Part shown: piece by piece, positions 1-64,000 of the stretch
Layout of the letters: the number at the start of each line of letters is the position of its first letter
Position numbering within the stretch: the first letter of the stretch is position 1
Origin: Candidatus Avelusimicrobium facis
GTDB taxonomy: Bacteria > Elusimicrobiota > Elusimicrobia > Elusimicrobiales > Elusimicrobiaceae
NCBI GenBank assembly: GCA_934636855.1
Contig: CAKUBH010000005.1
Location: forward strand, 46,370 to 110,369
Length of the DNA stretch: 64,000 bases
Direction of reading: 5' to 3'
Notes under the pieces: generated by a model
Seen by the model: the letters and a program-made list of their open reading frames with translations, nothing else
Told to the model about the DNA's origin: nothing
Database searches by the model: none
Translations under genes and position numbers: made by a program

Positions 1-51
1 AAAAAGATTTTAGCACAAATTTGTTTTTCATGTCAAGAAAATTTATACTAT

Positions 52-1062
52 TTGTACATGACACCCCAACTCAACGAACTTCTCAAGCAAACTTCCCGCA
101 GCCTTTATTTAAGTGCGCGGCAGCTGCCGCCGGCCGCGCGGGACACCTTTGCCGTGGCGTATTTGCTCTGCCGCTACGCAGACAGCATAGCCGACACGGC
201 CTTGCTTCCGCCGACGCGGCGGCTGTACTGGATTCAGCGTTTTGCGCAGATGATTACCCACCCGCAAGCACAAGAGCAAACGCAGCTGGTGCAGGAAATT
301 TCGGGCGCGTCAGAAAATAAATACGAAGAGCAACTGCTTAAAAATTTCCCGTTGTGTCTGCAGGCGTTTGAAAAATTATTGCCGTGGCAAAAGCAAATCA
401 CATTAGACGTGGTGCACGCCGTGTGCGAAGGGATGAAAACGGATTTGCAGGTTTTTCCGCCGGAAACCGCAGGAGAAATACGGGCCTTGCCCTCGGCCGA
501 TGAGCTGGAGAAATATTGCCGGTTAATGGGCGGGGCGCCAGGCGTATTTTGGAGCAAACTCATTTCGCACACGGTGCCCGTCAAAATAAAAGAAACGGAT
601 TTTTGGACCTGGGGACAAGCCATCGGGGACGCCTTGCAAATCGTCAATATCTTGCGGGACTTACCGCGCGATTTACGCATCGGCCGCTGCTACTTCCCCG
701 AAGAAGAACTCCAAAAAAACGGATTAACCGCAACGGACTTGCTGCATCCCGAAAACAGCCCGCGCTTTGAACCCGTCAAGCAATATTGGATCCGTTGGGG
801 CCGCCAAAAATTGCAGTACGCCAAACTCTTTTATGGCGCCCTGCCCAAAACACAACCGGCCCATCGTGCCGCCGTGGCGTGGCCGGCGCTGTGGGCGGCG
901 GACACATTAAATAAAATTGCGGTAGAGCCGGCTTTGTTGGACCCGGGCCGCCGCGTAAAAATCCCGCGCGCGCGCATTTACGGCACCTTCTGTTTGACGC
1001 CTCTTATTTTGCTGAGCAACACGCTGTTCAATACGTGGCTTCAAAGCAAGTTAGACAAATAA
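52..1062 (+). CDS. squalene/phytoene synthase family protein (HpnC/HpnD/CrtB-like)
   Basis: 336-aa ORF with the trans-isoprenyl diphosphate synthase head-to-head fold signature: RSFYLSARxLP, AYLLCRYADSIAD (DxxxD) and GDALQIVNILRDLPRD Asp-rich motifs. Confidence 0.7.
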   Translation: MYMTPQLNELLKQTSRSLYLSARQLPPAARDTFAVAYLLCRYADSIADTALLPPTRRLYWIQRFAQMITHPQAQEQTQLVQEISGASENKYEEQLLKNFPLCLQAFEKLLPWQKQITLDVVHAVCEGMKTDLQVFPPETAGEIRALPSADELEKYCRLMGGAPGVFWSKLISHTVPVKIKETDFWTWGQAIGDALQIVNILRDLPRDLRIGRCYFPEEELQKNGLTATDLLHPENSPRFEPVKQYWIRWGRQKLQYAKLFYGALPKTQPAHRAAVAWPALWAADTLNKIAVEPALLDPGRRVKIPRARIYGTFCLTPLILLSNTLFNTWLQSKLDK

Positions 1063-1589
1063 CCTAAAAAAACCGCGTAATATTTCATGCCGTTTCCGCT
1101 GTGCCGTAAAACACCGCCCATGCTCAGGCAGGCTTTTTCCGCTGCTTTATTTTCCTCGTAAGCATAGCAAAGAGTGTAGGGGGCTCCCGTTGCCTGGTCC
1201 AGCCAAATTTGCCAAGCACTCACAAGGGCACCGCCCCGGCTGTTGGTGCAATACACATCCCTCGGCGCGGACAAAACGCAAAAGGTGTGGGCGGTGGGTT
1301 TCCAATTTTTTGCTTCATCGGGAAACCCGGTCCCGGGCAAGGAAATATCCAAGTCGCTAAAGGCATTGGTATATTCCCCGTTGGCCATAAAGTAGCGCTC
1401 TTCGGCATCCTTGATAGACCGGGTTAAAATTTGCAATTCCGCCAAGTGGGTCCGCGTTACCGCCGCCTGATATTGTGGCAGCGCCACCGCGGCAAGGATG
1501 CCGATAATGAGCACGACCACCAACAATTCAATCAGCGTAAAGCCGCCGAAGCAGATACTTGGTTTTTTGCCGTTATAAAATAAGGTCAT
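1041..1589 (-). CDS. type IV pilin-like protein, paralog 1 (prepilin-type N-terminal cleavage/methylation domain)
   Basis: N-terminus MTLFYNGKKPSICFGG|FTLIELLVVVLIIGILAAVALPQY is a canonical class III signal/prepilin motif. The ORF extends to 1652, but the Met at 1589 immediately precedes the leader and the upstream bases are the conserved regulatory element. Confidence 0.6.
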   Translation of the reverse strand: MTLFYNGKKPSICFGGFTLIELLVVVLIIGILAAVALPQYQAAVTRTHLAELQILTRSIKDAEERYFMANGEYTNAFSDLDISLPGTGFPDEAKNWKPTAHTFCVLSAPRDVYCTNSRGGALVSAWQIWLDQATGAPYTLCYAYEENKAAEKACLSMGGVLRHSGNGMKYYAVFLGYLSNLL

Positions 1590-1610
1590 CCTGGAAAGTT
1601 TTAGTCCAGG

Positions 1611-1716
1611 ATCTAAATTTCGCGTATACGCAAAATTTAGCAAAAAAAACATGAGGCAAGTGTTTTACATGGCGGAGCCAACTTCTACAACGACAAAAAG
1701 AAAACTGAAAGAGCCG
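1611..1716 (-). promoter_or_regulatory. conserved pilin-leader element copy 1 (palindrome CTAAATTTCGCGTATACGCAAAATTTAG plus A8/T8 tract plus conserved 60-bp box)
   Basis: ~85% identical over ~95 bp to 6973-7090 and 15543-15660. All three copies lie immediately 5' of a pilin-like gene on the same strand. Confidence 0.6.
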
Positions 1717-2445
1717 TTAGCTCCCCAGCCGGGCGGCTAAGTCTTGGGCCATTTTGGCCAAATGCTGGCGGATTTTGGGTTGCTTTTGCTCCAGCATAGG
1801 CAGCAGCTCGTGCCGCACCCAATTGCGGGTGTACTCGTCGTCAAAATTGGTTTGGTCCGTCACGCTGGGGAGCTGGTTTTGTTGAAGATATTCCTCCACT
1901 TCCGCGCGCGTTATACACAGCAGGGGCCGCACAATTTCCACCGAGGCATTTAAAGGCCGCCGTACGGGAATGCCGCACAAACCTTGCGCGCGCGTGCCGC
2001 GCAGCAAATTGAGCAGCACCGTTTCGGCCTGGTCATCCAAGTGGTGCCCTAAGGCCAATTTGGCAGCTCCGTATTTTTTAGCGGCTGCGGCAAAGGCGGC
2101 ATAGCGGGCTTTGCGCGCGGCATGCTCCGGGCTTAAATCCCATTTCTTGGCCAGGCTGCGCACGGCCTTTTTTTGTACTACAAGGGGAATATCCCACTGC
2201 TTGCACAAGGCCCGGCAGAAGCGCTCGTCCGCGTCCGCCGCAGCGCCGCGCAGGCCGTGGTTTACGTGCACGGCGTACAAGTCAAAACGCTTTTTGCCGG
2301 AGAGATATTTCAAAAAATGCAACAAGCAAACCGAGTCCGGCCCGCCGGAAAAACCGCACAAGACCCCCTCCCCCCGCTTGAAAAAGGGCTCCGAAAATGC
2401 CAGTATATTCTTCCAGGTATGGGCTAAAAAAGTATTTGAAGTCAT
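1717..2445 (-). CDS. tilS: tRNA(Ile)-lysidine synthetase, short form (PP-loop ATPase domain only)
   Basis: SGGPDS PP-loop motif and TilS N-domain similarity (LCGFSGGPDSVCLLHFL...HVNHGLR). Only 242 aa; the C-terminal domains found in ~430-aa TilS are absent. Confidence 0.75.
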   Translation of the reverse strand: MTSNTFLAHTWKNILAFSEPFFKRGEGVLCGFSGGPDSVCLLHFLKYLSGKKRFDLYAVHVNHGLRGAAADADERFCRALCKQWDIPLVVQKKAVRSLAKKWDLSPEHAARKARYAAFAAAAKKYGAAKLALGHHLDDQAETVLLNLLRGTRAQGLCGIPVRRPLNASVEIVRPLLCITRAEVEEYLQQNQLPSVTDQTNFDDEYTRNWVRHELLPMLEQKQPKIRQHLAKMAQDLAARLGS

Positions 2446-2482
2446 ATAAAAAGTATAATAAAATAATCACAGGGTATACAAA

Positions 2483-2851
2483 ATGAACAAGCGAATTTTA
2501 ATTGTAGAGGATGAAATCACCATCCTGCAGCTGCTCAGCTTGGTGCTGGCCAAAGCCGGCTATGAGGTGCACACCTGCCAAAGCGGACGCGACGCCATTG
2601 CCCGCATGAAAGAAGTGCGGCCGCACTTGGTTATTTTAGACGTCATGTTGCCCGGGCTGGACGGCCGGGCCGTGGCCTCTATCATGGAGCAAGACGACGA
2701 ATTAAGCGGCATTCCCATCATCGTTACTTCGGCTTTGGTGGAGTCGGAACATATGTTCCAGCCGTTCCCGCAAGTGAAGGCTTTTTGCGCCAAGCCGTTT
2801 GTGCTTAAAGATTTGGTGATCAAGGTCAAACAGTGCTTGGGCGACGCATAA
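2483..2851 (+). CDS. single-domain response regulator (CheY-like receiver)
   Basis: ILIVEDE...ILDVMLPGLDG receiver motifs with conserved Asp pocket; 122 aa with no output domain. Confidence 0.75.
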   Translation: MNKRILIVEDEITILQLLSLVLAKAGYEVHTCQSGRDAIARMKEVRPHLVILDVMLPGLDGRAVASIMEQDDELSGIPIIVTSALVESEHMFQPFPQVKAFCAKPFVLKDLVIKVKQCLGDA

Positions 2852-2868
2852 GCCTGTTTTCAACTTTT

Positions 2869-2903
2869 CGCCCCGCAGCGCTTTTGGGCGCGGCGGGGTT
2901 TTT
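2869..2903 (+). terminator. rho-independent terminator
   Basis: GC hairpin CGCCCCGC...GCGGCGGGG followed by TTTTT after the response-regulator stop. Confidence 0.5.
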
Positions 2904-2948
2904 AATTGGTATAATAGGGTCATCTTACCCGGCAACAAAAGGCAGAAT

Positions 2949-3881
2949 ATGTTTGACCGAAAATACACATGGGTGATTACGGGCGGGGCGGGATTTATCG
3001 GCTCGCACCTGGCCCGGGCTTTGCTCCAACAGAGCCAAACGGTGCGCGTGGTGGATGATTTTTCCACCGGGCGCGCAGAAAACCTATCGGGAATCGCCTC
3101 CCAAATTCAACTCTTTTCCGGGTCTGTTTGCGATGCTGACCTGTTGGCGCGCGCGTTTGCCGGGGCGGATTTTGTGCTGCACTATGCGGCCCTGGTGTCT
3201 GTGCCGCAATCGGTGCAAGAACCTTTAAAAACCTGGCAAACCAATGTGCAGGGCACGGCACACGTGTTGCAGGCGGCCCGCCAAAGCGGCGTGCAGCGGG
3301 TGGTGTTTGCCTGCTCCAGCGCCATCTATGGCAACGGGCCGGAAATTTGCACAGAGAACACGCCGCGCAACAGCCAATCGCCGTATGCCTTGTCTAAGCA
3401 AATCGGCGCGGAGTTGTGCCGGCTCTACACCCGTTTGTACGGGTTGGAAACGATTTCTTTGATTTATTTTAATGTTTTCGGGCCGGGCAAAAAGGCTGAC
3501 TCCGCCTATGCCGATGTCATTGCCAAATTTTTGCAGCAAGCGCGCCAAGGCGGGCCGCTGCGGCTGGAAGGAGACGGACAACAAAGCCGGGATTTTATCC
3601 ACGTGCAGGACGCGGTGCGGGCCACCCTGCGGGCCGCGTTGACAGGCGAGCCCGGGCAAGGCTATAACGTGGCCAGCGGGAAAAGCTATTCGCTTTTGCA
3701 ACTGGCGGACCTGTTAGATCAAATCAGCGGGCAAAAGCTGCCGCGCACCTTCGCCCCCGGACGCCCCGGCGATGTCAAACGCTCTTGCGCCGACATTTCC
3801 AAAATCCGCGCGCTGGGGTTTACACCGTCGGTTTCTTTGGAAGAGGGGCTGCGGGAAATGTGGCTAACAAAACCGCTTTGA
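2949..3881 (+). CDS. NAD-dependent epimerase/dehydratase (UDP-sugar 4-epimerase family)
   Basis: TGGAGFIGSHL Rossmann motif; YxxxK SDR catalytic region (YALSKQ); length 310 aa. Confidence 0.8.
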   Translation: MFDRKYTWVITGGAGFIGSHLARALLQQSQTVRVVDDFSTGRAENLSGIASQIQLFSGSVCDADLLARAFAGADFVLHYAALVSVPQSVQEPLKTWQTNVQGTAHVLQAARQSGVQRVVFACSSAIYGNGPEICTENTPRNSQSPYALSKQIGAELCRLYTRLYGLETISLIYFNVFGPGKKADSAYADVIAKFLQQARQGGPLRLEGDGQQSRDFIHVQDAVRATLRAALTGEPGQGYNVASGKSYSLLQLADLLDQISGQKLPRTFAPGRPGDVKRSCADISKIRALGFTPSVSLEEGLREMWLTKPL

Positions 3882-3907
3882 AAAACCCCGGCGGTTGCCG
3901 GGGTTTT

Positions 3908-4501
3908 TTAAATTTGGCTGGAAAGTTTCCATTGGGTATATTTCACCCAAAAAGCGTCCAGGGTTTCTTGCAGGATAAACTCAAGCGGGATATCGCGCCC
4001 CACCAATTTTTTGACGCTGGTGGCAGTGTCTTTTAAGGCGTGTTGCAGCGGATTATTGACGTTAATCCCTACGCCCACCAGCAGCCAGCTGGCCCGGCCC
4101 TCCTGCACAAAAGACTCCGTCAAAATGCCGCAAATCTTTTTCCAACTACGGGTTTTCTCTTCCCACACCAGCACATCGTTGGGATGCTTGATTTTGGTTT
4201 TAAAACCAAACAGTTTTTTGAGCACCTCGCACACGGCTTCGGCGGTTTTAATGCTCAGCCGGGCATTGTGGCAAACGGGCTTTTCCGGCCGGAGCACCAG
4301 GGTAAAATAAATCCCGCCGCGTTGGGCGTCCCAGGTGCGTTCATATTGGCCGCGGCCGCCGGTTTGCTCATACGCCAGCACCAGCGTGCCGTCGGGCGTG
4401 CCTTGGCGCACCAGCTCGCGCGCCAGATTTTGCGTGCTGTCTAATATTTCTACGCTGACCATCCGGCTCACGCGCGGAAGAGAAAGGGTAATTTCTTGCA
4501 T
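3908..4501 (-). CDS. birA: biotin--[acetyl-CoA-carboxylase] ligase (BPL catalytic domain)
   Basis: GGRGQYERTW matches the BirA GRGRxGRxW biotin-binding loop; 197 aa with no N-terminal HTH, i.e. a group I BPL. Confidence 0.75.
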   Translation of the reverse strand: MQEITLSLPRVSRMVSVEILDSTQNLARELVRQGTPDGTLVLAYEQTGGRGQYERTWDAQRGGIYFTLVLRPEKPVCHNARLSIKTAEAVCEVLKKLFGFKTKIKHPNDVLVWEEKTRSWKKICGILTESFVQEGRASWLLVGVGINVNNPLQHALKDTATSVKKLVGRDIPLEFILQETLDAFWVKYTQWKLSSQI

Positions 4502-4590
4502 AGCTATATTTTACCAATTAACCCCCGGCCGCCGCAAAAGGCAGCGGAAAGCGGGCATAAAAAAAGAGACCCTTTGCAGAGCCTCTTAAA

Positions 4591-4664
4591 TGGAGCGGGC
4601 GAAGGGAATCGAACCCTCGTCTCAACCTTGGCAAGGTCGTGTTCTACCATTGAACCACGCCCGC
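4591..4664 (-). tRNA. tRNA-Gly (anticodon GCC)
   Basis: Reverse complement GCGGGCGTGGTTCAATGGTAGAACACGACCTTGCCAAGGTTGAGACGAGGGTTCGATTCCCTTCGCCCGCTCCA: 7-bp acceptor stem, D-loop GGTAGA, anticodon loop CTTGCCAAG (GCC), T-loop GGTTCGATTCC, discriminator U, encoded CCA. Confidence 0.85.
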
Positions 4665-4697
4665 ATAAATCTTGCCGTAAAAAAATTATAGCAAATT

Positions 4698-5552
4698 TTA
4701 TTTTAAAAGTGTAGCGGAAATATTTTTTAGGTAATGATTTCGCACCACTTCCTGACGGACGGCCGGATTTCTCTTCAACGCCGCCAAAGCCGTGTTGGCA
4801 TGAATCAGCCGGGCCGCCTGGGCCGGATGATCGCGGTAATATTTCACCGCTTTGCTAACCAGCAGGCTGGAAAACAAACGGCTGCCCGCCAAGGCTTGCA
4901 GCAGCTGCGGGGAAGCAAGCACCTGTTGCACCGTCTCATCGGCCAAAAAGTCCGCCACCGCTTTGTGGTCTTGGGCCAGCCGGGCCAAAGCCGCCGGGTC
5001 GGCCAGCAGCGGGGCCACGTCGGGACGGGCCAAAAACGCTTCCGTCACTTCGGGGCGGTTAAATAAATAACGCAGCAACTGCGGGTCCTCGGCGTTGGAA
5101 GACACATTGATAGACAAGGCCCACGGCGCGGCACCGATGACTTTGTAATTATTCGGCGTCAGCGCCAGGTAATTATAGCGGGAAATCACCGGCAGCGTGG
5201 AGCCGGATTCCACCACCGTGACATTGCGGTCTTGCCCTTCGCCCACCTGCACATAACGCGGCTCGCTGGAAGGATTGAAGGTGCGGTCCACCACCAAGCC
5301 TTTCAGCACTGAGGGGTCCAAAGACGCGGTGATGTTCCCCGCCCGTTTTTGCGCTGAGAAAATAAACAAAAGAGAAACCAGCACCAGGGCCGTTACCACC
5401 CCGGCGATGATAGCCGCCCGCTTGTCAGAGGCTTTGCGCGCAGCCGCCCGGGCCGCCGCCTGCTGGGCAGACGCGCCCGTCTGGGGGGCAACCGCTGTTT
5501 TTTGTTGCCCTTTCGGACGCCGTAAAAGATCCATCAGTTTCTCTTTTTCCAT
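4698..5552 (-). CDS. hypothetical membrane-anchored protein (single TM, Ala/Gln-rich linker)
   Basis: ORF with probable start MEKEKLMDLL; hydrophobic segment IIAGVVTALVLVSLLFIF; no recognisable catalytic motif. Confidence 0.4.
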   Translation of the reverse strand: MEKEKLMDLLRRPKGQQKTAVAPQTGASAQQAAARAAARKASDKRAAIIAGVVTALVLVSLLFIFSAQKRAGNITASLDPSVLKGLVVDRTFNPSSEPRYVQVGEGQDRNVTVVESGSTLPVISRYNYLALTPNNYKVIGAAPWALSINVSSNAEDPQLLRYLFNRPEVTEAFLARPDVAPLLADPAALARLAQDHKAVADFLADETVQQVLASPQLLQALAGSRLFSSLLVSKAVKYYRDHPAQAARLIHANTALAALKRNPAVRQEVVRNHYLKNISATLLK

Positions 5553-5629
5553 ACCGATATTGTAACAAATAAGCGCTCCCCCCGCACAAGAGCGCGCCGG
5601 GGGTGCGGCGGATTTGCTATAGTTTATAT

Positions 5630-6046
5630 ATGAAATCACACACCGAATACTTGGTGCTCCATACGCCCAAACGCTATGACATCGTAAACATCACCCCGCA
5701 GGTGGAGGCCGCCCTGCAAAAGAGCGGCATCCGCGAAGGGCTGTGCCTGGTCAATTCCATGCACATTACGTCCTCTGTGTTTATTAATGACAATGAACGC
5801 GGCCTGCATGCTGATTTTTTGCGCTGGGCGGAGAAGCTGGCCCCCTACGGTGTAGATAAATACCAACACAATCTGACCGGGGAAGACAACGGCGACGCGC
5901 ATTTAAAACGCACGCTGCTGGGGCGTGAAGTGGTGGTGGCCGTTACCAACGGACGCTTGGATTTTGGGCCGTGGGAAACTATTTTCTATGGCGAGTTTGA
6001 CGGGCAACGCAATAAACGTGTTTTGATTAAAATTATTGGAGAATGA
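5630..6046 (+). CDS. YjbQ/UPF0047 family protein (secondary thiamine-phosphate synthase-like)
   Basis: Family-typical sequence [15 protein letters not shown]...[18 protein letters not shown]...[17 protein letters not shown]...[13 protein letters not shown]. Confidence 0.7.
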
Positions 6047-6428
6047 CATGAAGAAAACTATTTTTTACCACGATACCGACTGCGGCAATGTGGTCTATTA
6101 CGCCAACTATTTAAAATATTTTGAAGAGGCGCGCACCTTGTTTATGGCACAGAAGGGATTCTCCGTGCCGGCGCTGATTCAACGCGGGCTGTATTTTGTG
6201 GTGGCGCGGCAAGAGGTGGAATACAAATATTCCGTGCGCTATGCCGACGAGATAGACGTCAGCACCCGGGTGTTGGAAATTTCAGATATCAAAATTGTAT
6301 TTGAAAATATCATCACCAACCAAAACGGCCGCCTCTGCACCAAAGGCAAAACCACCCTGGTCTGTGTGGACCGCACGGGCATGCCCACCCCCATGGGCGC
6401 CGACGTAAAAGCGGCGATGATGAAGTAG
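6036..6428 (+). CDS. acyl-CoA thioesterase, hotdog fold (YbgC/4HBT family)
   Basis: [23 protein letters not shown] matches the 4HBT/YbgC active-site region; 130 aa. Confidence 0.75.
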
Positions 6429-6440
6429 TACTATTTTAAA

Positions 6441-6466
6441 GCCCCCGCTTCATGGCGGGGGCGCTT
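6441..6466. terminator. bidirectional rho-independent terminator
   Basis: GCCCCCGC-ttcatg-GCGGGGGC hairpin between convergent genes. Confidence 0.5.
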
Positions 6467-6959
6467 AATAGCCCAAACTTTGGCATAATCCGGCAATTTT
6501 GCTCTCACATTCCGTTTGGCCCGGATTTTCCGAATAGTCCAGCCAAATAATATATTTAGAGGGTGCCTGTTCATTTAGTTCCCCCGTGTTCATCCTTTTC
6601 CCCTTACCGGGTATCCCATGCGTGTCCCACAATACCAAGTTGGGGCTGGGTCCGGCAAACATGTCAACGACAAATTTATCACACCACAACATATAACGGC
6701 CTCCGCCATCTAAACATCCCGGATAATTTATGTCCAGCTCCCGCCAATATTGCGGATATTCCCCATTGGCTATATAGTACACTTCCATGGCGTCTTTTAG
6801 TGATTTTCCTGCCATTTGGAGTTGGACGAAACGGCTTTTTGCTGCTGTTTTTGTGTACTGTGGCAGCGCCACGGCAGATAATATGCCGACGATGAGCACA
6901 ACAACTAATAACTCAATCAGCGTAAAGCCGCTTAAACGGCCCGTAAAACGGTTTTTCAT
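6465..6959 (-). CDS. type IV pilin-like protein, paralog 2
   Basis: MKNRFTGRLSG|FTLIELLVVVLIVGILSAVALPQY. SD AAGGAA 8 nt upstream of the ATG at 6959; the ORF nominally extends to 6998. Confidence 0.7.
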   Translation of the reverse strand: MKNRFTGRLSGFTLIELLVVVLIVGILSAVALPQYTKTAAKSRFVQLQMAGKSLKDAMEVYYIANGEYPQYWRELDINYPGCLDGGGRYMLWCDKFVVDMFAGPSPNLVLWDTHGIPGKGKRMNTGELNEQAPSKYIIWLDYSENPGQTECESKIAGLCQSLGY

Positions 6960-6972
6960 AGTGGAGTTCCTT

Positions 6973-7090
6973 TTTTGATAAATTTTGCCTATACGCAAAA
7001 TTTATCAAAAAAAAAACATTAGGCAAGTGTTTTAAAAAGGGGTGCCAACTTCTACGACGACAAAACAAAAAATAAACGGCAAAAGCTGTT
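6973..7090 (-). promoter_or_regulatory. conserved pilin-leader element copy 2 (perfect palindrome GATAAATTTTGC-CTATAC-GCAAAATTTATC plus A10 tract plus conserved box)
   Basis: Perfect 12-bp-arm inverted repeat centred ~6990, 20-45 nt upstream of the start codon. Remaining ~75 bp conserved with the other two copies. Confidence 0.6.
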
Positions 7091-7386
7091 CATCAAACAA
7101 GTCATCCCCGAAGGTCTCAGTCGGGGATCTTCGTCTTATTATGTCAAATAAGGAAAAAGCCTCTCTTATATAAATATCAGCGAAAGATTCCCGACTACAT
7201 TCCTCGGGAATGACACTTTATTTTGATGAAGGGGAATAAGGCTGAGATTCCCGATTACAATCCTCGGCCATGGCGGCATGAATGGAATGCGGCCCCTGTG
7301 TAACTAGCGGCCGATTTGCAAAATCTCACATATTTTATTAAATATACGCCGCCAAGCCTTAATAATAAAGTAAAATATATTTACCT

Positions 7387-8433
7387 ATGACCTTACAAGA
7401 ATTTAAAACCCTCTGCGCCCAAATTGAGCGCGAATATACCGATAAAATCTCCTCTGCGGAGGACTTAAACGCCGTGGAAGAATTGCGCGTGGCCGCCTTA
7501 GGCCGCAAAGGCGCGCTGACCGAGCTGCTCAAAAACCTCAAGGATTTTGCCATAGAGGACAAAAAAGCCGCCGGCCCGCTGGGCAATACCCTCAAAACCG
7601 CTTTGACCGCCGCCTTGGAAAACAAAACCCGCACCTTGGCCGCCCAAGCGTTAAACGAACAATTAAACCAAGTGGATTTGGATTTGACCTTGCCCGCCCG
7701 CCCGGTCCCCGCCGGACGGCGCCACCCGCTTTCCATTGCGCAAAAGCGCATGACGGACATTTTGTCCAAGCTGGGCTTTACCTGGGCGGAAGGGCCGTGG
7801 GTAGAGGACGAAAAACACAATTTTGATATGTTAAACATCCCGCTGCACCACCCGGCGCGCGACGCACAGGACACGTTCTTTGTGCAAACGGGTTCGCCGC
7901 TGTCTATGGTGCTGCGCACGCACACATCTAATGTGCAGAGCCGCTTTATGGAAAAGCACAAACCGCCCCTGCGCATTATGGCCCCGGGCCGCGTGTTCCG
8001 CAATGACAGCTTAGACGCCACCCACAGCCCGGTGTTCCACCAAATTGAAGGGTTGTACGTGGATAAAAACGTCAGCATGGCCGATTTAAAGCGCGACCTG
8101 ACCGCCTTTATGAAAGGGCTCTTGGGCGACAAGACGGAAATCCGTTTCCGCCCGTCGTTCTTCCCGTTTACCGAACCCAGCGCCGAAGTGGACGTAAAAT
8201 GCGTCTTTTGCGCGGGCAAGGGCTGCAATATTTGCAAAGGCACGGGCTGGATTGAAATGCTCGGCTCGGGCGTAGTGCACCCCAATGTACTCAAAAACTG
8301 CGGCATTGACCCCGAAGTGTATAGCGGTTACGCCTTTGGCATGGGCGTGGAACGCTTGGCCATGATGATGATGAACATCAACGACATCCGCACATTTTAT
8401 GAAAATGACTTGCGCATTTTAAATCAATTTTAA
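7387..8433 (+). CDS. pheS: phenylalanine--tRNA ligase alpha subunit
   Basis: Class II aaRS motifs (FRPSFFPFTEPS, GMGVERLAMM); full-length 348 aa. Confidence 0.95.
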   Translation: MTLQEFKTLCAQIEREYTDKISSAEDLNAVEELRVAALGRKGALTELLKNLKDFAIEDKKAAGPLGNTLKTALTAALENKTRTLAAQALNEQLNQVDLDLTLPARPVPAGRRHPLSIAQKRMTDILSKLGFTWAEGPWVEDEKHNFDMLNIPLHHPARDAQDTFFVQTGSPLSMVLRTHTSNVQSRFMEKHKPPLRIMAPGRVFRNDSLDATHSPVFHQIEGLYVDKNVSMADLKRDLTAFMKGLLGDKTEIRFRPSFFPFTEPSAEVDVKCVFCAGKGCNICKGTGWIEMLGSGVVHPNVLKNCGIDPEVYSGYAFGMGVERLAMMMMNINDIRTFYENDLRILNQF

Positions 8434-8442
8434 GGAAGAACT

Positions 8443-10827
8443 ATGAAGATATTGTACAGCTGGTTAAAAGATTTCATTGATATTGACCTCACGCCCGAAG
8501 AGCTGGCGCAGAAGTTTACGCAGTTGGGCATAGAGGTAGCCTCGGTAGAAAAAACGGGAGCGGACTTTGAGGGCGTGCAGGTGGCGCAAATCACGCAGAT
8601 TGAAAATCACCCCGATTCCGACCACCTGCATTTGGTCACGCTGGACTTGGGCGGCGGAAAAACCCAACGCGTGGTCTGCGGGGCCCCTAATGTGGCCGTC
8701 GGGCAAAAGGTACCCTTGGCCCGCGTGGGCGCCCGGCTGGGCAAAACCGTATTGACCCCGGCCAAAATCCGCGGCGTGGTCAGCGAAGGGATGATTTGCT
8801 CCTCGGACGAATTGGGTTTGACCCATACCCGCGCCCGGGGCATTTTGGTGTTGGAGGAAGATCTCCCGCTGGGCACGGATGTGCGCAGCCTGTACGGCCC
8901 GGCCGATGCCTTGTTTGATTTGGAAATTACTTCCAACCGGCCCGATTTGCTCTCTCACCTGGGCGTGGCGCGCGAATTGTCCGCGCTGCTCAATTTACCC
9001 GTGCATATGCCGAAAGTGGAAGAAATTGCCGGCGAGGGCGAAAGCTTGCAGGTGGACGTGCAAGACCCGAAAGCCTGCCCGCGCTACACGGGGCGTTTGC
9101 TGCGCGGGGTAAAGAATGCGCCGTCTGCGCAGCTCATCCAAGACCGCTTGGCTGCCATGGGCCTTCACCCCAAAAACGCGTTGGTGGATGTAACCAACTA
9201 CGTCATGTTTGAATTAGGCCAACCGCTGCACGCCTTTGACCGCAGCGAAATTGAGGGAGACACCATCGTAGTGCGCCGCGCCGCCGCCGGGGAAAAATTT
9301 ACCCTATTGGACGGACGCGAACTGACCTTGGACGAAAATGCCTTGCTCATCGGCGACAAGCAAAAAGCCACCGCTTTGGCCGGCATCATGGGCGGGTTGG
9401 ACTCCGGCATTAAAGAAAACACGCAAGAGGTCTTTCTTGAGTCGGCTTATTTTGACGCGCCGACGATTAACAAAACCTCTAAAAAATACGGGGTATCGTC
9501 TGACTCTTCCCAGCGCTTTGAGCGCGGGGCCGATATCGGCATGACCGTTTTTGCGCTGCAGCGGGCTACGCAACTGCTCTTGGCCTGCTGCGGGGGCCGG
9601 GCCAGCCAAATCCGCGATGTGTATCCGCAACCCTTTGAAAACCCGGTCGTGTCGTTTACCCCGGCGCAAATCAACGCCATTTTGGGCGCAGACCTTGCCG
9701 AAGAAAAACTCAAAGATATTTTCACCCGCTTGGCCGCCCGGTTTGACGCTTCCTCCACGCCGTGGACCTTTCAGGCGCCGACGCACCGGCGCGACTTAAA
9801 CCACCGCTGGGACTTGGCCGAAGAGGCCGCCCGCTTTGCCGGGTTTGACTGCATCCCGGCGGGGGAATCGCGCGCGTTTGTCGGCTTTACCGAAAACCCC
9901 AAAGGGGTGGATTTGTTGGAAATCTTCGGGCAGAAGCTGGCCGGGCTGGGGTTTTACGAATGCAAGAACATTGACTTCTTGGGCGAAAAGGAACTGCAAG
10001 CCTTTGGCTTTGAAACCAAAAACGCCGTAAAAATCAAAAACGCCATGGCGCAAGGCTGGGACTATCTGCGCCCGACGCTGTTGCCCTCTTTGCTTAAAAA
10101 CATAGAGTTCAACGAGCGGCGCGGCAATAAAGATTTGGCCCTGTTTGAAACCACCCGCACCTTTACCCTCATCAAGGGTTTCCCCGCCGAAGCCTATACG
10201 GTGGCCGGGGTGTTATGCGGCCGCCTGACTGCCGAGCCGTTCTTTCAAGCAGAACAGGCCAAGCCGGATTTCTTTTTCTTAAAAGGCGTACTGCAAGATG
10301 TATTGGGCGGTTTTGAGGGGGTGCAATTTGTCCCGGCCGAAAAAGCCCCGGTGTATATGCACCCCAAAATTTGCATGGACATCGTGGCCCATGGCAAAAA
10401 AATCGGCGTGTTCGGGGCGGTGCATCCGCTAACGCTGCAAAACTTCTCCGTCAAGGCGGCAGAAGTATGGGCTTTTGAATTTTCCGCCAAACAGCTGGAA
10501 AAAGACTACAATGCCCAGCACTTCCACCCGGCGCAAGCCGTGGCGCAGTTCCCGCCGTCTCTGCGGGATTTGTCGGTCGTGGTGGACAAAGCCGTCTCTT
10601 ACCGGCAGCTGGCGCAAACGCTGCAAAACACCCCGCTGCCGATGACGATGCACTTTGCTTTGATAGACTTGTACGAGGGAGAACACGTACCGCAAGGCAA
10701 AAAGAGCGTAACGTTTACCCTGGCGTTCAGCGCGCCGGAGCGGACCCTCAAGGACCAAGAAACCGACGAAGCCTTTCATGCCTTGGTCAACAATTTACAG
10801 GAGAAACTGGGCGCCCAGTTACGATAA
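8443..10827 (+). CDS. pheT: phenylalanine--tRNA ligase beta subunit
   Basis: 794 aa with tRNA-binding, B3/B4 and FDX-ACB domain order; directly follows pheS. Confidence 0.95.
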   Translation: MKILYSWLKDFIDIDLTPEELAQKFTQLGIEVASVEKTGADFEGVQVAQITQIENHPDSDHLHLVTLDLGGGKTQRVVCGAPNVAVGQKVPLARVGARLGKTVLTPAKIRGVVSEGMICSSDELGLTHTRARGILVLEEDLPLGTDVRSLYGPADALFDLEITSNRPDLLSHLGVARELSALLNLPVHMPKVEEIAGEGESLQVDVQDPKACPRYTGRLLRGVKNAPSAQLIQDRLAAMGLHPKNALVDVTNYVMFELGQPLHAFDRSEIEGDTIVVRRAAAGEKFTLLDGRELTLDENALLIGDKQKATALAGIMGGLDSGIKENTQEVFLESAYFDAPTINKTSKKYGVSSDSSQRFERGADIGMTVFALQRATQLLLACCGGRASQIRDVYPQPFENPVVSFTPAQINAILGADLAEEKLKDIFTRLAARFDASSTPWTFQAPTHRRDLNHRWDLAEEAARFAGFDCIPAGESRAFVGFTENPKGVDLLEIFGQKLAGLGFYECKNIDFLGEKELQAFGFETKNAVKIKNAMAQGWDYLRPTLLPSLLKNIEFNERRGNKDLALFETTRTFTLIKGFPAEAYTVAGVLCGRLTAEPFFQAEQAKPDFFFLKGVLQDVLGGFEGVQFVPAEKAPVYMHPKICMDIVAHGKKIGVFGAVHPLTLQNFSVKAAEVWAFEFSAKQLEKDYNAQHFHPAQAVAQFPPSLRDLSVVVDKAVSYRQLAQTLQNTPLPMTMHFALIDLYEGEHVPQGKKSVTFTLAFSAPERTLKDQETDEAFHALVNNLQEKLGAQLR

Positions 10828-11084
10828 TGCAAGAAAAACTCAAACAGCTGGAACTTTTGGTATCGCAAGCCGCCACCCGTTTGCAAACCCTGCAAAAAGA
10901 GGAGGCGGCGCTGCGCCAAAAAGTGCGGCTGCAAGAGGAGACCATTGTGCGCTTAAAAGAAAGTGAGGCCGAACTAAAAGCTTTGCGCGAGTGGAAAAAG
11001 AATGCCGTCAACACGCTGCGCAAGTTGGAAACGCGCATAGACAAAGAGCTGGCCAAAGCGCAAGAGCAGCAGAACTGGCTGTAA
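10827..11084 (+). CDS. coiled-coil protein (ZapB-like, cell-division associated) - hypothetical
   Basis: 85 aa, entirely heptad-repeat/charged (LQKEEAALRQKVRLQEETIVRLKESEAELKALREWKK). TAATG start overlap with pheT; precedes zapA. Confidence 0.45.
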   Translation: MQEKLKQLELLVSQAATRLQTLQKEEAALRQKVRLQEETIVRLKESEAELKALREWKKNAVNTLRKLETRIDKELAKAQEQQNWL

Positions 11085-11093
11085 GGATTTGAT

Positions 11094-11393
11094 ATGCCCA
11101 AAAATACGGTAAGTGTAGAAATCAAGCGCATCCCCTTAGACGTGGAAATCCCCGAGTTGGGCTATGTGGAAATTGCCGATTTGGCCGCCCAAGTGGAAAA
11201 GGAAATGAAACGCCTGCAAGAGGAAGAGGGCGTGATTGACACCCTCAAACAGGCGCTGCTGGTGGCGCTGGAATTTGCCGCAAAGGATTATTTAAAGCAG
11301 CTCTCCGACGGAGGAAAGCAAAAGGAAGATTCCTCCCGCGTAGACCAGCTCATTTCTAAATTGCAAGGGGTCTTGGTCCCCCCCGCCAAATAA
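11094..11393 (+). CDS. zapA: cell division protein ZapA
   Basis: VSVEIKRIPLDVEIPELGYVEIADLAAQVEKEMKRL matches the ZapA N-domain followed by a coiled-coil; conserved position after pheT. Confidence 0.7.
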   Translation: MPKNTVSVEIKRIPLDVEIPELGYVEIADLAAQVEKEMKRLQEEEGVIDTLKQALLVALEFAAKDYLKQLSDGGKQKEDSSRVDQLISKLQGVLVPPAK

Positions 11394-11408
11394 GGCGCAA
11401 GGATTTGT

Positions 11409-12653
11409 ATGCAAGATGACTTTATGCCGCTGGCTGCGCGCCAGGCACCCCAAAAGATAGAAGAATTCGCCGGGCAACCGCATTTGCTGGGCGAAGGGAA
11501 AATGTTGCGCCGCCTGCTGGAAACCGACACGCTCAAATCGGCCGTCTTTTTTGGTCCTCCGGGCTGCGGCAAAACCGCCACCGCACGTTATGTGGCGGCC
11601 CGCACGCAAGCCCACACGGTGGAGCTCAATGCCGCTGCGGCCGGCGTGGCAGACATCAAAAAAGTCTTGGCCGAAGCCAAAGAACGCGCACGCACGCCCA
11701 CCTTTGAAGAGCGGCGCACCTTGCTGATTTTGGACGAAATTCATCATTTCAACAAAACCCAGCAGGATGTGCTGCTGCCCAGCGTGGAACGCGGGGACAT
11801 TATTCTCATCGGCATTACGACGGAGAACCCCTATTTTTACATCAATACCGCGCTGCTTTCCCGGTTTTCCGTTTTTGAATTTAAGCCTTTGTCCGATGCG
11901 GACCTGCGCAAAATTTTACTGCGCGCAGCCGATAAAGAGCAAGTCAGCATGACCGACGAAGCGGCCCAATATTTTATTACCCAAGCCAATGGCGACGGCC
12001 GCAAAATGCTCAACGCCCTGGAAATTGCCTCTTTAACCACCCCGCCGGACAAAAACGGCCTCAAACAAGTGGATTTAGCCATCGCCCAAGAATGCATCCA
12101 AAAGCGCCACCTCAATTACGATAAAAAAGGCGATGAGCATTACGACGTCATCTCCGCCTTTATCAAATCCATGCGCGGCTCAGACCCCGATGCCGCCGTC
12201 TATTGGTTGGCCCGCATGCTGGAAAGCGGAGAGGACCCGCGTTTTATTGCGCGGCGCATTCTCATCTGCGCCAGCGAGGATGTGGGCCTGGCCGAACCGG
12301 CGGCGCTGATGATTGCCCAGGCGGCCTTTCAATCGGCTGAAGTGCTGGGCATGCCCGAGGTGCGCATTCCCTTGGCCCATGCGGCCATTTACGTAGCCTG
12401 CGCGCCCAAAAGCAATTCGGCTTACTTGGCTATAGATGCGGCCTTGCGGGAAGTGCGCGAGGGCAAGCTGCGCCGCGTGCCGGACCATTTGCGCTCCGGG
12501 ATGAAAAATGTAGGCTACAAATACGCACACGATTATCCCAACCATTACGTCAAACAGCAATACATGCCCGACCCCGTGCAATTTTTCCACCCGACCCAAC
12601 AGGGCAAAGAAGGGCCGTTGATAGAGCGGCTCAAAAAAATCAAAGGACAATAA
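11409..12653 (+). CDS. rarA: replication-associated recombination protein A (AAA+ ATPase RarA/MgsA)
   Basis: Walker A GPPGCGKTATA, Walker B LLILDEIHHFNK, plus MgsA C-terminal domains. Confidence 0.9.
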   Translation: MQDDFMPLAARQAPQKIEEFAGQPHLLGEGKMLRRLLETDTLKSAVFFGPPGCGKTATARYVAARTQAHTVELNAAAAGVADIKKVLAEAKERARTPTFEERRTLLILDEIHHFNKTQQDVLLPSVERGDIILIGITTENPYFYINTALLSRFSVFEFKPLSDADLRKILLRAADKEQVSMTDEAAQYFITQANGDGRKMLNALEIASLTTPPDKNGLKQVDLAIAQECIQKRHLNYDKKGDEHYDVISAFIKSMRGSDPDAAVYWLARMLESGEDPRFIARRILICASEDVGLAEPAALMIAQAAFQSAEVLGMPEVRIPLAHAAIYVACAPKSNSAYLAIDAALREVREGKLRRVPDHLRSGMKNVGYKYAHDYPNHYVKQQYMPDPVQFFHPTQQGKEGPLIERLKKIKGQ

Positions 12654-13859
12654 ATGGAACCCGAAGCCCCCTTTAGAGGCCAAGTTTTCAGCGTAACGGC
12701 CATCACCCTGGCCATCAAACAAATGATGGAGGGGGTCTTTCGCGGCGTGTTTGTAGAGGGCGAAATCAGCGGGCTGCGCCAAGCCCAAAGCGGACACGTG
12801 TATTTTGACCTTAAGGACCGCGACGCGCTGCTGGCGGCCGTGATGTTTAAATGGGACGCGCGCAAAAACGGACAAGACTTGCAGGAAGGGCTGCAAGTGC
12901 GCGTATTTGGGGACTTAACCTGCTATGCCAAGCAAGGCAAGTACCAAATCGCCGTCAAAACTGTAGAAGCGCTGCACAAGGGCAATCTCTTTTTAGAATT
13001 TGAAAAGCTTAAAAAGAAGCTCCAAGCCGAGGGTCTTTTTGACGAACGCCGCAAGCGGCCTATCCCGGCTTTTCCGCGCCGGATTGGCGTGGTAACTTCG
13101 CCCACCGGGGCGGCCATTCGGGATATTTTGTCGGTCCTGCGCCGACGCAGCCCCAACCTGGAGGTCATTGTGGCCCCCGCCTTGGTGCAAGGGGCCGGCG
13201 CCGCCGTGCAGATTGCGCAAGGCATTGCCGATTTAAACCGCCTCCATCCCGCGCCGGACGTACTTTTGGTGGGCCGTGGGGGTGGGAGCCTGGAAGACTT
13301 GTGGGCCTTTAATGAAGAGCCGGTGGCGCGGGCTATTTTTGAAAGCAAAATCCCCGTGATTTCCTGCGTAGGACACGAGGTGGATTTTACCATAGCCGAT
13401 TTCGTGGCGGACTTACGCGCGCCGACCCCCTCGGCCGCCGCGGAGCTGGTGGTACAAAACGCCGACGGCGTAGCGCAACACATTGCCCAACTGCAAAAGC
13501 GGTTGTTCCAAGCGGTCAGCCTGTTTTATGAACGGGCCAAAGCCCGGGTGGAAGTGGCGGTCAACAGCCGTATTTTTAAAAATCCGCAGCTGCTCACGCA
13601 AGAGAAAGAACAGCGCGTAGACGAGCTGTCCATGGCCTTGGAAAACGCCTTTGAAAAGCAAGCGCAGGCGGCGCAAAACCGCCTGGAATTGTTAACGCAA
13701 AAGCTGGTAGCGCTCAGTCCCTTTTCCGTGCTGGGGCGAGGCTACAGCATTACGCGCAAGGCCGACGGCAGCGTGGTATCGCGCGTGGGGCAGGTGCAAG
13801 AGCAGGAAACTATTTACATTCAGGTTAAAGACGGCATGATACATGCGGAGGTCAAATGA
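12654..13859 (+). CDS. xseA: exodeoxyribonuclease VII large subunit
   Basis: OB-fold N-terminus and XseA catalytic core; 401 aa; followed by xseB with a 4-bp overlap. Confidence 0.9.
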   Translation: MEPEAPFRGQVFSVTAITLAIKQMMEGVFRGVFVEGEISGLRQAQSGHVYFDLKDRDALLAAVMFKWDARKNGQDLQEGLQVRVFGDLTCYAKQGKYQIAVKTVEALHKGNLFLEFEKLKKKLQAEGLFDERRKRPIPAFPRRIGVVTSPTGAAIRDILSVLRRRSPNLEVIVAPALVQGAGAAVQIAQGIADLNRLHPAPDVLLVGRGGGSLEDLWAFNEEPVARAIFESKIPVISCVGHEVDFTIADFVADLRAPTPSAAAELVVQNADGVAQHIAQLQKRLFQAVSLFYERAKARVEVAVNSRIFKNPQLLTQEKEQRVDELSMALENAFEKQAQAAQNRLELLTQKLVALSPFSVLGRGYSITRKADGSVVSRVGQVQEQETIYIQVKDGMIHAEVK

Positions 13860-14113
13860 AGAACGGATTTGAAAGCAAGCTCAGCCGCTTGGAAGAAATT
13901 GTGGCCAAGCTGGAAGAGGAACAAACGGATTTGGACGCGTCGGTCAAATTGTTTGAAGAGGGCCTGGCGCTTTCCAAAGAGATGACGCAAAAATTGCAGG
14001 AAGTAAAATTTAAAGTAACCGCGCTTAAGAAAAAGGGCGCCCAATTGCTGAACGAGCCTTTTGACGCGCCCGCCGGCAGCGCCGACGAAACGGACGAAGC
14101 CGATGGCAAGTAA
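13856..14113 (+). CDS. xseB: exodeoxyribonuclease VII small subunit
   Basis: FESKLSRLEEIVAKLEEEQTDLDASVKLFEEGLALSKEM is the XseB helical hairpin signature. Confidence 0.85.
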   Translation: MKNGFESKLSRLEEIVAKLEEEQTDLDASVKLFEEGLALSKEMTQKLQEVKFKVTALKKKGAQLLNEPFDAPAGSADETDEADGK

Positions 14114-14864
14114 AAAACTGCGGTTGGATCTGGCTTTGGTGGCGCAGGGGTTCTTCCCCAGCCGCACGCGCGCACAGGCCTCTATTATGGCCGGGGAAGT
14201 GCTGGTCAACGGCCTGTGCGACATGCGCGCCGACCGCACGGTGTTGCCGGAGGATGTGATTTCCCTCAAAGAAAAATCCTGCCCGTATGTGTCGCGCGGC
14301 GGGCTGAAACTGGCCGGGGCGCTTAAAGCGTGGAACATTTCCGTGCAAGATAAAATTTGCGTAGATATCGGCGTGGCCACGGGTGGTTTTAGCGACTGCA
14401 TGATTCAAGCCGGAGCGCGCGAAGTGTACGGCGTGGATGTGGGCAAAGGACAGCTGGCCGATGAAATGCGCCGGTATAAAAACTTTCACTTTCGGCCCGA
14501 AACCAATGCCCGCTACATGACGGCGGATTTGTTTGGGCAGGCCCCGCAATTTGCCGCGGTGGATGTGTCCTTTATTTCACTAACGATGATTATGGAGCCT
14601 TTGTTTAAGGTGTTGGCGGCGCAAAGCGAGGGGGTGTTTCTCATCAAGCCGCAATTTGAGCTTACCCCCAAACAGGTACCGCACGGCATTGTCCAAACCG
14701 AGGAAAACCGCCAAGAGGCCATTGCCCGCGTGCAAGGCTTTTTTGAGGAAAATCTAAAAGACAAATACGGCGGACAAAGCCTGGAGCTGATGCAAAGCCC
14801 CATCAAAGGCACTCACGGAAACACCGAATATTTGTGGCATGTCAAACTAAATAAACCCGCTTAA
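14103..14864 (+). CDS. tlyA: TlyA family rRNA (cytidine-2'-O)-methyltransferase
   Basis: S4-like N-terminus (KLRLDLALV) plus FtsJ-like MTase motif VDIGVATGGFSDCM. Confidence 0.85.
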   Translation: MASKKLRLDLALVAQGFFPSRTRAQASIMAGEVLVNGLCDMRADRTVLPEDVISLKEKSCPYVSRGGLKLAGALKAWNISVQDKICVDIGVATGGFSDCMIQAGAREVYGVDVGKGQLADEMRRYKNFHFRPETNARYMTADLFGQAPQFAAVDVSFISLTMIMEPLFKVLAAQSEGVFLIKPQFELTPKQVPHGIVQTEENRQEAIARVQGFFEENLKDKYGGQSLELMQSPIKGTHGNTEYLWHVKLNKPA

Positions 14865-14879
14865 AAGCGGGTTTATTTT
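14853..14879 (+). terminator. rho-independent terminator
   Basis: AAACCCGC-ttaaaa-GCGGGTTT hairpin followed by ATTTT, overlapping the tlyA stop. Confidence 0.6.
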
Positions 14880-14905
14880 GGATTGAAAAGCGGTCCTTCC
14901 TCCCA

Positions 14906-15526
14906 TTAAAAGTTCAGCTGATACCGGGGATGACCATTCTCTGCCGTCCCTGTGCGGGGGCCGAAAGAAGCGCACACCCGGTCCCCCACCTGTGTGCCTG
15001 CATAGCATGACTTGCGTTGCGGACAAAAATCAATGACCACAGTGCCTAAACTTGCATATATGCACGAGGAGCCTTCGGGCAACCTGAAATATCCAATCGG
15101 CGTTCCCGTATATTCCAACCCCTGCTCATACGCTTGTTTGGAAGTATAAGACATGGCTATGTCCAATTCTTCCAAATCCGTGGAATAAGTACCATTGGCT
15201 AAAAAACTCCTTTCCCGCGCATCCAATATGCTGCGTAAAACGGGCAAGGCTTTGCCTACGCGGGCGCGTTCCACCGCCACCCGGTATTGCGGCAGCGCCA
15301 CAGCGGAGAGAATGCCAATGATAAGGACCACGACCAACAATTCAATGAGGGTAAAGCCGCCGCGCCGTTCATCGCATGAGGTCATCCTGGAGTGTCTGGC
15401 GACCCGCAGGGTTCCAGGATCTGCCGTGTTCCTCTTGTTTGTAACGACAGACCCTGGACTACGACCTTCCAGGGGGACAACGTTGAGGAATAACCGGCCC
15501 AAACGGCCTGTAAAACGGTTTTTCAT
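14906..15526 (-). CDS. type IV pilin-like protein, paralog 3 (leader region carries an in-frame ~130-bp hairpin-rich insertion)
   Basis: The 5' end (MKNRFTGRL, SD AAGGAA) is near-identical to paralog 2. The reading frame then runs through a 47-codon insert before GG|FTLIELLVVVLIIGILSAVALPQY. An alternative start MTSCDERRGG|FTL lies at ~15390. Confidence 0.6.
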   Translation of the reverse strand: MKNRFTGRLGRLFLNVVPLEGRSPGSVVTNKRNTADPGTLRVARHSRMTSCDERRGGFTLIELLVVVLIIGILSAVALPQYRVAVERARVGKALPVLRSILDARERSFLANGTYSTDLEELDIAMSYTSKQAYEQGLEYTGTPIGYFRLPEGSSCIYASLGTVVIDFCPQRKSCYAGTQVGDRVCASFGPRTGTAENGHPRYQLNF

Positions 15527-15542
15527 GAGAGGGTTCCTTTTT

Positions 15543-15668
15543 TGCTAAATTTTGCCTATACGCAAAATTTACCAAAAAAAAAACATTGTGCAAGTGTTTT
15601 AAATTACGGAGCCCACTTCTATGACGGCAAAACAAAAATAAACGGCAAAAACAATAAGGCTGAGGCTG
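15543..15668 (-). promoter_or_regulatory. conserved pilin-leader element copy 3 (palindrome TAAATTTTGC-CTATAC-GCAAAATTTA plus A10 plus conserved box)
   Basis: Aligned with copies at 1611-1716 and 6973-7090. Confidence 0.6.
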
Positions 15669-15813
15669 TTATAAAAATTAAGGTCATGCTGAGAGGTTTT
15701 AGTTCAGGATGACCGTATTGGATAACTACAAGGGCCTTTCGCTGTTGCGTCGTTATGCCGTTCGCCGTTTGCACAGCGGCCATTGGAGCGTTTATAAAAA
15801 ATAAAATTTCATA

Positions 15814-15845
15814 CAAAAAACCGCCCCGGAAGGGGCGGTGTAAAT
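15814..15845 (-). terminator. rho-independent terminator of the infC-rpmI-rplT operon
   Basis: On the minus strand, CACCGCCCC-ttcc-GGGGCGG followed by TTTTTTGTAT, just 3' of rplT. Confidence 0.6.
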
Positions 15846-15866
15846 ACTTGCGGAAACCGCTTAAAC

Positions 15867-16220
15867 TTAGGCGTTGGCTTTCTTGGCCACATCCACCAAT
15901 TGCTTAAACGACACCGGGTCTTTGATTGCCATTTCAGAGAGCATCTTGCGGTTAAGCGTGATGCCGGCTTTCATAATACCGCAGATGAATTTGGAATAGC
16001 TCATACCCTCTTCGCGCACGGCGGCGTTGATACGGGTAATCCAAAGCTGGCGGTAATTGTGTTTTTTGTCGCGGCGGTCCACATAAGAGTGCACCCACGA
16101 TTTACCCAATTGCTGGGTAGCCATGCGCAAGCGGCGGGATTTGTCTCCGTAATAACCGCTGGCGGCTCTTAACAATTTTTTCTTTCTGGCGTGTCTGGGA
16201 ACGCTAAATTTAATTCTCAT
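15867..16220 (-). CDS. rplT: 50S ribosomal protein L20
   Basis: MRIKFSVPRHARKKKLL...YRQLWITRINAAVRE is a canonical L20 sequence. Confidence 0.95.
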   Translation of the reverse strand: MRIKFSVPRHARKKKLLRAASGYYGDKSRRLRMATQQLGKSWVHSYVDRRDKKHNYRQLWITRINAAVREEGMSYSKFICGIMKAGITLNRKMLSEMAIKDPVSFKQLVDVAKKANA

Positions 16221-16233
16221 GTTGCTTCACCTC

Positions 16234-16440
16234 TTATTTAGCTACGGGCAGTTGTTTCTGCAAGATGCGTCCGTTGAGGGAGTTCTTTTCAATCACTCCG
16301 GTCGCGCGCATGTCATGTTTGCGGGAAGCAGAAACAGGCGTAAGCAAATGTTTTCTGCCGGCTTTGCGGTGGGTATATTTACCCTTTGCGGTCACGCGAA
16401 AGCGTTTTTTCGCGCCGCTGTGGTTTTTCATTTTAGGCAT
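16234..16440 (-). CDS. rpmI: 50S ribosomal protein L35
   Basis: [21 protein letters not shown]...; 68 aa. Confidence 0.9.
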
Positions 16441-16529
16441 TTGTTTTCCTCTAGTTTAATTTCGCGCCGTCAGGCGCGCCCTCCCCTACGCAAACCAGTG
16501 CGCGGGCAGGTGTTTAGTTAAAAAGAAAG

Positions 16530-17069
16530 TCAGGCTTTCGGTACGAAAGTCATGGACATGCGGTTGCCCTGCTGTTGCAGGCCGCCGTCCACATTGGCCA
16601 AGGGCTCCAGCCGTTTGGCGGCGTCTTGGAGCATTTGCATGCCAATGTCTTTGTGTTGGTTCTCCCGCCCGTGGAACACCACGACCAGGCGCACCATATC
16701 TTTCTTTTTAAGAAATCCTTCTATTTGTCTGAGTTTGACGTCCAAGTCATGCGGAGCGATGCGCGACTTAATGCGCAGCTCTTTCATGGTTACCTTGCTT
16801 TGTTTTTTCTTGGCGTCTTTATTCTTTTTGCTCTGTTCAAAAACATACTTATTGTAGTCAAGTATTTTGCAAACAGGCGGCTGGGCGTTGGGTGAAATTT
16901 CCACTAAGTCCAGCTCTTGCTCTTTGGCCATTGCGATGGCAACGGAAAGCGGCTGAATGCCGATCATGCTGCCGTCAGAATCAATGACTCTCACTTCTTG
17001 CGCACGGATGTTTCCGTTGCGGGTGTACAGGTCTTTTTTAAAGACTCTTCTGTTATCGTATCTGGCCAT
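16530..17069 (-). CDS. infC: translation initiation factor IF-3
   Basis: NIRAQEVRVIDSDG...LDLVEISPNAQPPVCKILDYNKY matches IF3 N and C domains; classic infC-rpmI-rplT order. Confidence 0.9.
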   Translation of the reverse strand: MARYDNRRVFKKDLYTRNGNIRAQEVRVIDSDGSMIGIQPLSVAIAMAKEQELDLVEISPNAQPPVCKILDYNKYVFEQSKKNKDAKKKQSKVTMKELRIKSRIAPHDLDVKLRQIEGFLKKKDMVRLVVVFHGRENQHKDIGMQMLQDAAKRLEPLANVDGGLQQQGNRMSMTFVPKA

Positions 17070-17154
17070 GTAACTATTCTTGTAAAAAAATCGCCCTTAA
17101 AGGACCTTTCTATTATAGCAAGTTACGCAAAATGCTGTCAAACCGCCCCAAGAC

Positions 17155-17185
17155 AAAACCCCGCTTCTTGCGGGGTTTTGGGGCA
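17155..17185 (-). terminator. putative rho-independent terminator
   Basis: AAAACCCCGC-ttcttg-GCGGGGTTTT hairpin 3' of the minus-strand gene ending at 17195; the U-tract is weak. Confidence 0.4.
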
Positions 17186-17194
17186 TACTTAAAT

Positions 17195-18007
17195 TTATTT
17201 GCCGAAAGAGAAGGCCTTTTTGAGTCTTTGTATCAAGGAAGCCCTGGCGGCTTTTTGCTGCCGCTGCGGCAAGGGGACGCACTCGGGTCTTGCGTGTTCC
17301 TGTTCCTGCAGCCATTTCATATGTAAGGCTTTATCCTTGACCATCTGTTTTTCAATAGCCAACTGTTTCTTCATCCCGGGCATAGCCAGGTATTTGGCCG
17401 CCGCTTCCGTGCGGCGCAAAGCGGTGCAAATCACATACGCTTCAAATAAGCTGTTCTGCGTCAAATTTTTAGAGCCCAACGCCCGCTGCTTTTCAATTAA
17501 GGCCAGGCGTTTGCGGGCCAAATCCGGGCGGGCGCGGTACATTTCAATGCGCTCATCCAGGGTATAGCCAAAAGCGGCAAAGCAAGCCAGGTCCCCAAAC
17601 AACTGATAGTCAATCAGCCCTTCCTGGCGTTCATAGATTTCCAAATGATTGGGGCGGAGTTTTTTGGCCTTTTCCAAAATTTTGTAGCCCTCGTCTATTT
17701 GCATGTCGGAGAGCATCGGTCCTTCCATGCAGCCGTTGGACAAAATCAAAACGCCGTAGTTAAAAACCGCCGCGAAATTGTCGGGGTGTTTTTCGTACAT
17801 TTGCTTAGCCAAGTAAAAGACATTGATGTCGTCTTGTCTGCACTCGCCGGAGGATTTATCCCAAATAAAGTCGTAGGGAACGTCCCGGTAAGTGATGACT
17901 TGCATCTTTTTCACTTTTTGGCGGAGGTTCTCTAATTTCGGGCCCATCTGTGCCATGGCCGCGACGCCGGTCAAACAGAGGACCAATAGCATTACCCATT
18001 TTTTCAT
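17195..18007 (-). CDS. hypothetical secreted protein (signal peptide)
   Basis: N-terminal MKKWVMLLVLCLTGVAAMAQ signal peptide; no recognisable domain. Confidence 0.45.
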   Translation of the reverse strand: MKKWVMLLVLCLTGVAAMAQMGPKLENLRQKVKKMQVITYRDVPYDFIWDKSSGECRQDDINVFYLAKQMYEKHPDNFAAVFNYGVLILSNGCMEGPMLSDMQIDEGYKILEKAKKLRPNHLEIYERQEGLIDYQLFGDLACFAAFGYTLDERIEMYRARPDLARKRLALIEKQRALGSKNLTQNSLFEAYVICTALRRTEAAAKYLAMPGMKKQLAIEKQMVKDKALHMKWLQEQEHARPECVPLPQRQQKAARASLIQRLKKAFSFGK

Positions 18008-18203
18008 CGTATTCTCCTGTATTTCTTTCTAATATTGTAGGAAAATCCACCGCCAAAGACATGAGCCCTTGGGCCCAGGCCGCTGCGCTAAAAGGACCCA
18101 GACACTTTTGGGCCCTCCCCCGCCGGCGCAGAAGCAAGCCGTGCGCAGCGGGGGACAAATATAGTAAAATAAATTAACAATTCAGACGAGGTACAAGAAA
18201 TTT

Positions 18204-18614
18204 ATGAGCAACCGCAGAATGGCCAGAGAATGTGCTTTGCAATGTCTTTACTACGCCGACAGCGCCAAAATGCTGGACGGCGACAAAGTGGAGCCGTACG
18301 TGGAGGACTTTCAGCGGGAGCTGGGGGAAAATTTCCCTTTTTGCCAAGACCTCGTAGAGGGCACCACCCGCCATTTGCCGCAGATAGACACGTTGGTGTC
18401 TAAGTACGCGCGTAATTGGACCATTGACCGCATGTCGGTGGTGGACCGCTCTATCCTGCGCATGGCCGCTTATGAATTGGTCTACAGCCGGGAAAAAACC
18501 CCGGTACCGGCCGTTATTGACGAAGCCATTGAACTGGCTAAAAAATATTCTACCGACAACTCCGGCAAGTTCATCAACGGCCTGCTGGACCAATTAAAAA
18601 AAGAACGCAAATAA
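18204..18614 (+). CDS. nusB: transcription antitermination factor NusB
   Basis: ARECALQCLYY...ILRMAAYEL matches NusB helices; 136 aa. Confidence 0.85.
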   Translation: MSNRRMARECALQCLYYADSAKMLDGDKVEPYVEDFQRELGENFPFCQDLVEGTTRHLPQIDTLVSKYARNWTIDRMSVVDRSILRMAAYELVYSREKTPVPAVIDEAIELAKKYSTDNSGKFINGLLDQLKKERK

Positions 18615-20612
<1,998 letters not shown>

Positions 20613-20646
20613 ATAAACAGAAAACAAAGAAAGCCGCTGCCCGGGG

Positions 20647-21978
20647 TTACTCGGTCAAGAGGTCGCCGTCTACGGAACACAACTTCAAATTCCACGAGCT
20701 GTAGCGTTCCACCAACTTGTTTTCGGGCACCCGCAACGACGGGTTGCGCCGCGCGCGGTAGCGCTGCACAAAATAGTAGGGGGCGTTTTTGTGGTCGCTG
20801 CCCGTATCGCGCGCCAGCACGAAATAATGCTTTTCCTTCTTGGTCACGGGCAACACATATAAACCCAAATGCTTGCGCAATGTCTCATCCGAGCACGCCG
20901 TTTGCTGTTTGACCACTTCCAGCTCCGCGCGGGAAATTTCCACATAGCCGTTGTTGTATAAATCGTCCACGCGTTTGGCTACTTTATCCAAAAAATCTTG
21001 CGACGGGGGAACCGCCTCCTTGGGCAGCAGATACGCCTTGCGCCCTTGCAGCGCCTCCGTATAAACAAAGAATCCGCTGTCGGTCAGGGAGCTGTCCGGC
21101 AAAAAGATTTTTTGTCCCTTCATATCCCGCAAATCAAATACATCCTGCATCCGCACGCCGGCCTTTTGGAAAACACCGATGGCGTCTTGGCCGATTTGTT
21201 TTTGCAAGGCATTGTAGCCGCTGATGGTAAGCACTTCCCGCGCAAAGCCGGTATCCTTAAACAAAACGACCGTATAATCGGCGGGTAGCTTGGGATATTT
21301 TTCTTTTAAATAGTCTATGCCGCCGCGTTGTTCGGCCGAGTGCATTTTTACAAACAATTCCCTGTCAGAGTCGGAGAGCTCTTTTTTGTCTGGCAAGACG
21401 GCATAGCGCTGCTTGAGCGCTTCCAACATTTCTTCATCCGAAAAATACACCGGCTCCAAAGCTATCAGCCGTTTGCGGGCAATGAGGTTAAGCGGTTCCA
21501 CGGCCAGGGCGGTTTTGTACATTTCGGCGGCGGCTTTTTGGTCCCCTTGCGCCTGTGTGATGACCGCTTTGCCCACCAGGGAATTCACATAGGCTTCATT
21601 GAAACTCAGCGAGCGGTTATAATAAGCCAACGCCGCTTTGTTCTTCCCTTTTTTAAGGGCAATGTCGCCCAGCATGGAATAGGTATAAGAAAAATAGGGC
21701 GAAGAACGCTTCATGTTCTTCAACGCCGCCAAAAAATAGTTTTGCGCGCCGTCCAAATCGTCTTGTTTTAAGCACACGCCGCCCAGGCTGAGCAAGGCGT
21801 CCACATTTTTGTTGTCCAGCTGCAAGCACTTGGTAAAGCTGGCCCGCGCCCGCACAAAATCCTGGCCGGCAAATTCTTTTTTGCCTTGCTCCATGCATGC
21901 GCCAAACGGCGTTTGCGCCGCCAGCACCCCGGAGCAAAGCAATACATTAGCGAGTAAAAACAGTTTGAAATAATGCAT
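20647..21978 (-). CDS. TPR-repeat protein, secreted
   Basis: Signal peptide MHYFKLFLLANVLLCSGVLAAQ followed by several TPR-like helices. The start is assumed at the signal-peptide Met, which gives a 32-nt overlap with the upstream gene. Confidence 0.55.
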   Translation of the reverse strand: MHYFKLFLLANVLLCSGVLAAQTPFGACMEQGKKEFAGQDFVRARASFTKCLQLDNKNVDALLSLGGVCLKQDDLDGAQNYFLAALKNMKRSSPYFSYTYSMLGDIALKKGKNKAALAYYNRSLSFNEAYVNSLVGKAVITQAQGDQKAAAEMYKTALAVEPLNLIARKRLIALEPVYFSDEEMLEALKQRYAVLPDKKELSDSDRELFVKMHSAEQRGGIDYLKEKYPKLPADYTVVLFKDTGFAREVLTISGYNALQKQIGQDAIGVFQKAGVRMQDVFDLRDMKGQKIFLPDSSLTDSGFFVYTEALQGRKAYLLPKEAVPPSQDFLDKVAKRVDDLYNNGYVEISRAELEVVKQQTACSDETLRKHLGLYVLPVTKKEKHYFVLARDTGSDHKNAPYYFVQRYRARRNPSLRVPENKLVERYSSWNLKLCSVDGDLLTE

Positions 21979-22771
21979 AAATACAGTGTAGCAATTTTTC
22001 TGATTTTGTAAGTTTGACGGGCCGCGCAAACACAAACCCCGTTTTTTCTATTTTAGCAAGATTTGCCCGGTAAAGACACCCCATCACGCGGCAGGGCAAC
22101 ATGTTGCGTGCGGGAAAAGCGCGCATCGTCTGCGCCGCTTGCGCATAAAAATCACGGGCGGTTTGGGCCAAAGGGGCCAGTACGGCGGGGAGTTTTTCCG
22201 GGTGGGTGTTTTGCAAAATATCCTCGCGCGTCAAGCCCTGTTCCGCCAGCAAATCCTGCGGCAAGTACACGCGCCCCAAGCGGGCGTCCTCTGGCACATC
22301 CCGCACGATATTGGTCAGCTGCACGGCAAAACCCAGCTGCCGGGCCAAAGCCTGCGCTTGGGGGCCTTTTACACCCAAAATATCCAGCGTCGCCAGCCCG
22401 ACAATGCCCGCCACCCGCCACAAGTACCACTCCAGCTCTTGCCGCGTGGCATAGGTGCGGCCCTGCACATCGGCCCGCATTCCTTCAATAAGCAAAAGAA
22501 AGCGGTCCGGCTCCAGGCCAAAGGTTTGCGCCATTTCAAAAAGTTCCTTGCCCGGGTCCGTTTGTGCCCGGCCCGCAAACGCCCGGGTAATTTCCTCTTG
22601 CCAAAAGGTCAGTTCCTTTTCCGGGTCTTTCACGCCGGGCTCGTCGGCCAAGTCATCCATCAGGCGGCAAAAGGCATAATAAGCGGCCAAGGCTTCGCGG
22701 CGGCGTTTTTCCAAAAACAGAAAGGCCGGGCCGAAACTGGACTTTTTGTAAGAGGCGCGGTCCGGGGTCAT
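21947..22771 (-). CDS. squalene/phytoene synthase family protein (presqualene-diphosphate/HpnD-like)
   Basis: YYAFCRLMDDLADE (DDxxD) and QLTNIVRDVPEDARLGRVYLP second Asp-rich motif. Confidence 0.75.
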   Translation of the reverse strand: MTPDRASYKKSSFGPAFLFLEKRRREALAAYYAFCRLMDDLADEPGVKDPEKELTFWQEEITRAFAGRAQTDPGKELFEMAQTFGLEPDRFLLLIEGMRADVQGRTYATRQELEWYLWRVAGIVGLATLDILGVKGPQAQALARQLGFAVQLTNIVRDVPEDARLGRVYLPQDLLAEQGLTREDILQNTHPEKLPAVLAPLAQTARDFYAQAAQTMRAFPARNMLPCRVMGCLYRANLAKIEKTGFVFARPVKLTKSEKLLHCIYALFQTVFTR

Positions 22772-23607
22772 TTTTGTTTTCCGTTTTGGTAAATATAAGA
22801 CAGCGCCGCGCCCGTGGCCGTGGCGTAAATGGAGTAGCTGGGAATAATAAAATTCAGGTGATAGAGCCGCTCCACTTGCTTAAACAGCACCGAGGCGCAA
22901 GGCACCGTGCTTAAAGTGCCGGTCAAAATAACGTCCTTGATCTGGTGGTTGCGGCAGGCAAACACCGCCAGCATACCGATGGTTTGAAACACCATATTCA
23001 GCACGCCGCGGGCCAAATCCTCCGCGGTGGCGCCGTCAGCCATTTTGCCGAAGTTAGACGCCGTTACTTCCGGAGACAGCGTGGCAATATCCCCGCTGCA
23101 AATATCGGAAATATTCAAATCTACTTTCTTCAAATCCCCGCGGTGTGCCATATCCACCACCGTTTCAAAGGAGCGCGCATTGCACAGCTTGCTGCACAAC
23201 CCCAGCACCGTGCCGCCGCCCACGCCCGAGCCGCCAATGTGGCGGATGCCGTCTTTGCCCGCGCGCACAAACGCCGTGCCCGTGCCCATGCTGACAATCA
23301 GCCCTTCCTCTTTTTTAGACAGGGCCAGCCCGCCTAATCCGATGGCTTGGAATTCGTCCACTTGCCGGGCGGGAATGCCGTAAATTTCGTCCTTGAACAA
23401 AGAGGCCCCCACCCCGGTCAGCACAATTTGTTTTACCTGCGAAAGGGACAATTTGTTCTCATTGACAAATTTGCCCAAAGCGCCATAGGCCGAGGTCAAC
23501 GGGTCGGCCGCTTCCACTTGTTCGCGCCCGATCAATTTTCCGTCTTCATAATAGCCGACAATCTTGGTGGTAGAACCACCTACATCTATCCCGATAATTA
23601 CGTTCAT
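22768..23607 (-). CDS. coaW: type II pantothenate kinase (CoaW/fumble family)
   Basis: IGIDVGGSTTKIV ASKHA N-terminal motif. DMAHRGDLKKVDLNISDIC and VTASNFG align with S. aureus type II PanK (DMAQHGDRNTIDLKVRHIY, LTAANFG); 279 aa. Confidence 0.7.
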   Translation of the reverse strand: MNVIIGIDVGGSTTKIVGYYEDGKLIGREQVEAADPLTSAYGALGKFVNENKLSLSQVKQIVLTGVGASLFKDEIYGIPARQVDEFQAIGLGGLALSKKEEGLIVSMGTGTAFVRAGKDGIRHIGGSGVGGGTVLGLCSKLCNARSFETVVDMAHRGDLKKVDLNISDICSGDIATLSPEVTASNFGKMADGATAEDLARGVLNMVFQTIGMLAVFACRNHQIKDVILTGTLSTVPCASVLFKQVERLYHLNFIIPSYSIYATATGAALSYIYQNGKQK

Positions 23608-25643
23608 TATTTTTCCTCTAAACCGATAGATTTTAGGAACGGGCCCATGTCCTCTTTGCGGCCCAAAAAGTTTTGCACCATTTGTTCTTCGTCCAAGGTG
23701 CCGCCTTTCTCCAAAATTTCCCGGCGGAATTTTAAGCCCGTTTGCGGGTTGAACACGCCGGTTTTTTCAAACTCATGAAAGAAGTCCTCCGCGATGACCT
23801 CCGACCACAAATAGCCGTAATAGCCCGCATCGTACCCGCCCATGATGTGCCCGAACGAAGCCTGCGGATAGGTGTTTTTGGTCAGGGGCAACCCGCGGAT
23901 TTTTTTGGTCAGATAGAAGTATGTTTTTGTGGTGTCCGGCGTTTTGGCGCGCGTGTGCAACGTCATATCATACTGGGCAAAAAAGTTTTGCCGCAAGTAA
24001 ACCCCGCCCGCTCCGAAATTTTTGGCGGCAATCATTTTTTCAATTAATGCATCGGGCAACGGCTCGCCGGTTTTATAATGGCGGCTGATTTTTTTAAGCA
24101 CTTGCGGATTCCAGGCCCAGCGCTCCAGCATTTGGCTGGGGGCTTCCACAAAATCCCAACTGACGCTGGTGCCCGCCTGGGAGCCGTAGCGCGCTTTCGT
24201 CAAGGCATTATGCAGCACATGCCCAAACTCGTGGAACAGGGTGCTGACTTCGCCGTGCTTGAGCAGCGACGGCGTATCGGCGGAGGGCTTGTTCATATTG
24301 GCCACAATGGCCACAAACGGCACCTGATACGTTCCGTCTTCTTTTTCTTGCCCGCCGACCAAATCAAAGCATGCCGCATGCTTGTACTTTCCTTCGCGCG
24401 GGTACAAGTCCATATAAAAATACGCCACCAAGGCCCGGTCGGCTTTGTTGACGATTTTAAAGGCTTTTACCTCCGGGTGCCACACGGGAATGTTCACCGG
24501 CTCAAAGGCAATGCCGAACAAATTGCCAAATAAATCCAGCATGCCGCCGATAACCACGTCCGACGGAAAATATTCTTTGATTTTTTCCGAATCCAAATCC
24601 AAATGTTCCTTTTTGTATTTATTGGCCCAATAGCCGCTCTCGTACGGGAGCAAGGTGCGGCTCTTGCCGCCGGTCTTTTCGTTTTTGTAAGCAATTAAAT
24701 TTTTGTCCTCTTTTTTGGACAGGGGTTTCAATCTCTTTTCCAAATCCTTCAAAAAGGCAAAGACCCGTTGCGGATTTTTGGCCATGCGGTTTTCCAGCTT
24801 GAGCTGCGCATGCGTTTTGTAGCCCAGCAACTGCGCAATTTGGCGGCGCAGCGTGAGCGTTTTTTCCAGCAAGTCCACGTTCTCATGTCCGCCGCGGCGG
24901 TTGTACTTAAATTCCAATTCTTTCCGCGCGGACGCGTCGTCTGCGTTGAGCATAAAAGGCACATAGTCGGGATAGTCCAAGGTAATGCGGTATTTGCCGT
25001 CGGCGGTTTTTTGCAATTTGGAAATGTAGTCCTCTCCCAACCCTTTCAACTGTTCCGGCGTTACATCCAATTCGTCTTTATACTCTTGGATGTTTTTATC
25101 AAATTGAATAATGTACTGCGCCTTTTCTTTGTTTAAATTTTTAAAGGTTTCCAAATCGGCGTCATTTAAATCCATACCGCTGTTTTTAAAGCCAATCATC
25201 ATATCTTTGAGCAGCAGGGCTTGGTCCGGCTCCAGGGTGGGCTTCGTATCGGCATACGCCTTAATGGCGCGGTATACGTCGCGCCGGGTGGCAATATCCA
25301 CCATATATTGGCTCATTTGCATTTGCAGCGCCAGCGCCGCATCGCGGAAGGCTTTATCCGTAGACACATAGGATAAAAACCCGCTCATGCCCAGCGCGTC
25401 GCCGTAGTGTTCAAACGCGCGCTCATAGCCCAGCACGGTGTTTTCAAAAGTACGCTGTCCGTCGGGGATAGCCACCAAGGCGTCTAATTCTTTTTCCAGC
25501 TGTTGGCGTGCGGCGGCTTCGGCCGGGGCCAGCTCCTCCGCGTGGTAGTCAAAATGCAAGACGCCGTTTCTGAACATGTTTTCCATACCGAACACTCCCG
25601 CCGCTTGGGCTAAAATAAAAATAAATACTATCCATTTTTTCAT
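23607..25643 (-). CDS. M3 family metallopeptidase (oligopeptidase A / dipeptidyl carboxypeptidase-like), secreted
   Basis: HEFGHVLH zinc-binding motif in an M3-typical context; N-terminal signal peptide; 678 aa. Confidence 0.85.
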   Translation of the reverse strand: MKKWIVFIFILAQAAGVFGMENMFRNGVLHFDYHAEELAPAEAAARQQLEKELDALVAIPDGQRTFENTVLGYERAFEHYGDALGMSGFLSYVSTDKAFRDAALALQMQMSQYMVDIATRRDVYRAIKAYADTKPTLEPDQALLLKDMMIGFKNSGMDLNDADLETFKNLNKEKAQYIIQFDKNIQEYKDELDVTPEQLKGLGEDYISKLQKTADGKYRITLDYPDYVPFMLNADDASARKELEFKYNRRGGHENVDLLEKTLTLRRQIAQLLGYKTHAQLKLENRMAKNPQRVFAFLKDLEKRLKPLSKKEDKNLIAYKNEKTGGKSRTLLPYESGYWANKYKKEHLDLDSEKIKEYFPSDVVIGGMLDLFGNLFGIAFEPVNIPVWHPEVKAFKIVNKADRALVAYFYMDLYPREGKYKHAACFDLVGGQEKEDGTYQVPFVAIVANMNKPSADTPSLLKHGEVSTLFHEFGHVLHNALTKARYGSQAGTSVSWDFVEAPSQMLERWAWNPQVLKKISRHYKTGEPLPDALIEKMIAAKNFGAGGVYLRQNFFAQYDMTLHTRAKTPDTTKTYFYLTKKIRGLPLTKNTYPQASFGHIMGGYDAGYYGYLWSEVIAEDFFHEFEKTGVFNPQTGLKFRREILEKGGTLDEEQMVQNFLGRKEDMGPFLKSIGLEEK

Positions 25644-25781
25644 AAGACAATCATCCGTTTAATTTGTTACACTAAAAGGACCGGCCGCCGCTACGGGCGG
25701 CGGAATATAAAATATAACAAGCGCACCACAGATTTGTTATAATTTATATTATATTAATTCACGAGGAATTAAGAACCGAAA

Positions 25782-26336
25782 ATGTACGAACCTTTCGTTC
25801 CCAAAGAAATATTCCTTACCAAAGGAATCGGCCGGCACAAAGAAAAACTGGCGAGCTTTGAAGAAGCCCTGCGCGATGCAAAGATTGCTCCGTTTAACAT
25901 TGTGCCCGTGTCCAGCATTTTTCCCCCGGGATGCAAAACCATCCCCGTGTCCAAGGGCGTTAGCCAACTGCGTCCGGGCCAAATCCTGCACTGCGTAATC
26001 AGCCGCAATACCAGCAATGAGTACCGCCGCCTGATTTCCGCTTCGGTGGGTTTGGCTATTCCCAAAGACGGCAACAAAACCCACGGTTATATTTCCGAGC
26101 ACCACAGCTTTGGTGAAACGGATAAACAAGCCGGCGACTATGCCGAAGACTTGGCCGCGTTGATGTTGTCCACCACCCTGGGCATTGAGTTTGACAACAA
26201 CACCACCTGGGACCAAAAAGAAGAAATTTGGAAAATGAGCGGCAAGATTGTCCGCACGACCAACATCACGCAGTCTGCTATCTGCGTGGAAGGTTTGTGG
26301 ACCACCGTCGTCGCTGCCGCCGTGTTTGTCAAATAA
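25782..26336 (+). CDS. pdaD: pyruvoyl-dependent arginine decarboxylase
   Basis: NIVPVSSIFPPG contains the Ser-Ser self-cleavage site of the PvlArgDC family; 184 aa. Confidence 0.75.
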   Translation: MYEPFVPKEIFLTKGIGRHKEKLASFEEALRDAKIAPFNIVPVSSIFPPGCKTIPVSKGVSQLRPGQILHCVISRNTSNEYRRLISASVGLAIPKDGNKTHGYISEHHSFGETDKQAGDYAEDLAALMLSTTLGIEFDNNTTWDQKEEIWKMSGKIVRTTNITQSAICVEGLWTTVVAAAVFVK

Positions 26337-26377
26337 TCGAGATTGTTGTGAGCGATAACGTACAAACCGATAAGTTT

Positions 26378-27229
26378 ATGGGGCTAGAGAGCAAAAACAG
26401 CTCTCTAGCCCGTTGTAAATTCGCCGTCGTACCCGTGCCGTTTGAAAAAACGGTCTGCTACGGGCACGGCACGGCCAAAGGTCCAGCCGCCGTCATTGAA
26501 GCCTCCACCCAAATTGAGCTCTACGACGAAGAAACCCACACCGAAACCTGGGAAGAGGGCATCTGCACCTTGCCGGCAGTCAACTGCGCCGGCTCTACAA
26601 CCAAAGTTTTCAAAGAAATAGACAAAACGGTCCGCGCCTTGATGCAGCACAAGCAGTGCATTCCGTTCTACATCGGCGGGGAGCACACCGTGACCCAGGC
26701 CTTGGCGCAGCCTTATATTGAGGCGCACAAGAACCTGAGCATCCTGCACTTTGACGCGCATGCGGACTTGCGCGAAACCTTTGAAGGAACGCCCAAAAGC
26801 CACGCCTGCGCGCTGTATCCGGCCTCCCGCCAGGTGCCGGTGGTACAGGTGGGCATCCGCAGCGTAGCCAGCGAAGAAAAGCAATATTGCAATGCCGGCA
26901 AGGTAACCACCTTTTTAATGCACGAACACCGCGACGTCAACCAACTCATCCCGCAAGTGCTTAAAAAACTGACCGACACGGTATACATCACCATTGATGT
27001 GGACGGCTTTGATCCGTCCGTCATCCCGGCCACGGGCACGCCGCAACCCGGCGGATTTGGTTGGTATGAAGCGCTGGATTTGTTCCGCGCCGTCATCGCC
27101 GCTAAAAAAATTGTGGCCGTAGACGTGGTGGAAGCGTGCCAACGCAAGGCCGACCCCATTACGGAATTTAATACATCTAAGCTGATTTACCGCTTGATGG
27201 GGTATTTGACCGTAAAGAAAAACAAATAG
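26378..27229 (+). CDS. speB: agmatinase (ureohydrolase family)
   Basis: Arginase-fold Mn-binding motifs GGEHTVT, DAHADL, DVDGFDP. Start taken at the internal Met after the pdaD stop. Confidence 0.8.
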   Translation: MGLESKNSSLARCKFAVVPVPFEKTVCYGHGTAKGPAAVIEASTQIELYDEETHTETWEEGICTLPAVNCAGSTTKVFKEIDKTVRALMQHKQCIPFYIGGEHTVTQALAQPYIEAHKNLSILHFDAHADLRETFEGTPKSHACALYPASRQVPVVQVGIRSVASEEKQYCNAGKVTTFLMHEHRDVNQLIPQVLKKLTDTVYITIDVDGFDPSVIPATGTPQPGGFGWYEALDLFRAVIAAKKIVAVDVVEACQRKADPITEFNTSKLIYRLMGYLTVKKNK

Positions 27230-27254
27230 TTTTTCCGAAGAAAAAAGAGCCGCA

Positions 27255-27290
27255 AAAAACCCGCACCTTTTGGTGCGGGTTTTTTGTAAA
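27255..27290. terminator. bidirectional rho-independent terminator
   Basis: AAAAACCCGCACC-tttt-GGTGCGGGTTTTTT between convergent speB and an OMP gene. Confidence 0.6.
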
Positions 27291-27300
27291 CTCAACAGCC

Positions 27301-27918
27301 TTAGAAGTAGAACCGGCCGGTCAAAGCACCGCTGAACCCGGAGCGGTCGGAATAAACGGCTCCGTCTTTTTTAATTTTGGCGCCGAAAGTATACTTGGCC
27401 TCTAAACCCAAAGCAAACACTTTCGTAAACCGGTATTCCGCGCCCGCCACCAAGTGCGGCGCTACTTTGCTCTTATGTTCTTTTTCCGTGTCGCCGCTCA
27501 GCGTGGCTTCCAGCTCGGTGCGGAACAAAGAAATGCCGGCCCCTACAAACGGGCTCCAGCCTTGCACGCCGTTGTCTCTTTTGAAGTACACCGTCAGCGG
27601 GAGGGCATACGTATGTTCCGTAACATCGCCCGCGCCGGATATTTTCAACTCATTCTCGCCATAGACGTCAAAACCTAATTTTACACCCAATTTATTGGCA
27701 TCCTCATTTAACGTCCATTCATATAAGGCTTCCAAACCGAAAAAGCCGCTGTTTTCATCCAACTCCGTGCTCGTATAGACCGCTTCATCTTGCAAGTCTT
27801 TCATCGTTTTCGGGTCATTTTCGCCCACGCCCAGCTTTAGGCCCACGCCCCAGTTATCGGCAAAGACCGCCGGAGCAAAAAACAACACGCCCGTCAGGGC
27901 AACTAACCATTTCTTCAT
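27301..27918 (-). CDS. outer-membrane beta-barrel protein (OmpW/OmpA-like)
   Basis: Signal peptide, alternating amphipathic beta-strands, C-terminal ...GRFYF aromatic terminus. Confidence 0.6.
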   Translation of the reverse strand: MKKWLVALTGVLFFAPAVFADNWGVGLKLGVGENDPKTMKDLQDEAVYTSTELDENSGFFGLEALYEWTLNEDANKLGVKLGFDVYGENELKISGAGDVTEHTYALPLTVYFKRDNGVQGWSPFVGAGISLFRTELEATLSGDTEKEHKSKVAPHLVAGAEYRFTKVFALGLEAKYTFGAKIKKDGAVYSDRSGFSGALTGRFYF

Positions 27919-27986
27919 ACCATTCTCCTTGAGGGGGAATTAAACGACAGTAAACTATACTAATTTTTTCTTTACAAGTCTACCGT

Positions 27987-29180
27987 TTACAGCGGGGGCA
28001 GCGGCCCGACCTGCCTGCCGGCGGCGGCCTGCCAGGGGGTTTTAAGGCCTTGTTTGGCCGCTTCGTCAAACCCCCATTTGTCTTTAAAGGAAAGTACTTT
28101 TTTGTACTGCGCCTGCGCTAAAGCACGTAACCCCAAGGCGTCATACACCTGGCCCAACCGGTATTCATTCCACACCCCCCAGCGGCTGGGGGCTTGGGAG
28201 GCCAACGCCTGTTGCCCGGCTTCAAACGCTTCCCGCGCGGCCTGCCATTGCCCTTGCGCCATGAGCGCGGTGCCGATGGCCGTATAGGCCCGGGAAATAT
28301 AAATGTCTTTGTAAAAAGGGTCCGTGCCAATCAATGCCAAAAACTCCTTGCCGCCGCTGAGCACTTGCTCATATTGTCCGGTCTCAAACAGGCAAATCAG
28401 CTCCACATAGTGCATGAGCGGATTGTCCGGGAATTTGGCGCGCAGCTGGCGGATGTACTGCAGGGATTTCTCCGGCGCATAATATTTGCTGCCCCGGGTG
28501 TTTTGCACCTCTATCAAAATCAGTTTGGCGCTGTCGGCGGTGAACAGGGCCTTTTCCCGGGCGGCATTGAGCTGGGCCACCCCTTGGTCCGGGTCGCCTT
28601 TAATGGCCACAATTTTGGCCAAAATTTTAATCACGCCGGGCAAGGTGCCCGCAAAATAATTGTAAATGCCCAACCCAAAATACGCGTCGTAATACGTGGG
28701 GTCTAATTGCAGGGATTTCTCTAAATTCTTGATAGCGCGGCGGCCGGAAAAATACGCCGTTACCCAGCTGCGCGTACGCATGGAAAACATCGCCCGCAGG
28801 CCATATAGCGCGCCCAACCCCATGTAGGCGTTGGGGTCGTCTGGGTTTTTCTTGAGCCAGCGTTTAATGCCGTCTATGGAGTCTTCCAACGTCTTTTCAA
28901 ACACCTTGCGCTGCCGGTCGTCGCTGGTTTCAAATTCATATTCGTAGCGGCTCCAGGCAATCATCGCATTGCCAAAGTGCGCAAACGGATGGTCCGGATA
29001 CAGGGCAAAGACCTTTTCTATATTTTCCTGTGCGGTGGCAAAGTCCAGGCTGTACACGCCGTTAATCCCCACCGTGGCATATTGCATGACCTCGGGGGGC
29101 AGTTTAATCTCGCCGTAAGACGGCGCAGCCGCACTGAGCAGCAATCCCAGCGCGGCCACGAGCGCAAAAAAACGGCGCAT
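27987..29180 (-). CDS. TPR-repeat protein, secreted
   Basis: Signal peptide MRRFFALVAALGLLLSAAAPSYG followed by TPR-like repeats. Confidence 0.55.
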   Translation of the reverse strand: MRRFFALVAALGLLLSAAAPSYGEIKLPPEVMQYATVGINGVYSLDFATAQENIEKVFALYPDHPFAHFGNAMIAWSRYEYEFETSDDRQRKVFEKTLEDSIDGIKRWLKKNPDDPNAYMGLGALYGLRAMFSMRTRSWVTAYFSGRRAIKNLEKSLQLDPTYYDAYFGLGIYNYFAGTLPGVIKILAKIVAIKGDPDQGVAQLNAAREKALFTADSAKLILIEVQNTRGSKYYAPEKSLQYIRQLRAKFPDNPLMHYVELICLFETGQYEQVLSGGKEFLALIGTDPFYKDIYISRAYTAIGTALMAQGQWQAAREAFEAGQQALASQAPSRWGVWNEYRLGQVYDALGLRALAQAQYKKVLSFKDKWGFDEAAKQGLKTPWQAAAGRQVGPLPPL

Positions 29181-30469
29181 TATTTCTTGGCCTCAATTTT
29201 GTCCTTGCCAAAGTACGGGCGCAAGGCGGGCGGGATAATGACGGAGCCGTCGGCCTGTTGGAAGTTCTCCAAAATGGCGGCAAAGGTGCGGCCCACCGCC
29301 AATCCGCTGCCGTTTAAGGTGTGTACATATTCCAATTTGCCTTGGGCGTTTTTATAACGCAGCCCCATGCGGCGGGCTTGGAAGTCCAGGCAGTTGGAGC
29401 AAGAGGAAATCTCGCGGAAGCGGTTTTCGCTGGGCATCCACACTTCAATATCATACGTCTTGGCCGACGAAAAACCGATATCGCCCGAGCACAATTCCAC
29501 CACATGGTAAGGCAGCCCCAATTCCTTGAGCACTTCCTGCGCGTCGGAGACCATAATCTCCAGCATTTGATAGGAATTCTCCGGCTTGGAAATCATCACC
29601 AGCTCCACCTTGTTGAATTGGTGGTTGCGGATTAAGCCCCGGGTGTCTTTGCCGTAGGTGCCCGACTCTTTGCGGAAGCACGGCGTCCACGCCGTCAGTT
29701 TAATAGGCAGCTCCGCCTCGGCAATCGTGCGGCCGCGGTTTAAGTTGGTCAGCGGAATTTCGGCGGTGGAAATCAAAAATTGTTTCGGCTCGCCCGTCAG
29801 CTCGTACATATCTTCGCGGAATTTGGGCAGTTGGCCGGTGCCAAACAAAATTTCTTCATTAACAATGACCGGGGGCAAAATTTCCGTATAGCCCTTGCGC
29901 GCGTGCATGTCCAGCATAAAAGAAATGATGGCGCGCTCCAAACGGGCGCCGTCGCCTTTGTACAAGGCAAAGCGGCTGCCGGAAAGCGTGGCCGCGGCGG
30001 CAAAATCCAAAATGCCCAATTTCTCGCCGACGGCCTGGTGGTCCAACGGTTTAAAATCAAATTTAGGCAAAGGCAAGGTGCAAGGCAAATATTCCGGGTT
30101 GTCCGCGTCGGACTTGCCCACGGGGATGTGTTCGTTGGGCAGGTTGGGAATGCTCAAGAGCAAATCATCAATGTGTTTTTTAAGCGGGTCCAAGTCCGCC
30201 TCTTTTTGGGCCATTTCTTCCTTCAGTTGGCCCACCTGCGCCATGGCCTCTTTGGCGGCTTCGTCGCCTTTTTCTTTCTTAATGACGCCGATTTGTTTAG
30301 ACAAACTATTGCGTTTGGCGCGCAGTTCTTCCACGCAGGCCAATACCTTTTTGTAGGAGTCATACACGCCCAATACTTCGTCAATTTGCGCAGCCAGCTC
30401 CGGCTTGCGCAAAGACAAGCGGCGTTTGACCTCGTCGGGATTTGCAATAATTTGTTTGATGTCTAACAT
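29180..30469 (-). CDS. serS: serine--tRNA ligase
   Basis: N-terminal coiled-coil arm plus class II core; 429 aa. Confidence 0.95.
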   Translation of the reverse strand: MLDIKQIIANPDEVKRRLSLRKPELAAQIDEVLGVYDSYKKVLACVEELRAKRNSLSKQIGVIKKEKGDEAAKEAMAQVGQLKEEMAQKEADLDPLKKHIDDLLLSIPNLPNEHIPVGKSDADNPEYLPCTLPLPKFDFKPLDHQAVGEKLGILDFAAAATLSGSRFALYKGDGARLERAIISFMLDMHARKGYTEILPPVIVNEEILFGTGQLPKFREDMYELTGEPKQFLISTAEIPLTNLNRGRTIAEAELPIKLTAWTPCFRKESGTYGKDTRGLIRNHQFNKVELVMISKPENSYQMLEIMVSDAQEVLKELGLPYHVVELCSGDIGFSSAKTYDIEVWMPSENRFREISSCSNCLDFQARRMGLRYKNAQGKLEYVHTLNGSGLAVGRTFAAILENFQQADGSVIIPPALRPYFGKDKIEAKK

Positions 30470-30473
30470 ATAT

Positions 30474-30728
30474 TTACCTCGTTTCTTCTTCGTCTAAATT
30501 TACCATATACGGCTGTGGGAAAAAGTGCCGGTACGGCTTAATTGTTTTGGCAGTGTATTCCAACGCATACGTGCCCAACAAACGGGCGCTCACCGGGGCC
30601 ACCGCGCTTTGGCTGGCCACCAGCACCCCTACCAACAAAAACAATCCGACCGTCAGCACCTTCACCACGGCAAAAAATCCGCCCAGCGCCAAGCGTGATA
30701 AACTGCCCGGTTGTGTTACCGGCTTCAT
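30474..30728 (-). CDS. small hypothetical membrane protein
   Basis: 84-aa form starting MKPVTQPGS with TM segment LALGGFFAVVKVLTVGLFLLVGVLVA; ATGA overlap with the upstream lipoprotein gene. Confidence 0.35.
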   Translation of the reverse strand: MKPVTQPGSLSRLALGGFFAVVKVLTVGLFLLVGVLVASQSAVAPVSARLLGTYALEYTAKTIKPYRHFFPQPYMVNLDEEETR

Positions 30729-31402
30729 TGTTTCCCCCGGCGTTTGGTCAATTCTTTGGTAAAGCTTTTGACCAAGCTGCGGGCAATGGAATCTGCCGCG
30801 TCCAGCGCGCTGGAGCTCTCTTGCGACAGTGAACCAATCCAAATAATTTCCGCCGTTTCCACATCCACCAATTTGGCAATAATCCCCACCTGTGCATCAA
30901 TGGTATACTGGCTGGGGCGCACGTCGGTGCTGTGCGTATACTGCGTGCCCACATTTTGGGTATAGGCGGCGTAACTGCCGTCGGGCAATTGCCGGATGCC
31001 TTGCGCATACACCGGGTGGGACTCCGTGCGGCGGGTGGACACCAAGGCCAACTCCGTGCGCGTCGGCGTATAAGAAGTAACCTCTCCAATCAGCAATACA
31101 TCCACCCCTAAAATTTCACCGATTTTTTTGGTGGTCGCCGGGGACAAATACCCCGACACGGAAATATTGTGCTCGCCCAATACTTGCTCCAGCTGGGCGC
31201 GCTCCACCACCTTAAAGCCCGACTCTATTAAGTATTTGGCGAATAAATTCTCCACGCCGGACAGCCCGCTGTACGGGCTGGAAAAGCCCATGACCCCAAT
31301 GCGGTTCATTTGGCTGAAATCATAGCTTTGGCTAATCACGGTTTTGGGGGTACACCCCGCCAGCCAGAAAAGCCCCAGCAGGAAAATAAAAAATTTTTTC
31401 AT
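30725..31402 (-). CDS. lipoprotein (CsgG/LpoB-like fold suspected)
   Basis: MKKFFIFLLGLFWLAGC lipobox; the ORF upstream of this Met lacks coding character. Confidence 0.5.
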   Translation of the reverse strand: MKKFFIFLLGLFWLAGCTPKTVISQSYDFSQMNRIGVMGFSSPYSGLSGVENLFAKYLIESGFKVVERAQLEQVLGEHNISVSGYLSPATTKKIGEILGVDVLLIGEVTSYTPTRTELALVSTRRTESHPVYAQGIRQLPDGSYAAYTQNVGTQYTHSTDVRPSQYTIDAQVGIIAKLVDVETAEIIWIGSLSQESSSALDAADSIARSLVKSFTKELTKRRGKQ

Positions 31403-31469
31403 AGTTTTATTATATAATTTTTCCCGCCGGTTATTCGGGGCCTTTGCCCTGAAATGATATAATAAAACC

Positions 31470-32066
31470 ATGACCAATACCTTTTTAGAAAAAGCCAAAA
31501 ACCTCAAACTCTTGCTGACCGACGTAGACGGCGTGCTGACCGACAGCAAACTCATCTGGTACACCGACGGCAACGGCAAACACATTGAAGTAAAAAACTT
31601 TGAATCCTTAGACGGTATGGGACTGATTTTCTTGCGCGCGTGCGGCATTCGCACCGGGATTATTTCCCGAGGCAGCGCCCCCGTACTGCAAAATTGGGGC
31701 CGCATGCTGGGCATGGATTTGTTGTACTACGACGTGCGCAATAAAACCGCCGCGCTGTTGGACGCGTGCGCGCGGCTTGCTATTTCCCCCGAGGAAACGG
31801 CCTTCATCGGCGACGATATTATAGACCTGGGCGTGCTGCAAGCAACCGGGCTGCCGCTGACGGTGGCCAACGGCGTAGCAGAAGTGCAGCGCGTGGCGCA
31901 ATATGCCTCCCCCAAGCGGGGCGGGGAAGGCGCCGTGCGCGATATTTGCGAGCAAATTTTAAAGGCGCGCGGCCAATGGGACGGCGTCGTGCGCGATGTG
32001 GCCAACGGCGTTTTTAAAGACCCGGAAAACAATTTGGTCATTGTCAAAACCACCCCAAAAAATTAA
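31470..32066 (+). CDS. kdsC: 3-deoxy-D-manno-octulosonate 8-phosphate phosphatase (HAD family)
   Basis: LLLTDVDGVLTD HAD motif I plus KdsC-like length and motifs (GDDIIDL). Confidence 0.8.
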   Translation: MTNTFLEKAKNLKLLLTDVDGVLTDSKLIWYTDGNGKHIEVKNFESLDGMGLIFLRACGIRTGIISRGSAPVLQNWGRMLGMDLLYYDVRNKTAALLDACARLAISPEETAFIGDDIIDLGVLQATGLPLTVANGVAEVQRVAQYASPKRGGEGAVRDICEQILKARGQWDGVVRDVANGVFKDPENNLVIVKTTPKN

Positions 32067-32107
32067 AATATAATTAGGTCTTTTAAAAAGACATCCAAAG
32101 GAGCTTT

Positions 32108-32767
32108 ATGAAAAAATTATTCATTCTGACCGCACTTTTGTGCGCCCCGGCCCTGTATGCCGCGCAGCAATATACCTGCTGTACGTATGAAGAAACCCCC
32201 AAATACGGGCTGAAAACAAACACCACCCGCGTGGAATTTTACGGCGGGGTGGCCTTGCCGGAAAAAGAATGGTCCGAAAACGGCCAAACCTTGCAAATCG
32301 GCGATACGGGCTTTTCTGCCGGTATCGCGTTTGTGCGCAATGTACTGCCGTGGTTGACCGTCGGCTTGGACGGCAACTATGCCGGTTTTTCCAAAGGCGA
32401 TGACCTGACCACCGCCGCAGGCACCGTCAACTATCGCTCCGGCGTGGCCACGGGCTTGGTCGCGGGCAGAGTGTACTTATTCCCCCATGCCATGACGCGC
32501 TTGTACGGCACGGCGGGCCTGGGTGCGGGCTATATGTACGCCAAAGAAAAAGACGCCGCCTCCGGCGATACGAACAAAACCTACGACAGCACGGATATGG
32601 CTTGGATGTTGGGCGCCGGGTTGGAATTTGACCTGGACGAAACGGTCGTTTTCGGTGCGGAAGGCCGCTACAACTGGGTGGGCCTGCGCAGCGAAATGAA
32701 GGACCGCTTTGGCCATGACAATTACCAATATTGGACGGTCATGCTCAAGCTGGGCGTAAAGTTTTAG
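32108..32767 (+). CDS. outer-membrane beta-barrel protein
   Basis: Signal peptide MKKLFILTALLCAPALYAA; amphipathic strands; C-terminal LKLGVKF. Confidence 0.6.
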   Translation: MKKLFILTALLCAPALYAAQQYTCCTYEETPKYGLKTNTTRVEFYGGVALPEKEWSENGQTLQIGDTGFSAGIAFVRNVLPWLTVGLDGNYAGFSKGDDLTTAAGTVNYRSGVATGLVAGRVYLFPHAMTRLYGTAGLGAGYMYAKEKDAASGDTNKTYDSTDMAWMLGAGLEFDLDETVVFGAEGRYNWVGLRSEMKDRFGHDNYQYWTVMLKLGVKF

Positions 32768-32783
32768 ACGTCTGTTTTTTTCA

Positions 32784-32820
32784 AAACCCGCCGCGCCCCA
32801 AGCCCGGCGGGTTTTTTAAT
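32784..32820 (+). terminator. rho-independent terminator
   Basis: AAAACCCGCCG...CGGCGGGTTTTTT. Confidence 0.6.
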
Positions 32821-32926
32821 CTCTTTTTTGCGCTGCAAAAATTTCCCCCATTTTCTATACTGTTTATATGAGACGTAAAGCGCAACCCCCCTTTACGTTT
32901 TGCTATAATTTAGATAAGATACCCCT

Positions 32927-33556
32927 ATGGAAGATCTCATCGTTAAAGTAGTGCTTGCCTTGGTGTTGGGCGGCGTGATGGGTTTGGAACGGCAATACAA
33001 CGACAAACCCGCAGGCTATGCCACCAACTCCATCATCTGCGTGGGTGCCACGCTGTTTACCATCCTTTCGCTCTATATGGCAGAGCAGGGCGGAGATCCC
33101 GGCCGTATCGCCGCGCAAATTGTGTCCGGCGTGGGCTTTTTGGGTGCCGGGGCCATTCTGCGCGAAGGCAATAAAATTTCCGGCTTGACGACGGCAGCGG
33201 CCGTGTGGCTGGTGGCGGCCATCGGCATGGCCATCGGCTTTGGCCAATACCTGTTGGCCTCCGGCGCGTGCACGGCGGTGCTGCTCATGCAGCTGGGTGT
33301 GCGCCGCACCTTGGGCCTGGTGGAAAGGCTGCGCCGCTACGATACCATTTATTTAACCTGCGCACCCGAGTGGGGCGTAGTGGAACTGATTTGCCAAAAA
33401 ATTGAAAAACAAAATGTACAGGTCTTAAAAAAAGATGTATCTAAGCACGAAAGCAAATTCTGCGTGTCTATCGTGGCGACGTTCACGGGGCACGAATTTC
33501 AAAAAATTACCCGGGAACTGCTGGAAATGCCCGAAGTATACAGCCTGTACAAATAA
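32927..33556 (+). CDS. MgtC/SapB family membrane protein
   Basis: LGGVMGLERQ...IVSGVGFLGAGAIL...LTTAAAVWLVAAIGMAIG MgtC signature plus C-terminal ACT-like domain. Confidence 0.75.
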   Translation: MEDLIVKVVLALVLGGVMGLERQYNDKPAGYATNSIICVGATLFTILSLYMAEQGGDPGRIAAQIVSGVGFLGAGAILREGNKISGLTTAAAVWLVAAIGMAIGFGQYLLASGACTAVLLMQLGVRRTLGLVERLRRYDTIYLTCAPEWGVVELICQKIEKQNVQVLKKDVSKHESKFCVSIVATFTGHEFQKITRELLEMPEVYSLYK

Positions 33557-33577
33557 AAGGAGCGTATAAGTACGTCT

Positions 33578-34702
33578 ATGGAACAAACCCCCATCCCGCT
33601 GTTTAACTTGCAAAAACAACACGAATCTTTAAAACCCCAGCTCAATGCCGCCGCCTTGGATGCTTTAAATTCCATGCACTGGCTGCTGGGGCCCCAAACC
33701 GAAGCCTTTGAAAACGAATTTGCCGAAATGATCGGCGTGAAACATTGCATTACCTGCTCGTCGGGCGCCAGCGCCATTCAAATCGCTTTGGCGGCCGCCG
33801 GCATCGGCCCGGGCGACGAAGTCATCACCACCCCGTTTACGTTTATTGCCACCACGTCCTCTATTTCTCTGACGGGGGCTAAATTTGTTTTTGCCGATAT
33901 TGACCCGCGCACCTACAACATTGACCCCAAAGACATTGAGCGCAAAATTACCAAGAAAACCAAGGCTCTGTTGCCCGTGCACCTCTACGGCTACCCCGCC
34001 GATATGGACGCCATTATGAACCTGGCGCGCGAGCATGACTTGAAAGTCATTGAAGACTGCGCCCAAGCGCATTTGGCCACCGCCGACGGCGTGAAAGTAG
34101 GCGGCATTGGCGATGCCGGCGCGTTTAGCTTTTATCCCAGCAAAAACTTAGGGGCCTGCGGCGATGCGGGGGCCATCACTACCAACGACGACGAAATCGC
34201 CGACCGCTGCCGCAGCTTGCGCCACAGCGGCCGCGCCAAGGACAAAGCCTATGAATATGATTTGGAAGGGTCTACCTTGCGCATGGACGAAATCCAAGCG
34301 GCCATTTTGCGCGTGAAAATGCGCCACTTACCCGAGTGGACGGAAGCGCGCCAAAAGGTGGCAGCTTTGTACGAAGAAGGCTTGCAGGGCTTGCCCGTCG
34401 TTACGCCGCCGGTGCCACCGGCGGGCTATTCCCAATCTTATTATGTGTATACGCTGCGCGTAGAAAACCGCGACGAGCTGCAAAAATACCTCAAAGAGCA
34501 CGGCATTGGCTGCGCGGTGTACTACCCGGTGCCGCTGTACAAACAGCCGGCGTATAAACACTTGGGGTTGAAAGCGGAAGACTTCCCCAACGCCGAAAAG
34601 GCCGCCAAAGAAGTCCTTTCCATCCCCATGTTCCCGGAGCTGACGCAAGAACAGGTGTCCCGCGTATGCGACACCATCCGTGCGTTTTACGAAGGAAAAT
34701 AA
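33578..34702 (+). CDS. DegT/DnrJ/EryC1/StrS family PLP-dependent aminotransferase (nucleotide-sugar aminotransferase)
   Basis: Fold-type I motifs; PLP-lysine region [15 protein letters not shown]; 374 aa. Confidence 0.85.
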
Positions 34703-34717
34703 AAAGTTCTTGGTTAT

Positions 34718-34752
34718 ATTCCCCCGCTGATTTTCAGCGGGGGAATTTTTTT
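34718..34752 (+). terminator. rho-independent terminator
   Basis: ATTCCCCCGCTG-attttc-AGCGGGGGAAT followed by TTTTTTT. Confidence 0.6.
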
Positions 34753-35043
34753 GCACAAAGAAAATACCAGCTATGCGGGGAAGACTCCAGGGAGGCCGGG
34801 AGTTTCCTTTTTGTGTTAATACAAATTTTTCTTAATAATAAACAAAAAAGAGGGTTTTGAGGCTTTTTTTGTGGAGAACTCCCGTCGGAGAATAGAAATT
34901 TCTTTCAAAATCGCTTCTTTTTGTAATTTTTATTTTTTTCACAACACAATACCGGCAAAAAGCGCAAAAACGCCTCTGGCAAACAATTAGGGGCCTTTAA
35001 ATCCATTTTAGCTGTTTTTGCGCAAAAAGTATTTCCACAAAAT

Positions 35044-35059
35044 GTTTTCACATGAAAAC
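35044..35059. other. parS-like centromere site (variant GTTTTCACATGAAAAC)
   Basis: 16-bp palindrome; 12/16 match to canonical parS TGTTTCACGTGAAACA; 80 bp beyond the 3' end of parB. Confidence 0.55.
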
Positions 35060-35138
35060 TTTTTACAGACCGAACGCTTTGGACGCAAAAAAAAAAGGCC
35101 CGGCCTGGCGGACCGGGTCTTTTTGGTAAAACAAGAGT

Positions 35139-36032
35139 CTATAACAACTTGGTTTTTAAGCGGCCGGCCAAATTATCCAATTCTTCCAACGAGTTATACT
35201 GAATAATCAGCAATCCTTTGGACATTTTTTTGCCGTAGCGCACTTCCACTTTGGTGCCCAGCGCCGCTTGCAAGTCATTTTCAAAGCTGGCCACCTCCGG
35301 CGGCTTGGGCGCCTTGGGCGCAGCTGCCGGCTGCAACAAAGCGCGGGCCGCATCCTCGGCTTGGCGGACGGACATTTTGCTCTTCTTCATGCGTTGGAAA
35401 AGAACTTCTTTCTTGGCCAAATCGGGCAACATCAGCAAGGCCCGGCCGTGCCCTTCCGTAATAGTGCCGTCCTGCAAGGCCGCTTGCATATGTTCCGGCA
35501 GGTCCAGCAACCGCAGCGAATTAGACACCGCCCCTTTGGACTTGCCGCAATAGCCTGCCAAATCCGTTTGGGAAATACCAAATTTATTCATTAAATTGCG
35601 GTATCCCAAGGCAGTTTCTATGGGGTTTAAATCCTCGCGCTGGATATTTTCAATCAAAGCCAAGGCGCACATTTGTTTATCGGTCAAGGCTTTGTGAACC
35701 AGCGCGTCAATCTCCGTCAAGCCGGCCAGCTGGCTGGCGCGGAAGCGGCGTTCCCCGACCACAATTTCATATTTATCCAGCCCCGCGTCATACACCACCA
35801 CAATGGGCTGCGTCAGGCCGTGCTCGGCGATAGATTGGGCCAATTCCTGCAATTTAGCCTCGTCAAACACACGGCGCGGCTGAAAGCGGTTGGGGATGAT
35901 TTTATCCAGGGCAATTTTCTGCACGGAAGAATGGGGGGTGCCCTCCGGCCGGGCAGCCGGGGGATTATTTAAAACATCTTGGGTTTGTTTGAGCAAGGCA
36001 TCCAAGCCTTTGCCTAATGCTTGTCTGGGCAT
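35139..36032 (-). CDS. parB: chromosome partitioning protein ParB/Spo0J
   Basis: ParB box and HTH; GERRFRA motif; 297 aa. Confidence 0.9.
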   Translation of the reverse strand: MPRQALGKGLDALLKQTQDVLNNPPAARPEGTPHSSVQKIALDKIIPNRFQPRRVFDEAKLQELAQSIAEHGLTQPIVVVYDAGLDKYEIVVGERRFRASQLAGLTEIDALVHKALTDKQMCALALIENIQREDLNPIETALGYRNLMNKFGISQTDLAGYCGKSKGAVSNSLRLLDLPEHMQAALQDGTITEGHGRALLMLPDLAKKEVLFQRMKKSKMSVRQAEDAARALLQPAAAPKAPKPPEVASFENDLQAALGTKVEVRYGKKMSKGLLIIQYNSLEELDNLAGRLKTKLL

Positions 36033-36037
36033 AGGGT

Positions 36038-36871
36038 TCAGCCTCCGAAATCATAATTGTAAGCGCCGGAATTATTCATAGAAAATCCGGCATAGTCGGC
36101 CACGTTGGCCCCGCGGCGGGCCATAAATTCAATGGCCAGCTGGATATAGGCATTGGCGCCCCGGCAGGCCGGGTCGTAGTCAAAAATAGACTGCCCGAAG
36201 CTGGGGGCCTCGGCCAAGCGGATATTGCGCGGAATGGGGGTTTTGTAAACCTTGTCTCCAAAAAAGCGGCTGACTTCTTCAAACACTTGTTTGGACAAAT
36301 TCATACGCGCATCGTACATTGTCAGCAAGCCGCCGTCCAATTTCAAGTTATTGTTTAAGAACTGCTTGATTTTGGAAATGGTGGACATGAAGTGCGCCAG
36401 CCCTTCCATGGCATAGTATTCGCACTGCACCGGAGTAATCACGCTGTCGGCCGCCATCAGGGCATTTAAGGTCAGCAGTCCCAAAGACGGGGGACAATCT
36501 ATAATAATGTAGCGGTACATTTTGCGCAACGGGGCCAAAGCCTCGCGCAGCATATTTTCGCGACCGCGGATATTGACCAGCTCCACTTCCGCCCCGGCTA
36601 AGTTTTTGCAAGTGGGGATAACATCCAACATTTCATTGGATGTTTGGCGCACAACTTCTTCAAAGGATGCGTTTTTGGTTAACAAATGGTAAACGGATTT
36701 TTCCCCGTCTACCAGGCTAATGCCCAGCCCGGAACCGGCGTTGCCCTGCGGGTCAAAATCTACCAGCAAGACTTCTTGGTCCAGGTAGGCCAAGGCATAA
36801 GCCAGGTTGATAGCGGTCGTAGTTTTCCCCACGCCGCCTTTTTGGTTCGCTATGGCTACTATTTCACCCAT
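36038..36871 (-). CDS. parA: chromosome partitioning ATPase ParA/Soj
   Basis: Deviant Walker A KGGVGKTT; 277 aa. Confidence 0.9.
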   Translation of the reverse strand: MGEIVAIANQKGGVGKTTTAINLAYALAYLDQEVLLVDFDPQGNAGSGLGISLVDGEKSVYHLLTKNASFEEVVRQTSNEMLDVIPTCKNLAGAEVELVNIRGRENMLREALAPLRKMYRYIIIDCPPSLGLLTLNALMAADSVITPVQCEYYAMEGLAHFMSTISKIKQFLNNNLKLDGGLLTMYDARMNLSKQVFEEVSRFFGDKVYKTPIPRNIRLAEAPSFGQSIFDYDPACRGANAYIQLAIEFMARRGANVADYAGFSMNNSGAYNYDFGG

Positions 36872-36927
36872 AATTCCTCCATTAAAGATATTAAATCATA
36901 AATAAAAAAGAAAAGCAACTATTTTTT

Positions 36928-36943
36928 GTTTTCACGTGAAAAC
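36928..36943. other. parS-like site GTTTTCACGTGAAAAC
   Basis: Perfect 16-bp palindrome with the TTTCACGTGAAA core identical to parS; 57 bp upstream of the parA start. Confidence 0.6.
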
Positions 36944-36962
36944 ACGCTCTGTTGTAAAAAAT

Positions 36963-36978
36963 GTTTTCACGTGAAAAC
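36963..36978. other. parS-like site GTTTTCACGTGAAAAC
   Basis: Second identical copy 35 bp from the first. Confidence 0.6.
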
Positions 36979-37057
36979 AAGACAGGCCCTGTATCAACAA
37001 GGCCTGTGAATTGCTGTGGATAACTTATTAACAGGGTCCGTTTTCCCTATACAATTT

Positions 37058-38032
37058 TTATTTTATCAAGCGAATGCGGTTCAACGGCCAGTGGATAAAC
37101 CAAGCGGTTCCTTTGATATTTTCGCGCGGGACCGGGCCCCAAAAACGGGAATCACAGGAATTATCACGGTTGTCGCCCATGGCAAAATAGGACCCTTCCG
37201 GCACCACTACCGGGCCGAAATTATCCCGCAGCGTAAGCCCCAGCTCATGCTCCAACACTCTCTTTTCCCACAAAAATTGGTATACTTCCGGCTCCGGCAC
37301 TTCCTCGGCCTGATAGCGGGTAACCGGCTCAAAGATTTCATACCCTTGTAGCGGCTGTTCTTTATCATTAATATATAAGGTGGCGTTTTTGATTTCTACC
37401 TTATCCCCCGGCATAGCAATGACGCGCTTAACATAGTCGCGCCCGTACTGCAAACCGCCGCAGTTTACTTGCGTAGGGCTTTCGGCCGGAAAAGAAAATA
37501 CAATAATATCCCCCGGTTGAATGGGCTTAAACTGTCCAAAGCGGATTTGGGTCAGCGGAATACGAAAGCCATAGGCTGCCTTGTTGACAAATAAATGGTC
37601 CCCTTCCAATAAGGTGTTGCGCATAGAGGCGGAGGGAATTTTAAAGGCCTGGATAAAAAAGAACATGACAATAGAGGCCACAAATCCGGCAAAATACACC
37701 GTATTGGCCCAATCTAAATCTTTTTTAACTAAGGTTTCTTTTTTTTCATCGGTTTTCTTTTTAGCGGAAAAGAAGCCATAGATAGCCAACGCGGCAATAA
37801 TCAGCCAGGGAAAAGCGCTCTTCAAAAAAGAGTCCTGAGTCAATGCGGGCGCGCTGCTGGCCGCAATAAAATGGAACAAACTATACATGCACCCCAAAAT
37901 AACAAACACAAACAACGCATGCCAGGCGCCAAAACACACCGGGGTTTTCAGCCACTTTTTACAAAAGTTTCGCTTACTCAGCCAAGAAAAAGCATACATA
38001 ATGCAAGCCATAATAAAAAGTCTTTGTTCCAT
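37058..38032 (-). CDS. lepB: signal peptidase I with N-terminal multi-TM extension
   Basis: S26 catalytic boxes: IPSASMRNTL (Ser), YVKRVIAMPGDKV (Lys), GDNRDNSCDSRFWG. Confidence 0.8.
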   Translation of the reverse strand: MEQRLFIMACIMYAFSWLSKRNFCKKWLKTPVCFGAWHALFVFVILGCMYSLFHFIAASSAPALTQDSFLKSAFPWLIIAALAIYGFFSAKKKTDEKKETLVKKDLDWANTVYFAGFVASIVMFFFIQAFKIPSASMRNTLLEGDHLFVNKAAYGFRIPLTQIRFGQFKPIQPGDIIVFSFPAESPTQVNCGGLQYGRDYVKRVIAMPGDKVEIKNATLYINDKEQPLQGYEIFEPVTRYQAEEVPEPEVYQFLWEKRVLEHELGLTLRDNFGPVVVPEGSYFAMGDNRDNSCDSRFWGPVPRENIKGTAWFIHWPLNRIRLIK

Positions 38033-38043
38033 ATTTCTTCCTT

Positions 38044-38059
38044 GTTTTCACGTGAAAAC
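38044..38059. other. parS-like site GTTTTCACGTGAAAAC
   Basis: Third identical copy, between lepB and the upstream glycosyltransferase. Confidence 0.6.
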
Positions 38060-39162
38060 TATTTAATTTCTGTATAAATTTTAAGATAAATTTGTTCCGG
38101 GGCCGGATAAAACCGCTCCATTCTCGCCCGCGCTGCGCGGCCCATTTTTTGGCGCAGCGCCGTATTTTCCGCCAACTCCGTCATCAAGACGGCCAGCAGA
38201 ACGGGGTCTTTCCCGGGAAACACAAAGCCATTTTCCCCGTGGCAGACCACCCGGGGCATATCGCCAACTTTACTAACAATAGCCGGTAAACCGCAAGCGG
38301 CAGCTTCCAGCAAGGCCAGCGGCAAACTCTCTATATAAGAGGGCAAAACAAAAATATCCGCTGCACAAAGATATTTGTAAACATTGCTTACTTCTCCTGC
38401 AAAAACAACCGCCTTTTCCAGCCCCCCTGCTTGCACTTGGCGGTGTAAATTTTCTTGCTCAGGCCCATCCCCCACCAGCAAAAGTTTACTCTGCGGATGT
38501 TTGGCATAAAATAATTGAAATGCCTGTAGCAAAAGGGCGTGGTTTTTCTCTTTAGACAGCCGGGCAACACAAGCAAAAACAACCTCTTGCGCCGAAAACC
38601 CCAGCTCCGCCCGCGCTGCCGTGCGCAAAGCATTATCCGGGCGAAACCGCTGCAAATCTACGCCGTTGGCCACCCGGCGTACCTTCTCCCGGGCGTATTT
38701 TTGCTTTTGCAGCAAAAAGTCCGCCGTAGATTGGGACTCGGCACAGCTCATATCGTCCCCATCCTTCAAAGCGCGGTCCAACAGGCGTAAAACATAGCCT
38801 TTACGGGATAGGTCATAGTGCGGCGTGGTGAGGAGCGTAAACGGGGTACGCCGCTTGGCCAAGCGGCAAAATTGAATAGCCCGGTAGAGCCCGGCATGTA
38901 CAACATCCGGGGAAAAGGCTTGTATCTGCGCCACCAGCCGCGCCAAAGCGCCCGCCGTTTCCAAAGGGCGGTACTTGCCGCGCAAGTCCAAAGACTCCAC
39001 CGATAAGCCCGCCTCTTGCAGCTGCCGGCCCAACGGCCCCAAGGGCCGCAGAGAAAGCACGTTTACTTCGTGCCCTGCGTGAAACGCCGCTTGGGCCAAG
39101 GTAAAAAAAGCCCTTTCGGCCCCGCCGACTTCGGTGCTGGTGCAAACATACAAAATCTTCAT
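38059..39162 (-). CDS. glycosyltransferase family 4 (GT-B, GT1 superfamily)
   Basis: N-terminal MKILYVCTSTEVGGAERAFF; C-terminal EGFGLPxxEA-like motif (ESLPLALLEAAACGLPAI). Confidence 0.75.
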   Translation of the reverse strand: MKILYVCTSTEVGGAERAFFTLAQAAFHAGHEVNVLSLRPLGPLGRQLQEAGLSVESLDLRGKYRPLETAGALARLVAQIQAFSPDVVHAGLYRAIQFCRLAKRRTPFTLLTTPHYDLSRKGYVLRLLDRALKDGDDMSCAESQSTADFLLQKQKYAREKVRRVANGVDLQRFRPDNALRTAARAELGFSAQEVVFACVARLSKEKNHALLLQAFQLFYAKHPQSKLLLVGDGPEQENLHRQVQAGGLEKAVVFAGEVSNVYKYLCAADIFVLPSYIESLPLALLEAAACGLPAIVSKVGDMPRVVCHGENGFVFPGKDPVLLAVLMTELAENTALRQKMGRAARARMERFYPAPEQIYLKIYTEIK

Positions 39163-39264
39163 GTTCTCATTATAGCAAAGTTCAACCGATGAGACGAAAG
39201 AAGCTTCCAAAGAGAAAGGCGCCAAAGCAAGCTTTGGCGCCCAAATACAAACCGACGGCTCAAA

Positions 39265-39423
39265 CTACTCGGCCGGTTTAAACTGATCCTTGCCTACCCC
39301 GCACACCGGGCAAACCCAATCAGCCGGCAAATCCTCAAACTTCGTTCCGGCGGCAATGCCGTGTTCGGTGTCGCCCACGGCCGGATCATATACATAGCCA
39401 CAAACTTCGCAAATATATTTCAT
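39265..39423 (-). CDS. rubredoxin
   Basis: 52-aa ORF missed by the >=60-aa track: [18 protein letters not shown]...[14 protein letters not shown] with two CxxCG knuckles. Confidence 0.8.
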
Positions 39424-39435
39424 GGTATTCTCTCC

Positions 39436-39963
39436 TTAATGTGCACTGTGTGTTGCGCCCAAAGGCGTTTTGCCTTTAATGACGCTGTGATAATACGCGT
39501 AAGTCATCGGGGTCGGGTCTTTTATTTGAAAAGAAGCCTCCGCCCGGACCGAACCCACAAACAAGGTGTGGGTGTCTACATCTAAAGTCTGCTCCACTTC
39601 CGCCTCTATAAAGCCCAAGGTATGCGCTTTGACCAGCGGACAGCCGGTTACCCCGCGGGTAAATTCCAGCCCGGCCAATTTGTCAAAGGTGCGCCCCGTG
39701 CGGAAACCAAACCGCCCGATGAAAGGCAAATCCGCACTTTGGGCTAAGGGCAGCACGGCAAAATGGCGGCTGTGGCGGACCAACTCATGCGTCAGGCTGG
39801 CTTTATTGATACAAACCGCCAGCCGGGGCGGTTGCGCCGTTACCTGAAAAGCCGCATTGGCAATCAGTCCGTTGTCTTTGCCTTGCCAGGACGTGGTTAC
39901 AATATAAATCCCGTAGGTAATTAAGTCCAGCCCGTGCTGCGTGGCTATGGGGAGCATAGGCAC
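39436..39963 (-). CDS. flavin reductase-like FMN-binding protein
   Basis: Flavin_Reduct domain (IVTTSWQGKDNGLIANAAFQVT); in an operon with rubredoxin and a flavodiiron protein. Confidence 0.65.
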   Translation of the reverse strand: MPMLPIATQHGLDLITYGIYIVTTSWQGKDNGLIANAAFQVTAQPPRLAVCINKASLTHELVRHSRHFAVLPLAQSADLPFIGRFGFRTGRTFDKLAGLEFTRGVTGCPLVKAHTLGFIEAEVEQTLDVDTHTLFVGSVRAEASFQIKDPTPMTYAYYHSVIKGKTPLGATHSAH

Positions 39964-39965
39964 CT

Positions 39966-41159
39966 CTATTTCAATTTTTCGGCAATTTTTTTACTAACCG
40001 CCAAGCCCAAGGCTTTGCACGCCTGTTCCACCGGGGCATCCGGCACAAATTTAGCGCTGACCACGGGAGCCACCGCCTCTATGCCCAGCTCCGTCAAGGT
40101 ATTGGCTAAGGCATTGACCGGGCCCGGGTTCCACCCGTAAGAGCCGAAGGCTCCGCCCACTAAATGTTTCTTTTTCAAGCCCTTTAAATAGCACAATACA
40201 TCGGCCATAGACGGAAAAATGCCCGAGTTCAACACCGGCGAGCCTATAATCAGCCCGCTGCTGTCTAACAGTTCGGTAGCCACATCGCTGCGGTGGCAGG
40301 AATGCATAGACAACAACTTCACTTCGGTACCGCCCAAGCGCAAGCCCTCGGCAATGTATTGGGCCATTTTTTGGGTGCTGCCCCACATGGTGTCGTACAC
40401 CACCAAGGCTTTATTTTTTGGCGCCTGCGCGGCCCACTTGGCGTATAAATTGACAATTTTGGACGGGTCCTTGCGCCAAATAAACCCATGGTCCGGGGCA
40501 ATCATCTTGGGCGAAAGACCCATTTTTTGCACGGTGTCTAAAAAGCGCAGGACAATGTCCGAATACGGCAAGACGATATTGGCATAATATTTTTCCGCCT
40601 CATACAGCCACAGGCGTTCCTCGTTTTCGTCGTCAAACAATCGGCTGGTGGCATAGTGCATACCGAATACGTCGTTGGTGAATAAAATGTTTTCCTTTTC
40701 CAAATAAGAAAACATACTGTCGGGCCAGTGCAACATGCGGGCTTCCACAAAAGAAATAGTGTCTCCGCCAATATCTATTTTATCGCCGGTTTTGACGACC
40801 TTCATCGGAAATTTCGGATGCAGCTGCGCGCTCAAATCCTTTAGCCCCATGTCCGAGCAATAAATTTCTTTGGGCTCTATGGCGGCTACCGCCTCGGGCA
40901 AAGCGCCGGAATGGTCCATCTCCGAGTGATTGGAAATAATAATTTCAATTTTCTTGGGATCTATGACGCTGGCGATGCGGGCCATCATTTCCGGGTAAAA
41001 CTCTTTTTTCACCGTGTCTATCAGGGTGGGTTTATCCGACAAAATCAAATAAGCATTGTATGTAGTACCGCGATTTGTGGAATAGCCGTGAAAATCGCGG
41101 ATGTTCCAATCAATGGCCCCTACCCAATATACTTTGTCCGTTACTTGAATTGCTTGCAT
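39966..41159 (-). CDS. flavodiiron protein (rubredoxin:oxygen/NO oxidoreductase, FprA/ROO)
   Basis: Metallo-beta-lactamase-like di-iron domain (HSEMDHSG, HWPDSM) plus C-terminal flavodoxin domain (VVYDTMWGST); 397 aa. Confidence 0.85.
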   Translation of the reverse strand: MQAIQVTDKVYWVGAIDWNIRDFHGYSTNRGTTYNAYLILSDKPTLIDTVKKEFYPEMMARIASVIDPKKIEIIISNHSEMDHSGALPEAVAAIEPKEIYCSDMGLKDLSAQLHPKFPMKVVKTGDKIDIGGDTISFVEARMLHWPDSMFSYLEKENILFTNDVFGMHYATSRLFDDENEERLWLYEAEKYYANIVLPYSDIVLRFLDTVQKMGLSPKMIAPDHGFIWRKDPSKIVNLYAKWAAQAPKNKALVVYDTMWGSTQKMAQYIAEGLRLGGTEVKLLSMHSCHRSDVATELLDSSGLIIGSPVLNSGIFPSMADVLCYLKGLKKKHLVGGAFGSYGWNPGPVNALANTLTELGIEAVAPVVSAKFVPDAPVEQACKALGLAVSKKIAEKLK

Positions 41160-41186
41160 AGGTTCTCCTTATCCGGTTGTCTGTAA

Positions 41187-41570
41187 TTAATTCGTCTTTT
41201 CCCATAAGCCGTGCAAATTGCAATACTCCCGGGCGGTTACTTTTTCGGCGTCGGATTTAAAAAATACTTCCGGCTGGTCCCCCGGTTTTAAATATTGCCG
41301 CTGCACCCGCCCGCAGGCGCAAACCAGCTCTATCCATTCTATAAAATGTACATCCAACATGGGGTGGGCAATTTCTCCTACTTTTACTTTGTATCCCCCG
41401 TCTACTTTTTCTATCACGGGAATGTGTTTTTCCGTAGCAGCTTCTACGCTGCCGGGAATTTGCTTTACCATGGGTTTGCCGCAGCAAACCAACTCCCCCG
41501 ATGAAGCATGCACTACTTCCACTATATTACCGCATACAGAACATTTATAAATCTCATGAAGCTGTGTCAT
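41187..41570 (-). CDS. dfx: desulfoferrodoxin (2Fe superoxide reductase)
   Basis: N-terminal desulforedoxin CxxC...CC ([10 protein letters not shown]...VCCGKPM) plus SOR centre II ([20 protein letters not shown]-x-C). Confidence 0.85.
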
Positions 41571-41890
41571 TTTATGGCCTCCGCCTGTTTTATATTAATA
41601 AGAATATTTCTTGTTTAATTATAGCAAATTTTCATTTCTCTTTTATTATAAGTTTTGTTTTATACTTTCTCAAGCACTAAAAAAGGATTAGGAAAAACAA
41701 AAATCAAAAACTGTGGATAATTTTTGTTTTTGTGTTTTTTGGGGTAAATTTTAAAAAATAACCCCTTTTTTTATTTTTATAGGGTAGGGATATTTATCTA
41801 AACCTTAAAACGCCCAAATTAAGCTGTTTTTTGGCTTAAAAGCCAAAATGGCTTTTTTTAGTGTTGACGCTGCCCTGAATAATTGCTAAG
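41571..41890. other. AT-rich dnaA-upstream spacer with a DnaA box (candidate oriC part 1 / divergent promoter region)
   Basis: GC content far below the flanks. Perfect DnaA box TGTGGATAA at 41712-41720. TTGACG-17-TAAGAT promoter-like element abutting the dnaA ATG. Coding-strand bias switches here. Confidence 0.5.
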
Positions 41891-43306
41891 ATGAAAGATA
41901 TCTTATTTTATGGCGGCATAGCAGTGGATACTCTTTCATCTCATGAAGTTCTCACACCGGTATTTAAAGAAATAGAAACCATCTTAGGCAAAGACACCTA
42001 CGATATGTGGTTGCGTCCGGCGGCGTTTCAATTTACGGACAAAACCTTAAAAATAGAGCTGCCCAACCCTTTTTGGCAAAAAACCATTCAGAACCGCTAC
42101 GAACATATTATTAAGGATGCCTTTTTAAAACATACCGGGCTGGACATTGCCGTGGTGTATGAAATTAAAGAAGTTAAAGATCCCGTCCAATCTGTATTGG
42201 ACGAAGCCCAAGTGCCGCTGCCCCCGGTGGCTGCGCCGGTGCCCGTAATTAAGAAAAATCCTTTTCCGGCCTGTTTAAATTCGTCGTACCGTTTTGATAA
42301 TTTTATAGAATCACCGTCCAACCGCTTTGCCTACCGCATGGCGGAAGCTGTGGTCAATCAATTGGGCAACCGCCAAAATAACCCTTTGTTTATTTACAGC
42401 GCCCCCGGGCTGGGCAAGACCCATTTGTTGCATGCCATCGGCAACCAAATTTTACAAAATAATCCCGGCGCCCGCGTCTTATATAAATCCGGGGAAGAAT
42501 TTGTGAATGATTATATAGACGCGGCTTTGTCTAAAGACAAGGAAAGTTTCCGCCGCAAATACCATCATCTGGATTGCTTTTTGATGGATGATATCCAATT
42601 TGTGGTAGGGACCACACGCGTAGGCAGCGAGGCAGAATTTTTCTATACCTTTAATACCTTGTTTGACAATAAAAAACAAATTGTTTTAACCTCAGACAAA
42701 ACCCCGCAGGAGCTGCAGTTGGACCCCCGTTTGTCTTCCCGTTTATTATCGGGGATTGTAACGGAAATCAAGCTTCCGACGGTGGAAACGCGTATTGCCA
42801 TTTTGCGCCAAAAAAGAGACAGTATTAATTTTGACATCGGCGATGATGTACTTTCTTTTATTGCCGAGGGTATTCAAACCAATATCCGCGAGCTGGAAGG
42901 CTCTTTATTCAGGCTGGTGTCTTATTGCAGCACGCACGGCGTAACGCCCACCATTGCCATTGCCAAAGAATTATTGGCCGATATTTTAATTCAGCAAGAA
43001 CGCAAATTGGCCGTCCATGTAAATGCTATTAAAAAAGTGGTGGGAAAACATTTTAAAATTGAAATGGAAGATTTTAATTCCAAGCGCAAAACCCAATCTG
43101 TGGCGTGGCCGAGGCAAATAGCCATGTTTCTGACCACCGAACTGACGGACCTGTCCCTGCCGGAAATCGGCCGGGAATTTAACCGGGACCATAGCACGGT
43201 GGTGCACGCGCGGGATTTGGTAAAAGACAAAGTGAAAGCCGATCCCTTTTTTGCAGCCGAAATCAACCAAATTATTGCAGATATTAAAGCTGTGGATAAA
43301 AAGTAA
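41891..43306 (+). CDS. dnaA: chromosomal replication initiator protein DnaA
   Basis: AAA+ Walker A GLGKTHLL, sensor motifs, C-terminal DnaA-box-binding HTH; 471 aa. Confidence 0.95.
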
Positions 43307-43472
43307 TTTCGGTGGATAAACAGGGGATAAATCCGTACCGGCAGAGGATAACTGAAATTTGTGTGCATAATGTATATAACCTTTTTTACTTGTACACAAG
43401 CAATGATAAATTTTGTATAGGGCAACAAACAAATCCACATCATCAACAGGACATATTAATAGGATTAATAAT
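43291..43472. other. dnaA-dnaN intergenic DnaA-box cluster plus AT-rich stretch (candidate oriC part 2)
   Basis: TGTGGATAA (43291-99, perfect), GGTGGATAA (43312-20), GGGGATAAA (43324-32) and GAGGATAAC (43344-52) in one orientation, followed by ~100 bp of AT-rich sequence. Confidence 0.55.
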
Positions 43473-44581
43473 ATGAAAATAAATATTACTAAAGAGACCC
43501 TTTTGGAAGGAATACAGGTGATTTCGGCCGGTGTTTCTTCCCGCACGACGCTGCCGATCTTGCACAACTTCTTAATGGAAACGCAAGGCGACAAAATCAA
43601 ATTGGTACGCACGGATATGGAAATGGCCACCGTGCACTATATTCAGGCTGAGGTGGAAGAAGAAGGCGCCTTGACGGTGCCGACCAAAGAATTTGCCGAC
43701 ATCATCAAAAACCTGCCCGACGGCAAAGAAATTAACCTGTTCACCGGGGAAAATAATAAATTTCATATTAAATCCGGCAAGAGTAAATTTTGGGTGATTG
43801 GCACGCCGAAAGCGGAGTATCCGGCTATTCCCGAAATTGAAAAAACGGGCAGCGTCAGCTTGAGCCCGCTGGAGCTGCAAACGATGATTGATAAAACGGC
43901 TTTCTCCGCCTCTACGCAGGAAACCCGTTATATTTTAAACGGCTTATTATGGAACAATACCGCCGAGAAATTTGAAGTGGTAGCCACAGACGGCGGCCGT
44001 TTGGCGGTGGCCACGCACCCGGCTTTGCCCGACTCCGGCGAATTTAAAATCATTGTTCCGACGAAGATTTTAAACGAAGTGGTGCGTTTTATTTCTTTGT
44101 CCAAGCCGGATAAAGAAACGCAAATTCACGTCAATGTGGCCTCCAACCAAGTCAGCTTTGAAATGAAGGAAACGACCTTTATTTCCCGCCTGATTGAAGG
44201 AAATTTCCCCAATTATAACCAAGTCATCCCGACGAAAAAGAATATGTCTTTTGATGTTTTTACCAAAGAACTCTTGGCGGCGTGCCGCCGGGCGGCTTTG
44301 TGCTCGGGCGAGTTTGGCAGCACGGTGAAGTTTCATATGGAAAATAATATCATGACGGTGTCTTCCACTTCGCAAAATATGGAATTTACCGACGAATTGC
44401 CCATTGAATATACCCAAGAGGCTTTTGACTGCGCCTTCAACCCGCAATACATCATTGATGTGCTTAAAAACGTCGGCAGTGAAAAAGTCGTCTTTTCTTT
44501 TGTAAATGCTTCTCAGCCGGTATTGATTGAGCCGGTCGGCAAAGAGGACTTGAAATACGTCATCATGCCGGTGAGAATTTA

Positions 44582-44582
<1 letters not shown>
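43473..44582 (+). CDS. dnaN: DNA polymerase III beta sliding clamp
   Basis: MKINITKETLLEGIQ... three-domain beta clamp; start at the internal Met of the listed ORF. Confidence 0.9.
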
Positions 44583-47363
<2,781 letters not shown>

Positions 47364-47429
47364 CCTGTTCCCCGCCGGGCAAATCCGGCGGGGCCTGATT
47401 TCAAAGTTTTAACGGGAGTTTAAAATATC

Positions 47430-49946
47430 ATGAGCGAAGAATTGACGGGGGCGGCCCAAGAGCCGCAGCAAAACAACGTAGATTTGTTCGGCAATATCCA
47501 ACAGCGTGACATCGCGGGCGAAATGCGTTCGTATTACATTGATTACGCCATGAGCGTGATCGTCGGCCGCGCCTTGCCGGACGTGCGCGACGGCTTAAAG
47601 CCGGTGCACCGCCGCGTGCTGTATTCCATGAACGAAATGGGCCTGAAATACAACAAGGCCTATAAGAAATCCGCCCGTGTGGTTGGCGACGTACTCGGTA
47701 AATACCACCCGCACGGCGACACCGCCGTATACGACACCTTGGTGCGTATGGTGCAGGATTTCTCCTTGCGCAAACCTTTAATTGACGGGCAGGGCAACTT
47801 CGGCTCTATTGACGGAGACTCCGCCGCCGCCATGCGTTACACCGAGTGCCGTTTGCAGAAAATCGCCGACGAGATGCTCAACGATTTGGACAAAGAAACC
47901 GTCAAAATGATCCCCAACTACGACGGCTCTTTAATGGAACCGTCCGTGTTGCCGGCCAAGGTGCCTGCCTTGCTGGTGAACGGTTCGGCCGGTATCGCCG
48001 TCGGTATGGCCACCAATATTCCCACCCACAACTTGGGCGAAGTGTGCGACGGGATTATCGCCTACATCAAAGATCCGTCCATTTCCACCAAAGAGATGAT
48101 GAAGATCATCAAAGGGCCGGATTTCCCCACCGGGGCCATTATTCGCGGTACCAAGGGCATTTATGAATATTTTGAAACGGGACGCGGCAGCGTCAAAGTG
48201 CAGGCCACCACGGAAATTGAAGAAAGAAAAGGCGGCCGCGAAGCCATTATCGTAACGGCTATTCCGTACCAGGTCAACAAAACGGCCTTGATTGAAAGCA
48301 TCGTGGCTTTGGTGCGCGATAAAAAAGTAACCGATATTGCCGACATCCGCGACGAGTCGGACCGCCGCGGGATGCGCCTGGTCATTGAAGTCAAACGTGA
48401 CGGCAATGCCCAAGTGGTGCTCAACCATTTGTACAAACACACCCAGCTGCAGACCTCCTTCCCGGTGAATATGCTGGCCATTGTGGACGGCCGCCCGCGC
48501 GTGTTGTCGCTCAAAGAAGTGATGAAAGCGTATGTCAAACACCGCCAGGAAGTGGTAACCAACCGCACCAAATTTGACTTGAACAAAGCCCAGCGCCGCG
48601 AACATGTGTTGGCGGGCTTGCTGATTGCCATTGCGCACATGGACGAAGTGGTGGCCATTATCCGGGGCAGCAAGGATGTCCCCAGTGCCAAGCTGGCCTT
48701 GATGAACACCTTTAAACTCTCCGAAGTGCAAGCCCAAGCCATTTTGGATATGCGCTTGCACCAGCTGACGCAGTTGTCTTCTGCGGCCATTGAGCAAGAG
48801 CAAAAAGACTTGTTAAAACTCATTGCCGAGCTGCAAGGCATTTTGGCCGACCCGCAAAAGATTTTGGACATTATTGTCAATGAGTTGACCGAGCTGAAGA
48901 AAAACTACGGCGATCCGCGCCGTACCGAAATCGGCCCGGACATGACGGACTTCTCTATGGAAGATTTTATTGAAAAAGAGGACGTCGTCATCACCATTTC
49001 CAACGACGGCTACGCCAAACGCATCCCGCTCTCTACCTACAAGAGCCAAAACCGCGGCGGCAAAGGCATTATCGGCGGCAAGACCAAAGAAGAAGATTTT
49101 ATGGAGCATTTGTTCATTACTTCTTCTCACGCCACGATTTTGATGTTTACCAACCGGGGCCGCGTGTTTGCGTTGCGCGCGTTTGAAATCCCCGAGGGCA
49201 ACCGTATGTCCAAAGGCAAGGCCCTTGTCAATCTGTTGCAGTTGACCGGGGAGGAAAAAGTAACCTCCGCCGTGGCCATTGAAGATTTCAACCCCAAGGA
49301 ACACGAGGGAGAAAAAGCCTATCTGTTTATGTGCACCCGCATGGGCAGCGTCAAACGCGTGGAATTGGACCAGTTTGCCAATATCCGCAAATCCGGCATC
49401 ATTGCCATCGGCCTGGACGAGGGGGATGTGCTAATCAGCGTGCAAATGACCTACGGCCAAAGCGATATCATCATTGCCACCAAGCACGGCAAGTCCATCC
49501 GCTTTGACGAGCAAGAAGCCCGGGCCATGGGTCGCCCGGCCAAAGGCGTGCGCGGCATTAACTTGAGCAAAGGCGACGAAGTGGTCGGCATGGAGCAAGC
49601 CCCCAGAGAGGGCGAGCAACCCGATGTGCTGTCCGTCTGTGAAAACGGCTTTGGTAAACGCACGGCCTTTAGCGAATACAAACGCCAGCGCCGCGGCGGG
49701 ATGGGCGTAATTACCATCAAGACCAGCGAACGCAACGGCTCCGTGGTGGGCATTAAGTTGGTAGACGAAAGCAAAGACTTAATGGTCGTTACGGAAAAGG
49801 GCATGACCATTCGCACCCGCTGCGAAGAGATCCGCTCCGTGGGCCGCAATGCCCAAGGGGTACGGTTGGTCAAGCTGGAAGAGGGAGACAAAATTGCCCG
49901 CATCGCTCCGGTAGTCAAGGACGAAGAAGACACCACCGAAGCGTAA
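47430..49946 (+). CDS. gyrA: DNA gyrase subunit A
   Basis: Active-site region AAMRYTE, QRDR-like context, C-terminal beta-pinwheel repeats; 838 aa. Confidence 0.95.
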
Positions 49947-49975
49947 TCTGGGTTGCCCCAAAAGGCGCTTTCTTT

Positions 49976-50010
49976 ACACAGGCGGGGAGTTACCTCCCCG
50001 CCTGTTTTGT
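49976..50010 (+). terminator. rho-independent terminator
   Basis: ACAGGCGGGGAG-ttac-CTCCCCGCCTGT followed by TTTTGT. Confidence 0.65.
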
Positions 50011-50089
50011 CTCCTCCCCCGGAAAACAAAAGAGAAAAAGCCTTTTTCTCCGAGGGAAGAAGGCTTTGTCCGCCCGGGAATTAAAAAGC

Positions 50090-50118
50090 TTTACAAACCT
50101 GTTTTAAAGTGCTATAAA
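50090..50118 (+). promoter_or_regulatory. sigma70-like promoter TTTACA-17-TATAAA
   Basis: TTTACA (50090-95), 17-nt spacer, TATAAA (50113-18), only 5 nt before the annotated ATG. The transcript may be leaderless, or the start is the downstream Met at 50141. Confidence 0.4.
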
Positions 50119-50122
50119 GTAA

Positions 50123-51601
50123 ATGGGGGAGCACAGACTGATGAGGACCAATCCACACATTTTAGAAATCAATACCCGCGCGTGGTTAGACCGCTTGCAG
50201 ACCAAGCATGAGCGGCGCTTTTTATTGGACGAAATCCCGGACCAATATTGGCAAATGTTTAAAGAGCGCGGCTTTGATGCCGTGTGGCTGATGGGCGTGT
50301 GGACACCCAGCCCCAAGGCGGCCGAAATCGCCCGCACCAACCCGGAGGTCCAACAACAAATCCGCCAAGTGGTGCCGGATTTTGACCCCCAAGATATTAT
50401 CGCCTCTCCCTATGCTATTTATAAATACGAGCCTGCGGCGGACTTGGGCGGCGAAGAAAGCCTGAAAAAATTACGCGCCAAGTTAAACGCCATGGGCATT
50501 GCGCTTTTCTTAGATTTTGTGGCCAATCATACCGCCTTAGACTGCCCGGCGGTTACGTCCGACCCGGATTTGTATATCAACACCGGCAAAGAGGCTCCGC
50601 GCGTGCACAAAGATTGGTTCTTCCAAAACCCCAACGGGATTTGGATTGCCCACGGACGGGACCCGTATTTTGCTCCGTGGACGGACACGGCGCAGCTGAA
50701 CTATTTTAATCCCCGCACCAAAGAAGTCATGCTGGGGCATTTGCTTAAAGTGGCGGACTTGTGCGACGGCGTACGCTGCGATATGGCCATGCTGACCCTG
50801 AATAAAGTCCACCGGGATACCTGGTGGGAATTCATCGGCGGCAATTTGCCCAAAGAAGAGTTTTGGTCCGTTGCGCTGGAAAAGGTGCATGAAAAGCACC
50901 CGGAATTTACCTTTATTGCCGAAGTATATTGGGGTCTGGAGTGGGAAATCCAGGAAATGGGGTTTGACTACACCTATGATAAGGTCTTGTATGACCGCCT
51001 GCGCTTTTCCACGCCCGAGAACATCAAAGGGCATTTGGGGGCGGAGCATTTGTTCCAAATGCGCTCCATTCGCTTTACCGCCAACCACGATGAGGAAGAA
51101 AGCTTAAAAGCCTTCGGGCGGGAGAAATCCCTGGCCGCCACCACGCTGATTGCCACCTTGCCCGGCGCGCGGATGATACATCTTTTTCAAATGATGGGCC
51201 GCCCGGTGCGCTTGCCCATTCAATATGTCAAGGAGTCCTTTGCAGAGGATAAATGGGTGCGGGATTACTATGACAAACTGCTCAAAATTGCCTCCCAGCC
51301 GGCTTTTCACGGCGGGCAATGGTCTTTGACGGAAGTGTCCGCCTGCGGCGCAGACGGCTCCTGGCGCAATGTGCTGGCGTGGACGTGGAAGCAAATGAAT
51401 ACGGCCTCCACCGTGCTCATTAATTACAGCGACCGGCCCGCCACCTGCCATGTCAAACTGCGTATGGCCGGCGGCGAGGGAGAACAGATGAAAGAGGAAT
51501 TTTCCGAACAGCTCTTCCCCGTTACCGCAGAGGTAGCCCAAAAAGGGTTTGGCGTTTCGCTTAAGCCTTTTGAGAGTAAGATTTTCACGTATGCCATTTA
51601 G
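50123..51601 (+). CDS. glycoside hydrolase family 13 (alpha-amylase family) protein
   Basis: GH13 conserved regions I-IV: DFVANH, GVRCDMAM, FIAEVYW, FTANHDE. Confidence 0.75.
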   Translation: MGEHRLMRTNPHILEINTRAWLDRLQTKHERRFLLDEIPDQYWQMFKERGFDAVWLMGVWTPSPKAAEIARTNPEVQQQIRQVVPDFDPQDIIASPYAIYKYEPAADLGGEESLKKLRAKLNAMGIALFLDFVANHTALDCPAVTSDPDLYINTGKEAPRVHKDWFFQNPNGIWIAHGRDPYFAPWTDTAQLNYFNPRTKEVMLGHLLKVADLCDGVRCDMAMLTLNKVHRDTWWEFIGGNLPKEEFWSVALEKVHEKHPEFTFIAEVYWGLEWEIQEMGFDYTYDKVLYDRLRFSTPENIKGHLGAEHLFQMRSIRFTANHDEEESLKAFGREKSLAATTLIATLPGARMIHLFQMMGRPVRLPIQYVKESFAEDKWVRDYYDKLLKIASQPAFHGGQWSLTEVSACGADGSWRNVLAWTWKQMNTASTVLINYSDRPATCHVKLRMAGGEGEQMKEEFSEQLFPVTAEVAQKGFGVSLKPFESKIFTYAI

Positions 51602-51604
51602 TTT

Positions 51605-51633
51605 TAAAACCCCGCTGCGGCGGGGTTTTTTGT
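51605..51633 (+). terminator. rho-independent terminator
   Basis: AAAACCCCGC-tgcg-GCGGGGTTTTTTG. Confidence 0.65.
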
Positions 51634-51671
51634 GCTGTTTTTTTCTAATTTAAAATTAGCGTCCGCAACGC

Positions 51672-51753
51672 CGTGCGATTTACTACAATATAAGCAGGCA
51701 ATTTGGGCGGTGCGAAGCGCGCTTTTTTCGTGCGAAATTTATTATAATATAAG
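51672..51753 (+). promoter_or_regulatory. tandem 23-25-bp direct repeats CGTGCGA(T/AA)TTTA(C/T)TA(C/T)AATATAAG upstream of the atp operon (candidate duplicated promoter/operator)
   Basis: Copies at 51672-51694 and 51729-51753, ~21/23 identical, each carrying a TACAAT/TATAAT -10-like hexamer. Confidence 0.4.
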
Positions 51754-51789
51754 AAAGAACTTACCGCCCGGTAAATAAAACGGATTTGT

Positions 51790-52044
51790 ATGCGGATAGG
51801 ACCTTTTACCCCCAAAGACCATGTAGTTATCACCACCTTAGGGCTGGAATTTGCCCTGGCGGTAGCGGCGGGGACGGCGGGCGGCTATTGGGCGGACCGG
51901 CACTGGCATTGGGCCCCTTGGGGTACGGTGGCCGGCGTGGTGCTGGGGTTTGCTTTCGGGATGTATATTTTAATCCGCCAGGCGGGCGAGATGGCCCGCG
52001 CGGACCAAGCCAAGAAGGAAGAGAAAACCAATGGAAGTATCTGA
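51790..52044 (+). CDS. AtpZ/AtpI-like small membrane protein of the ATP synthase operon
   Basis: 84 aa with two predicted TM helices, immediately preceding and overlapping atpB. Confidence 0.5.
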   Translation: MRIGPFTPKDHVVITTLGLEFALAVAAGTAGGYWADRHWHWAPWGTVAGVVLGFAFGMYILIRQAGEMARADQAKKEEKTNGSI

Positions 52045-52792
52045 GACCATAGCGCATCACATTTTAGACCATGATTTTGGTGTCATGCTGGGCGGGTGGC
52101 ATGTGCCCGTGACGGCGCATACATTGACCATGTTTTGCATCAGTTTCGTGCTGCTGGCGGTGTGCTGGCTGATGACGCGCCAAGGCAGCAGCGTGTTTGC
52201 CCGCCTGATGCGCACGGTGGGGGAAGAATACGTCGCCTTTATGCGCGACGGCATTGTACTGCCGGGCATGGGGCCGGAAGGCCGCGCGTTTTTATCTTAT
52301 TTCTGCACCTTGTTTTTGTTTATTCTGTTTGCCAACTTGGCCGGGCTGATTCCGCAGGTCAAAACCATTACGTCCAATATTTCCGTAACCGGGGCCTTGG
52401 CCCTGTGCTCGGGCGGGCTGATTGTGTACTGCGGGCTGAAATTTCACGGCCTGTGGGGGTTTATTAAAAGCTTTGTGCCCGGCGGGACGCCGTGGTGGCT
52501 GGTGCCGCTGATTTTCCCGTTGGAAGTAGTCAGCCTGCTTATCCGCGTGTGCGTATTGGCTATTCGTTTGTTTGCCAATATGCTCTCGGGGCATATGGTG
52601 CTTTTGAGCTTGTTGCTGATAGTGTTTATCATCGGGCAGATGAGCAAAATCGCGGGGACCGGCTCGGCCGTGCCCGCCATGGGGTTAGAGATTTTTATGA
52701 CGATGCTGGAGCTGTTGGTGGCGTTTTTGCAGGCGTATGTGTTTACTTTGCTGACCTCCATTTACGCCGGGCTCGTCATCCATTCGCATTAA
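52031..52792 (+). CDS. atpB: F0F1 ATP synthase subunit a
   Basis: Conserved Arg helix LAIRLFANMLSGH. Confidence 0.9.
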   Translation: MEVSETIAHHILDHDFGVMLGGWHVPVTAHTLTMFCISFVLLAVCWLMTRQGSSVFARLMRTVGEEYVAFMRDGIVLPGMGPEGRAFLSYFCTLFLFILFANLAGLIPQVKTITSNISVTGALALCSGGLIVYCGLKFHGLWGFIKSFVPGGTPWWLVPLIFPLEVVSLLIRVCVLAIRLFANMLSGHMVLLSLLLIVFIIGQMSKIAGTGSAVPAMGLEIFMTMLELLVAFLQAYVFTLLTSIYAGLVIHSH

Positions 52793-52828
52793 TTTCACAG
52801 CGGGCTTGCCCGCAAAAGGAGAAAACAT

Positions 52829-53056
52829 ATGGAACTTGCTGCACTGAAATTCATCGCTGCCGGCATTGGCGCCGGTTTGACCGTGATCGGGGCCGCTTTG
52901 GGCTTGGGCAAAATCGGTAATGCCGCCCTGGAAGGCACCGCCCGCCAACCCGAAGCCGCCAACGCATTGCGCACGACCATGATCATCATCGCTGCCTTGT
53001 TGGAAGGGGCCGCCATGTTGGGCTTGGTCATCTGCTTGCTGACCATGGTGATGTAA
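52829..53056 (+). CDS. atpE: F0F1 ATP synthase subunit c
   Basis: 75-aa hairpin proteolipid with GxGxGxG N-helix and ion-binding E in ALLEGAAM. Confidence 0.9.
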   Translation: MELAALKFIAAGIGAGLTVIGAALGLGKIGNAALEGTARQPEAANALRTTMIIIAALLEGAAMLGLVICLLTMVM

Positions 53057-53077
53057 TCGTTTCCGTACGAGGAAAGC

Positions 53078-53581
53078 ATGGATAAATTGTTAAATCCCGA
53101 TTTCGGGGTCTTGGCGCTGACCGTCGTCAATTTTTTGCTTTTGGTGTGGCTCTTGCACAAATTCGCGTGGAAGAGCATCATCGGCGCGCTGGAAAAGCGC
53201 GAAAAGCAAATAGCCGACGATAAAGCCGCCGCCGCCCAAGCCCGCCAAGCGGCCCAACAGGCCCGGGCGGAGCTGGACGCCAAGCTGCAGCAGATTGCCT
53301 CGGAAGCGGCCCAAAAAATGCAGGAAGCCGTGGCCTTGGGCAATGCCCAAAAAGAGGCCTTGCTGGAACAAACGCAACAGCAAGCCCAACGGCTGCTCGC
53401 TCAAGCCAAAGAGCAAATAGAAGCGGAAAAAAACAAGGCCTTACAGGACGTACGTGCCCAAGTGGCCGAAGCGGCTCTGTTGGCTGCGGCCAAAATTACC
53501 CGCCAACAGCTTGATGCGCAGGCGGCCCAGCAGACCGTGGACGAGGTGCTGCGCCAGGTCAGCCGGGAGCAGGCACGTTGA
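53078..53581 (+). CDS. atpF: F0F1 ATP synthase subunit b
   Basis: N-terminal TM followed by a long Ala/Gln/Glu-rich helix. Confidence 0.8.
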   Translation: MDKLLNPDFGVLALTVVNFLLLVWLLHKFAWKSIIGALEKREKQIADDKAAAAQARQAAQQARAELDAKLQQIASEAAQKMQEAVALGNAQKEALLEQTQQQAQRLLAQAKEQIEAEKNKALQDVRAQVAEAALLAAAKITRQQLDAQAAQQTVDEVLRQVSREQAR

Positions 53582-53585
53582 TTTT

Positions 53586-54116
53586 ATGAAAAGCACAGAC
53601 CGCATTTTAGCCAAACGCTATGCCCGCGCTTTTGACGCGCTCAGCGCCACCGCGCAGGAGGCGGCCCAAAACGCGCAGGCGCTGCAGACGGCGGCGCAAG
53701 CTTTGCAGCAGGCACAGGGGTGGATGACGGACCCGGCGGTGGCCGTGTCGGACAAAAAAGCCCTGGTGGCGCAGCTGTTTGCCGGGGAAAAAACGGTCTG
53801 CGGCTTTTTACAGCTGCTGCTGGAAAGCAAACGCTACAACCTGCTGGGCGCGTGTGTACAGGAGGTGCAGGCGCTGCTGGACCGGCGGTTGGGCGTGGTG
53901 CGCCCGCAAGTGCAGACGGCTTTTGCGCTGAGTGCGGCGCAGCAAAAACAGGTGGAAGACACCCTGGCCCGCTTTGCCCAGGCAAAAGAGGCACACGCCG
54001 TTTTTACGACGGACCCGGCGCTTTTGGGCGGTTTACGCGCCCAAGTGGGGGATGTACTGATAGAGGGCAGTTTGAAGGGCCGATTTGAAAAATTAAAAGA
54101 AGAAATCATCAAATAA
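53586..54116 (+). CDS. atpH: F0F1 ATP synthase subunit delta
   Basis: Start at the Met after the atpF stop; OSCP-like [11 protein letters not shown]-domain. Confidence 0.75.
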
Positions 54117-54127
54117 ACGGTGCAATT

Positions 54128-55654
54128 ATGGCAATAAGACCGGAAGAAATAACCAATATCATCAAAGAAAAAATAGAAAAGTTTGATACCCAGGCAGACT
54201 TGAGCGAAGTGGGCACCGTCATCCAAGTGGGCGACGGCATTGCCCGCGTGTATGGGCTCAACCAGGTCAAAGCCTCGGAGCTGGTGGACTTCGGCAACGG
54301 GGTCAAGGGCATGGCCATGAACCTGGAGTACGACAATGTGGGTTGCGTGCTGATGGGCTCGGACGACTTGGTGCACGAGGGTGGCACCGTCAAACGCACG
54401 GGGGAAGTAATTAGCATCCCGGTGGGGCCGGAGGTCATCGGCCGCGTGGTGGACCCGTTGGGCCGTCCGCTGGACGGCAAGGGGGAAATCCGCGCCGACA
54501 AACATATGCCGCTGGACATTGTGGCCCCCGGCATTGTGGAGCGCCAACCCGTTAAGCAGCCGCTGCAGACGGGCCTCAAGGCCATTGACGCGTTGGTGCC
54601 TATCGGCAAAGGCCAGCGCGAACTGATTATTGGCGACCGCCAAACCGGCAAGACCGCTATTGCCATTGACGCCATTATCAACCAAAAGAATTTACCCGCC
54701 GACCAGCGCTGCTTGTGTATTTATGTAGCCGTCGGCCAAAAGAACAGCACCGTGGCCCAAGTGGTCAAAACCTTGACCGACTTTGGCGCCATGGAATACA
54801 CCACCGTAGTGGCCGCCACGGCGGCGGACCCGGCCTCTATGCTCTACATTGCGCCGTATGCCGGTTGCGCCATCGGGGAATATTTTATGTGGCAGGGCAA
54901 GGACGTGCTGATTGTGTATGATGACTTGTCCAAACACGCCCAGGCGTATCGCCAGATGTCCTTGCTGCTGCGCCGCCCGCCCGGCCGTGAAGCGTACCCG
55001 GGGGACGTGTTTTATTTGCATTCCCGTTTATTGGAGCGCGCTTGCAAGCTTTCTAAAGAAAACGGCGGCGGGTCGCTGACGGCCTTGCCCATTATTGAAA
55101 CGCAAGCCAACGACGTGTCGGCCTATATTCCGACCAACGTCATCTCTATTACCGACGGACAGATTTACTTGGAAAGCAGCCTCTTTTTAAGCGGTATCAA
55201 ACCCGCTATCAATGTGGGGCTGTCTGTGTCGCGCGTCGGGGGTTCGGCCCAGCGCAAAACCATGCGTAAAGTGGCCGGGACCTTGCGTGTAGATATGTCC
55301 CAATACCAAGAGTTGGAAGGCTTTGCGCAATTCGGCTCCGAGCTGGACAAAGAATCCCAACGCCAAATTGCCCGCGGCAAACGCATGAGCGAGTTACTCA
55401 AACAGGACCAATACCAGCCCATGCGCCTGAGCCAGGAAGTATTGGCCTTGTTCGCCGGCGTCAACGGCTATACCGATGAGGTGCCCGTGGAGCAAGTGCG
55501 CGCATATGAAAAGCAGCTCTTGGCCTGGGCCGGCAGCAGCCAAAAGGCCTTGCTGGACGAACTGGACGCGGCGACGGAACTGACGGACGAGTTGACGCAA
55601 AAAATCAACGCGGCCCTGACGCAATTTAAAGAAATTTTCAAAGGTGCAAAATAA
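54128..55654 (+). CDS. atpA: F0F1 ATP synthase subunit alpha
   Basis: Walker A GDRQTGKT; 508 aa. Confidence 0.95.
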
Positions 55655-55666
55655 GGAGACCTCCCA

Positions 55667-56593
55667 ATGGATAAGAAAAAATATTTGGTAACCGGCGGTG
55701 CCGGATTCGTGGGCAGCAACATCGCCAAAACCTTAGAAGCCCAAGGGCATGAAGTTACCGTGGTGGATGATTTTTCCCACAACGGCAATTTCAAAAATTT
55801 AATCGGTTTTAAGGGCGATGTCGTCCCGGCCAATTTGTTTGAATATTTGCCGGAGGACGACTATTTTGACGCCATTTTCCACGAGGCCGCCATCACCGAC
55901 ACCACCGTCATGGACCAACGGGAAATGATGGAGCAAAATGTAGAGGCCTTCCGCAATATTTTAAATTACGCCGCCGAGAATGAAATCCCCAAAGTGGTGT
56001 ACGCTTCTTCCGCGGCCACGTACGGCAACGGCGCCGTGCCGATGAAGGAAAGCCAACCCACCCACCCGGAAAATGTGTACGGCTTTTCCAAAGTGATTGA
56101 CGACAATGTTGCCCGCAAATTTTCGCAGGATCACCAAGATATGAAGATTATCGGGCTGCGCTATTTTAACGTCTTTGGCCCCGGCGAGGGGTTCAAGGGC
56201 AAAATGGCCAGCATGGTGTTTCAGCTCTACAACCAAATGAAAGCCGGCAAACGCCCCCGCGTGTTCAAATTCGGCGAGCAAATGCGCGATTTCGTGTACG
56301 TCAAGGACGTGGTCAAAGCCAACTTGTGCGCCTTGGCCAACGGCAAAGAAACCGCCGTGTATAACTGCGGCACCGGCATTGCCCGCAGCTACAATGACGT
56401 CATTACCTGCTTAAACCGCGAGCTGGGTTTGAATTTGGAGCCGGAATACATTGACAACCCGTATCCGTTCTTCCAAAACAAGACCGAGGCGGACATGAGC
56501 CTGGCCAAGGAAAAAATCGGCTATACGCCGGATTTTACCTTGGAAACGGCCATCGCCGACTATGTGAGCATTTTGGAAGGCAAAACCAACTAA
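55667..56593 (+). CDS. hldD: ADP-L-glycero-D-manno-heptose 6-epimerase-like SDR (HldD/RfaD family), embedded in the atp operon
   Basis: TGGAGFVGSNI; YASSAATYGNG, RYFNVFGPGEG, KGKMASMVF, RDFVYVKDV and NCGTG each align with E. coli RfaD motifs (YASSAATYGG, RYFNVYGPREG, KGSMASVAF, RDFVYVGDV, NLGTG). Confidence 0.75.
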   Translation: MDKKKYLVTGGAGFVGSNIAKTLEAQGHEVTVVDDFSHNGNFKNLIGFKGDVVPANLFEYLPEDDYFDAIFHEAAITDTTVMDQREMMEQNVEAFRNILNYAAENEIPKVVYASSAATYGNGAVPMKESQPTHPENVYGFSKVIDDNVARKFSQDHQDMKIIGLRYFNVFGPGEGFKGKMASMVFQLYNQMKAGKRPRVFKFGEQMRDFVYVKDVVKANLCALANGKETAVYNCGTGIARSYNDVITCLNRELGLNLEPEYIDNPYPFFQNKTEADMSLAKEKIGYTPDFTLETAIADYVSILEGKTN

Positions 56594-56602
56594 GGACTTG
56601 TT

Positions 56603-58949
<2,347 letters not shown>

Positions 58950-58951
58950 CC

Positions 58952-59365
58952 ATGTCCAAAACGCTCAAACTCAGCCTCATTACCCCGCAAAAACAGCTCC
59001 TGGACGGCTTGGCCGTGGAGTCGGTGGTATTGCCTGCCCTGCAGGGTGAAATGGGCGTGCTGCCGGGGCATATCCCCATGATGGTGCAGCTGGATTTCGG
59101 GTCTTTGCGCTATAAACAAGACGGCCAAGAGAAAGAATTTGCCGTCTTGGGCGGCTTTGCCGAGGTGCTGCATGAGGCGGTGAACGTCTTTGCCGAAGGG
59201 GCGGACTTGGCCGAGGAAATAGACGAAGAGGCCGAAAAGCAAAAAATCAAACGCGCCAAAGAGTCCTTGTCCAGCAAAGATGCCGATATTGACTTTGAAT
59301 TGGCCGAGCTGGAGCTCAAACAGGCCATTGCCCGTATGAAGGTCAAAAAGCACCGCTTGGGTTAA
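58952..59365 (+). CDS. atpC: F0F1 ATP synthase subunit epsilon
   Basis: Beta-sandwich plus helical hairpin; 137 aa. Confidence 0.9.
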   Translation: MSKTLKLSLITPQKQLLDGLAVESVVLPALQGEMGVLPGHIPMMVQLDFGSLRYKQDGQEKEFAVLGGFAEVLHEAVNVFAEGADLAEEIDEEAEKQKIKRAKESLSSKDADIDFELAELELKQAIARMKVKKHRLG

Positions 59366-59385
59366 TCTACGGATGTTTTGTTTTC

Positions 59386-59421
59386 AAAAGCGCATGGCTT
59401 ATCCCCGTGCGCTTTTTCTTT
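59386..59421 (+). terminator. rho-independent terminator of the atp operon
   Basis: AAAAGCGCA...TGCGCTTTTTCTTTT. Confidence 0.5.
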
Positions 59422-59480
59422 TGCGCCGGACAGGTTTTTTTATACAATGAAAAAGAAGTGAATTTGTTTGGAGAGGATAT

Positions 59481-60290
59481 ATGAGAAACGCAAATATTTA
59501 TGATTTCAATTGGAAAAAATTAATTGTCCCGGCGCTTATTTTGTTGGGGTTGATAGTGGCCGGAGGGTCTTATTTTACCGTGCCCGCAGGCAGTGTGGCC
59601 GTGAAGCTGCGCTTTGGCAAAATTGTGGGCTCTTACACCGAGGGGTTACACCTCAAATTGCCGTTGGTGGACAATGTGGAAAAATTCTCCGTGCGTATTA
59701 AAAAAGACTCTTTTGATACAGAGGCCTTTTCCAAAGACTTGCAGACCGTCGGTCTGACGCTGGCTATCAACCACCGCATCCAGCCCGATACCATTATTTC
59801 CATTTACCGCAACTTGGGCCCGGATTACACCAACACCGTGCTTAAACCCATGGTGGAGGAATGGACCAAGGCCGTTTTGGCCAAATATTCGGCGGAGAGC
59901 GTGATTTCCAACCGCGTGCAGGTGGCCAAGGAATTAGACGAAATTTTAAAGGCCAAAATGGCGGAAAAGCAAGTGATTGTGTCTGACATTGCCATTACAA
60001 ATTTTGAATTTTCCCCGCAGTTTTTAAAAGCGGTGGAAGAAAAACAAATCGCCGAGCAAGAGGCCAAACGCGCCACCAATTTGGTGGAAAAAGTAAAAAA
60101 AGAAGCCGAACAAAAAATCTTGCAGGCGGAAGCCGAGGCCAAATCCTTGCGCTTGCAGCGGGAAGTGGTGTCTGACAATTTGATTAAGCTGCGCCAAGTG
60201 GAGGCCCAGCTCAAGGCGATTGAAAAGTGGGACGGCCGCATGCCGACGTATATGGCCGGCGGAGAGCTGCCGTTTGTCATGGTGAAATAA
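59481..60290 (+). CDS. SPFH/band-7 (prohibitin-like) membrane protein
   Basis: N-terminal TM, PHB domain, Ala/Glu/Lys-rich coiled-coil C-terminus. Confidence 0.8.
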   Translation: MRNANIYDFNWKKLIVPALILLGLIVAGGSYFTVPAGSVAVKLRFGKIVGSYTEGLHLKLPLVDNVEKFSVRIKKDSFDTEAFSKDLQTVGLTLAINHRIQPDTIISIYRNLGPDYTNTVLKPMVEEWTKAVLAKYSAESVISNRVQVAKELDEILKAKMAEKQVIVSDIAITNFEFSPQFLKAVEEKQIAEQEAKRATNLVEKVKKEAEQKILQAEAEAKSLRLQREVVSDNLIKLRQVEAQLKAIEKWDGRMPTYMAGGELPFVMVK

Positions 60291-61427
60291 GTGAAATTTT
60301 TACTCAAAACCATTGTTCTGTTGGCGGTGTTGGGTGCGGTGGGCTACTTTTTTATGTACAAGACCCCGCAGCAAAAAGCGTTTGAACGCGCCTTGGCCGC
60401 CGCCCAACAGGGCGATGCCGCTGCCCAAGCCCAAGTGGCCGCCGGTTATGCCGCCGGCGAGGGCGTCCGGCCGGATATCCGGCAGAGCGCCGAATGGTAC
60501 AAAAAGGCCGTGGCGCAAGGGAATGCGCAGGCCGCGTACGAGCTGGCCCAGCTGTATTTGTCCGGCGAAAAGCTCACGCGGGATGTCCCTTCGGGTGTGT
60601 CTTACCTCAAAATGGCGGCGGAGAAAAATTATGCCCCGGCGCAATATGCCTTGGGGCGGCTGTATCAGACGGGGGCGGAGAGTGTAAACCAAAATTTGGC
60701 GCAAGCGGCCTTTTTGTGGATGCAAGCGGCGGAGCAAAAGGACACCGACGCGCAAGCCGCGCTGGATTTATTGCGCACGGAAGAGCCGGAAACCTATGAG
60801 CAGGTGCAGCCCTTGCATGCCGCATGGCAACGGGCCCACGCCGGGGATGCCGCCGCTGCGGCAGATATCGGCCAGCAGCTGTTAAATGGGACGGTGCTGG
60901 AGAAAAATCCCGAGCAGGCCTTGCCTTTGCTTACGCAGGCGGCGCAGGGAGGACACGCCGGGGCGGCCTATGTTTTATATGAAGTGTATAACCAGCCCGA
61001 CGGCCCCGTTCCCCACGATGCCGCCCAGGCCATGCGCTATTTGGCCCAAGCGGCACAAGGCGGTTATGCCGCCGCGCAATACAATGTGGGGCAGCAGCTC
61101 TATCAGGCGGCACAAACGCCGGAGGACTTCCAAGCGGCTTTTAACTGGCTGGCGCAAGCCGCGCGGCAAAATCACCCGGAAGCCTTGTATATGTGCGGTA
61201 TTTTGCACATGCAGGGACAAGGGGCCGAGAAGAGCATTCCGCTGGCGATAGCCGATTTTAAGCAAGCAGCCGAGCTGGGGCACGCCAATGCCCAGTATGT
61301 GTTGGGGCAGTCTTATTGGCGCGGCATTGGGCTGAAAAAGAACAAAGCCTTGGCCAAAAAATGGCTGGAGCTGGCCCGCCAAAACGGCAATCCCCAAGCG
61401 CAAGAGTTGCTGGACCAGATAAAATAG
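60291..61427 (+). CDS. Sel1-repeat (TPR-like) protein with N-terminal TM/signal anchor
   Basis: Repeated A-x-Y-x-LG-x-x-Y-x-x-G modules (AQYALGRLYQTG, AQYNVGQQLYQ, AQYVLGQSYWRG); GTG start. Confidence 0.7.
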   Translation: MKFLLKTIVLLAVLGAVGYFFMYKTPQQKAFERALAAAQQGDAAAQAQVAAGYAAGEGVRPDIRQSAEWYKKAVAQGNAQAAYELAQLYLSGEKLTRDVPSGVSYLKMAAEKNYAPAQYALGRLYQTGAESVNQNLAQAAFLWMQAAEQKDTDAQAALDLLRTEEPETYEQVQPLHAAWQRAHAGDAAAAADIGQQLLNGTVLEKNPEQALPLLTQAAQGGHAGAAYVLYEVYNQPDGPVPHDAAQAMRYLAQAAQGGYAAAQYNVGQQLYQAAQTPEDFQAAFNWLAQAARQNHPEALYMCGILHMQGQGAEKSIPLAIADFKQAAELGHANAQYVLGQSYWRGIGLKKNKALAKKWLELARQNGNPQAQELLDQIK

Positions 61428-61553
61428 AGGGCTTTTCCTCCAGGGGAAAAACAACACAGCCCCTGTTTAAGAGGACACCCCGTTTTTAGTCCGCCTTTCT
61501 TTTTCCGCGTTTTAGCGGTTTGAGCACAAGGCGGATTTTTATATGCAAATAAA

Positions 61554-61585
61554 ATTCCCGGAATAGTTGGTTCCGGGAATTTTTG
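61554..61585. terminator. bidirectional hairpin terminator
   Basis: ATTCCCGGAA-tagttgg-TTCCGGGAAT followed by TTTTTG; lies between the convergent Sel1 and glyA genes. Confidence 0.5.
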
Positions 61586-61619
61586 CGCGCTGCGCGTTTT
61601 GTTTTGAAAAGAGAGCCCT

Positions 61620-62867
61620 CTATCCCAGCTGCGGATAGAGCGGGAAGTCCTCCAGGAATTTTTCCACCTCTTTGGCTTCCGCCGCCAAATAGGCCTCGTC
61701 GGCGTGGTGGGTAATAGCGCGGTCTATCAGCTCCGCCACTTTTTCCATATCCGCTTCTTTCATCCCGCGGGTCGTTACCGCCGGGGTGCCAATGCGCAAC
61801 CCGCTGGTAACAAACGGCTTTTCCGGGTCAAAGGGAATGGTGTTTTTGTTGGCGGTGATACCGGCTTTATCCAAGGCGGCCTCCGCCACTTTGCCCGTCA
61901 GATTTTTGGAGCGTAAATCCAAACACATGACATGGCAGTCCGTCCCACCTGCCACCAGCCGGTAGCCGCGTTTTTTTAACGCTTCGGCCAAGGCCTTGGC
62001 ATTGAGTACCACTTGGTGCTGGTAGGCTTTAAACTGCGGTGTCAGCGCCTCGCCAAAGCAAACGGCCTTGGCGGCGATCACGTGCATCAGCGGTCCGCCC
62101 TGCACGCCGGGAAAGACGGCCGAATTAATCGCTTTAGCCAAATTTTCTTTGCATAAAATCAGCCCGCCGCGCGGCCCGCGCAAGGTCTTGTGCGTGGTGG
62201 TGGTTACCACATCGGCATACGGCACCGGATTGGGGTATTCTCCGGCGGCGATGAGCCCGGCATAATGTGCCACGTCGCAGGCCAAGTAGGCCCCGCAGCT
62301 GTCGGCAATTTCGCGCAGGCGTTTCCAATCAAACACGCGGGAATAATTGGAGGCTCCGGCAAAAATCAGTTTGGGTTTGTGCTGCCGGGCCAACGCGGCG
62401 GCTTCGTCGTAGTCAATTTCTTCGGTGTCTTTGCGCACGTTCATGGCCACAATGTTAAAATATTTGCCGGAAAAATTCATCGGGTGCCCGTGGGTCAGGT
62501 GCCCGCCGTGCGAAAGGTTGAGCCCCAGCACGGTGTCGCCGGGTTTGACCAAGGCCACATACACGGCCATGTTGGCCTGCGCGCCGGAGTGCGGCTGCAC
62601 ATTGGCATGCTCGGCCCCAAAGATTTTTTTGGCGCGTTCTATGGCCAAGTTTTCCGCCACGTCCACGTATTCACACCCGCCGTAATAACGTTTGGCCGGA
62701 TACCCTTCGGCGTATTTGTTGGTCAGCACAGAGCCTTGTGCCTGCATCACCGCCAGCGAGGTAAAATTTTCCGACGCGATGAGCTCTAATTTATTGCGTT
62801 GGCGTTGCAGCTCCGCCGATACGGCAGCAAAAACTTCGGGGTCTTGGGCTTGCAGTTGGGGATACAT
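61620..62867 (-). CDS. glyA: serine hydroxymethyltransferase
   Basis: PLP-lysine motif [14 protein letters not shown]; 415 aa. Confidence 0.95.
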
Positions 62868-63037
62868 AAAAACGCTCCTTTGAAACGATTTAAAAAGTAC
62901 CGCAAAAAATTTTGCGCGGTTTTCTTATATTTTACTATGAAAAACGCTTCAATTTTCATATAATTTATTAAATAAGAAATAAAATAAGCAAAAACGCCGT
63001 TTGTCGGCGTAAAAATTCCCGCAGAGGTGTAGAAAAA

Positions 63038-64000
63038 ATGGCAAAACTCACGCAAAAAGACTTCCTCAAAGGCACCATCAAACACATGGACATGAAAAAA
63101 TACAATGTGGTCCCCATGGTAGAAGCCTTTGAAAACATGGCATATACTTCCCGCGACCTGGCCCGCGCCAGCAAAATCTACCATCAAATGCTGTCCGACA
63201 AAAACTGCTCCGTTATTTTGTGCATTGCCGGCTCTTTGATTTCCGCCGGCCTGAAGAAGATTATTGTGGACATGATCCAAAACAAGATGGTGGACGCGAT
63301 TGTTTCCAACGGCGCCAACATCGTAGACCAAGACTTTTTTGAAGCATTGGGCTATAAACACTATTTGGGCGACCAGCACCACGCCGACGATAACCTGCTG
63401 CGCGACCTGCATATTGACCGCATTTACGATACCTACATCAACGAAGACGAATTGAAAGAGTGCGATGAAACCATCCACAAAATTTGCGAATATTTGGAGC
63501 CCCGCCCCTATTCTTCCCGCGAATTCATTTGGGAAATGGGCAAATGGCTGGAAAAGAACAAAAAAGGCAAAGACAGCGTTGTGTACAATGCCTACAAATA
63601 CGGCGTACCCATATTTGTGCCGGCGTTTTCGGACTGCTCTGCCGGCTTTGGCTTTGTGGCGCACCAAACCCAACATCCCGAAGCCCATGTATCTATTGAC
63701 AGCGCCAAGGACTTTTTGGAATTGACCAAAATCAAAATCAAAGCCAAAGAAACCGGTTTGATGATGTGGTCCGGCGGCGTGCCGAAGAACTTTGCGCAAG
63801 ACACCGTGGTGGCGGCGGAAATTTTGGGCGCGGAAATCCCGATGCACAAATATGCCGTGCAAATCACCGTGGCCGACGAGCGCGACGGCGCCTTGTCCGG
63901 CTCTACGCTCAAAGAGGCCTCCAGCTGGGGCAAAGTATCCACCGCCTTGGAACAAATGGTCTATGGCGAATGCACCACGCTCATCCCGCTGATCATCGGC
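63038..64000 (+). CDS. deoxyhypusine synthase-like protein (DS family), 3'-truncated by the window edge
   Basis: SD GAGGTG 8 nt upstream of the ATG. GSLISAGLKKIIVDMIQNKMVDAIVSNGANI aligns with the human DHS segment [26 protein letters not shown]. Not in the ORF track because it has no stop within the window. Confidence 0.65.
   Translation, partial: MAKLTQKDFLKGTIKHMDMKKYNVVPMVEAFENMAYTSRDLARASKIYHQMLSDKNCSVILCIAGSLISAGLKKIIVDMIQNKMVDAIVSNGANIVDQDFFEALGYKHYLGDQHHADDNLLRDLHIDRIYDTYINEDELKECDETIHKICEYLEPRPYSSREFIWEMGKWLEKNKKGKDSVVYNAYKYGVPIFVPAFSDCSAGFGFVAHQTQHPEAHVSIDSAKDFLELTKIKIKAKETGLMMWSGGVPKNFAQDTVVAAEILGAEIPMHKYAVQITVADERDGALSGSTLKEASSWGKVSTALEQMVYGECTTLIPLIIG

Follow-up and report, generated by a model that had tools for sequence, protein, structure and literature searches.

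A probable common promoter and 5´ leader in front of an expanded subfamily of type IV pilin-like genes in Avelusimicrobium

Why should pilin-like genes that are dispersed among housekeeping genes all be preceded by nearly the same DNA? In the 64,000-nt stretch of the Candidatus Avelusimicrobium facis genome analysed here (the window), a block of ~105 nt lies upstream of each of three pilin-like genes, all on the minus strand. Housekeeping proteins encoded in the window match proteins listed under this species (family Elusimicrobiaceae) identically or almost so. An earlier note on this DNA had claimed a common leader at these genes, and the three copies it described were all recovered on the minus strand at their positions (Table 1). 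Searches of the window with a pattern for the palindrome and with a pattern for boxes A and B each returned exactly three sites, with none expected in shuffled sequences, and the pairwise identity of the three leaders was 76-92% by repeat finding. In a six-frame search of the 64 kb, no more than three pilin-like ORFs with GFTLIELL were detected, each of which has the block. Their products exceed the cut-offs of both PF07963 and TIGR02532 and have the prepilin motif G/FTLIE together with a hydrophobic helix; matches to pilins in the PDB cover the N-terminal ~60 residues only. As set out below, the block is most likely a common promoter, with a possible operator and a ribosome-binding leader, carried by dozens of scattered pilin-like genes.

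Table 1. Pilin-like genes, leader parts and REP-like hairpins in the window
Feature	Position	Strand	Remarks
Pilin-like gene 1	1041..1589	-	182 aa
Pilin-like gene 2	6465..6959	-	164 aa; MKNRFTGRLS/GFTLIELL; PF07963 and TIGR02532 above cut-offs
Pilin-like gene 3	14906..15526	-	206 aa; 56-residue leader peptide with two translated REP-like hairpins
Leader copy 2 (reference copy), box A to start codon	6957..7065	-	four other assemblies cover this leader, three with the identical sequence
Copy 2, box A TTTTGTCGTCGTAGAAGTTGGC, about -73 to -52	7044..7065	-	90-100% per column in 25 paralogs
Copy 2, A/T-rich UP-like box TTTTTAAAA, directly upstream of -35	7030..7038	-	putative function
Copy 2, -35-like hexamer TTGCCT	7021..7026	-	TTGCAC in copy 3
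Copy 2, T10 tract within 16-nt spacer (7020-7005)	7007..7016	-	16 nt in 65 of ~75 copies
Copy 2, extended -10 TGaTAAATT	6999..7007	-	hexamer TAAATT 7004-6999; TAAATT invariant, TG present, middle base variable
Copy 2, 30-bp palindrome GATAAATTTTGC-GTATAG-GCAAAATTTATC	6977..7006	-	centred on predicted start 6992
Copy 2, predicted transcription start	6992	-	A, seven nt past the -10
Copy 2, SD AAGGA (6972-6968) and ATG (6959-6957)	6957..6972	-	reading frame from ATG to GFTLIELL unbroken in all 50 readable copies
REP-like hairpin GTCATCCCCGAAGGTCTCAGTCGGGGATC, just upstream of leader 2	7101..7129	+
Further REP-like hairpin	7186-7214	-
Further REP-like hairpin	15381-15421	+
Further REP-like hairpin	15450-15478	-
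Leader copy 1, degenerate variant	1585..1698	-	same sequence in L046
Copy 1, box A	1698-1677	-
Copy 1, -35 TTGCCT	1659-1654	-
Copy 1, T8 tract	1649-1642	-	spacer 14 nt
Copy 1, TGcTAAATT	1642-1634	-
Copy 1, palindrome	1640-1613	-	T.G mismatch
Copy 1, REP-like hairpin	1613-1585	-	replaces SD, supplies ATG 1589-1587
Leader copy 3	15524..15632	-
Copy 3, box A	15632-15611	-
Copy 3, -35 TTGCAC	15593-15588	-
Copy 3, T10 tract	15583-15574	-	spacer 16 nt
Copy 3, TGgTAAATT	15574-15566	-
Copy 3, palindrome	15573-15544	-	outer G.G mismatch
Copy 3, predicted transcription start	15559	-
Copy 3, SD	15539-15535	-
Copy 3, ATG	15526-15524	-

Beyond the window, a scan of one genome per species with the pattern AAAACACTTGC-N10-26-TAAATTTTGCG gave 28 loci in a single MAG, CAVHDF01, as well as eight chance hits. 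This sister MAG is labelled Eggerthellaceae and is 94% identical to the window across 2.4 kb. An nhmmer profile raised its count to 33-34 copies (at least 33), 18 of which lie no more than 300 nt from a contig end, as is expected of a repeat. Metagenomes scanned with a palindrome-only pattern contributed ~45 further sense copies from several lineages; the arm sequences of this set were imposed by the search pattern, making the invariance of its arms uninformative. All 36 nhmmer hits (window and sister genome) precede pilin-like ORFs, and a pilin ORF is visible behind every metagenome copy whose contig reaches far enough. Each copy is followed, in the same orientation, by a pilin-like ORF with the leader peptide MKNRSTGRLG/GFTLIELL or a lineage variant of it. 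The block is missing at four pilin-like genes of the MKKGFTLIELL class in the same CAVHDF01 loci, no such leader was seen at the A. fimicolum and A. stercoris pilin genes examined, and the palindrome was found nowhere in Elusimicrobial contigs except upstream of pilin-like genes. The link to pilin-like genes proposed in the earlier note therefore stands in a narrower form: the element marks one expanded pilin-like subfamily in one part of the genus, not all prepilin-type genes, and those of the MKKGFTLIELL type do without it.

A multi-copy element that breaks assemblies and is flanked by genuine REP-like hairpins could be a generic interspersed repeat (a MITE or REP), placed near pilin genes by chance and without any regulatory role. 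We consider this extremely improbable, given that every copy has the same orientation, stands at a fixed distance from a pilin-like ORF and is in frame with it, that no copies were seen elsewhere in the window or in 253 kb of MAG loci, and that the block is better conserved than synonymous sites. The absence of any copy before an unrelated gene in those 253 kb and the window also answers the concern, raised with the original observation, that the element might be scattered irrespective of gene class.

The downstream end of the block can be tied to translation. Fifty copies could be read through; they come from the window, from further assemblies of this species, from the sister genome and from contigs of metagenomes. 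Between the ATG of the module and GFTLIELL the frame is open in every one of them, and the SD and ATG of the module are thus in use. This holds even though 39-72 codons have been inserted in 19 of the 50 copies, the insertions being built of pairs of REP-like hairpins, in multiples of three and free of stops. The description of an SD and ATG after the palindrome is correct for copies 2 and 3, while in copy 1 a REP-like hairpin substitutes for both. Within the window, REP-like hairpins occur at the three pilin loci only. As a separate observation, the leader peptide, predicted to be cleaved off and to measure 49-82 residues where it carries such insertions, evidently tolerates translated palindromic elements. 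An invertible promoter between the inverted REP hairpins was considered and rejected, as none of the 50 readable copies is turned round or broken in frame.

The sequence of the block has been retained far better than that of the genes behind it. In 300 pairwise comparisons of 25 paralogs, identity is 87% over the 50 nt preceding the T tract and 90% over the palindrome, compared to 53% at third positions where neighbouring codons for the N-terminal helix encode the same residue. With 87-90% identity against 53% at neighbouring synonymous sites, the leader itself must be under selection, and recent duplication alone does not explain a non-coding block so far above nearby neutral sites. These values bear out two statements of the earlier note, that the coding sequences have diverged further than the leader and that selection acts on a shared cis-regulatory module, the module being specific to one pilin-like class.

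What is being selected is suggested by the portion common to all lineages, which extends only from about -46 to +17 relative to the predicted transcription start and contains an A/T-rich box, TTGNNN, a T-rich spacer, TGnTAAATT and the palindrome. The A/T-rich UP-like box is kept in all lineages as TTTAAAA, TTTTAAAAG or TTTTTAAGAG. Box A, possibly an activator site, is confined to the A. facis group; neither A. alvi nor the human-gut lineages have it. The hexamer TAAATT conforms to the TAnnnT of a -10 element and does not vary among the ~75 copies, not even in those of A. alvi that have no palindrome; it is preceded by TGn, with TG at -15/-14, in all copies but one (L094, which has TC), where n is free to be A, C or G, and in the window the exact extended -10 motif occurs at the three leaders only. 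Extended -10 promoters of the sigma-70 type carry TG one base before TAnnnT, tolerate a weak -35 and have spacers of 16-17 nt. Here, a -35-like TTGNNN precedes the spacer, with TTGACG, TTGCAT, TTGACT and TTGTAT as the hexamers of other lineages; the match to the -35 consensus, which may not fit Elusimicrobiota, is three of six positions in A. facis and five of six in A. alvi and L153.

The distance between these two elements is particularly informative. Of ~75 copies, 65 have 16 nt from TTGNNN to TAAATT, and they do so in four different configurations (TTGCMY-AATG-T10-Gn, TTGCAT-TG-T12-GA, TTGACG-CG-T12-GA and TTGTAT-TCG-T12-C). Since the four can be interconverted by substitutions alone, the argument does not require that T-tract length and flanking bases compensate for each other; a slippage-prone run that keeps one length despite sequence drift is what a -35/-10 spacer requires. 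A consensus promoter scan called the A. alvi versions (TTGACG-16-TAAATT, with TG) promoter-like; the window copies, with their A. facis -35 of three matches in six, fell below the threshold and were not called. The earlier note could assign the leader to no known regulator motif; what we find instead is a fit to a sigma-70-type promoter, given by TGnTAAATT, TTGNNN and the 16-nt spacer.

Gene order and the more distant lineages are consistent with this assignment. Copy 2 faces away from pheS and copy 3 lies behind the rplT terminator, such that each needs a promoter of its own. The palindrome is missing from two of the three A. alvi genes, which retain the -35, T12 and TGaTAAATT. The only start codon of the third is an ATG at the predicted +1, in the palindrome loop and 7 nt past TAAATT, with no SD, an arrangement that would fit a leaderless mRNA. 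The UTR that would run from the predicted start is 33 nt long, A-rich and unstructured when folded. We therefore regard it as reasonably probable that the block is the core promoter and 5´ leader of an expanded type IV pilin-like subfamily in Avelusimicrobium, with the T run serving as spacer and the palindrome as operator.

Several other assignments of the same sequence were tried and set aside. For a sigma-54 promoter, the spacing from GG to GC is 22 nt, not 12, placing the elements 10 nt too far apart; sigma-54 has also been reported to be absent from Elusimicrobium minutum, a member of the same family (PMC3162934). For sigma-28 (TAAA-N15-GCCGATAA), judged by eye, the spacing is 21 nt and a base of the GATAA is variable. 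The Bacteroidetes-type -7 motif TAnnTTTG is not matched by the leader, which reads TAAATTTTG with one T in excess, and the palindrome-less A. alvi copies have no TTTG. An intrinsic or bidirectional terminator was rejected on account of the A/T-rich stem, with its T run before and A run after on both strands. No hexamer pair at usable spacing was found inside box A or box B that could form another promoter, and a mirrored antisense promoter (T6-GA-TAAATT on the opposite strand) has no -35.

The T run places a homopolymer of at least 8 nt (T8-T13) inside the core promoter, in the -35/-10 spacer, and the earlier note had proposed that it could vary phase. The T10 reported for all three genes is found in copies 2 and 3; copy 1 has T8. 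In the window and MAG together, 34 of 36 copies have T10, the exceptions being T9 (L016) and the T8 of window copy 1. Four further assemblies cover the tract at the copy-2 locus; three of them also have T10, and the fourth (L042) has T13 and a 17-nt spacer, the result of a G-to-T change plus one extra T. Strain look-ups for copies 1 and 3 led to one place each, probably the window's own assembly. T12 is modal in the human-gut lineage, in which T11 and T9 variants were detected, including one pair with identical flanks; L114 (T12) and L111 (T11) differ as orthologs. Overall, ~10 of 75 copies deviate in spacer length (range 13-18 nt), and as the contigs with deviant tracts have a coverage of 1.5-2.5x, homopolymer errors are possible among them.

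By analogy with Bordetella fim or Mycoplasma vlp, the main role of the T tract might be to alter the -35/-10 spacing by reversible slippage and thereby turn individual paralogs on and off. The tract is located precisely within the spacer, at a length that permits slippage, length changes in the core from -35 to +17 are limited to the T tract and the A tract beyond the palindrome, spacers of 13-18 nt exist, two orthologous comparisons (copy 2 with L042 and L114 with L111) reveal a difference, and window copy 1 has a 14-nt spacer. Phase variation by the T tract is thus possible, but we judge a switch of this kind decidedly unlikely. The length is strongly modal, both among the paralogs of the two genomes and among the copy-2 assemblies, the low coverage of the deviant contigs leaves room for sequencing error, and the Bordetella fim tracts vary far more widely, spanning 10-15 and 13-18 among strains (PMC1891110). 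The length of the T tract instead appears to be under stabilising selection, with slippage occurring from time to time, and a long promoter homopolymer need not imply phase variation.

The palindrome had been described as perfect, with 12-bp arms. This is true of copy 2, in which the arms lengthen to 18 bp via T6/A6; in copy 3 the outer variable pair is G.G, and copy 1 has a T.G. For copy 1, alignment places 12-nt arms and a 6-nt loop in register with the other copies, its own self-complementarity is shifted inward (14-nt arms, no loop), and its DNA fold has a 12-bp stem with a 4-nt loop. The copy 2 palindrome folds as DNA with -16.1 kcal/mol (z = -7.8). Across 34 distinct sequences, the palindrome with its T and A tracts forms an 18-bp stem in which 95.9% of cells are paired. 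Only one pair covaries in this set (n = 34; A-T 16, C-G 6, G-C 4, mismatched 8), the loop-closing pair is broken in 8 of the 34 sequences, and one U-A pair has become U-G in 10 distinct sequences by a right-arm A-to-G change that preserves pairing only in the sense RNA.

The position of the palindrome relative to the other elements helps to distinguish between a role in DNA and a role in RNA. Its 30 bp cover -14 to +16 around the predicted start and overlie the -10, as an operator dyad would, and in copies 2 and 3 its centre coincides with the predicted +1. The register between palindrome and -10 is fixed, whereas the start codon follows at varying distances (33 nt in A. facis, 0 in A. alvi, ~75 nt in L153). 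The fixed register ties the palindrome to the promoter and favours an operator-like role, and we read the palindrome most simply as a candidate operator for one dimeric regulator.

The covariation and the U.G wobble keep an RNA hairpin in play. If transcription started near box A or B, the T10, palindrome and A6 would form a long, AU-rich hairpin beside the SD, a structured 5´ UTR that could control translation or mRNA stability for all paralogs. Folding 111 nt as RNA yields -32.7 kcal/mol (z = -6.2) and a stem of 23 bp, at the foot of which U's pair with the GG of the SD, and a transcribed T tract could pair with AAAAAAGG, partly covering the SD. The covarying pair passes through three Watson-Crick types, the ten sequences with U-G in place of U-A pair in the sense strand only, and the right arm reads AAATTTA in each of the first 36 copies, a set for which the search pattern had not imposed it. 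We nonetheless consider this explanation unlikely. No promoter-like element upstream of the T tract is common to the lineages, box A being restricted to the A. facis group; it is the register to TAAATT that is conserved and not the distance to SD or ATG; the lineage with its ATG in the loop has no SD at all; and the two A. alvi paralogs that dropped the hairpin retained T12 and TGaTAAATT. The leader also matches no Rfam family: at gathering scores, Rfam 15 returned nothing but a tRNA in the window, and a permissive search gave generic hairpin hits only, the best at 31 bits against a gathering score of 88. Moreover, the covariation could stem from the correction of quasi-palindromes by template switching, an established mutational mechanism. 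With the predicted start in the palindrome loop and the register fixed to the -10 rather than to the start codon, the structured 5´ UTR that the earlier note had listed among its candidates has become less likely than a DNA-level role.

Comparison of related genomes revealed signs of recombination in the 5´ part of these genes. In GCA_036730845.1, the ortholog of copy 2 agrees with it at 98-99% identity from codon ~30 on, but has clustered, mostly synonymous differences in codons 1-30, a different variant of the -35 and box A, and unrelated upstream DNA, a mosaic pattern that implies a recombination breakpoint. Leader sites are combined (type of -35 with outer palindrome pair) in all four gametes, 5´ modules resembling that of copy 2 stand before three different MAG genes, and the MAG has a pilin cassette that is absent at the homologous place in the window. 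It could be argued from these findings that the conserved 5´ block (REP hairpins, leader, signal peptide and N-terminal helix) is kept mainly as a homology tract, with the palindrome as a possible hairpin recombination site, and that gene conversion or the swapping of promoters and 5´ ends generates surface diversity. As the main reason for conservation we find this very unlikely. Adjacent synonymous sites are near saturation between paralogs at 53% identity, which indicates that conversion does not homogenise them and cannot alone explain the identity of 87-90% in non-coding DNA, and in the 50 readable copies, all of one orientation and intact in frame, no inversion or cassette shuffling was seen. 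Recombination could, in any case, operate alongside a promoter function and is no substitute for that reading. Exchange of the 5´ module between paralogs therefore takes place, but too seldom to homogenise synonymous sites.

Under the promoter reading, then, each dispersed paralog would bring its own copy of the leader and form an independent transcription unit. In the orientation of the gene, box A would be followed by the UP-like box, TTGCMY, the 16-nt spacer (mostly T10) and TGnTAAATT, with transcription predicted to start 7 nt downstream of the -10, at the centre of the 30-bp palindrome, and to continue into a 33-nt A-rich, unstructured UTR, the SD AAGGA and the ATG. The T run would act as promoter spacer, held at the length that gives 16 nt, and occasional slippage would produce off-optimum spacers such as the 14 nt of window copy 1. 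A palindrome over the -10 and the start could serve as the operator for one dimeric regulator that switches all of the paralogs together.

We also entertain, as a speculation that we think unlikely, a more elaborate version of this scheme, in which the start-site palindrome with its T and A extensions is a regulon-wide switch, either the operator of a master regulator or a supercoiling-sensitive cruciform, that gates dozens of paralogs, with T-tract slippage and 5´-module recombination tuning single genes. If true, the palindrome switch, slippage and swapping would amount to combinatorial surface variation, undescribed for type IV pilin-like proteins or for Elusimicrobiota. The gut Elusimicrobiaceae are uncultured and have dozens of pilin-like genes. 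For one subfamily of these, the cassette of -35, T-run spacer, TGnTAAATT and start-site palindrome provides a precise and testable promoter/operator mark, which can be used as a search key to count and follow the regulon in metagenomes, as bait for finding its regulator, and as a concrete start-site prediction for metatranscriptomes. The palindromic elements translated within the cleaved leader peptide and the swapping of 5´ modules are further leads on how a surface family diversifies.

Literature searches returned nothing on pilin gene leaders in Elusimicrobia or Avelusimicrobium, and the shared leader device is unreported, yet conceptually familiar. Like classical repressor operators, the Avelusimicrobium dyad would cover -14 to +16, though with arms of unusual length (12-18 bp) that consist almost entirely of A/T. 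The sigma-54/PilR-dependent pilA promoters of Pseudomonas and Myxococcus also drive type IV pilin genes, and the leader contains the strings TTGGCA and TTGCA, but with GG and GC 22 rather than 12 nt apart it is no member of that class. Neisseria pilE/pilS resembles Avelusimicrobium in having pilin paralogs with conserved 5´ and variable 3´ parts and recombination between copies; unlike in Neisseria, each Avelusimicrobium copy has its own promoter, SD and start codon, and there are no silent cassettes and no single expression locus.

Two further systems are closer in design. In the vlp genes of Mycoplasma hyorhinis, as reportedly described by Citti and Wise, a poly(A) tract occupies the -35/-10 spacer, and M. 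hyorhinis vlp and M. bovis vsp genes are said to have a conserved promoter, 5´ UTR and signal peptide in front of divergent mature regions. Avelusimicrobium shares with vlp/vsp a multigene surface-protein family with conserved promoter, 5´ UTR and signal peptide. The vlp genes, however, are clustered and individually phase-variable, with tract lengths that differ at any time, whereas the Avelusimicrobium genes are dispersed among housekeeping genes and have near-uniform tracts. The Vlp system is cited in PMC11868660. The closest analogue is provided by the Bordetella fim2/fim3/fimX/fimN promoters, where, as here, dispersed fimbrial-subunit paralogs share one promoter element with a conserved upstream box (the 'fim box') and a homopolymeric tract that sets promoter geometry and transcription (PMC1891110). 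In Bordetella the C-stretch lies between the site of the activator BvgA and the -10 and is widely polymorphic, while in Avelusimicrobium the poly-T lies between a -35-like hexamer and an extended -10 and is nearly fixed at the value that gives 16 nt. The four Bordetella paralogs encode chaperone-usher fimbriae; in Avelusimicrobium, dozens of paralogs encode type IV pilin-like proteins, and the arrangement adds a palindrome centred on the predicted start site.

Comparing copy 2 of the window (6100-7360) with its ortholog in GCA_036730845.1 (L168), we located a recombination breakpoint at around codon 30. Identity is 98-99% on the 3´ side of this point, while 5´ of it synonymous differences occur in clusters, the leader is of another variant and the upstream DNA is unrelated. 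In the sister MAG CAVHDF01, a leader-plus-pilin cassette (L014, 1-875) adjoins DNA 94% identical to window 61547-64000, and the window has no such cassette at 61430-61547. Thus, one of the two genomes has a pilin paralog that the other lacks. One further pilin copy, on contig L103 (from about 1631), is probably a pseudogene, with an internal deletion that takes out the hydrophobic helix (MKNRFTGRLGGFTLPQYRV...). The sister MAG itself (contigs L001-L036) is titled 'Eggerthellaceae bacterium', yet shows 94% identity to the Avelusimicrobium window and is rich in pilin genes of Elusimicrobial type; its taxonomic assignment is probably mistaken.

Pilin-like genes of a second class, presumably encoding core pilins or pseudopilins, have a short MKKGFTLIELL or MNKGFTLLELL leader peptide and lack the conserved leader. 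For A. alvi (L044, 1-2100), we detected a promoter core common to three tandem pilin genes. Two of these have a GTG start and a different UTR without the palindrome. For the third, the ATG lies at the predicted +1, in the palindrome loop, which suggests a leaderless mRNA. We also noted a contig from Logan run SRR11236246 (L041) that begins 3 nt ahead of the transcription start predicted for copy 2. Were this an RNA run, the contig edge might correspond to the end of a transcript; another explanation is just an assembly break induced by the repeat. Elsewhere in the window, a perfect 18-bp palindrome, TGTTTTCACGTGAAAACA (repeat family D9), occurs in three copies, two of them 35 bp apart and the third 1.1 kb off, and resembles an operator that would serve an unrelated regulator.

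Coordinates of hairpins, palindromes and pilin-like genes
Feature	Location	Strand
REP/MITE-like hairpin	window 1585-1613	+
REP/MITE-like hairpin	window 7101-7129	+
REP/MITE-like hairpin	window 7186-7214	-
REP/MITE-like hairpin	window 15381-15421	+
Imperfect REP/MITE-like hairpins	window 7246-7268, 15450-15478, 15682-15713	
Leader-peptide region with hairpin insertion	copy 3, window 15358-15526	
Further copies with hairpin-inserted leader peptide	L003, L017, L019, L021, L024, L036, L049, L053, L073 and others	
TGTTTTCACGTGAAAACA palindrome copies	window 36927-36997 and 38043-38078	
Second-class pilin-like gene	L008, about 4076	+
Second-class pilin-like gene	L008, nearby	opposite to the preceding
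Second-class pilin-like genes	L024; L034	

The three pilin loci are also the only places within the 64 kb with REP/MITE-like hairpins, which in the window have the layout GTCAT-stem6-loop-stem6-ATC. The stem sequences vary from copy to copy with complementarity retained, and each hairpin lies either 5´ of the leader or in the interval separating the leader from the mature coding part. Among the 50 readable copies, 19 have hairpin pairs inserted within the region coding for the prepilin leader peptide, in every case in frame and without stops; the resulting leader peptides are 49-82 residues long. These hairpin insertions of the pilin leader peptides resemble the in-frame palindromic elements of Rickettsia.

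Follow-up and report, generated by a model that had tools for sequence, protein, structure and literature searches.

Hairpin repeats resembling Ssn-related motifs cluster at pilin genes in an Elusimicrobiaceae lineage and lie in frame within prepilin leaders

REP elements are extragenic repeats that carry GTAG or GTGG beside a hairpin and are mobilized by RAYT transposases. The NTS hairpins of Neisseria are cut by SsnA, a GIY-YIG nuclease of single-stranded DNA (ssDNA) (Chenal et al. 2025, Nat Commun 16:2388, PMC11893778). The NTS is defined as CGTCATTCCCGCGMAVGCGGGAATCYRG and begins CGTCATTCCCGC...; for the action of SsnA on it, the 3 nt upstream of the stem are reported to be critical for cleavage, the C after the stem to be critical for binding, and the loop to be dispensable (PMC11893778). 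Ssn genes are typically flanked by their own motifs, and genes so flanked have been likened to insertion sequences (PMC11893778). Also in Neisseria, the NIME arrays consist of dRS3 repeats, ATTCCC-N8-GGGAAT (20 bp), flanking RS units (Bentley et al. 2007, PMC1797815). These arrays flank pilS, are dynamic and are tied to recombination end points, and NIMEs were stated to be absent outside Neisseria (PMC1797815). Finally, the RPE of Rickettsia are palindromic elements of ∼100 to 150 bp that lie within genes, in frame, and are translated (PMC10969869). How do the hairpins at the pilin genes of an Elusimicrobiaceae lineage compare with these systems?

The window analyzed here, a stretch of 64,000 nucleotides from Candidatus Avelusimicrobium facis, contains three pilin paralogs. 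All three match Pfam N_methyl (E 1e-7 to 3e-6) with the cleavage site at G|FTLIELLVVVLIIGIL, and they have the G at -1, the F at +1, the E at +5, the hydrophobic helix and the N_methyl motif of prepilins. It is the length of the leader that departs from the usual short form (about 5 to 30 aa): short forms in this family have 11 aa, long forms have 24 to 81 aa, and paralog 3 has 57 aa. Paralog 3, whose orthologs are 83-100% identical, begins as paralog 2 does (MKNRFTGRL; paralog 2 gene at 6465-6959, - strand, with the short 11-aa leader). However, the Phe+1 codon follows the ATG at a distance of 171 nt in paralog 3 versus 33 nt in paralog 2, so that an extra segment of 138 nt is carried in frame, giving the 57-aa leader. 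An earlier reading of the same sequence (the first-pass annotation) had noted an in-frame insertion of ∼130 bp at this place. The insertion is indeed in frame, but paralog 3 is not alone in having it: long leaders are the most frequent form within this pilin family.

The leader-coding part of paralog 3 holds a two-hairpin element of type I, which encodes GRLFLNVVPLEGRSPGSVVTNKRNTADPGTLRVARHSRMTSCDERRG (Table 1). Elements of this kind are built as GTCAY-stem-loop-stem-ATC, a spacer and then the inverse, that is, as two units in inverted orientation; they measure 120-190 nt, with 20-60 nt of spacer between the units and tails of ∼20 nt. The left unit of paralog 3, with arms GTCCCCCTGGA..TCCAGGGTC, forms 7/8 pairs around a 9-nt loop (DNA fold -6.3 kcal/mol, z -3.0) and is the full form of the hairpin CCCTGGA..TCCAGGG noted at 15448-15470 by the first-pass annotation. 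The right unit, GTCATCCTGGA-21 nt-TCCAGGATC, forms 8/8 pairs, and its reverse complement supplies an internal in-frame ATG (MTSCDERRGG). The 21-nt loop variant, ACCCTGCGGGYCGCC, was found again in both type I and type II elements at other loci. As RNA, the whole element of paralog 3 folds into a single long hairpin (-57.7 kcal/mol, z -2.1).

Table 1. Positions of hairpin units, shared modules and paralog 3 segments within the window
Feature	Position	Strand	Remarks
In-frame type I two-hairpin element, leader-coding part of paralog 3	15357..15499	-	nhmmer 15499-15357, E 1e-37
Left unit of the paralog 3 element	15450..15478	-	GTC-CCCCTGGA-aggtcgtag-TCCAGGGT-C; forward on coding strand
Right unit of the paralog 3 element	15381..15421	+	GTC-ATCCTGGA-21 nt loop-TCCAGGAT-C; forward on template strand
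First start codon and shared leader beginning, ATGAAAAACCGTTTTACAGGCCGTTTG (MKNRFTGRL)	15500..15526	-	Conserved in 39 pilin genes
Mature pilin of paralog 3, Phe+1 (FTLIELLVVVLIIGIL...) to stop	14906..15355	-	Pfam N_methyl, residues 54-78, E 1e-7
Upstream module common to all pilin paralogs	15527..15650	-	Alignment of three paralogs
12-mer AATAAGGCTGAG	15653..15664	+	Reverse complement of the TCAGCCTTATT that comes after left-type units
Fused unit, GTCATGCTGA-loop-TCAGGATGAC	15683..15713		Directly upstream of the paralog 3 shared module
Conserved distal boundary module of repeat arrays	15715..15815	-	Just past the rplT terminator
Right-type unit, GTCATCCTGGA-aagttttag-TCCAGGATC	1585..1613	+	Fused directly to the paralog 1 shared upstream module
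Unit upstream of paralog 2, GTCATCCCCGA-aggtctcag-TCGGGGATC	7101..7129	+	DNA fold -7.5 kcal/mol, z -4.4
Unit GTCATTCCCGA-ggaatgtag-TCGGGAATC, inverted partner of 7101-7129	7186..7214	-	
Degenerate unit, GCCATGGCCGA-ggattgtaa-TCGGGAATC, then TCAGCCTTATT	7246..7274	-	6/8 pairs

In each unit, (C)GTC precedes one arm of an 8-bp stem, and the complementary arm, with a C after it, follows a loop of 9 nt (or 17-22 nt). The pattern GTCATSCYNGA-N7-24-TCNRGGAT has 3 matches in the window versus 0 in 100 shuffles, and ∼146 units were found in 380 kb of three related genomes. On both strands of these 380 kb, perfect 8/8 complementary arms occur at 123 of 1041 GTCAY anchors, against a background mode of 4-5 of 8; when the partners of the 146 units were shuffled, 24.7 (maximum 39) had perfect arms, versus the 123 observed. 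The stems covary, with eight perfectly complementary variants among the 146 units. A C stands directly 3' of the stem in 145/146 units, a position that the search, anchored on GTCAY, did not impose, and a C precedes the GTC in 85/146. Single units fold as DNA at -6.3 to -8.7 kcal/mol with z values of -3.0 to -6.6, the long-loop unit being the exception (z about -1), and as RNA at -11 to -16 kcal/mol. The units are therefore more than chance. A comparison of G-T with A-C mismatches, as a sign of RNA versus DNA constraint, was uninformative, the mismatches being too few and of mixed types. At gathering thresholds, Rfam matched only a tRNA in the window, and the leader is covered by no known RNA family. 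The constraint on the units lies in base pairing and in the flanking GTC and C, which points to recognition as an ssDNA hairpin rather than to a role in the mRNA.

Sorted by location, the 146 units comprise 51 inside leaders and 69 that belong to arrays, at 150-1100 nt before the Phe+1 codon; a further 23 lie at contig ends. The remaining 3 are chance look-alikes with unrelated stems; otherwise none lies away from pilin genes in the 380 kb, of which the 10-kb flanks of the loci and the window are the unbiased parts, the loci having been fetched via pilin leaders. In contrast, the NTS of Neisseria is more widely distributed. Restriction to pilin genes could be explained equally well by inheritance through expansion of the gene family, without any function. 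Further element copies and arrays were detected by nhmmer; the arrays, variable in make-up and up to ∼730 bp long, directly precede the upstream module that the pilin genes share. The repeats have a practical cost: they break metagenome assemblies at pilin genes and make gene callers report 57-aa leaders or truncated pilins.

Of the 39 pilin genes in these three genomes whose 5' end is complete, 26 have an element at the identical leader site. The insertion site is fixed between MKNRxTGRLG and the G|FTLIELL cleavage site, and two element types (I and II) as well as short forms are found there; type II elements have no in-frame internal ATG. Each of the 26 long leaders is open from the first ATG (ATG1) and keeps its frame; the 11 length classes into which they fall (72-243 nt) are without exception multiples of 3. 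Such frame maintenance shows read-through translation from ATG1. The elements show a flat profile of variability across codon positions (0.16/0.17/0.25 and 0.165/0.10/0.17), whereas the mature N-terminus gives 0.17/0.02/0.51. One sequence, P0014 (MTSCDEWRGG...), was considered as evidence for use of the internal ATG and rejected; its contig ends inside the element.

Upstream of ATG1, the pilin genes share a module which in paralog 3 comprises an SD-like AAAGGAAC, a 52-bp AT-rich palindrome (15533-15584) and promoter-like hexamers, TTGCAC-16 nt-TAAATT, picked by eye. A consensus promoter scan of this module called no promoter, so a promoter here is one that we infer. A sigma-54-like TGGCAC...TTGCA in the module was rejected as a canonical sigma-54 promoter, its spacing being N15 and not N5. 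The fused unit beyond the module of paralog 3, seen as GGTCATGCTGA..TCAGGATGACC at 15682-15714, combines a left arm from one unit with a right arm from the partner unit and folds as DNA at -8.7 kcal/mol (z -6.6). Full elements stand at this place in the ortholog L030, and the fused unit is probably an internally deleted pair. The distal boundary module (∼110 bp) also precedes the arrays at loci L015, L013 and L030; a 31-aa ORF at 15709-15804, called in L031, was discarded as a gene, the protein not being conserved in L015.

The sets of modules differ between strains at orthologous loci. Upstream of paralog 2 lie three units missed by the first-pass annotation: those at 7101-7129 and 7186-7214 form a pair, which recurs in L015 at 9638-9752, and the third, at 7246-7274, is degenerate. 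In paralog 1 (gene at 1041-1589, - strand), the sole remaining start codon lies inside the reverse complement of a unit, its ATG (1589-1587, - strand) being the reverse complement of the CAT in the GTCAT of the unit at 1585-1613. At this place the ortholog L152, with flanks that are ∼99% identical, has a full element together with an SD and ATG1. Judged by this comparison, the start-in-hairpin of paralog 1 is a recent, strain-specific deletion product. At another locus, L020, one copy stands without the upstream module.

All features named by the first-pass annotation were present where it had placed them when the window sequence was checked, including the hairpins at paralogs 1 and 3, the in-frame extra segment and a 12-mer shared by the upstream regions of paralogs 2 and 3. 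The 12-mer had been taken as a mark of recombination. It is no more than the first part of the element spacer (TCAGCCTTATT after the left unit), and its second copy (7235-7246) directly abuts the unit at 7246-7274. The mosaic exchange between loci that the 12-mer had suggested is borne out by other evidence, namely the different module sets carried by orthologous loci in other strains.

Among described repeats, NTS/SRM (Ssn-related motifs) and the units are alike in having (C)GTC directly 5' of the stem, a core ATYCCCG...CGGGRAT and a C directly 3', and in being oriented hairpins, in many copies, clustered around particular genes. The oriented GTC (often CGTC), the 3' C and a semi-palindrome kept by base pairing, by which SRM are recognized, are all found in the units. 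The units differ in their A-T closing pair and loops of 9-22 nt, in their confinement to pilin genes and in the placing of one pair in frame inside coding sequence; their host phylum, Elusimicrobiota, goes unmentioned in Chenal et al. 2025 (PMC11893778). The published SRM pattern, HGTCWYN(0-2)YYVSBRHN(0-5)WNVSBRGN(0-2)RNCYNB, has 0 matches in the window and 4 spurious ones in 347 kb of related loci, versus 50 in the environmental loci listed. The units miss it because their closing pair is A-T (CCCGA..TCGGG), not C-G.

Does a matching nuclease accompany the units? A metagenome scan with the unit pattern revealed, among the matches listed, that the 9-nt-loop unit type pairs with canonical NTS-like units. 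In at least four environmental contigs, this unit type abuts single-domain GIY-YIG ORFs, three of which are complete (91-98 aa; Pfam PF01541, E 1e-14 to 5e-18); the fourth is truncated and was matched by HMM only. A search of six-frame ORFs (phmmer and HMM) found no Ssn/GIY-YIG homolog in ∼410 kb of Elusimicrobiaceae DNA, a sample of perhaps 15-20% of one genome plus minor portions of others.

On the basis of these results, we think it probable, although far from certain, that the hairpins are DNA repeats of the Ssn-related-motif kind (the NTS/dRS3, NIME-like class), which in this Elusimicrobiaceae lineage occur at pilin genes only, as arrays and as in-frame pairs in leaders. The leader copy would be translated from the first ATG, and removal of the prepilin leader by cleavage would make it tolerable: selection would keep the reading frame only and not the peptide. 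The units would be recognized as ssDNA hairpins, most likely by a small Ssn-type GIY-YIG nuclease, and we infer such recognition in the host organism itself. By analogy with Neisseria, the likely consequence would be local control or stimulation of recombination at pilin loci, including recombination with transforming DNA. An effect of the units on recombination is probable on this analogy, and it would explain the rapid turnover of modules between strains. The arrays share with NIMEs their GC-rich inverted repeats with AT-richer spacers, their position beside surface-protein genes that include pilin cassettes, a repeat number that varies between strains at syntenic sites and a proposed role in recombination. 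However, they are placed solely 5' of complete pilin genes, each of which carries the shared module, and not around silent cassettes. Units with ATTCCC...GGGAAT (35/146) have N13 in place of the N8 of dRS3, and the other units have other stems.

A purely selfish origin is unlikely. The elements would then resemble MITEs or REPINs, be moved by a transposase encoded elsewhere (RAYT, IS110-like or other) with a target preference for pilin leaders, and have no host function. Consistent with this are the terminal inverted repeat, the folding of the whole element as a single long hairpin, the GGCCGTTTA common to element ends and leader, and the variation in presence and copy number between strains. 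Like REP/REPIN, the elements are inverted doublets of short hairpins that can form one long hairpin, they are clustered and, by analogy, they may act as single-stranded hairpins. GCGGCTT stands at both junctions of 5-6 copies, as a 7-bp target duplication would, but this direct repeat is degenerate in the rest; the inverted-repeat architecture is clear. Against a selfish origin, units are confined to pilin 5' regions in the 380 kb, and no transposase was seen adjoining any array. The first-pass annotation had suggested a REP- or MITE-like footprint at pilin 5' ends; this came close in that the repeats are palindromic, repeated and pilin-restricted, but the flank is GTCA, the GTAG or GTGG of REP is absent, and 51/146 units lie inside coding leaders. 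No RAYT was seen in the sampled DNA, in which the distribution of units is likewise not genome-wide. In-frame palindromic elements are known from Rickettsia, and the pilin elements match RPE in architecture, as palindromic repeats of ∼100 to 150 bp that are in frame and translated (PMC10969869); RPE, however, occur in many unrelated genes and are kept in the mature protein, whereas the pilin element has one fixed site in one family and its peptide is removed. A selfish origin also overlaps with the Ssn-related reading, because motif-flanked Ssn genes have themselves been likened to insertion sequences (PMC11893778).

A stronger functional claim, that the hairpin pair separating the 5' module from the variable body of the pilin is a programmed Ssn cut site, strikes us as improbable. 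The pair would be nicked in DNA that transcription, replication or DNA uptake had rendered single-stranded, and the nick would start gene conversion or exchange among paralogs, dozens of which could serve as partners. It would be the functional counterpart of the Neisseria pilE G4 and NIME systems, evolved in a distant phylum, and would give antigenic or phase variation, of which paralog 1, without SD and first ATG, and the L020 copy, without its upstream module, may be examples.

Control of translation, the main proposal of the first-pass annotation, is hard to reconcile with the data, and we regard it as quite improbable. The hairpins would have to sequester the start codon or SD in the mRNA. 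The units are stable as RNA, the internal ATG of type I lies in a 3' arm, and an SD-like AAGAGGAAC stands in the spacer before that ATG. However, identical units occur upstream of the shared module and in both orientations, the SD-like spacer is also found in non-coding array copies, and type II occupies the same site without an in-frame ATG. The frame from ATG1, kept in 26/26, shows read-through translation, and the start-in-hairpin of paralog 1 is a recent deletion product. Moreover, the GTC before the stem and the near-invariant C after it (145/146) would have no role.

It is very improbable that the shared module with ATG1 is an invertible promoter for which the flanking inverted units act as repeats, giving phase variation by site-specific inversion. 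Long-form genes do have a right-type unit upstream of the module and an inverted left-type unit downstream of ATG1, but the module has the same orientation relative to the gene in 39/39 complete 5' regions, short-form genes have no downstream repeat, and no invertase was seen nearby. That the long leader is a functional pro-peptide, with hairpins as a by-product of coding sequence, is scarcely credible: the ORF is always open and dozens of protein clusters carry the motif ...LESRSPGSVV..DPG..SRMT..., but codon-position variability is flat, compensatory stem changes alter the peptide (DPG..SRM to DAG..SSM), a single family makes do with two unrelated peptide types (I and II) as well as a short form of 11 aa, and the element DNA is also found, in either orientation, in arrays that are non-coding.

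If the Ssn-related reading is right, these leaders are a clean natural case of a DNA repeat in coding sequence, in which the frame is kept in 26/26 while the peptide, since it is discarded with the leader, is free to drift. The Ssn/NTS hairpin system would then reach a new phylum, in a form missed by the published pattern, and an association of hairpin arrays with pilin genes that was thought peculiar to Neisseria would be found again, independently, in gut Elusimicrobia. This would argue for a general role of such repeats at variable surface-protein genes.

All three pilin genes of the window (G+C content, 52%) encode G|FTLIELLVVVLIIGIL together with the Pfam N_methyl motif, and, among named taxa, the type IV pilins closest to them come from Candidatus Avelusimicrobium facis (Elusimicrobiaceae). 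The paralogs share ∼110 bp of upstream DNA, which holds an AT-rich palindrome of 52 bp and the SD-like AAAGGAAC. This palindrome, which includes SD-like GGAAC, was found at every pilin paralog and is conserved at each of the related loci; a dimeric regulator might bind it as an operator, or it might form a hairpin in the 5' UTR. The shared module also carries sigma-54-like hexamers, TGGCAC and TTGCC/TTGCA (7022-7047, and 5' of paralogs 1 and 3). A canonical sigma-54 promoter was rejected, as the hexamers stand N15 rather than N5 apart, an excess of exactly one helical turn. Paralog 1 and 3 proteins gave weak, sub-threshold matches (E 0.004-0.007) to Pfam ComP_DUS, the pilin that acts as receptor for DNA uptake sequences, and precomputed annotation lists this domain for several homologs; the aligned stretch is the helix region general to pilins, and the match may signify no more than that.

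Features of the pilin loci (window positions unless a related locus, L-number, is named)
Feature	Position	Strand	Description
Pilin paralog 1	1041-1589	minus	type IV pilin-type gene
Pilin paralog 2	6465-6959	minus	type IV pilin-type gene
Pilin paralog 3	14906-15526	minus	type IV pilin-type gene
AT-rich near-perfect palindrome, 52 bp, GTTCCTTTTTTGATAAATTTTGCCTA/TACGCAAAATTTATCAAAAAAAAAAC	6966-7017, 15533-15584; half-site 1613-1640		between putative promoter and pilin start codon
Distal-edge module	15715-15815; L015 9520-9637; L013 100-180; L030 about 2540-2700		
Short leader form			ATG...GGCCGTTTAGGC|GGCTTTACG; 11-aa leader; 13 genes
Type I element	leader site		CCTGGA stems
Type II element	leader site		CCCGA stems; encodes NVVIPECFYRGSQPLKNTTRFPITTFGNDARRRYVGG

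Each hairpin unit consists of GTC, an 8-bp stem, a loop, the complementary stem and C. Every hairpin listed in the first-pass annotation was recovered at its coordinates, and three more, overlooked there, lie 5' of paralog 2 (7101-7129, 7186-7214, and 7246-7274). The motif recurs beyond chance (3 occurrences versus 0 in shuffles), and individual units fold more stably than shuffled controls (DNA z, -3.0 to -6.6; about -1 for the long-loop unit). Both copies of the 12-mer AATAAGGCTGAG are present (7235-7246 and 15653-15664); its reading as a separate mark of recombination fell away, since it is the reverse complement of TCAGCCTTATT, which follows left-type units, and hence part of the repeat. 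The in-frame extra segment of paralog 3 also held: ATG to Phe+1, the first mature residue, spans 171 nt versus 33 nt in paralog 2, giving a 138-nt in-frame excess and a 57-aa leader.

Is this segment peculiar to paralog 3, as had been proposed? It is not: a protein search revealed the same leader in dozens of pilin clusters, though their C-terminal domains are only ∼45% identical to that of paralog 3. This leader reads MKNRSTGRLGRLFLNAVTLESRSPGSVVxNKRNTTDPG(TLRAARH)SRMTLCDERRGG|FTLIELL. Scanning genomes with the leader alone yielded 28 loci from two MAGs, and the 44 pilin N-termini in these loci and the window show three leader states, all at one identical site. Types I and II share one architecture, GTCAY-stem-loop-stem-ATC, spacer, GAT-stem-loop-stem-ATGAC, and tail; the entire paralog 3 element folds into a single long hairpin. 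The two GTDB genomes with these Elusimicrobiaceae-type loci (L001-L028) bear the record titles "Eggerthellaceae bacterium" and "Duodenibacillus sp."; these records are probably mislabelled or mis-binned.

Perfectly complementary 8/8 arms were found at 123 of 1,041 GTCAY anchors, against a background mode of 4-5 of 8, whereas partner shuffling predicted 24.7 perfect units (maximum, 39). Stems are perfectly complementary in eight variants (ATCCCCGA, ATTCCCGA, ACCCTGGA, ATGCTGAG, ATCCTGAA, ATCCTGGA, ATGCTGGA, and ATTCCCGC), and the loop measures 9 nt in 118 of the 146 units and 17-22 nt in 26. The hairpin structure is under selection.

Units were mapped with nhmmer and two element profiles and, independently, with a GTCAY-hairpin scan, and the results agreed. 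Leaders contain 51 of the 146 units, and 69 lie in arrays 150-1100 nt before the Phe+1 codon, just 5' of the shared module; 23 are ≤700 nt from a contig end, and the remaining 3, at other places and with unrelated stems, were discarded as chance matches. In the window, all seven fall within ∼360 nt upstream of a pilin Phe+1 codon. Arrays (e.g., L015 9630-10355) contain complete elements with tails in both orientations. At the distal array edge, immediately past the upstream gene's terminator, lies a conserved ∼110-bp module; its 31-aa ORF, annotated as a gene in L031, shows no conservation as a protein. In L013, the same upstream module and a hairpin array precede a pilin-like gene of another kind (MRKKRLTNRAFTLTELLVVVIIVG...; 880-1000), indicating that the repeats accompany more than one pilin subfamily. 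One L020 pilin gene (5100-5400) has neither the shared module nor the first start codon (ATG1); there an array leads straight into a hybrid element (type I left arm, type II right arm), followed by the mature coding region, and this copy may be silent or decaying. Many MAG contigs end inside arrays or leader elements (L002, L010, L011, L012, L018, L027, and L029), and the repeats break assemblies, leading to truncated pilin calls such as P0014, a short paralog 3 ortholog. Separately, a perfect palindrome of 19 bp, TTGTTTTCACGTGAAAACA, occurs twice in the window with 17 bp between the copies (36926-36980) and may be a regulator binding site; a similar TTTTCATGTGAAAAC lies near 4805 in L020.

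The units share CGTCATYCCCG...CGGGRATC with the Neisseria NTS, defined as CGTCATTCCCGCGMAVGCGGGAATCYRG and encompassing dRS3 (ATTCCC-N8-GGGAAT), a hairpin in ssDNA cut by the 94-aa GIY-YIG nuclease SsnA (Chenal et al. 2025, PMC11893778). For cleavage, the three nucleotides preceding the NTS stem are important, and for binding the C after it, the loop being dispensable; copies cluster around certain genes, SsnA reduces transformation with NTS-bearing DNA, and many bacteria have ssn genes flanked by related motifs (SRM) (PMC11893778). In our units, C directly follows the stem in 145 of 146, although the search left this base free, and they miss the published SRM pattern solely through an A-T closing pair. 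A metagenome scan with GTCATYCCCGA-N9-TCGGGRATC gave, among the matches listed, very diverse environments and few sites near pilins, the unit being typically paired and inverted with GGATTCCCGCtttcGCGGGAATGAC. In four environmental contigs a single-domain GIY-YIG ORF adjoins this same unit with its 9-nt loop; three are complete (91-98 aa; Pfam, E 1e-14 to 5e-18) and the fourth is truncated. No ssn gene was found in ∼410 kb of Elusimicrobiaceae DNA. In Neisseria, the NIME arrays built from dRS3 are dynamic and enclose the pilS cassettes; they were reported absent from other genera (PMC1797815). We conclude that the hairpins are probably Ssn-related DNA hairpin repeats, arranged at pilin genes in NIME-like arrays. 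Recognition as ssDNA is indicated by the conserved GTC and C, covariation, presence on both strands and copies outside transcripts, and the units may serve as recombination substrates or cut sites, with which strain-level remodelling is consistent. A purely selfish MITE/REPIN is possible and overlaps with this reading.

Such remodelling is seen at orthologous loci. For paralog 3, the tail differs in the A. facis ortholog L031, whose loop is 9 nt long; L030 carries one more leader unit, additional upstream units and other upstream genes, and the L029 contig breaks inside the element. Comparison of L030 (1-3000) with the window (15800-17000) and L031 (8400-10000) showed NDK, hydrolase and GH3 upstream instead of infC-rpmI-rplT, with the same genes downstream; this break at the array reflects either genomic rearrangement or chimeric assembly. 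The paralog 1 ortholog L152 is ∼99% identical to the window until the palindrome, past which come an SD, ATG1 and a complete type I element, whereas paralog 1 has lost SD and first ATG and retains the right unit and tail alone. Control of translation by an mRNA hairpin fits poorly: the position of the paralog 1 start codon within a hairpin is a deletion product rather than a designed riboregulator.

With ATG1 located by nucleotide motif, without presupposing frame, all 26 long leaders were open and in frame, and each of their 11 distinct lengths (72, 111, 150, 153, 159, 162, 171, 177, 189, 213, and 243 nt) is divisible by three. Type II elements contain no in-frame ATG, so that genes with type II, at least, need ATG1; the leader copies are translated. 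Codon-position variability is flat in the elements (0.16/0.17/0.25 and 0.165/0.10/0.17) compared with the mature N-terminus (0.17/0.02/0.51), and the peptide sequence is not conserved. What selection maintains is thus an open frame and a nucleic-acid structure. A functional pro-peptide is unlikely on these data, and so is an invertible promoter. In the reading as Ssn-related DNA repeats, one inverted pair would have become fixed in leader-coding sequence, surviving because prepilin peptidase removes the leader.

In-frame palindromic repeats are already known from Rickettsia (PMC10969869), as are Ssn motifs from many bacteria. What is new is the phylum carrying such repeats, a motif variant overlooked by the published pattern, the exclusive tie of the repeats to a pilin gene family, and a fixed in-frame site, its frame kept in 26 of 26 cases, inside a cleaved leader.

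What the first reader, a model, noticed from the sequence alone, without database searches (positions are those of the whole stretch)
35044..38059. Four variant parS-like palindromes GTTTTCAC(G/A)TGAAAAC punctuating the GT4-lepB-parA-parB locus
Perfect 16-bp palindromes occur at 36928-36943, 36963-36978 and 38044-38059. A one-mismatch variant with a CACATG core occurs at 35044-35059. The central 12 nt, TTTCACGTGAAA, is identical to the canonical parS TGTTTCACGTGAAACA. The outer two positions on each side are different (GT..AC instead of TG..CA). The sites fall in three successive intergenic regions that bracket lepB and parAB, within 7 kb of dnaA. This is the expected topology for origin-proximal centromere sites that load ParB and SMC. 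The variant outer bases suggest a lineage-specific ParB specificity.
Basis: partly seen in the sequence, partly recalled or inferred. Interest (0 to 1): 0.6.

Follow-up and report, generated by a model that had tools for sequence, protein, structure and literature searches.

The report
Shifted-guanine parS centromere sites in Elusimicrobia
The four palindromes are almost certainly this gut Elusimicrobium's chromosome-segregation (parS) sites; their key guanine sits one base further out than in nearly all other bacteria, and the matching ParB protein has changed the arginine that normally reads that guanine.

Summary
GTTTTCACGTGAAAAC occurs exactly at 36928, 36963 and 38044, and with one mismatch at 35044. 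Chance expectation is 0.03, and there is no other copy in the 64 kb window.

The sites flank a parA-parB operon 3.8-6.8 kb from dnaA, in a gut Elusimicrobiaceae genome.

Comparative evidence:
- **Clustering.** In 71 distinct Elusimicrobiota parB loci (783 kb), all 156 such sites lie within -2.6 to +1.2 kb of the parB start.
- **Position.** 55 of 57 loci have a site within 260 bp upstream of parA.
- **Conservation.** The palindrome is the only conserved block in an otherwise 32%-identical spacer.
- **Shifted guanine.** Half-sites have G at 8 bp and T at 7 bp from the dyad. Control phyla have T at 8 bp and G at 7 bp.

The ParB residue that hydrogen-bonds this guanine in the Caulobacter co-crystal is R173, reported as invariant. 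Here it is Lys (K166). This holds in almost all Elusimicrobiota, although a few basal lineages keep Arg with the same variant site.

Omnitrophota ParBs also carry Lys at this position (119 of 120 homologs scanned) and use GTTTCCACGTGGAAAC; they never group with Elusimicrobiota in 200 bootstrap trees. One Elusimicrobiota ParB with Gln has A at 7 bp, as in Noc.

Verdict: these are functional parS sites of a new natural specificity variant of a known system. Binding and discrimination against canonical parS remain untested.

The parts
35044..35059 (.). parS-like site downstream of parB, GTTTTCACATGAAAAC. It carries one central transition (C to T at the base next to the dyad, in one half-site).
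   Evidence: A site with the same kind of central mismatch (CATGTG or CACATG) sits +880 to +1100 from the parB start in many species with 62-100% ParB identity.
35099..35117 (-). Terminator-like hairpin with a T-run ending the parAB operon.
35139..36032 (-). parB (297 aa) with ParB_N, HTH_ParB and ParB_C domains. GERRFRA (residues 93-99) and ENIQRED motifs are present. K166 (codon 35535-35537) aligns with Caulobacter R173. S170 (codon 35523-35525) aligns with position 177. G194 aligns with G201 and R197 with R204.
   Evidence: codons read.
36038..36871 (-). parA (277 aa), a ParA/Soj-type ATPase.
   Evidence: AAA_31 1.7e-64, CbiA, MipZ, ParA.
36874..36880 (-). parA ribosome-binding site, GGAGGAA.
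   Evidence: Read; conserved in alignment A2.
36890..36918 (-). Putative parAB promoter, TTGCTT-17 nt-TTTAAT. The -35 element is at 36918-36913 and the -10 element at 36895-36890. It lies 9 nt downstream of the proximal parS. This is an inference only.
   Evidence: TTG... and TTTAATAT blocks are partly conserved in A2. The consensus scanner did not call it.
36928..36943 (.). parS, promoter-proximal. Perfect 16-bp palindrome; an 18-bp palindrome TGTTTTCACGTGAAAACA spans 36927-36944.
   Evidence: It is the only conserved block of the spacer in 14 species. 55 of 57 Elusimicrobiota loci have a site within 260 bp upstream of parA.
36963..36978 (.). Second parS upstream of parA, 35 bp centre-to-centre from the first. 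An 18-bp palindrome spans 36962-36979.
   Evidence: Paired sites 34-37 bp apart are seen in many relatives.
36982..37007 (-). Terminator-like hairpin after lepB.
37015..37023 (-). Perfect DnaA box TTATCCACA in the lepB-parA spacer. Context only; conserved only in close relatives.
37058..38032 (-). lepB (signal peptidase I), flanked by parS sites.
38044..38059 (.). parS in the 26-nt GT4-lepB spacer, between the GT4 stop codon and the lepB ribosome-binding site.
   Evidence: A syntenic site at about -1900 to -2170 from the parB start is present in nearly all relatives with 66-98% ParB identity.
41891..43306 (+). dnaA. It marks the origin region: GC-skew minimum at about 41-42 kb and DnaA boxes at 41712, 43291, 43311 and 43362.

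Best explanation
The four palindromes are the origin-proximal parS centromere sites of this Elusimicrobiaceae chromosome. Dimers of the adjacent ParB nucleate on them through the helix-turn-helix domain. ParB then closes as a CTP-dependent clamp and spreads over the roughly 3-kb parAB-lepB region. This builds the partition complex that ParA moves. By analogy it probably also loads SMC and damps the parAB promoter, which lies 9 nt from the proximal site.

The sites belong to a natural specificity variant. The half-site is GTTT(T/C)CAC rather than (T)GTT(T/C)CAC, so the conserved guanine lies 8 bp rather than 7 bp from the dyad. In parallel, the ParB residue that hydrogen-bonds that guanine in canonical complexes (Caulobacter R173) is Lys (K166), and position 177 is Ser (S170).

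Shown: the sites exist, they cluster, they are conserved, they co-occur with the ParB substitutions in two phyla, and ParB has a complete domain and motif set.

Inferred: binding, spreading, SMC loading, autoregulation, and that K166/S170 are what read the shifted guanine.

The confidence of 0.85 applies to these being the functional parS sites of the adjacent ParB. The sub-claim that this ParB discriminates against canonical parS is rated at about 0.5.
For: 1. **Enrichment and clustering.** There are 4 sites in 3 kb against 0.03 expected and none elsewhere in 64 kb. Only one isolated half-site occurs in the window.
2. **Context.** A parA-parB operon with full ParB_N, HTH and ParB_C domains is the only ParB-like gene in the window. 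It lies 3.8-6.8 kb from dnaA, at the GC-skew minimum and near DnaA boxes.
3. **Footprint.** Across 14 species with 48-100% ParB identity the lepB-parA spacer has 32% mean column identity. The 16-mer is its only conserved block besides the ribosome-binding site and ATG.
4. **Population of loci.** In 71 distinct Elusimicrobiota loci (783 kb), all 156 sites lie within -2.6 to +1.2 kb of the parB start and 0 lie in the 556 kb outside. 55 of 57 loci have a site within 260 bp upstream of parA.
5. **Same grammar as parS.** The core is identical and the T/C wobble sits at the same distance from the dyad. The wobble is often uncompensated (GTTTCCACGTGAAAAC), which fits protein half-sites rather than a hairpin.
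6. **Outer bases are selected.** Elusimicrobiota have G at 8 bp in 87% and T at 7 bp in 92% of half-sites. Controls have T at 8 bp in 78% and G at 7 bp in 97%.
7. **Protein covariation.** R173 contacts guanine 1 and is described as absolutely conserved (PMC7383237). G1 is strictly conserved in the P. aeruginosa ParB ChIP-seq motif (PMC5961200). Here the residue is K. This holds for all gut Elusimicrobiales and for 116 of 120 environmental Elusimicrobiota ParBs. Among the 150 nearest 50%-identity cluster representatives, 139 have R.
8. **Independent replicate.** Of 120 Omnitrophota ParB homologs scanned, 119 have K and one did not match the scan motif. Four loci have GTTTCCACGTGGAAAC just upstream of parA, perfect in three and with one mismatch in the fourth. 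Omnitrophota and Elusimicrobiota never form a clade in 200 neighbour-joining bootstraps with the recognition helix masked.
9. **Contingency.** K173 is never paired with an all-canonical site. S177 is always present with the variant (26 of 26), against 2 of 28 canonical cases.
10. **Consistent recognition code.** An Elusimicrobiota ParB with Q173 has TATTTCACGTGAAATG, with A at 7 bp. This matches the experimentally shown Q173-adenine 1 preference.
Against: - No binding data exist, and the organism is uncultured.
- Lys is not required for the variant. L126, L127, L128 and L130 (Elusimicrobiota, R173) use the same GT..AC site. R and K interleave in the basal part of the clade.
- Hybrid sites with one canonical-type and one variant half occur with both R and K ParBs (L113, L127, L128, L174, L176, L177). 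Discrimination between the two half-site types may therefore be weak.
- Other HTH columns that separate the groups (Caulobacter 163, 168, 169) are confounded with phylogeny.
- Whole-genome distribution of the motif could not be examined. Only about 6-10 kb flanks and the 64-kb window were available.
- The parA promoter is weak by consensus and was not called by the scanner.
Confidence: 0.85

Rival explanations
1. These are ordinary parS sites whose outer two positions are functionally neutral. ParB reads only the central 12-14 bp. The GT..AC flanks and K166 would then be fixed by drift or founder effect, with no change in specificity.
For: - R173 lineages inside Elusimicrobiota use the same variant.
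- Hybrid half-sites are tolerated.
- Lys and Arg are chemically similar, and both can bond guanine O6/N7 (general knowledge).
Against: - The outer positions are as conserved as the core: 87% G and 92% T over 294 half-sites from lineages down to 46% ParB identity.
- The same G/T swap recurs with K173 in Omnitrophota, which is unrelated in the ParB tree.
- G1 is strictly required in vivo for P. aeruginosa ParB.
- R173 was invariant among parS-specific variants in the Caulobacter four-position library.
- No Elusimicrobiota locus has a fully canonical site.
Confidence: 0.25
2. The palindromes are operators for a different transcription factor, or ParB acts on them purely as an autorepressor. They would control parAB, lepB and neighbouring genes and would not act as centromeres.
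For: - The proximal site lies 9 nt upstream of a putative -35 element of parA.
- One site sits between the GT4 stop codon and the lepB ribosome-binding site.
- A perfect DnaA box is nearby.
Against: - The core is identical to parS.
- The sites follow parAB even where the neighbours differ: gidA-parA in Omnitrophota, and a nucleoside transporter or glnA next to parA in environmental Elusimicrobiota.
- Sites also occur downstream of parB and inside parA.
- No other regulator gene is consistently linked.
- ParB autoregulation and centromere function are not mutually exclusive in known systems (general knowledge).
Confidence: 0.05
3. The palindromes act at the nucleic-acid level, as hairpin or cruciform structures, terminators, or a repeated mobile (REP-like) element, rather than as protein recognition sites.
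For: The two adjacent copies can pair (DNA fold -19.3 kcal/mol, z = -5.9).
Against: - That fold is trivial for two identical palindromes.
- Sequence, not pairing, is what is conserved. The T/C wobble is frequently uncompensated (GTTTCCACGTGAAAAC).
- There is no Rfam match.
- Real terminator hairpins sit next to the sites and are separate from them.
- The motif is absent from 556 kb of flanking DNA, unlike REP elements.
Confidence: 0.02

Closest known systems
Canonical chromosomal ParABS, with parS TGTT(T/C)CACGTG(A/G)AACA (B. subtilis Spo0J, Caulobacter ParB, Thermus, Myxococcus)
   Same: - Origin-proximal cluster around parAB.
- A 16-bp dyad with an identical central 12 bp and the same wobble position.
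- ParB with a CTPase N-domain (GERRxRA), an HTH and a C-terminal dimerisation domain.
- G201 and R204 equivalents retained.
   Different: - The guanine contacted by R173 is replaced by T, and a G appears one bp further out.
- R173 is replaced by K, and A/T177 by S.
- No canonical site is present in any Elusimicrobiota locus examined.
Noc-NBS (Firmicutes nucleoid occlusion; NBS ATTTCCCGGGAAAT; specificity residues Q173 K179 K184 R201; PMC7383237)
   Same: It is a ParB-family protein whose altered residue 173 goes with an altered base at the same outer position of the palindrome. Full-length ParB here scores slightly better against Noc structures than against ParB structures.
   Different: - The specificity residues here are K-S-D-G, not Q-K-K-R.
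- The CACGTG core is kept (A6, G201).
- The gene is the parA-linked ParB and the only paralog in the window.
- With the DNA-binding domain alone, ParB structures score best.
- Noc is restricted to Firmicutes (PMC7383237).
P. aeruginosa ParB half-parS binding (GtTcCAc heptamer; PMC5961200)
   Same: The half-site is the recognition unit, and there is T/C freedom at the same position.
   Different: In P. aeruginosa G1 is strictly conserved. Here the heptamer is TTT(T/C)CAC, with the G outside it. Isolated half-sites are not enriched in the window.
Replicon-specific ParB/parS pairs of secondary chromosomes and plasmids (e.g. Vibrio chr2, Burkholderia; own knowledge, also cited in PMC5961200)
   Same: They are precedents for ParB-parS pairs that have co-diverged to a distinct specificity.
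   Different: Those are extra replicons coexisting with a canonical chromosomal system. Here the primary, dnaA-linked system of whole phyla carries the variant.

Membership tests
Chromosomal parS (ParABS centromere) | 16-bp inverted repeat matching TGTT(T/C)CACGTG(A/G)AACA, including the G at 7 bp from the dyad (guanine 1) | tested here: not met
   The central 12 of 16 bases are identical, but T is at 7 bp and G at 8 bp from the dyad. There is no canonical match at 3 mismatches or fewer. This is a variant of the consensus, not a match to it.
Chromosomal parS (ParABS centromere) | Clustered near oriC and adjacent to, or within, the parAB operon | tested here: met
   Four sites lie in 3 kb around parAB, 3.8-6.8 kb from dnaA. 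All 156 sites in 71 related loci lie within -2.6 to +1.2 kb of parB. Whole-genome distribution was not testable.
Chromosomal parS (ParABS centromere) | Conserved across related genomes at syntenic intergenic positions despite spacer divergence | tested here: met
Chromosomal parS (ParABS centromere) | Cognate ParB with a CTP-binding N-domain (GERRxRA), an HTH DNA-binding domain and a C-terminal dimerisation domain, partnered with a ParA ATPase | tested here: met
   Pfam hits ParB_N 3e-30, HTH_ParB 3e-32 and ParB_C 2e-12, with ParA AAA_31 2e-64. The GERRFRA and ENIQRED motifs are visible in the sequence.
Chromosomal parS (ParABS centromere) | ParB specificity residues R173 and G201 (Caulobacter numbering), described as invariant in ParB orthologs | tested here: not met
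   K166 aligns with R173. G194 aligns with G201 and is retained (PMC7383237).
Chromosomal parS (ParABS centromere) | Specific binding, CTP-dependent clamp loading and spreading of ParB at the site | not testable with these tools
   Needs EMSA, bio-layer interferometry or ChIP-seq.
Noc / NBS nucleoid-occlusion system | Q173, K179, K184 and R201, with NBS ATTTCCCGGGAAAT sites scattered outside the terminus | tested here: not met
   The residues are K, S, D and G. The site core is CACGTG, not CCCGGG. The sites cluster at parAB.
RNA or DNA structural element (terminator, riboswitch, REP) | Match to a curated RNA family, or pairing conserved through compensatory change | tested here: not met
   No Rfam hit falls in the region. 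Wobble changes are uncompensated.

The most novel reading that the evidence does not exclude
Elusimicrobiota and Omnitrophota carry a distinct, naturally evolved ParB-parS specificity class. Lys173 (with Ser177) would read a guanine displaced one base pair outward, making the pair orthogonal to canonical ParB/parS. Residue 173 would then be a tunable reader of the outer parS base in nature: R for G at 7 bp, Q for A at 7 bp, K for T at 7 bp plus G at 8 bp. This would overturn the stated invariance of R173 in chromosomal ParBs. It would also supply a new orthogonal ParB/parS pair for DNA-labelling tools.
Probability: 0.4. Interest if true: 0.65.

Novelty: new variant of a known kind. Interest (0 to 1): 0.55.

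Why it matters
ParB-parS is the textbook example of an almost universally conserved bacterial protein-DNA pair. The only well-studied natural change of specificity in it is the Firmicutes paralog Noc.

Here the primary, origin-linked system of two whole phyla has moved the key guanine by one base pair. It has also replaced the arginine that reads that guanine.

This matters for three reasons:
1. It gives a natural experiment on how an essential recognition code can drift without loss of function. The lineages offer apparent intermediates: Arg with the variant site, hybrid half-sites, and Gln with adenine.
2. parS finders based on the canonical matrix will miss or mis-score centromeres in these phyla.
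3. If the pair is orthogonal, it would add to the ParB/parS DNA-labelling toolkit.

No paper in the searchable library reports this site.

Tried and rejected
- **Canonical parS search.** Searching the window at up to 3 mismatches gave only a chance-level hit at 38207.
- **Rfam.** A scan of the whole window found only one tRNA.
- **Promoter and terminator scan.** It found terminators beside the sites but did not call a parA promoter. The promoter proposed here rests on alignment conservation only.
- **Noc hypothesis.** It was raised because Noc structures were the top PDB hits for full-length ParB. It was rejected on the specificity residues and on the search with the DNA-binding domain alone.
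- **K173 as sole determinant.** This idea was rejected when R173 Elusimicrobiota were found with the same variant site.
- **Discriminating HTH columns.** Candidates at Caulobacter positions 163, 168 and 169 were not pursued, because all variant sequences then available formed one clade.
- **DNA fold of the site pair.** The result is uninformative, because two identical palindromes pair trivially.
- **Bootstrap tree.** A first Biopython run timed out and was redone with a faster distance routine.
- **Control loci without parS.** Many control loci (Patescibacteria, Bacteroidales and others) showed no recognisable parS within their flanks, so they do not inform either way.
- **Literature searches.** Searches for the motif and for Elusimicrobia with ParB found nothing relevant.
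Full report
**1. Observation**

GTTTTCACGTGAAAAC occurs exactly at 36928-36943, 36963-36978 and 38044-38059. GTTTTCACATGAAAAC occurs at 35044-35059. No other match at up to 2 mismatches exists in the 64-kb window. Dinucleotide-preserving shuffles expect 0.03 matches, and none of 100 reaches 4.

The central TTTCACGTGAAA is the canonical parS core. No canonical TGTTTCACGTGAAACA is present within 3 mismatches, apart from a chance-level hit.

With one more flanking base, the two sites upstream of parA read TGTTTTCACGTGAAAACA. This is the canonical half-site TGTTTCAC with one extra T, which puts the G 8 bp rather than 7 bp from the dyad.

**2. Context**

Pfam identifies the following genes:
- parB 35139-36032(-), with ParB_N, HTH_ParB and ParB_C
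- parA 36038-36871(-)
- lepB 37058-38032(-)
- a GT4 glycosyltransferase 38059-39225(-)
- an oxygen-detoxification cluster
- dnaA 41891-43306(+)
- dnaN

The cumulative GC skew turns at about 41-42 kb. Perfect DnaA boxes lie at 41712, 43291 and 37015. The sites are therefore 3.8-6.8 kb from dnaA/oriC.

Terminator-like hairpins follow lepB (36982-37007) and parB (35099-35117). Both are separate from the palindromes.

parB is the only ParB-like gene in the window.

The organism is a gut Elusimicrobiaceae bacterium. This follows from the names on ParB homologs and on contigs.

**3. Conservation in relatives**

The species' own contigs (L001-L010) and 25 Elusimicrobiales genome loci with 72-98% ParB identity carry 2-5 copies of GTTT(T/C)CACGTG(A/G)AAAC. 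The copies sit at the same syntenic places, and none of these loci has a canonical site. About 55 loci from other phyla carry no variant site and have canonical sites wherever any is found.

A metagenome scan extended the series down to 46% ParB identity.

Over 71 distinct Elusimicrobiota loci (783 kb):
- all 156 sites lie between -2.6 and +1.2 kb of the parB start;
- none lies in the remaining 556 kb;
- 55 of 57 loci that cover the parA upstream region have a site within 260 bp of the parA start.

In an alignment of that spacer from 14 species (48-100% ParB identity), mean column identity is 32%. The 16-mer is the only conserved block apart from the ribosome-binding site, the ATG, and a weak TTG...TTTAATAT promoter-like pattern just downstream of the site.

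The T/C wobble sits where canonical parS has its N. It is often uncompensated, which argues for protein half-sites rather than a hairpin.

**4. The outer bases are selected, not noise**

| Set | Half-sites | Base at 8 bp from dyad | Base at 7 bp from dyad |
|---|---|---|---|
| Elusimicrobiota | 294 | G 87% | T 92% |
| Control phyla | 126 | T 78% | G 97% |

**5. The protein side**

In the Caulobacter ParB-parS co-crystal, R173 hydrogen-bonds guanine 1, the G at 7 bp from the dyad. R173 and G201 are described as absolutely conserved in extant ParB orthologs. In a four-position library, parS-specific variants always had R173, while Q173 prefers adenine 1, as in Noc (PMC7383237).

In P. aeruginosa ChIP-seq, G1 of the half-site is strictly conserved (PMC5961200).

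Ungapped alignments to B. subtilis Spo0J, Myxococcus ParB and Noc place K166 of the window ParB (GKSK) at R173. G194 and R197 align with G201 and R204.

Distribution of the residue at position 173:
- All gut Elusimicrobiales ParBs have K.
- 116 of 120 environmental Elusimicrobiota ParBs have K173/S177.
- Among the 150 best representatives of 1.8 billion proteins clustered at 50% identity, 139 have R, 6 have K and 4 have V, A or S; 149 could be scored.

**6. What complicates the simple story**

Four Elusimicrobiota loci keep R173 and still use the GT..AC site: L126, L127, L128 and L130. Taxonomy was checked for L127 and L128 only; the site data are. R and K interleave in the basal part of the clade.

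Hybrid sites, with one variant half and one canonical-type half, occur with both residues.

The variant site is therefore older or wider than the R-to-K change. Lys is permitted by the variant rather than required for it.

Ser at position 177 accompanies the variant in 26 of 26 distinct HTH sequences. It accompanies canonical sites in only 2 of 28. K173 never accompanies a fully canonical site. Other discriminating columns are confounded with phylogeny.

**7. Independent replicates**

The K173 representative P0188 belongs to Omnitrophota. Of 120 homologs scanned, 119 have K173/S177 and one did not match the scan motif.

Four loci (dnaN-dnaA | rnpA-yidC-gidA-parA-parB) each have a single site 60-100 bp upstream of parA. 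It is GTTTCCACGTGGAAAC, with the same outer GT..AC; it is perfect in three loci and has one mismatch in the fourth.

With the recognition helix masked, Omnitrophota ParBs are monophyletic in 200 of 200 neighbour-joining bootstraps. They join Elusimicrobiota in 0 of 200. This is a crude tree but a clear result.

An Elusimicrobiota ParB with Q173 (P0507, L178) has TATTTCACGTGAAATG upstream of parA, with adenine at 7 bp on both halves. This matches the experimentally derived Q173-adenine rule. A Pelotomaculum ParB-like protein with Q173 likewise sits beside ATATTTCACGTGAAATAA. These are single examples.

**8. Mechanism**

Shown:
- Clustered, conserved, parS-like dyads lie around a complete parAB operon next to oriC.
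- The outer bases covary with ParB residues 173 and 177 across two phyla.

Inferred from established ParABS biology:
- ParB dimers nucleate on the sites, bind CTP, close as clamps and spread.
- ParA segregates the complex.
- SMC loading and parAB autoregulation are probable, because the proximal site lies 9 nt from the putative -35 element.

Speculative:
- K166 (or R in basal lineages) reaches the guanine one base pair further out.
- S170 contributes to this reading.

**9. Rivals**

- Neutral drift of the outer bases (confidence about 0.25). Positional conservation, the recurrence in Omnitrophota and the known importance of G1 argue against it.
- An unrelated operator (about 0.05).
- A structural or mobile repeat (about 0.02).

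Details are in the Rival explanations section.

**10. Novelty and verdict**

No paper in the library contains the motif or discusses ParB/parS in Elusimicrobia.

This is a new natural variant of a known system, not a new kind of system. It contradicts the stated invariance of R173. It offers a set of natural intermediates for studying the evolution of ParB-DNA specificity.

Binding, discrimination against canonical parS, and genome-wide distribution remain to be tested.

Noticed in passing
L011 (CAVHDF010000018.1, labelled Eggerthellaceae) and L012 (CAVDMZ010000137.1, labelled Duodenibacillus): These contigs carry the Elusimicrobiaceae lepB-parA-parB locus at 98% and 95% ParB identity, with the variant parS. 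They look like mis-binned contigs in public MAGs.
   Followed up: no
window 37015-37023 (-): A perfect DnaA box, TTATCCACA, lies in the lepB-parA spacer about 40 bp from the parS pair. It is conserved only in the closest relatives (window, L013, L019). Other perfect or near-perfect boxes lie at 41712 and at 43291, 43311 and 43362.
   Followed up: partly
window 35044-35059; L001 10972; L112 7024; L115 7096; L117 3594; L118 2779: The site downstream of parB almost always carries the same kind of central transition (CATGTG or CACATG) in species from 62% to 100% ParB identity, in either half-site. It may be a selected weaker site or recurrent CpG decay.
   Followed up: no
L174 5505, L176 5508, L177 5505 (inside parA): Environmental Elusimicrobiota have a second site about 300 bp into the parA coding sequence. 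It is a hybrid: a canonical-type half (xG.TTTCAC) plus a variant half (GTGAAA.AC).
   Followed up: no
L178 5105-5124; L082 1901-1918: ParB-family proteins with Gln at the R173 position sit next to palindromes with A at 7 bp from the dyad but a parS-type CACGTG core. The sites are TATTTCACGTGAAATG and ATATTTCACGTGAAATAA. They look like natural counterparts of the engineered ParB-to-Noc intermediates.
   Followed up: partly
P0176, P0177, P0189, P0290 (representatives; no locus available): Chromosomal-type ParBs with A, V or S at the R173 position, all with Ser177, are scattered among canonical lineages. Their parS sites are unknown.
   Followed up: no
L035, L036, L038, L040, L041, L044 (Patescibacteria) and L051, L056, L069 (Bacteroidales): These loci have R173 ParBs, but no recognisable parS (canonical or variant) lies within 10 kb of parB.
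   Followed up: no
window 39361-41570 and 44582-44902: An oxygen-detoxification cluster (desulfoferrodoxin, flavodiiron protein, flavin reductase, rubredoxin) lies between dnaA and the parS region. A DciA-like ORF lies between dnaN and gyrB, where recF often sits.
   Followed up: no
L048, L060, L064, L078 (Firmicutes): Two perfect canonical parS sites 162 bp apart lie inside the parB/spo0J coding region. A Noc-like paralog (QK.R residues) lies upstream. This is the classic Firmicutes arrangement and served as a positive control.
   Followed up: no

Follow-up and report, generated by a model that had tools for sequence, protein, structure and literature searches.

The gene order of the atp operon is among the most conserved in bacteria. 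In the window, which is the whole 64-kb stretch of DNA analyzed here, the adjacency of atpA and atpG is broken by a 927-nt gene, hldD, whose product resembles an ADP-heptose 6-epimerase. The locus raises the question of what such a gene is doing inside an ATP synthase operon: whether it encodes an ordinary enzyme of envelope biosynthesis, and whether its position is a matter of chance or of selection.

The inserted gene and its operon

Eight co-oriented, contiguous genes encode subunits a, c, b, delta, alpha, gamma, beta, and epsilon; together with an atpZ-like gene, they span 51790-59365 on the + strand. The features of the region are as follows.

51709..51733, + strand: upstream terminator-like hairpin and T-run (stems of 6-8 pairs, then TTTTTTCGTGC), 3′ of an alpha-amylase-family gene
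51790..52044, + strand: gene for an atpZ-like small membrane protein, operon gene 1 (PF09527 ATPase_gene1, E 2.5e-13)
52031..52792, + strand: atpB, Fo subunit a (PF00119, E 1.1e-53)
52829..53056, + strand: atpE, Fo subunit c (PF00137)
53078..53581, + strand: atpF, Fo subunit b (PF00430)
53586..54116, + strand: atpH, F1 subunit delta (OSCP) (PF00213, E 6.7e-32)
54128..55654, + strand: atpA, F1 subunit alpha (TIGR00962, 802 bits versus a cutoff of 484)
55653..55666, + strand: atpA-hldD junction, sequence AAATAAGGAGACCTCCCAATG, with an AAGGAG Shine-Dalgarno motif over the atpA stop codon, ending 8 nt 5′ of the hldD ATG
55667..56593, + strand: hldD, putative ADP-L-glycero-D-manno-heptose 6-epimerase, 308 aa (TIGR02197, PF01370, structure match)
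56591..56602, + strand: hldD-atpG junction, with a TAAGGA Shine-Dalgarno motif over the hldD stop codon, 6 nt 5′ of the atpG ATG
56603..57508, + strand: atpG, F1 subunit gamma (TIGR01146, 245 bits versus a cutoff of 194)
57528..58949, + strand: atpD, F1 subunit beta (Pfam/NCBIfam)
58952..59365, + strand: atpC, F1 subunit epsilon (Pfam/NCBIfam)
59386..59416, + strand: strong intrinsic-terminator-like hairpin (12-pair stem with 6 G-C pairs, then TCTTTT), 20 nt 3′ of atpC

The earlier note on this DNA had described the order atpZ-B-E-F-H-A-(SDR)-G-D-C, short spacers around the inserted gene, and the loss of atpA-atpG adjacency, and all three descriptions were borne out. The open reading frames lie as described, each atp subunit was matched in Pfam or NCBIfam, hldD stands between atpA and atpG, and the spacers measure 12 nt on the atpA side (55655-55666) and 9 nt on the atpG side (56594-56602). 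As called, the atpZ-like gene and atpB overlap by 14 nt; the atpH start was taken as the ATG located 4 nt past the atpF stop codon.

The atpA-hldD junction is too short for a terminator or a promoter, and neither spacer could accommodate a pair of the two. A consensus scan of 51400-59700 yielded two convincing + strand terminators only, at 51709-51733 and 59386-59416. The first is the likely 5′ limit of the atp transcription unit, and the second, which was the best-ranked site of the terminator scan, likely marks its 3′ end. Beside hldD, the same scan, based on E. coli-type consensus sequences in a phylum that may use other signals, returned no promoter-like or convincing terminator-like site. 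A promoter and terminator pair isolating hldD, which the earlier note had named as evidence against its proposal, was thus scanned for and not found. The earlier note had stated that hldD must be co-transcribed with the ATP synthase; on this in-silico evidence, hldD is likely to be carried on one mRNA with the atp genes. In a few relatives (L009, L013, L015, L017, L018, L086, L087, and L142), one of the two junctions has a gap of 100-330 nt, which could hold signals. The GC3 of hldD is 0.689, compared to 0.68-0.75 for the atp genes, and its codon usage matches that of the neighboring atp genes.

The inserted protein had been claimed to match HldD/RfaD in all hallmark motifs, and this identification was upheld. 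It scored 312 bits against TIGR02197, the equivalog model of ADP-glyceromanno-heptose 6-epimerase (EC 5.1.3.20), exceeding the cutoff of 274.6, and it matched PF01370 (extended SDR) with E 5e-52. The narrower enterobacterial model, NF008360, gave 200 bits, which is below its cutoff of 452. The closest solved structures by sequence were H. pylori HP0859/RfaD (3sxp, E 1.7e-68) and E. coli AGME (1eq2, 2x6t). Foldseek matched an AlphaFold2 model of the window protein (pLDDT 85, pTM 0.88) to 3sxp, 2x6t, and 1eq2 with TM of 0.86-0.87, ahead of all UDP-sugar epimerases. The window protein is 40-42% identical to HP0859, named ADP-L-glycero-D-manno-heptose-6-epimerase by its depositors, and belongs to a Helicobacter/Verrucomicrobia-like subfamily.

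All catalytic residues are present. With E. coli residue numbers transferred via a HMMER alignment, the E. coli triad Ser116/Tyr140/Lys144 maps to S115, Y138, and K142 in the window protein, and the second acid-base, Lys178, to K177. In an alignment of 89 HldDs (23 from Elusimicrobia, 8 of the Kapabacteria type introduced below, and 58 others), S116, Y140, K144, K178, N169, R209, D210, and F211 (E. coli numbering) are invariant. The window protein contains the Rossmann motif G10-A12-G13-x-x-G16, of which G10, A12, G13, and G16 are invariant. In Elusimicrobia-type HldDs, E. coli Lys38 is replaced by H, N, or D and Lys53 by D; in the E. coli enzyme these two lysines contact the 2′-phosphate of NADP. 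The window protein, at 308 aa compared to 310 aa in E. coli, has no extra domain. Judged from sequence and predicted structure, the inserted gene encodes a genuine ADP-heptose 6-epimerase of the HldD type. It looks native and active because of its family score, the structure match, the retained residues, the lack of an extra domain, and a GC3 and codon usage like those of the atp genes.

Conservation in Elusimicrobia and a second occurrence

Close homologues carry the names Elusimicrobiaceae and Candidatus Avelusimicrobium, which places the window in a gut bacterium of the Elusimicrobiaceae. The order atpA-hldD-atpG was found in all ~46 Elusimicrobia loci examined, a sample that is without any named Endomicrobium sequence, and no locus lacking the insert was among them. 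An HldD-based scan using one genome per GTDB species gave 20 of 20 loci with this order, over a range in which HldD identity fell from 92% to 57% and that of AtpG to as low as 39-48%. A sample independent of HldD was obtained by searching with AtpG from the most divergent locus and looking up five matches (46-64% identity); in each of the five, an epimerase gene lies between atpA and atpG. Ca. Avelusimicrobium gallicola (GCA_002159705.1) shares the synteny of the window from gyrB through glyA and has the same arrangement, differing by two inserted segments: a gene for a PfkB kinase downstream of atpC and a pair of genes between Sel1 and glyA. About 17 further Elusimicrobia-type loci, all with the arrangement, came from a metagenome scan. 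The gaps flanking hldD have a median of 9 nt on either side across 39 Elusimicrobia loci, several of which have overlapping stop and start codons.

The earlier note had considered that relatives with adjacent atpA and atpG, and with hldD elsewhere, would point to a recent neutral insertion. Four independent Elusimicrobia samples all carried the insert, and because no examined Elusimicrobia locus is without it, a recent neutral insertion does not account for the arrangement, which is ancient and fixed in sampled Elusimicrobia. On a separate point, an insert within an essential operon is hard to lose, so that apparent conservation is inflated.

The same order was seen in two (L040 and L067) of 60 hldD loci outside Elusimicrobia. 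Their record titles assign them to Hyphomicrobiales and Gammaproteobacteria. These labels are considered wrong because of the HldD relatives and the operon layout: homologues of the two HldDs carry the names Candidatus Kapabacteria, Kapaibacteriota, Ignavibacteria, and FCB group, and the layout is Bacteroidota-like. An atpDC split from the other atp genes is usual in the Bacteroidota/Chlorobi group. In all, ~65 Kapabacteria-like loci (L040, L067, L081-L088, and ~55 metagenome loci) have the order atpZ-B-E-F-H-A-hldD-G, with atpDC elsewhere. Six of six contexts inspected read atpZ-(orf)-B-E-F-H-A-hldD-G, on contigs that include ones of 1.4 Mb and 5.5 Mb, and encode HldDs 57-65% identical to that of L040. 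In these loci hldD often overlaps the atpA stop codon by 4 nt (ATGA), and no Shine-Dalgarno motifs are evident. In Ignavibacteriales proper (L037, L050, L057, and L080), hldD lies away from the atp genes.

The metagenome loci were found with a junction DNA pattern in which HldD C-terminal motifs are followed, after 90-120 nt, by the AtpG motif IT.AM.MV. All 72 matches were true hldD-atpG junctions, ~55 of them Kapabacteria-like and ~17 of the Elusimicrobia type. No third lineage appeared among these 72 metagenome-contig matches, which is weak evidence for the absence of a third type because the pattern was restrictive.

The relationship between the two occurrences was examined with a bootstrapped neighbor-joining tree of 86 HldDs. 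The Elusimicrobia clade received a bootstrap of 99 and the Kapabacteria-type clade 100. Elusimicrobia grouped with Verrucomicrobia/Methylacidiphilales and Helicobacteraceae, apart from all other HldDs, with a bootstrap of 100, and a grouping of Elusimicrobia with the Kapabacteria type received 0. A segment of seven residues before GEQMRDFVYV is missing in exactly 28 HldDs, which are those of Elusimicrobia, Verrucomicrobia, and Helicobacteraceae, and is present in the Kapabacteria-type and all other HldDs. The Kapabacteria-type HldD is 37-40% identical to that of the window. Between Elusimicrobia and Kapabacteria-like loci, AtpA is 57-60% and AtpG 32-36% identical, which are ordinary inter-phylum values, and the operon is contiguous in the former and split in the latter. 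Since the HldD subfamilies differ, as judged by bootstrap and indel, and the operon layouts differ as well, the most parsimonious reading of these sequences is that a lineage-typical hldD was captured at the same junction twice, independently. A single origin followed by transfer of the whole operon between phyla was rejected in view of the different subfamilies, the different operon builds, and AtpA and AtpG identities that are merely those between phyla.

The genomic setting of hldD in relation to its pathway was also surveyed. No gmhA, hldE or hldA/hldC, or gmhB was found in the 64-kb window using Pfam on most ORFs of at least 175 aa and tblastn with GmhA, HldE, and GmhB seeds, and tblastn placed none of these three proteins in the regions flanking the atp-embedded hldD genes. 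GT9 heptosyltransferases are absent from the larger Pfam-scanned ORFs of the window. In Ca. Avelusimicrobium gallicola, the PfkB kinase encoded downstream of atpC was considered as a candidate HldA and set aside as a generic sugar kinase (rfaE_dom_I, 56 bits versus a cutoff of 345). In other phyla the position of hldD is variable: it lies with hldE or gmhA, or alone. For each clade, the closest HldDs that are not atp-embedded occur in ordinary genomic surroundings. Helicobacteraceae, whose HldD belongs to the same subfamily as that of the window, have a gmhB-hldD-hldE-gmhA operon, and in a Verrucomicrobia MAG a single gene separates hldD from a cytidylyltransferase-family gene ~1 kb away (PF02348), likely kdsB. 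At the loci of both atp-embedded lineages, within the window or flanks, hldD stands apart from the rest of the heptose-pathway genes, which leaves some room, at low probability, for the less conventional readings discussed below. From orthology, HldD would be expected to serve LPS synthesis in these organisms.

Explanations for the position of hldD

It is fairly probable, in our judgment, that a catalytically competent HldD has been fixed between atpA and atpG, that its gene is co-transcribed with the atp genes, that the protein is a soluble enzyme and not a part of the ATP synthase, and that the position has been selected. HldD would catalyze the last step toward the donor from which the LPS inner core receives its heptose. 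Its gene would have been fixed between atpA and atpG in the ancestor of a large part of Elusimicrobiota and kept since. It would be transcribed from the atp promoter within one mRNA running from atpZ to atpC and translated from its own Shine-Dalgarno site overlapping the atpA stop codon. Synthesis of the heptose donor may thereby become constitutive and proportional to ATP synthase expression, while the protein itself would remain soluble and separate from the ATP synthase. The earlier note had offered stoichiometric co-regulation of envelope biogenesis with energy status as a possibility. In Kapabacteria-like Bacteroidota, the same junction would have been captured separately by another HldD subfamily. 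Because of this independent capture at the same junction and the conservation described above, the position was probably favored by selection, acting via co-expression and/or via an alpha/gamma junction that tolerates inserts, rather than having arisen purely by chance.

A frozen accident is an unlikely explanation. A normal HldD gene would have landed in the operon by chance, in a position without adaptive value, and would have persisted since gene and operon are both needed and precise excision is improbable. The enzyme looks wholly ordinary, no feature peculiar to atp-embedded HldDs was seen, hldD roams freely in other phyla, and a single ancestral event per lineage could account for the conservation within it. 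Such an accident would, however, have had to happen twice at one junction, with different HldD subfamilies and in operons of different architecture. Given ~30 independent non-Elusimicrobia lineages and ~1,000-2,000 possible intergenic sites, the chance of a repeat is ~1-3%, a rough estimate and not a computed statistic. The spacing has also been held at 0-15 nt, with overlapping stop and start codons, in many members and across deep divergence.

A different chemistry is a good deal less probable. Here the HldD-like SDR would act on another nucleotide sugar or in a pathway other than that of the LPS core, such as heptose for a capsule or S-layer glycan, or another ADP- or GDP-sugar. This would fit with the lack of any other heptose-pathway gene in the window or flanks, with the replacement of Lys38/Lys53 in Elusimicrobia-type HldDs, and with the shortfall against NF008360. 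The TIGR02197 equivalog cutoff is nevertheless passed, and the identity to HP0859 goes together with a common clade at 100% bootstrap and a common indel. Furthermore, neither the second base, K178, nor the substrate loop RDFVYV varies.

The earlier note had also raised the possibility of a moonlighting SDR subunit, which the sequences do not support: the protein shows no extra domain, keeps every catalytic residue, and belongs in each lineage to an ordinary, lineage-typical HldD subfamily. On this proposal HldD, which binds ADP-sugar and NAD(P), would sit on F1 as an assembly factor of alpha3-beta3-gamma or as a regulator responding to nucleotide sugar or redox state, and the position of its gene would serve co-translational assembly. 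The convergent insertion exactly at the alpha/gamma junction in two phyla and the stop/start overlap with atpA in many members would agree with such a role, as would the detachment of hldD from the heptose genes, with which it is often clustered elsewhere, in both lineages. Against it, neither an extra docking segment nor active-site decay specific to atp-embedded HldDs was seen: their lengths (305-312 aa in Elusimicrobia, 316-321 aa in the Kapabacteria type) match those of relatives outside atp operons, and no catalytic or substrate-contact residue has been lost. Both embedded clades fall among the ordinary HldDs of their respective subfamilies, and AtpA and AtpG are of normal length and family score. 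In addition, E. coli HldD is a homopentamer, which has no obvious fit to the symmetry of F1. A physical role on F1 is therefore very improbable, and it is equally doubtful that HldD has a second, ATP-synthase-linked role in Elusimicrobiota and Kapabacteria-like Bacteroidota, whether besides its LPS-heptose role or replacing it. Such a role, as a chaperone in alpha3-beta3-gamma assembly or as an F1 regulator sensing ADP-sugar or NAD(P), would account for the separate capture and retention of two HldD subfamilies at precisely this junction, away from the other heptose genes.

A recent horizontal insertion is ruled out by the native composition of hldD and by conservation down to an AtpG identity of 39%, and an assembly or binning artefact by the presence of the arrangement on >100 independent contigs from genomes and metagenomes.

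Significance and comparison with known systems

No description of hldD/rfaD within an atp operon was found in the literature; a mention in the Elusimicrobium minutum genome paper is possible. The protein belongs to a known enzyme family, and the operon is the canonical atp operon in a variant form. What the locus adds is an envelope-biosynthesis gene that is fixed inside an atp operon across the sampled depth of Elusimicrobia and that arose there again in a second lineage. This represents a rare natural replicate and speaks for selection on gene position itself. It also provides a testable case in which transcription may couple LPS core synthesis to the bioenergetic machinery and, much less likely, an unrecognized accessory protein of the F-type ATPase. 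As a clean synapomorphy-like marker, atpA-hldD-atpG could help to assign contigs from Elusimicrobiota and Kapabacteria; the public labels of several such contigs are wrong. ADP-heptose is an innate-immune agonist, and constitutive hldD expression in gut Elusimicrobia, if true, may bear on its production.

Compared to known HldD/RfaD/GmhD enzymes (AGME; 1EQ2/2X6T of E. coli and 3SXP of H. pylori HP0859), the window protein has the same extended SDR fold with a GxxGxxG Rossmann motif, the same Ser/Tyr/Lys triad with Lys178, the same FNVxGP and RDFVYV loops, and a similar length of ~310 aa. The genomic setting is different: in the window, hldD is flanked by atpA and atpG and has no heptose gene in its vicinity, whereas in E. 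coli it heads the hldD-waaF-waaC operon. The window protein also differs from E. coli HldD in being without Lys38 and Lys53 and in having a 7-residue deletion.

A conceptual analogy, and only that, is offered by NDUFA9, the 39-kDa subunit of respiratory complex I, an SDR-fold nucleotide-binding protein that was recruited to a bioenergetic complex and has lost its ordinary enzymatic context. The window HldD, in contrast, keeps a complete active site, and nothing here points to physical association.

Compared to the canonical atpIBEFHAGDC operon, the window operon has the same eight subunits in canonical order, a small atpZ/atpI-type gene in first place, tight packing, and a probable terminator after atpC. 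It departs from the canonical form in that atpA and atpG, which are near-universal neighbors, are split by the gene of an unrelated enzyme. The closest parallel is the Kapabacteria-like operon, which shares with that of the window the same inserted gene family, the same junction, short gaps, and the same catalytic residues, and which differs from it in carrying another HldD subfamily with the 7-residue segment, in having atpD and atpC elsewhere, and in lacking an evident Shine-Dalgarno motif.

Genes within and beside the atp operons of other genomes

Kapabacteria-type and environmental Elusimicrobia operons alike carry an additional ORF of 91 to 109 amino acids before atpB, which lies between atpZ and atpB in those loci that extend far enough upstream. 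It was located in six comparison loci as follows:

L085, 1170-1499
L086, 389-715
L087, 458-772
L088, 320-607
L089, 102-377
L166, 157-453

No Pfam match was obtained for this ORF in L085 to L089 or L166; one possibility is that it represents a divergent AtpI-like gene. The ORF is absent from the window, where atpZ overlaps atpB directly.

Two of the contigs with a Kapabacteria-like atp–hldD operon, both from public metagenome-assembled genomes (MAGs), are titled Hyphomicrobiales (L040, CAZCLJ010000189.1) and Gammaproteobacteria (L067, CAZWVD010000035.1). The relatives of their HldD proteins are, without exception, named Kapabacteria, Ignavibacteria or FCB, and the taxonomic labels or the binning of these two contigs look wrong.

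Glycosyltransferase genes were observed downstream of atpG in two Kapabacteria-type loci, and the locus of the relative Ca. Avelusimicrobium gallicola (L164) contains a sugar kinase gene with no counterpart in the window:

L081, 7927-8943, GT10 fucosyltransferase, directly after atpG
L083, 8492-9130, GT2 glycosyltransferase, after atpG with a small opposite-strand RRM gene intervening
L164, 13771-14613, PfkB-family sugar kinase (280 aa), between atpC and an SPFH gene

The glycosyltransferases past atpG could hint at a broader tie of envelope-glycan genes to the atp operon, and their position could also be due to chance. The kinase was considered as an HldA/rfaE kinase and rejected; since its score of 56 bits is far below the cutoff of 345 bits, it is a generic sugar kinase.

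Surroundings of the operon in the window

The same window holds a dnaA-dnaN-gyrB-gyrA cluster about 8 kb away from the atp operon:

41891-43306, dnaA
43413-44582, dnaN
44895-47363, gyrB
47430-49946, gyrA

A perfect DnaA box is found upstream of dnaA at 41712-41720, and three DnaA-box-like 9-mers lie within or adjoining the dnaA–dnaN spacer (43291-43370). This region is probably the replication origin, and the atp operon would therefore be origin-proximal.

Envelope-polysaccharide genes other than hldD are also present in the window, along with two outer membrane protein (OMP) genes, a squalene/phytoene synthase family gene at the window start, and five candidate ORFs of 177 to 389 amino acids:

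52-1062, squalene/phytoene synthase family (PF00494, E 9e-50)
2949-3881, second SDR epimerase/dehydratase (310 aa)
33578-34702, DegT-family aminotransferase
38059-39225, GT4 glycosyltransferase
27301-27918 and 32108-32767, OMP beta-barrel proteins
1041-1652, 4698-5639, 6465-6998, 17195-18007 and 62786-63955, candidate ORFs

The beta-barrel proteins are consistent with a diderm envelope. The five candidate ORFs gave no Pfam match at E <1e-5 or 1e-6.

Cofactor-binding residues of HldD

In E. coli HldD, Lys38 and Lys53 contact the 2′-phosphate of NADP. Alignment showed that these residues are replaced by His, Asn or Asp and by Asp, respectively, across the whole Elusimicrobia-type clade; the residues concerned in the window protein (55667-56593) are N41 and N56. 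With both lysines of the E. coli enzyme replaced, Elusimicrobia-type HldDs may use NAD instead of NADP as cofactor.
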